From contig CP089278.1 of the NCBI GenBank assembly GCA_023920165.1, positions 3,286,001 through 3,309,251 of the forward strand: a stretch of DNA of 23,251 nt, given 5' to 3'. Under the pieces are notes generated by a model. That model worked only from the letters and a program-made list of their open reading frames with translations, was not told the origin of the DNA and did no database searches. Positions 1-23,251 of this stretch are shown here, in pieces; position 1 is the first letter of the stretch; each line of letters begins with the position of its first letter. The position numbers and the translations under genes are program-made. This DNA is from Curvularia clavata (Eukaryota).

Positions 1-19
1 GGCAGATTTCGTACTGCGC

Positions 20-32
20 ATCGTCTGATTGG
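20..32. promoter_or_regulatory. Candidate SREBP/SrbA-like element ATCGTCTGAT (20-29) overlapping a reverse CCAAT box (ATTGG 28-32)
   Basis: ATC-N4-GAT palindrome about 165 bp upstream of the cyp51 ATG. It is short and could occur by chance. Confidence 0.3.
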
Positions 33-191
33 TACGGGGAAACGACATGAGCCGCGCCACTCCGCTAAGCCATTTATGAGTGCCTGCTTACATAGGGTAC
101 TGGCCGGCGTTAAATGCACTTGGCAAGTTTCTATCAACATAATGCCCGCCCTTTGCTTTTACACTCCTTTCCTAGGCCATCACACAATACA

Positions 192-1864
<1,673 letters not shown>

Positions 1865-2878
1865 CTATAACGAGGGTGTAGCTCAAATCTGCATATTATG
1901 GAATTAGCGATTTAGGCGACGGAGGCTACGTGGTAGATCGTGTTGCACGGGCTGATTAAAGCTAGGTGTAGTAGACTTATCACGTCTTGATTATCATAGG
2001 CAACAGCTGAACATATATGATAGCAATAGAGTCGCTAAGAAGAGCAAATATATGCATGCAATTTCACATTTAGTTGAGGGTAGATTTGCAAAGACATATC
2101 CTCGGTGGAGAGGGTGTATGGTTGTAAGAAAGAGAGGGAGGAGACGAGTGTAACAGGTTGAACGCCCTTCAGATAGCTCCTCTATGTAATCTCAATAGAA
2201 TATTGGTTCTACTTAGAGTATCCGGAGTCTAAACACCATCCAAGCGGCACTCAGACAACGCGTTCATACACTTTGGCATAGCCATTCTATACGTACATAA
2301 ACAAAACAACATTACCTTTCTATGCAGTGGTCTTGTCATCTATATTGCTATAAATTCGAACTGGTCATCGGAATAGGAAATTTGGGGCACTGAGTAAGCC
2401 TGGGAGAGCTGGCGATGGCGCTCCTCAAGGTTTAAGTGAGTTGGCTAGCAATCACTTTCCGATTTGTCTATGAGAATGGAACTATTTAGATTATGGCTAA
2501 ATTCAAGACTTGGAGTGACTCAGAAGAAGAAATTACCAAATCCTTCCAGCGTGAGGTAAAAAATGCCAGCGCGTGAAGCCTAAGAGACGTTCCTGAGTGG
2601 GCAGACTCACGATGTGCTGGGACAAATCCGGGGTTCAGGCCATTGGTTCTTCTTTCACAAGTAGTTGCAGAAGTTTCATTTAGATAAATATTCTTAAAGA
2701 TTTAAAGAAAAAAGCCTCTCGCCGGAAGTGAGAATGGGTCCATAGAGAAGTATACTAATATGGGTCAAATCTTGCAATGCATAGACCGGGTTCGCGTCAC
2801 TTGGACAACTCAAGCCCTGACCCTAAAATATACAGGGACTTGCTTGTTCATTTTCTAGAGTGAGTATAGTCCAGACCA

Positions 2879-5800
2879 TTAGCTAAAAACATAGTCCTGT
2901 TGAGGAAGATCCATGATCTGCCATAACCCTCTCACTTTCTGAAGTACTCGTAGATTGAGGCTTTGGCTACGGAAGGGCTCCGTGGTATCGGATGCACCAT
3001 CGTTTTCAGGGGCTTCCGGTTCTCGCACAAGATTGGTTGCTCTCTCCTTTCCCTTTCTTTCTACCACATTTGGGCGATTAGCATGCGGTGTATCAAACAG
3101 CGTATCCGAAGGTGTATCCTCCGTCTCAGAAGTCCCAATCGTTGCCTCTTCACTACAATTCCTTTCTTCCACGATCCAGCACACTCTTGTGCTACGAAGT
3201 TTTGGACGTGGGAGTATCTCCCATTCTGCATTGTATGGTGTGGCCACCATACATGGCCCATCTACGTCGAAGGTGGAAAATAAGGTCTCCTTGCGTCGTT
3301 CTTCTCCACGAGTAGACCAATAGTCTCTGTTTGATAATACTTCAACAAGCGTGCCTGTCGGCCATCGCATGTCGGTAAGTTCATCCGCTTTTGGAGTGGC
3401 TTGAACAAGCTGAGCGAGGCATTGCCGCCTAATTTGTTTGTATATAATGGAGTCAGACTTTTCCGCTGGTAGTTTTCCAAATTCATTCCCTACTCCCGAA
3501 TTTATTTCCGTAGTAGATTCAGAACCTGAGCTGATGTGCGGAGCAGTGCCGTCTTTGCCGTCTGGTGGAATGTATGTTCCACACCAAAGCCTTCCTGTTT
3601 CCATGATCCGATCGACAAACCACAACTGCGCGAAAGTGTTGTCGAGTGTCTCTTCGAGCTGAAGAGTGGCAAATGGGCGTTTCAAAACATCAATGTGACT
3701 GAAAAGAGCATCACTGACCTCATCTGGCAGTGGATCATCCGAGCCTGGGACTTGGTCGGTTCGAACAGATTGCCAAATGCTGGTGGCTAAGCCCCTCGCT
3801 AGAGCCTTTTCCTCGGACACGGTCAGAGTATATCTGAGGATGTCGAAAATGATCTGGGCAAGAAGGTTTTGCATCTCTGGAACTTGATTGATGCGACGAC
3901 TATTGATGTATCGTGTCACTTGTACGCTGCGATGATCGACACTTCCCCAAATCGCCGAATTTTCCGGAATGCAACCAAACTGTCGGAAATCTTCTAAAGC
4001 TCGCTCGTACACACCTGTTTGCGACATCCAATGGGTTATTGTATCATTTCGTGTACGATATTGTTCCCAGGTCTCATCTTTTTGACGTTCTATGATGAAC
4101 TCCCAACATCGTAGCGACTCCCAAGCATCAGCCCAGGTCAATTTGATAAGTGTGAAGTCGATTTCACGATTGACTGACCACGGATATGCCTTTAGAAGCA
4201 CACCATCAGGAGTAGTCTGGCCTGGTCTAATCGTCTGAAGCTTGGTAGTAATGAAGTTGCGTACATGACAGTGTTCGATCCTAGGAGCTTCCATGAAGAA
4301 ACTCTGAAATAATAGTGAGCTCGATGTATGTTCGGCATAGGCATCACCCGAGTAAACTTCATTCGGCGGTAGATATGCCTCCGGCGCAAGAAGAGACAAG
4401 TCGCCGTTGTTTAACGTTAATGCCAATATTGCGAGACGTAGTGAATGAACTTTGTTGCTGACAGCTTTCGTGTCGAGCCGGAAATCGTAGTCGCACATGT
4501 TCGCTATTATAGCGAGTCTGTCGGACTCAAAGTAACATTCGCGATGCTTTAATAGAGTCAAAGCCCCCGCTGCATTGATTGTGGGTCGTTTGCCATAATA
4601 GTTCTCGCTATACATCTCCAGGTCTTGCTGAAGTGTATTTGCTTTCACCGTTCTTGGGTGGAGAGATTCCGCTGCCTGGAGCACTGATCGAGCGCCCGGC
4701 CATGGATCTGCTGGCATGTAGTTAGAGCTTACAAGCATTGATCCTATGACAGAAAAGTCGCGCAGTAGAATATTGTGCATGACGTCGAGAATCCGCCAGA
4801 ATTGGCTCACAGAAATGCAAAAAAGCTTCGAATCGAGTCCACGCGCATGGTCATCAAGTGAATGGTAAGGGCGGCTGTCCGTTTCGCCTTTTCTCTCGTA
4901 CCCGAATTTTGATGAAAAGCTTAGCCCAGAATCGCATCGGAATGCAAGAAACAGCTTCAATCCTGCGCATATAGCCTCTTGAATGACCCAAGCCCGAGTG
5001 TACCATCTGTCTTGACAGGTTTCATGGAGGAAACGAAGGATATGTGTGCAGTACTGGAGCTTCTCGATTGTCGGTGTCGCTTCCCAATTGGAGTGTAGCA
5101 GAGTCTTGATTGCATTGAGTTGCTCCTGTGACGTGATCTTGACGTCGAGTAGGCCCACTGTATACATGGCTCTATTGTAAACAATGTCCATCGACTGTAT
5201 GCCAAGTTCTTGCATCTCCCAATCTGCCTTCGTGCTCGTCTCGGTCGGCTGAGGGAGGCACTCTTGGTCGATCCAGATCATTCGAAAGCCACATGAATTG
5301 GCGAAATCCACAGCACGATCTAGAACATCGTCAAGAGCACGACTGGCTCGGACACGCCCGTCGAGGTCTCGAACCGTGTAGCTTCTTGGAATTGGTTTGT
5401 CGTCTCTTGGTGGCCAACAGTACGACACAGCGACATAATGCATACACATATCCATTGCTGCAATGGTGGCATCACCCTTACCAAACCATGCTGGATGGTC
5501 CACCGTTGGGTTGACCAAACGAAATTTTCGAGGTTTCCATTTATGTGGAAATTCGGGATACCATGCACAAACACGGCATTTGTTTTTTTCTGAGTCATTG
5601 GCGTGGTCCGAGCATTGAGCTTTGTCTTTTTCTGGTATTGGAGCACCATTGTTTCCTAAACTCATCTGTAGGGCGTATTCCTCCTGCGCATCCTCGTCGT
5701 CGCTGTCGAACCCGTTGACTTTGGCATCTGAGTCATCATATATTAAGAAGCAGATGTCTCTCTTTGCCCATCGCTTCGCTTTCTCACGCGTGAATTTGTA

Positions 5801-6058
5801 CTTGGAGATTTCTGCAATCTCCGCGAACACGCCTGACCCTAGCGCTATCGGAGTATCTCGTAGATCGTTCCTCATCTTCACTGGTTCTCTCTGGCAATGC
5901 GGTTTGCTGACATCGGCCTTGTTTCCGGCGCTGTTTATCCCACTCGGCATCAGCTCGTTGTTTTCGACCGAATTATCCCACAATACATCACCCTCCTGCG
6001 CGTGGTCATATAGATCGTCATCTTTCGTTTCGCAGCTCGTATCTAGCGATTCAGTCAT
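2879..6058 (-). CDS. HET-domain (heterokaryon incompatibility, PF06985-like) protein, 1059 aa, single exon
   Basis: Long ORF with HET signature blocks HYVAVSYCW, IWIDQECLPQ, IQSMDIVYNRA, WYTRAWVIQE and a downstream DRLAIIANM motif. Confidence 0.9.
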   Translation of the reverse strand: MTESLDTSCETKDDDLYDHAQEGDVLWDNSVENNELMPSGINSAGNKADVSKPHCQREPVKMRNDLRDTPIALGSGVFAEIAEISKYKFTREKAKRWAKRDICFLIYDDSDAKVNGFDSDDEDAQEEYALQMSLGNNGAPIPEKDKAQCSDHANDSEKNKCRVCAWYPEFPHKWKPRKFRLVNPTVDHPAWFGKGDATIAAMDMCMHYVAVSYCWPPRDDKPIPRSYTVRDLDGRVRASRALDDVLDRAVDFANSCGFRMIWIDQECLPQPTETSTKADWEMQELGIQSMDIVYNRAMYTVGLLDVKITSQEQLNAIKTLLHSNWEATPTIEKLQYCTHILRFLHETCQDRWYTRAWVIQEAICAGLKLFLAFRCDSGLSFSSKFGYERKGETDSRPYHSLDDHARGLDSKLFCISVSQFWRILDVMHNILLRDFSVIGSMLVSSNYMPADPWPGARSVLQAAESLHPRTVKANTLQQDLEMYSENYYGKRPTINAAGALTLLKHRECYFESDRLAIIANMCDYDFRLDTKAVSNKVHSLRLAILALTLNNGDLSLLAPEAYLPPNEVYSGDAYAEHTSSSLLFQSFFMEAPRIEHCHVRNFITTKLQTIRPGQTTPDGVLLKAYPWSVNREIDFTLIKLTWADAWESLRCWEFIIERQKDETWEQYRTRNDTITHWMSQTGVYERALEDFRQFGCIPENSAIWGSVDHRSVQVTRYINSRRINQVPEMQNLLAQIIFDILRYTLTVSEEKALARGLATSIWQSVRTDQVPGSDDPLPDEVSDALFSHIDVLKRPFATLQLEETLDNTFAQLWFVDRIMETGRLWCGTYIPPDGKDGTAPHISSGSESTTEINSGVGNEFGKLPAEKSDSIIYKQIRRQCLAQLVQATPKADELTDMRWPTGTLVEVLSNRDYWSTRGEERRKETLFSTFDVDGPCMVATPYNAEWEILPRPKLRSTRVCWIVEERNCSEEATIGTSETEDTPSDTLFDTPHANRPNVVERKGKERATNLVREPEAPENDGASDTTEPFRSQSLNLRVLQKVRGLWQIMDLPQQDYVFS

Positions 6059-8380
6059 TTCGGTGCTGTGTTAGTCGCGTCTAGAAAGGCTGTGTTACGT
6101 GAGTTCCTATGCGTTAAGAGACCGTACAATTAAATACCAGCCCGTCATCCAGGCAACAGGCGCAAGGCTGAATACGCCCCATTTACCGGGATTGCGTCCT
6201 CTGGGGGCCAAGAACCAGCCCCTCACACGTACATGTCGTATGTCTTTACGCGAGGAATTTCGATAGGCAACGAAAGAGAGTGAGTGTAGCACCAATCAGA
6301 AACATCGATGCGTCTTGAAACATGCATCCTCGGCCTTGGCGTGGAGTATACTACCCTCCTTCTTGGCAATCCTGCTAAAGAGACAAGGTGAGAAAGAACC
6401 GAGGAACCATTTCTCCATTCGTCAAGGCCGGTAGCAGTAGACTCTATTAAGGGTAAGTTACCGCCCGCTAGGATAGAGCCTACAACTTCCCTTCCCTTTC
6501 TATATTGTCGCTGTTACAGTCTTGCTCTATTTATAGTTCTAGCTTTTCCGTGTGCTTACTATAGCACCTAAAAAAAGCAGCAAAGACCTAACATACTTGC
6601 ACAGCTTTCCTTGGTGCCGCCGCGACAGCAATTTTCGGTCAAGGCGGAGAAAGGTGAAACCTTTGTCTTCGAGCATGCCATGATATAGGGTGTTTAACCG
6701 CGTCGCAGCGCTAGGGTTCTAAAAAAAAGTTCTAATTGGACTTCCATATCAGTTGACCGAAGGCTTGGCCGGTGGTGATCAGGCTTAATGAATTGTTAGA
6801 AAGGTGTGCCACGCAAGCAGATTTCGGAAGCTCATTACAAAGTTTGCCTAAAGTAACGTGAATATTTCGAAGTATGTTTCTAGGCTTCTAATATTGTTTC
6901 TGATAATCGAGCTTCTCTCTATTAAGGTTGGATTGCAAAACCAAGTCGGGCACCTAAGCAGGTAAATTGGGACCTTTTCCCAGGCGCGGAGAGTCTTCGC
7001 CACGTATTTAATGTAGGGAGTAAACGCTGTAGAATCTAGGCTAATTATTTTGAAGCAATATTACTGTTGTTTATGTAAGTAGGTCTTGAATTGTTAAAGT
7101 ATAGTTTGGTCGCAAAGGGCTTCCTTTTGAATTTAGACGTAGCTAGTATACTACATATGTTGTCGCGGGGATTTGTCGCTCGTGAAAACTTAGTGGCTAT
7201 TAGTCGTTCCGCGAATGGGGCTCGCTTCTCTTGTAATATCTGATGGTGGAAGGAGGAAACATTGGCCGAACACATCGTTAAGTCCCGAAGCAGGACCTCA
7301 TCTTCGATCATCGTTCCTCCCAGTGGTGTATCCTAAGACAATTGTCTTAGATGCTCATTTCCCCAACCTAAGGTGGACCATCGTACACGGTAAATAGAAT
7401 ATAAGCGCATCCCGTGCTGGGCTACTGCGGTTGGTTCCCTGATCATGTTGCTCGACATCGTCTGGTAGGCACGCCGTGAATGGTATCTTCTTGCATATTG
7501 TGCAGAGCTTTTCCGTCTGCAAACTAGCCACATGCTTTAATATCTTTACTTTATCAGAACCATGCAATATGATGCTACTGATGCTATGCTGTATATCTGA
7601 AACTTGTGGCGAACCCCAAACCACATCATACTTGTTGTCTTTGCCTTCTCCCTTGATTGATGCTATAGAGTCATCACCTTCGTATTCCCCAGAAAATCCA
7701 TTTTACGTGCGGTCAGTAGGAAACAGATTGTTGAAAGCCATGTCGGGAGTACTAAATGTATTAATCATGCCCTGCGAAAATATAGTGAGAGATTCGTACT
7801 ACCTGTTCTTGTAAAGCATCCTCTTTCATCAAGATTCGGACATCTAACAAAGTGTGGGAACGAGAACATCAAGCAACAGGCATAGGTAATGTTGTAGCTA
7901 GGCCGTCGTAAGATTTTAGGCTATTGTCGAGTGGTACAAGCCCACACACAGTTGTCTGCTCTGACCCTTCGGAAACTTTGGACTACAGTGTAGCAATCTA
8001 AATTCTCCGTTAATGATTGCTATTTGATGAGGATCGAATAGCACCAGGTTGGAAATCTAAATCTGGCGTTCAGAAGAAGACATAAATTAAAGCAAGCTGT
8101 CCCACATGAACGCCCAAGCGCTGTGATAGTTTAGACAAGATAACGTAACTAGGGAGGCTAAGCAAGCGATCCTAAAGAAAGAGGGAACATTCTCTATGGC
8201 TTGCAAGATACCTAAGTGTACGCATCAGAGACTGTGGGCAGTCCAAATGGTTAAAAGCCGGAAACATCCGAGCTGGGAACGGATTCCGGTTTCCAGCAGT
8301 CTGCATGAGGCGATCATGGCGTCTATCATAGTGGTGGCGGTACGCCTCTTCCATAGCATACTGGAATCATAAAGGCTCTG

Positions 8381-10218
8381 CTATACCTCTCGCGCGGATG
8401 TATGATTCCCAGCAGCAATCAACTCGCGACCCCGTTGGAAGAGAGCAGCGGCCATGATAATCTTTTCGTCCTGCCATCGCCTTCCGACGATTTGCATTCC
8501 GATCGGGAGGGAAGGGGGAGAGGAGGCGTCCTCGGCCGATCGAGGAGGAGAAGGCGTACCAAAGCCGCAAGGCACACTCATCGCGGGGTGACCCGTTACG
8601 TTGAAGGGACAAGTATTGTTGGTCACGCCGATGGTGGATTCCAGTCGCTTTAGAATTGTAGTAAAGTTAGCATTCTCGAGCTTGTCGTTGGACGAGGACG
8701 AGGAGCAGGAAGTCTGCGACGGGAGAGGCATTGCGACCGAGGGAGCACACGGCGTGACGAGAACGTCGACGTCTTCGAGCGCGCGATCATACACTGCACG
8801 CAATTCGAAGACTTTGCGATGGGCTTTGGCTTCGATACCCGACGTCACGTGGTCGTGGGTGAATTGGCTGCTGAAGAGAATGTTGGCGAGAGCGGGGTTG
8901 GTGGCGGAGATGGACTCGAAGGTCTGCTGGGTCAGGGGCCAGCGGGGACGGAGGTGTGGCGGGGCAAAGCTCAAATGCCCGGCTGGGCTGCCTTGATACA
9001 GGTATTTGGACATGGATGGACGGCTGGCTGCTGTCCAGATGATTGGGGCTTCGTGGTGCATGGGGATCGAGATGGGGGCGACTGTTGCACCTGCAGCTTC
9101 GAACGCTGTGGTCGCTGCCTTGATCACTGTCTGTTGGACCAGGGAGGATACGCCGGGCATGGAGAAGGCTTCGGTCAAGAGTCCTACCCGCCATGCCCGG
9201 CCTGTCTCGGGCTGGACTTTGAGTTGCTCTTGGAAGTCCTCCAGGAGGCGTTGATAAGGTTTCACGTTGTTCACCAGTGGAGATTCGGGCGACATGCGCG
9301 AATCCAAACCGTCGTAGCCTGCCATGACTTCCAGTAGGATCGCAATGTCCTTCAGATGGGTGGCGATGGGACCAAGATGGTCGATCATGGGCATCATGGA
9401 AGCAGCGCCAGTATATGGTACCAGGCCAAAGGTAGGCTTGAGGCCCAAGAGGCCACAATACGAAGCTGGAATGCGTACGGAACCGGCCTGGTCACTGCCG
9501 ATTGCCAGTTCCACCGTCTCTCCAGTCACCTCGGGCTTGTCCGGATAGAGGGCGTGAGCAGCCACGAGTGCGCACGAACCGCTACTACTGCCTCCGGAGG
9601 TGTAGCCGTGGAGGTGCGGATTATGCACGGGACCAGAGGCAGACGTGAAGGACAGAGGCGAAGCGCAGAAGCACTCACACGTGGACGTACCTTTGATGGT
9701 TCCGCCCGCTGCCAGAACACGAGAGACAACAGTGGCATCAATGGGGGACAGGGGATATTCGTTCTGGTCGGAAAGGATCGAAGCCGGCGCTCCAAGTGTT
9801 GTTGGCAGGCCTCCTACGCAAATGTTATCTTTGATGGCCACGGCGCGGCCCTGCAGACGCTGGTTGCTTGGTGCGGCGGCAGAGAGATTGCATTGGTGGC
9901 TCCAGGCATTGTATGGATTCTGCGCGGCGGTTGGTGCCCAGTATTGTCGAGGCTGCACAGTCGGCAGCGGCTGCAACTGTGATGGTATATAGTCGGCGCC
10001 TCTCTCGACGTGGCTGAGGACGCTCTCGAAAGACCAGATCAGGCGCAGATAGTCGTGGGCATCTCTATCGTCCGAGACATCAATACCAAGCCGGCCCGCC
10101 AATTGACGAAAGTCATCGACCTGGAAACCGGAGCTTCATGACTGTATGAGCAAGCGCATATATAATCGAGGCTGGCGCCCTCTTACCTCGACTCGTCTGC
10201 GAGTGCTATGATGGACAT
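8381..10218 (-). CDS. Amidase-signature family enzyme, about 594 aa; probable exons 10218-10187 and 10133-8381
   Basis: Ser-cisSer-Lys motifs AIKDNI, GGSSSGS, GSDQAGSVRIPAS, plus C-terminal NVTGHPAMSVP and LPIGMQIVG. ATG at 10218 and a GTAAGA...AAG intron (10186-10134) restore the frame. The 5' exon model is less certain than the family call. Confidence 0.9.
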
Positions 10219-10663
10219 GGTGTCGACGCCATGAAGGCCTGCAGCTCCATCAGGGAGGCAGCGAGCACATATGCTTGGACATGGGCATGTGGACGTGGTC
10301 GGATGCATCAAACACCAACTACATCAGTGCATGCACCTGTGTATCTCGGAAGTGCGCGCGCTTTGGTCGGACGGTCCGACGTTGTACGTAGGTATCGGCG
10401 ACTCGGCAACCCTGTCCACAGCACTCGACTTCACACAATCTCCCCTGCTACAGTATTGCCGCCGTCAGCGTCCATCCTTATCATCACTCTTATCGCCGCC
10501 ATGGATGTAACCCATGCTGCCATGCCGTCTCCAATTCTGCGCCACGCCCACCGCCTCGAGATAGGCTGGTGGCCGACCTCGCCATAATTCCAAGCCGAGG
10601 CGCCGTCCAACTCCATCTCATCGCTTCGCGTTGCCAGCACCGCGCTGCTCTGTCTTCATAGCC

Positions 10664-11220
10664 ATGGCCGCCATACAGCATTCCAAGGACGACGAGAAGG
10701 GCCCTGCCACGACGCTCGCGCTGGACCGATCCGACACCAGCGCGAGCGGCATGGGTACCGGCATCGTCACTGACATACCCTCGGGAGCGCAGTCGTTGCA
10801 TCGAAGTCTGCGTGGCAAGGAGGTCCAACTCTTTGCCATTGGTGGTATGTATTGCTCTTTCTCTGTCGGGCGCCTTCCTCGATGCCCTTGGCTTGACATG
10901 CACGGCGCTGACATACATGGCATAGGAGCAATTGGCACGTGTATGTCTTTTCCGAGACGACATACGCCAGATTCAGCGAGCGTGACTGACATGGTCGGAA
11001 CATGAAGCTCTCTACGTGCAGATGGGGTCCGCCCTGCCCAAGGGCGGTCCGGCGGGACTTTTCATTGCATTCCTCCTCTGGGGCGGCGTCATGTGGGCCG
11101 TCAATGAGTGCTTCGCCGAGATGGTGACCTATGCGCCCATTCCCTCCCCCTTCATCCGTTTCGGTACAGAGTGGGTCGATGGTGCTCTCGGCTTTGGTAT
11201 GTGCCTGCGTATTTCCTCGT
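10664..11220 (+). pseudogene. Amino-acid permease (APC/YAT family, Agp2-like), 5' fragment only; exons 10664-10844, 10926-10940, 11008-11196
   Basis: Spliced product reads LHRSLRGKEVQLFAIGGAIGTSLYVQMGSALPKGGP...FAEMVTYAPIPSPFIRFG. GTATGT donors at 10845, 10941 and 11197. An LTR starts at 11221 inside intron 3, and no further exons are recognisable before the telomere. Confidence 0.88.
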
Positions 11221-11763
11221 TGTTACAGGTAACAAGGAAGGATCTCTCCTGACGAAGGCCGCATGGTAAGAGACCATCGGGCGACCACGTCAAAGGGTAA
11301 GGACCTCTGCGGGGCAGAGGTCACGTAACGCGTCATCCCGCTAAGACTGGCCATCTGGAATGGCAGTGTATAAAGAGATAGCAACGCCATCCTAGTCCTC
11401 CCGCTAAGAAGGGATGGACGGGATGGTAGGACTAGAGATAATAGATATAAGAATATATTAGATTTTATTATTACACTTGTTATAGTTAATTTAGCAAAGT
11501 ATTTTCTATAACGTAGTTTATAAGCAAGTCGGTCATACAAGCGAGTCGGTCACCCTACTAACTTTGCGCACCTTTACAAGCGTATAGCTCCACTACATAT
11601 AGATAGTTTTGATAGATATTAAGATAGTAGATTAATTACTATCTAGAGTATCTTTCTTATATATATACGAGTTATAGCCAGTCTCTTTATATCTACTACA
11701 GCGCGCAAGAGCCCGGCTACTAACATCTAATCGCTCTCCTCCCTAACGCTCTTTATAAGCAAT

Positions 11764-12190
11764 TGTTAAGAGTATGATCTCGAGTGGAAGTAATATAAAA
11801 CTTCTGGTATCAAGATCTTCTTGGGTTGGTTTTCGCGGATAAAGCAATAGTGTGTTATGAACAAAGGGTCTATAGTAACTATTATATTATAGGTACTATA
11901 CTCGTAACTTAAGTTGAACACATTAAGCTATAAGGGCTTAATATCTATTCCTATATACTTATAGTGCTCGCAACCCTCAGTCAGAGGAGTCCGAGTAATC
12001 CTCGGTGGCTTATGTACGAGGAGCATTCCTCTGTAGCTTATGCACGAGGAGTCTGCCAAGACCCTTCCTCGGACATGCGCTACCGAGGAGGTTACGTAAT
12101 ACGTGCCCCCGCGTTATATATAGCTGGGTCGACTGGTCGTTAATACTTCTTAACTTAACCGCCGTGCCTCTTCCCCCTAGGTTCGTAATA
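11764..12190 (-). repeat. 3' LTR of family A element
   Basis: TGTTAAG...TTCGTAATA. Colinear with 18079-18505; the differences I compared were C>T/G>A transitions. Confidence 0.95.
11975..12088. promoter_or_regulatory. Four CCTCGG-N10-CCGAGG-type palindromic sites in LTR U3 (also at 18290-18403)
   Basis: 11975-11996 CCTCAG/CCGAGT (CCTCGG in the other LTR), 12000-12021 CCTCGG/ACGAGG, 12028-12049 CCTCTG/ACGAGG, 12067-12088 CCTCGG/CCGAGG. All have a 10-nt spacer and lie just upstream of the TATATA box (11952-11957) in element orientation. Confidence 0.7.
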
Positions 12191-12245
12191 CTATCCTCCT
12201 CCTTCTTAAGCTTGTCCTTAAGCTTTTCCTTATGCCTAGCTAATA

Positions 12246-12758
12246 ATATCTACCTTTAGATCTAAAGAATATCTTCGTCTTACTCTTGAGATTCGTCGTA
12301 ACGGTCTCCCCGCGCCCGTCCCCTGCGATTATTATTTTGCGAACAACTATTAGTGCGTCGCGATGCCCGAAGTCGACGGCAAGCGTTTGAAGTGCTCCAA
12401 GTGCACTCGTCTGGGTCACCTATATGTTAACATATCGTGGGTGTTATTAGATAAGACTCGTGAAGAGTATTAAAAGAAAGTGGATAAAGATAAGCAATTG
12501 TTAACTTAAGTGATTTCGCGGTTAATACGAAATAAGAAGATTCTGAAGTAGGCTGAGGAACGTGCTATGAAGAAGACTATGTGTTTAGCGAATTTCTTGC
12601 GCGAAGGTGGTGATGATGTGGATGCGCAAGAGTCTCTGAACTGCCTCGCGGCCGACGCGTTGGTGGGGTTCTCGCCTGTCATGTGGAGCACTTTAGGTTC
12701 TCTAGACGCCCTGGCGTCGTCCTCGAATCCTAGCGATGCTCCTGTTTTTTCTTCTTAA
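12246..12758 (+). pseudogene. Antisense ORF3 of the retrotransposon, about 170 aa, Zn(II)2Cys6 cluster plus coiled-coil-like segment, RIP-damaged
   Basis: One frame from ATA (ATG after de-RIP) at 12246 to TAA at 12756-12758. Internal stops are TAG/TAA, consistent with RIP of CAG/CAA. Cys positions at 12324, 12333*, 12354, 12393, 12402 and 12423* (* = TAT, RIP of TGT) give C-x2-C-x6-C-x12-C-x2-C-x6-C. Confidence 0.8.
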
Positions 12759-15700
12759 TGGTAAGTTCTTTTTGTAGTTTCGTAGTGTCTTTTAACAATT
12801 ACTAAGATTATCCTCTGGTTTCTATGTATTTTCGCTGTTGTCGTATCCTAACTATTTAACTAGGTACTCAGTTTTATTGCGCGTGGTTCGGTGTGCTAGG
12901 ATTTTCTCGACTTCGAATTCGTCTTCTTCTTCTAGTTTGAAATGGAATATTTTTTGTAATAGCGTTTCGGGGTCTGCGGGTTTTAATAACTTGATATAGA
13001 ACCTTGGGTATATCTTTGCATCTGGTGGTAGATCGAGTGTGTAGATAACTGGTCCGTTCTGGGTTTTAATCAAAAATGGCCCGACATAAATGTTGTCCAA
13101 TCCCTTGCTTGGTCGTGTCGTGCGAAGGTTCTTCGTGAGCAGATATACTTTATCTCTCTTTTTTAGCTGAGGTGCTATTTTTCTTTTCTAATTGATATAT
13201 GAGATACTTTAGCGTTGAGCCTTCTTGAGTGATTCTTGTAGTTCTTCGTGTATTTTTTTCATTTCTTTAGCTGTGGCGATGGCTGCTTCTGTTTTCAAAT
13301 TTAGTAACGTTCTAGTAAAGAGATTCGGGTGTCTTCTGTGGTTTGCGTAAAATGGTGTTTGTTTCATTGATTCTAATAATTTGTTGTTATATGCTAGTTA
13401 TGCCATAGGTAGTAATTATATCTAATTATTTTGCTGATGGTTGGCGTATATTCGTAGGTATGTTTTTATCGTACGGTTTGTCCTTTCCGTTTGTCTATCG
13501 GTTTCCGGGTGGTATGCTGTGGATAGTTTTCGCTTGGTACCTATTTCTGCTTGGAGTGTGGTCTAGAAGTTGGATATAAAGAGCTTGTCTCTGTCACTGA
13601 TGATTGATTTTGGTATTCTATATTGTCTGATAATAACGTCTAGGAAGACATGCGCTAGTTTAACTACGTTGTAGTCTTTCCTGAATTTTCTAAATTCTAC
13701 GTATTTCGTGAATCTGTTAATGATAACTAGTATCGCGTTATAGATTGTACTAGTGACGGGGTCTGTTGATAGTGGTAATTCTATGACGAAGTCTATAGAG
13801 ATGTCTGCCCAAGGGGTGTTTGGCAGTTCTAGTGCTTGCATTTCTCCGTATAGTGCGTGTGTGCTATGCTTATTCTTCTGACAGTGTTCGCATTTAGCGA
13901 TAAAGGCTGCGACCTTTTCTTTTATTTTGCTGAATTCGAAGTTTCTTTAAATTAGTTCTATTATTCTGGCGATTCTGGGATATCTGTGTATAGAGTTGTC
14001 GTGATGTTGCTGAATGATTGCTTCCTACTAGTTTTCAGATATATCGTTTCCGATTGTTATAAGTAGGTTGAGCTCGTGTGCTAGACTCAATGTTCTGTTT
14101 TTGTTTGTCTGTAGTATTGGTCGGTCTATAATAGTTTTTGTCCCTGCAATATCTAGCCTTCTGCTAAAAGCGTCTGCTCTGCTGTTGTCTTTTCCTAGTA
14201 TGTATACGATCTTGAATTTGTATTGCCTAAGCATCTTAGCCTATCGGGTCTATTGTCGGTTAAGAACCTTAGTAGTGGTGAAGTAGGTTAAGTTCTTATG
14301 ATCCGTGTATATAGTGAGTTCTGAGTAGCTATGTGTGTAGACTCTCTAGTATTGTATACAGGCTACTATAGCTAGTAGTTCTTTGTCGTATATATCGTAT
14401 CGTTCTTCTAGTCTTGAGAGCTTCCTTAAGTAGTATACTATTAGATGCCATTTGCTATTAATGTAGATGCTGGCGCATCCTCCTAGGGCTAGGTCTAATG
14501 CGTCGGTTTTAAATTTCAGTAGTACTCCTGGAATGAATATTCTGAAGCATAGTGGTGTGGTGTATGCTTTTTTAATTATCTTAAAGGCGTTATCTGCCTT
14601 TTTATTCTAATTCTATAGGGTATCTTTTCTCGTAAGCCGTATTATTAGTGTTACGATTTTTAAGTAATCTTTGATAAATTTTCGGTTAAAATTTATAAAT
14701 TCTAAGAATGACTAAATATCCGTAACTGACTTTAGTATCAGCCAATTTTTAATAATCTCAATTTTTTCTTCGCTTATTTGTACTCTGTTAGTCCCTACTA
14801 CATAGCCTAAGAAGTTGACCTTAGTCTTGTAAAATTCACACTTCTTCAGCTTGAGTCGAAGACTGTACTCGTCTAGGGCTTTTAATATCTTTCTGACGTG
14901 CTTAGTATATTATTTTTCGTTCTTGGAGTAGATTAGGATGTCATCTAGGTAGGCGATAACGAATATATCTAGATAGGGTCTGAGTACGTTGTTAATGAGT
15001 TCTTGAAACATAGCTGGGGCGTTTGTTAGCCCAAATAGCATAACTATATATTCGTAGTGTCCGTATCGTGTTCAGAAAGCCGTTTTCCATTCTTTACTTT
15101 TTTTAATTCTAATAAGGTGGTATCTGTCTCGTAGATCTAATACTATAAAGATCTCTGCTTAAGATAGTCGATCCTTAAGTTCTCTAATATTTGGTAGTAG
15201 GTATCGATTCTTAACCGTGATGTCGTTGAGTTGTCTATAGTCGACGTATAGTCGATTTGTTCCGTCCTTTTTTAGTACGAATATAATAGGGTATTCCGCT
15301 AGGGATTTCGATGGTCATATATAGCTTTTTACTAGTAACTTATCTATATACTCTCGTAGTACTGTAAGTTCTCGTTCTGATAGTTAGTAAATTAGGCCGA
15401 AAGTCGGTTACTTTCCTTTCTATAGGACTATTTTATAGTTCTAGAGTTAATGCTTTAGTAATACTTATTCGTCTACCACTTTCTAAAATAGATACTTAAA
15501 TTCTCTATATTATTCAGAGATTTCTAGAGTTGCGCCCTTCTCCTTTCCTCTAGCTTTGTAGTCCGCTGGCCTGGTTTCAGTACCTGCTGAGTTTGGCTTC
15601 CTGCTCTGGGAACTACCTTTCGAGTACGCTCGTTTCTCTGCGTTATTGCACTGTTTGGCAATATTACTCTCATCTACCATCGAACTCTGCTAATACGTAG

Positions 15701-16142
15701 GCTGGCTTGCGGTTACGCCTAGTCCGCAGCACTCGAATTTGAACACTTTCGACTTCTAGTCAATCTGCGGGTTGTATTCTTATAGCCATAGAAGTCCTAA
15801 AATGATGTTGTGAATAGCTAGTCCAAGGACGTCTAGGTCCATTTTCTCCTTATATTCTTAGATACTAAATATTACTTGTCTAACCTCGTCTGTAATTCTG
15901 TTTCCTTTAGGTATTAGTTCGCCGCTGGCGACATATAGTGGGTATAGCTCTTGTTTCCGCTATACTTCAAGTCCGGCTTGTTACACTGCGTGCGCTGAAA
16001 CGTAATTTGCCTATAATCCTAAGTCTACTAATGCCTACATCCGTATTCTATTAAGCTTCACTATAAGCTTAATCAATCCTAGGGAGTTTACTGAGTTAAT
16101 TTCCCTAGAGGGGCCCTACCTTCGTAGCGCTGGCTTAAAAAA
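12702..16142 (-). pseudogene. pol: pol polyprotein (protease, RT, RNase H, integrase, chromodomain), RIP-damaged
   Basis: ALVD(L/S)G protease near 16025, YLDD at 14940-14951, TDA(L/S)DLALG RNase H near 14500, integrase PWADISIDFV and SIISDRDKLF, chromodomain EFEVEKILAH...YLVK. Protease, RT and chromodomain share one frame. The 3' end is approximate. Confidence 0.93.
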
Positions 16143-18061
16143 GTCTGTAGTTTTTTTATGAATCTATTATAGAGTTTTTCTACTTCGTGTTTCTCGCATT
16201 TATCTAAGAGACAAGTGTGCCATAAGGGTTAGTTGCATACTTGTTATACATTACTCTTACTTCGAATAATACGAGTAGTTTGCATATCCACCACTTCTTT
16301 TAGGCTATCTCTTCTAGGGAAGTATATCGCGGTGCGCTTATCCTATAGGTGCCTCGCGCATCCTATATTAGTACATTCTGACCATATCTAGTTGCATTTA
16401 GGGTATCCGGGAATACTGGTTGGGTTCTAGTCGGATCCTCGCTTAGCTTGCCAATATATTGGGCAGAAGTTATGGGTACAACCTGTCTAGTGGATCCACG
16501 CGTGCTTATAGTTATTTGCGTGATACTAATAAGGACTCAGTTAGTACTAATTGTCGCGTGTCTAGTTAGCTTGTGCCTTTTTAGCCTATTGAGGTGTTGT
16601 TATAGAATTTTTCTTGTCTTTGGGGAACTCCGTGTTTCTTCGTAGTCGTTGGATGTTGGCCGTAATATACGTGTAGTCTGGTAGCTTCTGATTGGTTGTG
16701 ATAGAAAAGAAGTCGATATCTAATCTGAGATTCTATATATCTTTATATATATGAAGAAGTACGTTGGGCTCGTTGTAATTATACCTGTGAAGGGGTTAAC
16801 TCAAGAGTTGTCGTAGTACATTAGTCTGTAGTTCTATATATTTCGGGTCATCCCTTGCGTGTGGGATTTCTGGTGAGGCGCTGTTATGGCGCGGAGTAGC
16901 CGGTTGGTGTTTCTTTTTAAACTTGGCCATCTTCTTATATTTAGTTTTGTGCGTAGGAGTTTCTTCTTTCTTGCTGGGTGTTTCGTACTCTTCGTCGCTG
17001 CTTAGTTTAGCTTTAGTGGTGTTCTTGGACGTGGTGAGCGTGACATTCTCTAGTCCGCTGATGAGTTCCTCGTCGTCTGGGTGGTATCGGATTTTGGCTG
17101 GGGTGATGATATTCTATCTCTTGTCATTATCTAATTCTGATTTCCTGCGTAGTATATTGAGCTGTCGCTTGACCTTATTAGTGTCTTTACTTCTACAGTC
17201 TCGTGCCATGTGGCCTTCCTTGCCACAGGCGTAGTAGTTAAATTTCTTCTTGCCCTTAGATGGTTCCTTGTTGAACTTGTAGTGCCCGTTGCCTTTATTG
17301 ATGTTGTCGAGGTGTATTAGTTTAGTACTGTATCTTTGGTAGGCTCCTAGGGTTCTAGGCGTATAGTTTCGCTATCAACCTTTATTCGGGTGAGCACGTC
17401 AATAGCTATACTTCTTAGGTCGTTCGTTTATATATCTCTAGTTACGCGTTCCTTTGCTAAATGGTCATTCTTCTAATAAAAGTTCGTAGAGTTCGTTGTC
17501 CAGTTGAATGGATTCTTTAATAAGTTCTTCCAGTGTAATAATACTAGCTCCACTTCGCATGAGTTCCCTGTGTACAGTAGGTTTGAGACCTTGCTTATAT
17601 ATTTGTATGAGAGCGTTATTGTCCTATTCTATAATCGTAGCGTACTGCTGAAATAGTGTAGTATAGTTAGCAGTGGACTGCGTCTGGCGAAGTTTCTAGA
17701 TCTTTTATTCCGTAATGACTGATTCTTTGAATAGTGAGAAGTTCTGTCGCATTTTGGTTTTGAAGGCGTCCCAGTCCTCGACTAGGGCTGTATTATTGGT
17801 ATTCTGGATAGAGTCATCTATATAGCGTTTAATAATAGGGTTAGCCTACTTTTTAGTATCGCCGCGAAGATATAAGGTGGCCACGATGACTTTGTCGGTG
17901 TCATCGATCTTGTCTCCTTCAAGATAGAAGTGTCGGTCGACTTAGAGGAGCTAAGCCTTAAGCTTCTTGCGTTCTCTATAGTATAAGTCGGGCTTATATC
18001 TACGAGTAGTGGATCCTCCGGTCTAGGAAGCGTCGGGAGTGTTTATAGCAATATCACTCAT
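16088..18061 (-). pseudogene. gag: gag, unusually long (about 657 codons), RIP-damaged
   Basis: ATG at 18061 (MSDIAINTPDA...), capsid-like KVIVATLYLRGD, zinc knuckle (C)YACGKEGHMARDC at about 17195-17236, and an in-frame extension with three W-x2-C-x4-C-x2-H repeats. Confidence 0.85.
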
Positions 18062-18078
18062 CGTAAGGGTGTTTAAAG

Positions 18079-18505
18079 TATTAAAAGTATAATTTTAAGT
18101 GGAAGTAATATAAGACTTCTAGTGTTAAGATCTTCTTAGGTTAGTTTTCGCGGATGAAGTAATAGTGTGTTATGAATAAAGGGTCTGTAGTAACTATTGT
18201 ATTATAGGTACTGTACTCGTAACTTAAGTTGAATATATTAAGTTATAAGGGCTCAATGCTTATTCCTATATACTTGTGGTGCTCGCAACCCTCGGTCAGA
18301 GGAGTCCGAGTAATTCTTGGTGGCTTATGTACGAGGAGCATTCCTCTGTGGCTTATGCACGAGAAGTCTGTCAAGACCCTTCCTCGGATATGCGCTATCG
18401 AGGAGGTTACGTGATGCGTGCCCCCGCGTTATATATGGCTGGGTCGACTGGTCGTCGATGCTTCTTAACTTAACCGCCGTGCCTCTTCCCCCCAGGTTCG
18501 TAACA
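18079..18505 (-). repeat. 5' LTR of family A element
   Basis: TATTAAAAG...TTCGTAACA. On the minus strand it is followed by a PBS-position motif and the gag ATG 18 bp later. Confidence 0.95.
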
Positions 18506-19082
18506 GCAATCTGCTCATTAGTATCGCGTTAAGCGATAATATCCTTACTAGCTCCTTTTATAAGTACTTCTTACTTCTATATTCGCTTTCTTTTATACTA
18601 TCTATACTTTAATACTAGCTTATTAGCCTTCTAAAGACTAGTAATCTAATCGCGCATTAGCTTAGCTAATAGTATTATTACTTACGCGTCTTTCTTAAGC
18701 TAATTAATTACTACAATAATTAAAGCTAGTAAAGAGCTTTTATACTATTAAACGCGATTACTTATTAGTATTAATTAAGCTTTAAGCTCGCGTACATTAC
18801 TTAGCGTACAGGGCTGCCAGAGAGCTTCTGCGAAAGCAGCTAGAGGAGTAGGCGTACGTAGCTATACGTCAAGCTTTAATAGAATAGTATCTAGCTAGAG
18901 AGGAATAAGGCCTACGCCTTAGAAAGCTAAGCAGATATTAGCTGGCGTAAAAGATTAATTAAACGCTACCTTAAACGCTAGTAGAAACTCAAGCTTAGTA
19001 ATATAGTTAATATAGTTATGTATTAGACTCTCTACCTTATGGCTATACGCGCGCTTTAATAGAGAGAAGTAGCTAATGTTAA

Positions 19083-19117
19083 GAGACTAGAGTAGGTGAG
19101 ACTAGAGTAGGTGAGAC
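19083..19117. repeat. 15-bp tandem duplication GAGACTAGAGTAGGT inside the transposase
   Basis: Two exact copies at 19083-19097 and 19098-19112 plus GAGAC; duplicates the SHLLQ codons. Confidence 0.85.
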
Positions 19118-19186
19118 AAGTAAAACGGCATACAGAGCGTATAGATATTATTCTCTTTATAGAGCTCTTAGAACTTAAGTAACTAG

Positions 19187-19536
19187 TGTTGTAGATCTAA
19201 GCTAGTCAGCTAATCTACAGTATCTGGGTGCGTACTTCTATACCCAGAATCAACTTAGTCTATAGTCGATCTGTCAAGACTATAATCGATCTATAGACAT
19301 CTGTCTATGACGCCAAAGATTACGCAAGCTACTACTAGATAGATTCTTCTAGAATCTACTCCAGCCAATATATATAGTAGTAGAATAGCTAGTAGATAGA
19401 AACCAGAGCAGTTTATACAAAGTCAATCGTGTCCATCAACTCTCTCCCCTAGCAATCTCTCGTCTATCTAGAGTCTCTCGATCAGGCTGTCTAAGTCTAC
19501 TACTAGTAGTACTAGCAGTCACCCATTACTTTAACA
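19187..19536. mobile_element. Solo LTR of family C (350 bp) inserted in the pogo transposase
   Basis: TGTTG...TAACA termini and 5-bp TSD ACTAG (19182-19186, 19537-19541). Removing it rejoins the transposase frame just after the LLILDGHESH-equivalent motif. Confidence 0.88.
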
Positions 19537-20981
19537 ACTAGTAGCTCTTATAGCTATTAAGGATAAGTAGCCAGTATACTCTAATAACCTTACTATCTAT
19601 ATACTTAATAAAGTACTTTAGCTACTTAATTCTAAGCTTATTAGTCGTCCAGCCGTTTTTACTCACTGTGATTGCCCAGTCGCGTAGAATTTGTACCTCC
19701 TCGTACCAGGCAGATAGGTAATACTTACCAGTAAAGATCAGAAATAGTGGAATAGACTAGCCAGCTACGTTAATTATAGTAATAAACGTTACCCACTTAC
19801 GACCATCTAGCTAGATAGCCTTTAGATAGCCTCTTCTCTCTAATACTATAATAATAAGCTAAATAGTAATCTTGTCTATTAAAAAGCCAGCTTTGTTAAA
19901 GTTGTAGACGTCCTCGTCGCAGATACTATACTTAGCCTTCGTCTACTCTATAAGCTTAAACCAGCTCTTAATTAAGACCAGATCTTTATATAGGGCTCTC
20001 TATCTATTATACGCTTAATTAAAATACGTCGTAAGACTATCTATACGCTTAACAAAGTTACGCGGCCAGTAAACGCCAACCTAGCTAGCGTCGCGCGTAG
20101 CTAGCAGCTTATCAGCTATATCTCGCACAGCAGCATAGGTAGGCGCAAATCTATATAGATCGAGATCGATTATACAGCTAGCAATTACTTACTCTTCTAG
20201 CTGCGATAGCTTCTTTAAATTAGGCTAGCAATCACGCTGCGCGTGCCTCCCAGCGCGTCAGTCGATCAGTATTAATTTCGGAATATTAAAGACTATAGTA
20301 GCGTATTAGATACTCTAGATTTAATTACTATCTAGAGAAGAAAGAGCAAGCTAAATATCCCCTTTATAAAAAGTTAATTTAGAAGCGTAGTGTGGAGACA
20401 TTGTGCGTAAAGTTAAGATAGGTAATCAAAGCTAGAGAGGTGACCGACTCGCTTATATGACCGACTCGCTTATAAACTACGTTAGTTATCTTTTATATTT
20501 AAATTAATACTAGTTATTCTATTTTCTAATAGAATTAGTTTTATCTATTTTTATTATTCTCCACTACTAAATTGCTAGATAACTACCTCGCGGTATATTT
20601 TATAGAAACTGGCCTCGCCTTAACCTAGAATCTAGACTAGGTAAGTATATTCCTACTAATAAGTAGGACTCTATATAACACTTTAACTATCTATAGATTT
20701 AGTAAGCGGTTTAATAGTAAGCGTCTAACTAAGATATTACTATATTACGCAACTCCAACGAGTATATTAACTAGACTGGTAAACGGGTATTGACCCACTT
20801 TTCTTCTTTCATCAATATCTCATCAAAGACTAGTCCAAATCGAGTAATTCTGACGTCATTTTAATGCCCTAAGCTAGCGCATTCTATTATGTAATATAAA
20901 GCTAAGCCGTATCTAGCTTAGTTTAAAAGTTATTTAATAGCCCGTTTGTGAGCCCTAGGGCTGGGTTATGAGTCGGGTATA

Positions 20982-21800
20982 ACGTACCTCACGGGTTCGC
21001 GGTCCACACGGGTTCGCGGTCCACTTTTGCCAAGACCCTACTAAAACTACCACATTATAGCCTAATACAGCCCAACTTTAGCTAGTTTAATACAAAAAAA
21101 TATAAAATACTATTTAGAGCCTACTTCTGCTTTATTCTTATATATTCGCGCGTTATATCTAGTCCTATTGCACCGTCTACACCGCTGTTGAGACGGTTTA
21201 CCTACTTCAGCGCGCTTCTATTTCTTTAACTTCTTCCTATTACTACGCACTCTAAAGTCCTAGAGAGCAGTTAAGCGCACCCTATCTTTAACTATTAAGA
21301 TCCTCTCTATCTAAACCCGCTTTCTTTTATGCAATTTTTGTCGCGTGGCGGCTGCGTTAGCTGCTTTAAGCTTACTAATTTATTTTTATACTAACACTAG
21401 CTTATGCGCGATAATAGCTGCCCCCTTTAAGACCTTTTTAAAAGTCTCTACTATAGACGTTAGTGAGCTGTCTAGGTGCCTCTAAATCCTCTACTTTACT
21501 AGCGTTAATTGCGACCCTATTTTAAGAGTATTCCTTAGAGTTTACGACAGCTAGAGCTAGATATTAATAGGTAGAGGTAATAGAGTATATAACTAGATAT
21601 TAAGGGTAGATATAACCCGTTCTAGATTAAATAGGACCAATCTAGCGCTTTAAAACCCTCTTTAGATATTACTAGCTATAAATAATATATTAAAAGCCCG
21701 CCTAAAGCAAGGTAGAAACTCTTGTTTAGTGATATGGTTGATCTAGGTATGTATAAGCGATTCGACTTGGCGCCTATAGGCCTACTTTAAAGGGGCAAAA
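20982..21800 (-). mobile_element. Second pogo/Fot1 element (Molly-like), 3' part only
   Basis: TA followed by TIR ACGTACCTCACGGGTTCGCGGTCCACACGGGTTCGCGGTCCAC (20982-21024, internal 17-bp tandem), which resembles the Molly terminus as I recall it. Minus-strand FAPLK.AY.RQ...HITKQEFLP and C-terminal RCRRC..T.(H)NAR. Cut at 21800 by an LTR; the other TIR is absent. Confidence 0.88.
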
Positions 21801-23083
21801 TGTTACGAACCAGGGAGGAAGAGGCACGGCGGTTAAGTTAAGAAGCATCGACGACCAGTCGACCTAGCTATATATAACGCGGGGGCACATATTATATGAC
21901 CTCTTTAGTAGCGCATATCTAAGGAAGGGTCTTGGCAGGCTTCTTGTACTTAAGCTACAGAGGAATACTTCTCGTATATAAGCCACCGAGGGTTACTTGG
22001 ACTCCTCTGACTAAAGGTTACGAGCACTATAAGTATATAGGAATAGGTATTAGGCTCTTATAGCTTAATATATTCAATTTAAGTGTTAAGAGTATAATCT
22101 CGAGTGGAAGTAATATAAGACTTCTGGTGTCAAGACCTTCTTGGGTTAATTTTCGCGGATGAAGCAACAGTGTGTTATGAACAAGAGTTCTGCAGTAACT
22201 ATTATATTATAGGTACTGTACTCGTAACTTAAGTTGAACACATCGAGCTATAAGAGCTTAATGCCTATCTCTATATACTAAGTGAGTGTTCTATATCCTA
22301 TACCATCCTATAGTGTTTCGCGTTATCCTATGCGTGGGATATCGTGGGATTATATAGGATTCTGTAGGATATACGTGACATATCCTATAGTGGCGTTCCG
22401 CCAAGCATGTGGGACGTGTGATTACTTATGCGTTATTAGCTGGTAATATGGTTCTCTTTCAAAGAGGTCCCGACATGGGCTTCATCCTTCTTTCTTCCCA
22501 TATCTTGCGCTGTTCCCCTCTGTCAGGTTCGTAACATTAAGTTACGAGTATAGTACCTATAATATAATAATTACTATAGAACCTTTATTTATAACATACT
22601 ATTACTTTATCTGCGAAAACTAATCTAAGAAGATCTTAATACTAGAAGTCTTATATTACTTCTACTTAAAATTATACTCTTAATACTTTAAATACTCTTA
22701 TAATAAGCGATATTGCTATAAATACTTCTAATACTTCTTAGACCGGAGGATCTACTATCTATAGATATAAGCCCAACTTATATTATAGAGAACGTAAGAA
22801 ATTTAAGACTTAGCTTCTCTAGATTGACTGATACTTCTATCTTAAAGAGAATAAGATTAATAATACTAATAAGATTATCGTAGCCACCTTATACTTTTGC
22901 GGCGATACTAAGAAGTAGGCTAATTCTATTATTAAACGCTATATAGATAACTCTATCTAGAACGCTAATAATATAGCCCTAGTCGAGGACTAGGACGCCT
23001 TTAAAATTAAGATATAATAGAACTTCTTACTATTTAAGGAATTAGTTATTACAGAATAAAAGATCTAGGAACTTCGCTAGACA
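21801..23083 (+). mobile_element. Truncated second copy of family A chromovirus: 5' LTR (21801-22083 plus 22542-22685 = 427 bp) and first 381 nt of gag (22703-23083)
   Basis: Reverse-complement colinear with 18505-17681, more heavily RIP-mutated, and ends at the telomeric repeats. Confidence 0.93.
22084..22536 (-). mobile_element. Nested solo LTR (453 bp), family A variant with a different U3
   Basis: TGTTAAG...GTTCGTAACA termini and TSD TTAAG (22079-22083, 22537-22541). 22084-22279 matches family A, whereas about 22280-22520 does not. Confidence 0.9.
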
Positions 23084-23190
23084 GGGTAGGGTAGGGTTAG
23101 GGTTAGGGTTAGGGTTAGGGTTAGGGTTAGGGTTAGGGTTAGGGTTAGGGTTAGGGTTAGGGTTAGGGTTAGGGTTAGGGTTAGGGTTAG
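23084..23190 (+). repeat. Telomere: GGG(TAGGG)2(TTAGGG)15TTAG
   Basis: Canonical TTAGGG array with the G-rich strand running toward the sequence end. Confidence 0.98.
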
Positions 23191-23251
23191 AGGTGCTGTC
23201 ACACGAGTATGGAAGTCGTTCTTTAACCTTAGCAATACGTAACTGAACGAA
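23191..23251 (-). other. Untrimmed Oxford Nanopore native-barcode and ligation adapter (technical artifact)
   Basis: Reverse complement reads TTCGTTCAGTTACGTATTGCT-AAGGTTAA-AGAACGACTTCCATACTCGTGTGA-CAGCACCT: ONT adapter, native flank, 24-nt barcode (NB13/BC13 from memory) and flank. Confidence 0.96.

Follow-up and report, generated by a model that had tools for sequence, protein, structure and literature searches.

The locus analysed here raises the question of whether a fungal LTR retrotransposon carries, in its own U3, binding sites for a regulatory protein that the same element encodes. The window (the whole stretch of DNA that was analysed, 23,251 nucleotides of Curvularia clavata contig CP089278.1) contains an LTR in which an earlier note, made from the letters alone, had described four palindromes of the type CGG-N10-CCG and had proposed them as targets of the zinc-cluster protein encoded by the adjacent ORF3, the two together forming a self-contained circuit.

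The carrier of these palindromes, copy 1 of its family, is a Ty3/gypsy chromovirus killed by repeat-induced point mutation (RIP); it occupies positions 11764-18505 on the minus strand. It displays the domains, LTR pair, polypurine tract and target duplication by which such elements are recognised: Pfam matches comprise Retrotrans_gag, zf-CCHC, RVT_1, RT_RNaseH, Integrase_H2C2, SH3_Tf2-1 and Chromo, and a 5-bp target duplication (GCAAT) is read from the sequence at 11759-11763 and 18506-18510. The minus orientation follows from the position of gag-pol on that strand together with the polypurine tract and the target duplication. The complement of this tract, a CTATCC(T/C)CC motif, is found after the LTR end in relatives. 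More than 100 stops interrupt the internal region. The window copy is dead; what is said below about a regulatory circuit concerns the family. The parts of the element are as follows.

11764 to 12190, minus strand: 3' LTR of copy 1, running from 12190 to 11764 in the element sense, with TG..CA ends and 90.3% identity to 18081-18503.
12191 to 12207, minus strand: polypurine tract, AAGAAGGAGGAGGATAG on the minus strand, abutting the 3' LTR.
12191 to 18069, minus strand: internal region of copy 1, with gag (CCHC knuckle), RT, RNase H, integrase, SH3 domain and chromodomain.
18070 to 18505, minus strand: 5' LTR of copy 1, with a second copy of the dyad array at 18290-18403.
21803 to 22096, plus strand: U3 side of the 5' LTR from a second family copy, with a heavily mutated array at 21903-22016.

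The palindromes themselves were seen where the earlier note had placed them, and they belong to one compact array.

11975 to 12088, no strand assigned: dyad array, a 114-bp stretch with four 22-bp units of the common form CCTCG-N12-CGAGG.

Unit 1 (11975-11996) reads CCTCAG-N10-CCGAGT, unit 2 (12000-12021) CCTCGG-N10-ACGAGG, unit 3 (12028-12049) CCTCTG-N10-ACGAGG and unit 4 (12067-12088) CCTCGG-N10-CCGAGG, the last being a perfect palindrome. All four units recur in the 5' LTR and in the third, inverted LTR piece, with a 10-nt spacer in four of four units of each LTR copy, and the CTCGG-N10-CCGAG previously reported at 18291-18310 is present in the second LTR. When up to one mismatch was allowed, CCTCG-N12-CGAGG matched six times in the window, all six within LTR copies, compared to a mean of 0.41 matches in shuffled sequences, none of 100 shuffles reaching six. 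The exact CGG-N10-CCG motif was not enriched in the window (3 matches for 2.49 expected, a count reached by 42 of 100 shuffles) and occurs in only one unit per LTR copy, the inverted CGG triplets lying at 12070-12085 (unit 4) and, for the 5' LTR, at 18293-18308 (unit 1). The right arm of units 2 and 3 reads ACG in all three LTR copies, in an alignment where every difference is a transition.

Some of the units are also related by descent. Units 2 and 3 form a tandem duplicate of 28 bp, and the spacer of unit 4, once reverse-complemented, matches the spacers of units 2 and 3 at 7 of 10 positions, or 8 of 10 with the common variant 12081 T>C; unit 4 thus looks like an inverted copy of units 2/3. 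Of the spacers of sites 1 and 4, described before as unrelated, only that of unit 1 is truly so. Three of the four units in this LTR (2, 3 and 4) thus derive from each other, and what they have in common may come from the way they were duplicated and not from selection. One unit, duplicated both directly and in inverted form, would have given rise to the array together with a unit that originated separately.

The surroundings of the array were then described from the following features.

11950 to 11958, minus strand: sense-promoter TATA box of the element, reading GTATATAGG on this strand and unchanged across the three LTR copies.
12091 to 12100, no strand assigned: decayed E-box reading GTTACGTAAT; other copies carry C at 12093 and G at 12098, which gives a CACGTG core.
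12115 to 12122, plus strand: TATATATA, flanking the array towards ORF3 and largely made by RIP.
12246 to 12758, plus strand: relic of ORF3, an antisense Zn2Cys6-like gene of 170 codons, with 78-79% identity to intact proteins of 171 amino acids.

The array lies in U3 between the CACGTG box and the sense TATA box, which is conserved, stands 17 bp from unit 1 and is downstream of the array in the element sense, in agreement with the earlier placement of the cluster just upstream of the LTR TATA box. Repeated units upstream of a promoter TATA box in U3 are what characterises LTR enhancer repeats, and the 114-bp stretch would be an enhancer-like part of U3, its units being candidate binding sites for a dimeric, sequence-specific protein. 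The distance from the sites to the ORF3 start, given before as about 160-270 bp, was measured as 158-271 bp. A suspicion that this earlier reading concerned the wrong strand was rejected, since the stated 160-270 bp agrees with a plus-strand ORF3 that starts at 12246. The plus-strand TATATATA was considered as an ORF3 promoter and also rejected, being largely a product of RIP: other copies have C at 12117, where T>C makes up 52% of the depth in X1 and 92% in X3, and G at 12122, where A>G makes up 81-90% of the depth. Among relatives, a TATA-like box is found 40-48 nt before the ORF3 ATG in 16 of 37 loci, all from one clade, and the other clade has its LTR end some 50 nt ahead of this ATG. No RNA data set was listed for the LTR-ORF3 stretch of the window, and the runs compared with it consisted of contigs throughout. 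Subfamilies seen within one run have R-U5 and the TATA box in common and diverge directly past 11959, in the array region.

Judged by its conservation at the sequence level, ORF3 is a real, conserved gene. In the window relic the start codon reads ATA, four internal stops are present and two of the six cluster cysteines read Tyr. The gene has 59 close homologues, and clustering at 50% identity gives 400 clusters, with ORF3 convergent with pol in 40 of 40 related loci. Six cysteines (C27, C30, C37, C50, C53 and C60) are invariant in 23 intact relatives, as are 34 further alignment columns, and their spacing agrees with the Zn2Cys6 pattern CX2CX6CX5-12CX2CX6-8C, the gap between the third and fourth cysteines being 9-14 residues across the family. 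Scores against Pfam PF00172 (Zn_clus) were 10.6-17.2 bits for ORF3 members, below the gathering score of 21; a Zn_clus match at an E-value up to 1 was obtained for 13 of 23 members, the best E-value being 0.0056. A profile search of PDB sequences with ORF3 returned no zinc-cluster protein at an E-value up to 10, domain searches returned no repression domain, and no longer protein carrying the ORF3 domain was found in the search, a weak sign that ORF3 stands alone. In Gal4, basic residues that contact DNA lie between the second and third cysteines; the corresponding ORF3 stretch, which varies more than any other part of the domain, has CFxxGRxC as its consensus and lacks a conserved Lys pair.

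In the Zn2Cys6 fold, a short helix begins at each of two Cys pairs. The predicted structure of ORF3 (mean pLDDT 70) has helices over residues 28-32 and 51-56 and then a long one over 65-120. The best 20 rows of a Foldseek search with this model were all Zn2Cys6 DNA-binding domains, with a best E-value of only 0.18, and the closest folds, all weakly similar, were the DNA-binding domains of Hap1, Ppr1, Pho7, Put3 and Gal4. VIA-align gave Z scores of 2.3-3.1 against zinc-cluster domains, with an rmsd of about 2 A over 36-38 residues (3.1 for Hap1, with 38 residues at an rmsd of 2.1 A; 2.9 for Pho7; 2.4 for Gal4). The description of ORF3 as a zinc-cluster protein draws on cysteine spacing, the long helix and a weak fold match, with scores below the Zn_clus cut-off of Pfam against it. 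A homodimer of ORF3, modelled with zinc unlike the calibration sets and without use of our alignment, was predicted with a score of 0.51, compared to 0.01 for the best of three controls; runs agreed in at least 100% of contacts and the partner pLDDT was at least 82. The mark used for homodimers was reached by 21 of 30 proteins solved as pairs of one chain and 0 of 23 proteins solved as single chains in a microbial calibration, and by 17 of 29 solved pairs of one chain and 0 of 30 single chains in a eukaryote calibration; solved zinc-cluster dimers exist, so that the pass of ORF3 may stem from predictor memory. Proteins of the Zn2Cys6 class dimerise through a coiled coil placed after the cluster, and Gal4 and Put3 dimers are parallel coiled coils. 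The modelled ORF3 dimer is antiparallel, with contacting residue numbers that sum to about 175, which would hold the two cysteine clusters far apart rather than over a 22-bp dyad.

Whether such arrays are a property of the family was addressed in related elements. Of 31 upstream regions, 22 could be given a TATA-like box by rule, its position with respect to a conserved GTTGAACAC-type block being the same; in eight others the TATA box was set by hand from listed boxes and L038 was left out, giving 30 U3 stretches. In 23 of these 30, 5-nt inverted pairs exceeded all 200 shuffles at the same U3 position, CTCG-N12-CGAG or CTCG-N13-CGAG was present in 16 of 30 and CGAG/CTCG was enriched in 15 of 30. 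The recurring core is CTCG/CGAG, or CTCA/TGAG, 12-13 nt apart; as a 4-5 nt motif it is repeated up to 22 times per U3, and it recurs across lineages whose ORF3 shares only about 40-63% identity with the query. Two overlapping N12/13 dyads, shifted by 9 bp against each other, make up many of the units, and the spacing series 3/12/21 and 4/13/22 are kept. CGG-N10-CCG was found inside the array in none of 33 related upstream regions, the single CGG-N10-CCG 16-mer common to L033 and L040 lying outside it, at about -436. What is conserved is therefore the CTCG/CGAG core with its spacing and not the CGG triplets: the Put3-like CGG-N10-CCG reading is not supported for the family.

The half-sites differ by lineage (CGAGG, CGAGC, TGAGC, CGTGAG, GATCAC and CGATAG), and a clade made of L008, L009, L013 and L023 has mostly direct CGATAG repeats, not dyads. 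Of the 22 U3 stretches placed by rule, 11 contain a CACGTG box, which was also seen in L004, L007, L012 and L015; it is constant in many lineages while the half-sites next to it differ, a combination that is easier to reconcile with a fast-changing partner carried by the element than with a host factor that is conserved. Lineages that have CGAGC as half-site can differ greatly in their ORF3 residues between the second and third cysteines, and tabulating half-site class against ORF3 residues across the relatives gave no simple visible code, in a comparison where related elements share labels by descent. Additional pol copies in L031 and L032 had no ORF3 match and belong to more distant families (35-38% identity). 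The contig ends of metagenome loci had no poly(A) tails and no common ends.

Altogether, the explanation that we consider best, although we hold it with somewhat less than even confidence, is that ORF3 binds the U3 array as the element's own transactivator. What the analysis shows is the anatomy, the orientation, the conservation of ORF3 and the return of dyad arrays at one U3 position in relatives. Three further steps are inferred: an enhancer role of the array, DNA binding by ORF3, and binding of ORF3 to this array in particular. A protein bound to the array in the 5' LTR would stimulate sense transcription, and in the 3' LTR it may also stimulate antisense ORF3, whose start is so close. ORF3 would be the best single candidate for that protein, closing a self-contained circuit of transactivator and site; as the ligand of these sites it is a plausible candidate, tentatively put forward.

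A host zinc-cluster factor is an equally ordinary explanation and a serious rival to ORF3 as reader of the array. Here the array would be a U3 enhancer read by a cellular Zn2Cys6 or other dimeric protein, with ORF3 employed elsewhere, in copy-number control, silencing evasion or integration targeting; our confidence in this is only slightly lower than in the circuit. Enhancers of LTR elements are as a rule bound by host factors, and repeated U3 enhancers of that kind are common. A passage of PMC10968565, citing Gray and Fassler 1996, offers a precedent in Tea1, a host zinc-cluster protein of yeast that binds the Ty1 enhancer. The adjoining CACGTG box resembles a host-factor site, ORF3 lacks a significant Zn_clus match, the geometry of its modelled dimer misfits a compact dyad, and one half-site is common to lineages whose ORF3 differs in the variable lobe. 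However, a conserved host factor would be expected to fix its motif, as seen for CACGTG, whereas the half-sites change by lineage within a constant architecture, and the subfamilies that share R-U5 and the TATA box nevertheless part in the array.

That the array has no sequence-specific reader at all appears unlikely. It would then be a side effect of local duplications, direct and inverted, within a U3 that evolves fast, or would act as a hairpin or cruciform in DNA or in the 3' U3 RNA. The copying of one unit into units 2, 3 and 4 speaks for this, and array length does vary between family copies, by skips of 105, 128 and 167 bp; the 105-bp skip, from 11991 to 12097, removes most of the array in one contig in each of four runs. 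Several arrays also fold well as RNA (z = -8.4 in L030, -4.2 in L018, -3.3 in L005 and -2.9 in the 3' LTR copy of the window), but the 5' LTR array of the window folds no better than shuffles (z = -0.4), and against this reading stand an identical core, beyond mere complementarity, that is repeated so often within a U3 and across diverged lineages, and the maintained spacing series. Still less probable, in our judgement, is that array-bound ORF3 is a repressor, or a brake on copy number, and not an activator. This draws on the same evidence for binding, which does not tell the sign of regulation, and a protein bound so near the TATA box could hinder assembly of the transcription machinery; ORF3 has no detected repression domain, however, and multi-site arrays upstream of a TATA box are the usual activating layout in fungi.

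This arrangement can be compared to several known systems. Put3 sites have a spacing of 10, and four Gal4 sites lie between GAL1 and GAL10. Spacing is strict for Gal4 (11 bp) and for Ppr1 (6 bp), according to a passage of PMC10250231. Like Gal4 and Put3 upstream activating sequences, the array is made of fixed-spacing dyads upstream of a TATA box, here between the divergent sense gag-pol and antisense ORF3, and unit 4 in the window is an exact CGG-N10-CCG; unlike them, the arrays of relatives keep CTCG/CGAG 12-13 nt apart with no CGG triplets (0/33), and ORF3 differs from the Gal4 and Put3 proteins by falling below the family's Pfam cut-off and by its antiparallel modelled dimer. AflR-type sites read TCG-N5-CGA, and AflR is a large host regulator: zinc-cluster proteins can thus read TCG/CGA palindromes, and the array core contains TCG...CGA, but the spacing of AflR sites and the size and host origin of that protein are different. 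The Tea1 site is CGG-N10-CCG and is located inside Ty1, not in U3; the two cases share a zinc-cluster protein (here a candidate) at a retrotransposon enhancer and differ in that Tea1 is encoded by the host and the candidate ORF3 by the element.

Other elements also carry additional antisense genes. In the plant Tat/Ogre Ty3/gypsy elements, extra ORFs are antisense too, but these encode plant-mobile-domain or transposase-28-like proteins with no cysteine clusters, unlike ORF3. Another is brtn, which Boty-like Gypsy elements in Botrytis cinerea carry in antisense as an additional gene (Zhao et al. 2011, as cited in a passage of PMC8365987), compared here by that citation only, in which no cis-element is proposed for brtn: it is likewise an extra antisense gene in a fungal Gypsy element, and ORF3 is placed antisense between pol and the 3' LTR, as are brtn-like genes. 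In the literature searched, no zinc-cluster gene with cognate LTR sites is described for a retrotransposon, nor such a circuit for a fungal LTR element.

The general view is that LTR retrotransposons rely on host factors to be transcribed, and transactivators encoded by the element itself are a hallmark of complex retroviruses. Tas of foamy virus binds both U3 and an internal promoter, and HTLV-1 HBZ is an antisense bZIP gene transcribed from the 3' LTR. The proposed circuit resembles these in that the element would encode its own regulator with LTR targets, HBZ being moreover antisense and read from the 3' LTR; the retroviruses are, however, vertebrate ones and their proteins are unrelated. 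If a host factor reads the arrays, they are ordinary U3 enhancers. If ORF3 reads them, this would be an independent invention of the transactivator strategy in fungi, would explain why an antisense gene has been kept in hundreds of lineages, and would provide a natural set of small factor-site pairs, testable for orthogonality. More broadly, and with confidence well short of even, a widespread clade of fungal chromoviruses may be 'complex' retrotransposons that carry an antisense gene for a small dimeric zinc-cluster-like factor together with its own dyad sites, set in U3 between the sense and ORF3 promoters, factor and sites co-evolving as private pairs in each lineage. If this co-evolving circuit is real, solo LTRs would scatter element-controlled enhancers near host genes.

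The four 22-bp paired units that an earlier note had reported in the U3 of a minus-strand Ty3/gypsy chromovirus (copy 1) are real, although their description needed corrections: each has a 10-nt spacer, and, as claimed, they stand just upstream of the LTR TATA box, which is 17 bp from unit 1, and 158-271 bp from the start of ORF3, the antisense Zn2Cys6-like gene located between pol and the 3' LTR.

Features of the window, in window coordinates
779-1861, plus strand, cytochrome P450 fragment
2882-6058, minus strand, HET-domain protein
8384-10102, minus strand, amidase
11764-12190 and 18070-18505, LTRs of copy 1, 90.3% identical, TG..CA ends
11958-11950, element's sense, TATA box GTATATAGG, same in all three LTR copies
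11975-11996, unit 1, CCTCAG...CCGAGT, 10-nt spacer
12000-12021, unit 2, right arm ACGAGG, 10-nt spacer
12028-12049, unit 3, left arm CCTCTG, right arm ACGAGG, 10-nt spacer
12067-12088, unit 4, perfect CCTCGG-N10-CCGAGG
12246-12758, plus strand, ORF3 frame, antisense to pol

The four units are repeated at 18290-18403 in the second LTR and at 21903-22016 in a third, inverted LTR piece, and the counterpart of unit 1 at 18290-18311 reads CCTCGG...CCGAGT. The form shared by all units is CCTCG-N12-CGAGG, which, with at most one mismatch, has six matches in the window against 0.41 expected, all of them in LTR copies, and none of 100 shuffles reached six; exact CGG-N10-CCG is not enriched in the window (3 matches against 2.49 expected). 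Units 2 and 3 form a tandem duplication of 28 bp, and unit 4 is probably an inverted copy of a unit of this type, since its reverse-complemented spacer matches theirs at 7 of 10 positions (8 of 10 with a common variant at 12081). Unit 1 alone has an unrelated spacer. The earlier argument for conserved half-sites and spacing with drifting spacers is thus supported, within this LTR, by two independent units rather than by four.

Pfam matches to Retrotrans_gag, a CCHC knuckle, RVT_1, RNase H, an integrase zinc domain, a Tf2-type SH3 domain and a chromodomain were found exclusively in minus-strand frames, and a minus-strand polypurine tract directly adjoins 12190, so that 11764-12190 is the 3' LTR, with its U3 starting at 12190 in the element's sense. 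Copy 1 is flanked by the 5-bp target-site duplication GCAAT (11759-11763 and 18506-18510); the insertion is therefore complete and the arrays of both LTRs come from one template. The reading frame of the element contains more than 100 stops. The three LTR copies differ by transitions only and the region is AT-rich, both as expected in an ascomycete from repeat-induced point mutation (RIP).

Around copy 1, the genes to the left of the repeat-rich block (779-10102) are ordinary fungal host genes. On the plus strand, 21803-23082 is a second copy belonging to this chromovirus family; its 5' LTR is in two parts (21803-22096 and 22533-22683) separated by an additional direct LTR piece (22081-22279), which suggests that the LTR was rearranged or that an LTR fragment is nested there. 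Between the two head-to-head copies, 18506-21800 holds a stop-riddled relic of a DDE_1 (pogo/Fot1-type) DNA transposon (Pfam match at about 19530-19800, minus strand). Within gag the second copy is cut off by a tandem run of TTAGGG, the telomere repeat of fungi, some 17 units long (23085-23190), beyond which come about 60 nt of unrelated sequence; an interstitial telomere tract, a healed chromosome end and an assembly join are all possible origins of this run.

In the element's sense, the U3 runs from the LTR start through a decayed CACGTG box (12091-12100), the array (12088 to 11975) and the TATA box to a conserved block. Other copies were sampled as contigs of four DNA runs aligned to the stretch at 80% likeness. 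Many of them have G at 11979, giving unit 1 its CGG back, and many have C at 12093 with G at 12098, giving an intact CACGTG. C at 12117 and G at 12122 are likewise common, so that the plus-strand TATATATA facing ORF3 is largely RIP-made and unreliable as a promoter element. One contig of each run skips 11992-12096, and many contigs part from the window sequence directly past 11959, indicating that the array is a variable module joined to a common R-U5-TATA part. In one run (X1), contig depth summed over 11760-12760, which does not equal copy number, was about 3,900-9,400 in R-U5, 1,300-2,100 in the array and 500-1,300 in ORF3; the higher R-U5 depth suggests that other subfamilies share R-U5 or that solo LTRs exist.

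The same layout was found in relatives. Scanning metagenome contigs yielded 40 ORF3 loci, which are not independent and represent roughly eight or more lineages by ORF3 sequence; the end of pol follows ORF3 on the opposite strand in all 40. Read in the direction of ORF3, the upstream region presents a GTTGAACAC-type block, CTATATAC (the sense TATA box) and the repeat array, then GTCACGTGAC (in one large clade), the LTR end ..CGTAACA, the polypurine-tract complement and the ORF3 start codon. The count of 5-nt inverted pairs was reached by none of 200 shuffles in 23 of 30 U3 stretches, those failing being L001, L017, L020, L023, L028, L039 and L040. The repeat word is lineage-specific (CGAGC, TGAGC, CGTGAG, GATCAC or CGATAG), and CGAG/CTCG is enriched in 15 of the 30 stretches and found at N12 or N13 in 16. 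The CTCG-CGAG spacings form a 3/12/21 series in the window, L007, L020 and L028, and a 4/13/22 series in L017, L021, L029-L035 and L040; many units consist of two CTCG then two CGAG with a 9-bp period, that is, two overlapping N12/13 dyads. CTCA/TGAG has the same geometry in L005 and L003, N4 dyads predominate in L014, L016 and L018, and direct CGATAG repeats in the L008/L009/L013/L023 clade. Exact CGG-N10-CCG was absent from inside the arrays of the 33 relatives scanned; one such 16-mer, common to L033 and L040, lies outside the array at about -436. What the relatives have in common is therefore the position of the array, a CTCG/CGAG-type core and a 12-13-nt spacing, not CGG triplets, and the proposed analogy with the Put3 site fits unit 4 but does not extend to the family.

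At 16 of 37 loci (among L001-L019 and L023), the stretch separating the LTR end from ORF3 also contains a TATA-like box (TTATAAGC or CATAAGC) 40-48 nt before the ATG, often followed by a CCCCGC-like run; this box may serve ORF3 as a core promoter of its own. The other clade lacks the space for such an ORF3-proximal box and shows a TATATA-like word inside the LTR instead (L030, L034, L024, L026).

In the window, ORF3 is broken (start codon ATA, four stops, two cysteines changed to Tyr), and its 59 homologues include intact 171-aa proteins 78-79% identical to it. A profile search of 1.84 billion representatives returned 400 clusters at E <=0.001; the proteins of the 150 clusters listed measure 55-407 aa, and a search for longer proteins carrying the ORF3 domain found none. 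Relatives share six invariant cysteines, CX2CX6C-X(9-14)-CX2CX6C, and much of the second lobe and the long helix after it are also invariant. The 3' end of ORF3 (12640-12758), which encodes a conserved motif at the C-terminus (C, S, P and W invariant), appears to overlap the opposite-strand pol tail, so that conservation there may be partly shared between the two frames.

Evidence for membership in the zinc-cluster family is mixed. Pfam Zn_clus was the family touched by most ORF3 members (13 of 23), all below cut-off (best 17.2 bits against 21), and a profile search of PDB sequences gave no zinc-cluster protein. The AlphaFold model (mean pLDDT 70) shows a short helix at each Cys pair and a further helix at residues 65-120; its best 20 Foldseek matches are all Zn2Cys6 DNA-binding domains, including Hap1, Ppr1, Pho7, Put3, AlcR, Leu3 and Gal4, none with an E better than 0.18, and VIA-align gave Z 2.3-3.1 with an rmsd of about 2 Å over 36-38 residues. 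A homodimer model, built without the custom alignment and, unlike the calibration, with zinc, passed its controls (score 0.51 against 0.01 for the best of three), with at least 100% contact agreement between runs and partner pLDDT of at least 82. That mark is reached by 21 of 30 microbial proteins solved as same-chain pairs and 0 of 23 single chains, and by 17 of 29 and 0 of 30 eukaryotic ones; the pass may reflect model memory, because similar dimers are already solved. Residue i contacts about 175 minus i, making the modelled dimer an antiparallel coiled coil; Gal4 and Put3 dimers are parallel coiled coils.

As reader of the array, ORF3 is the single most likely and most interesting candidate, at somewhat short of an even chance. 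In its favour, gene and arrays occur together, the half-sites vary by lineage beside a constant CACGTG box, the first lobe of the cluster is variable and dimerisation is predicted. Against it count the below-threshold family scores, the antiparallel modelled dimer, a CGAGC half-site shared by lineages with very different first lobes, and the direct repeats, rather than dyads, of one clade. Binding by a host factor would be an entirely ordinary explanation instead, and quite possibly the right one, by analogy with Tea1, a yeast zinc-cluster protein described in excerpts of PMC10968565 as binding the Ty1 enhancer. That the array is non-specific or structural in origin seems unlikely: arrays do fold well as RNA (z = -8.4 in L030, -4.2 in L018, -3.3 in L005 and -2.9 in the window's 3' LTR copy), but the 5' LTR copy reaches only -0.4, and the repetition of identical cores points to a sequence reader.

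Antisense extra genes are described for the fungal Gypsy element Boty (brtn, as cited in PMC8365987) and for plant Tat elements (PMC4408406); among the openly available article texts searched, no paper tied a gene of this kind to sites in the LTR of the element that carries it. The favoured reading makes the array the U3 enhancer module of a dead chromovirus, in a layout that recurs in its ORF3-bearing relatives.
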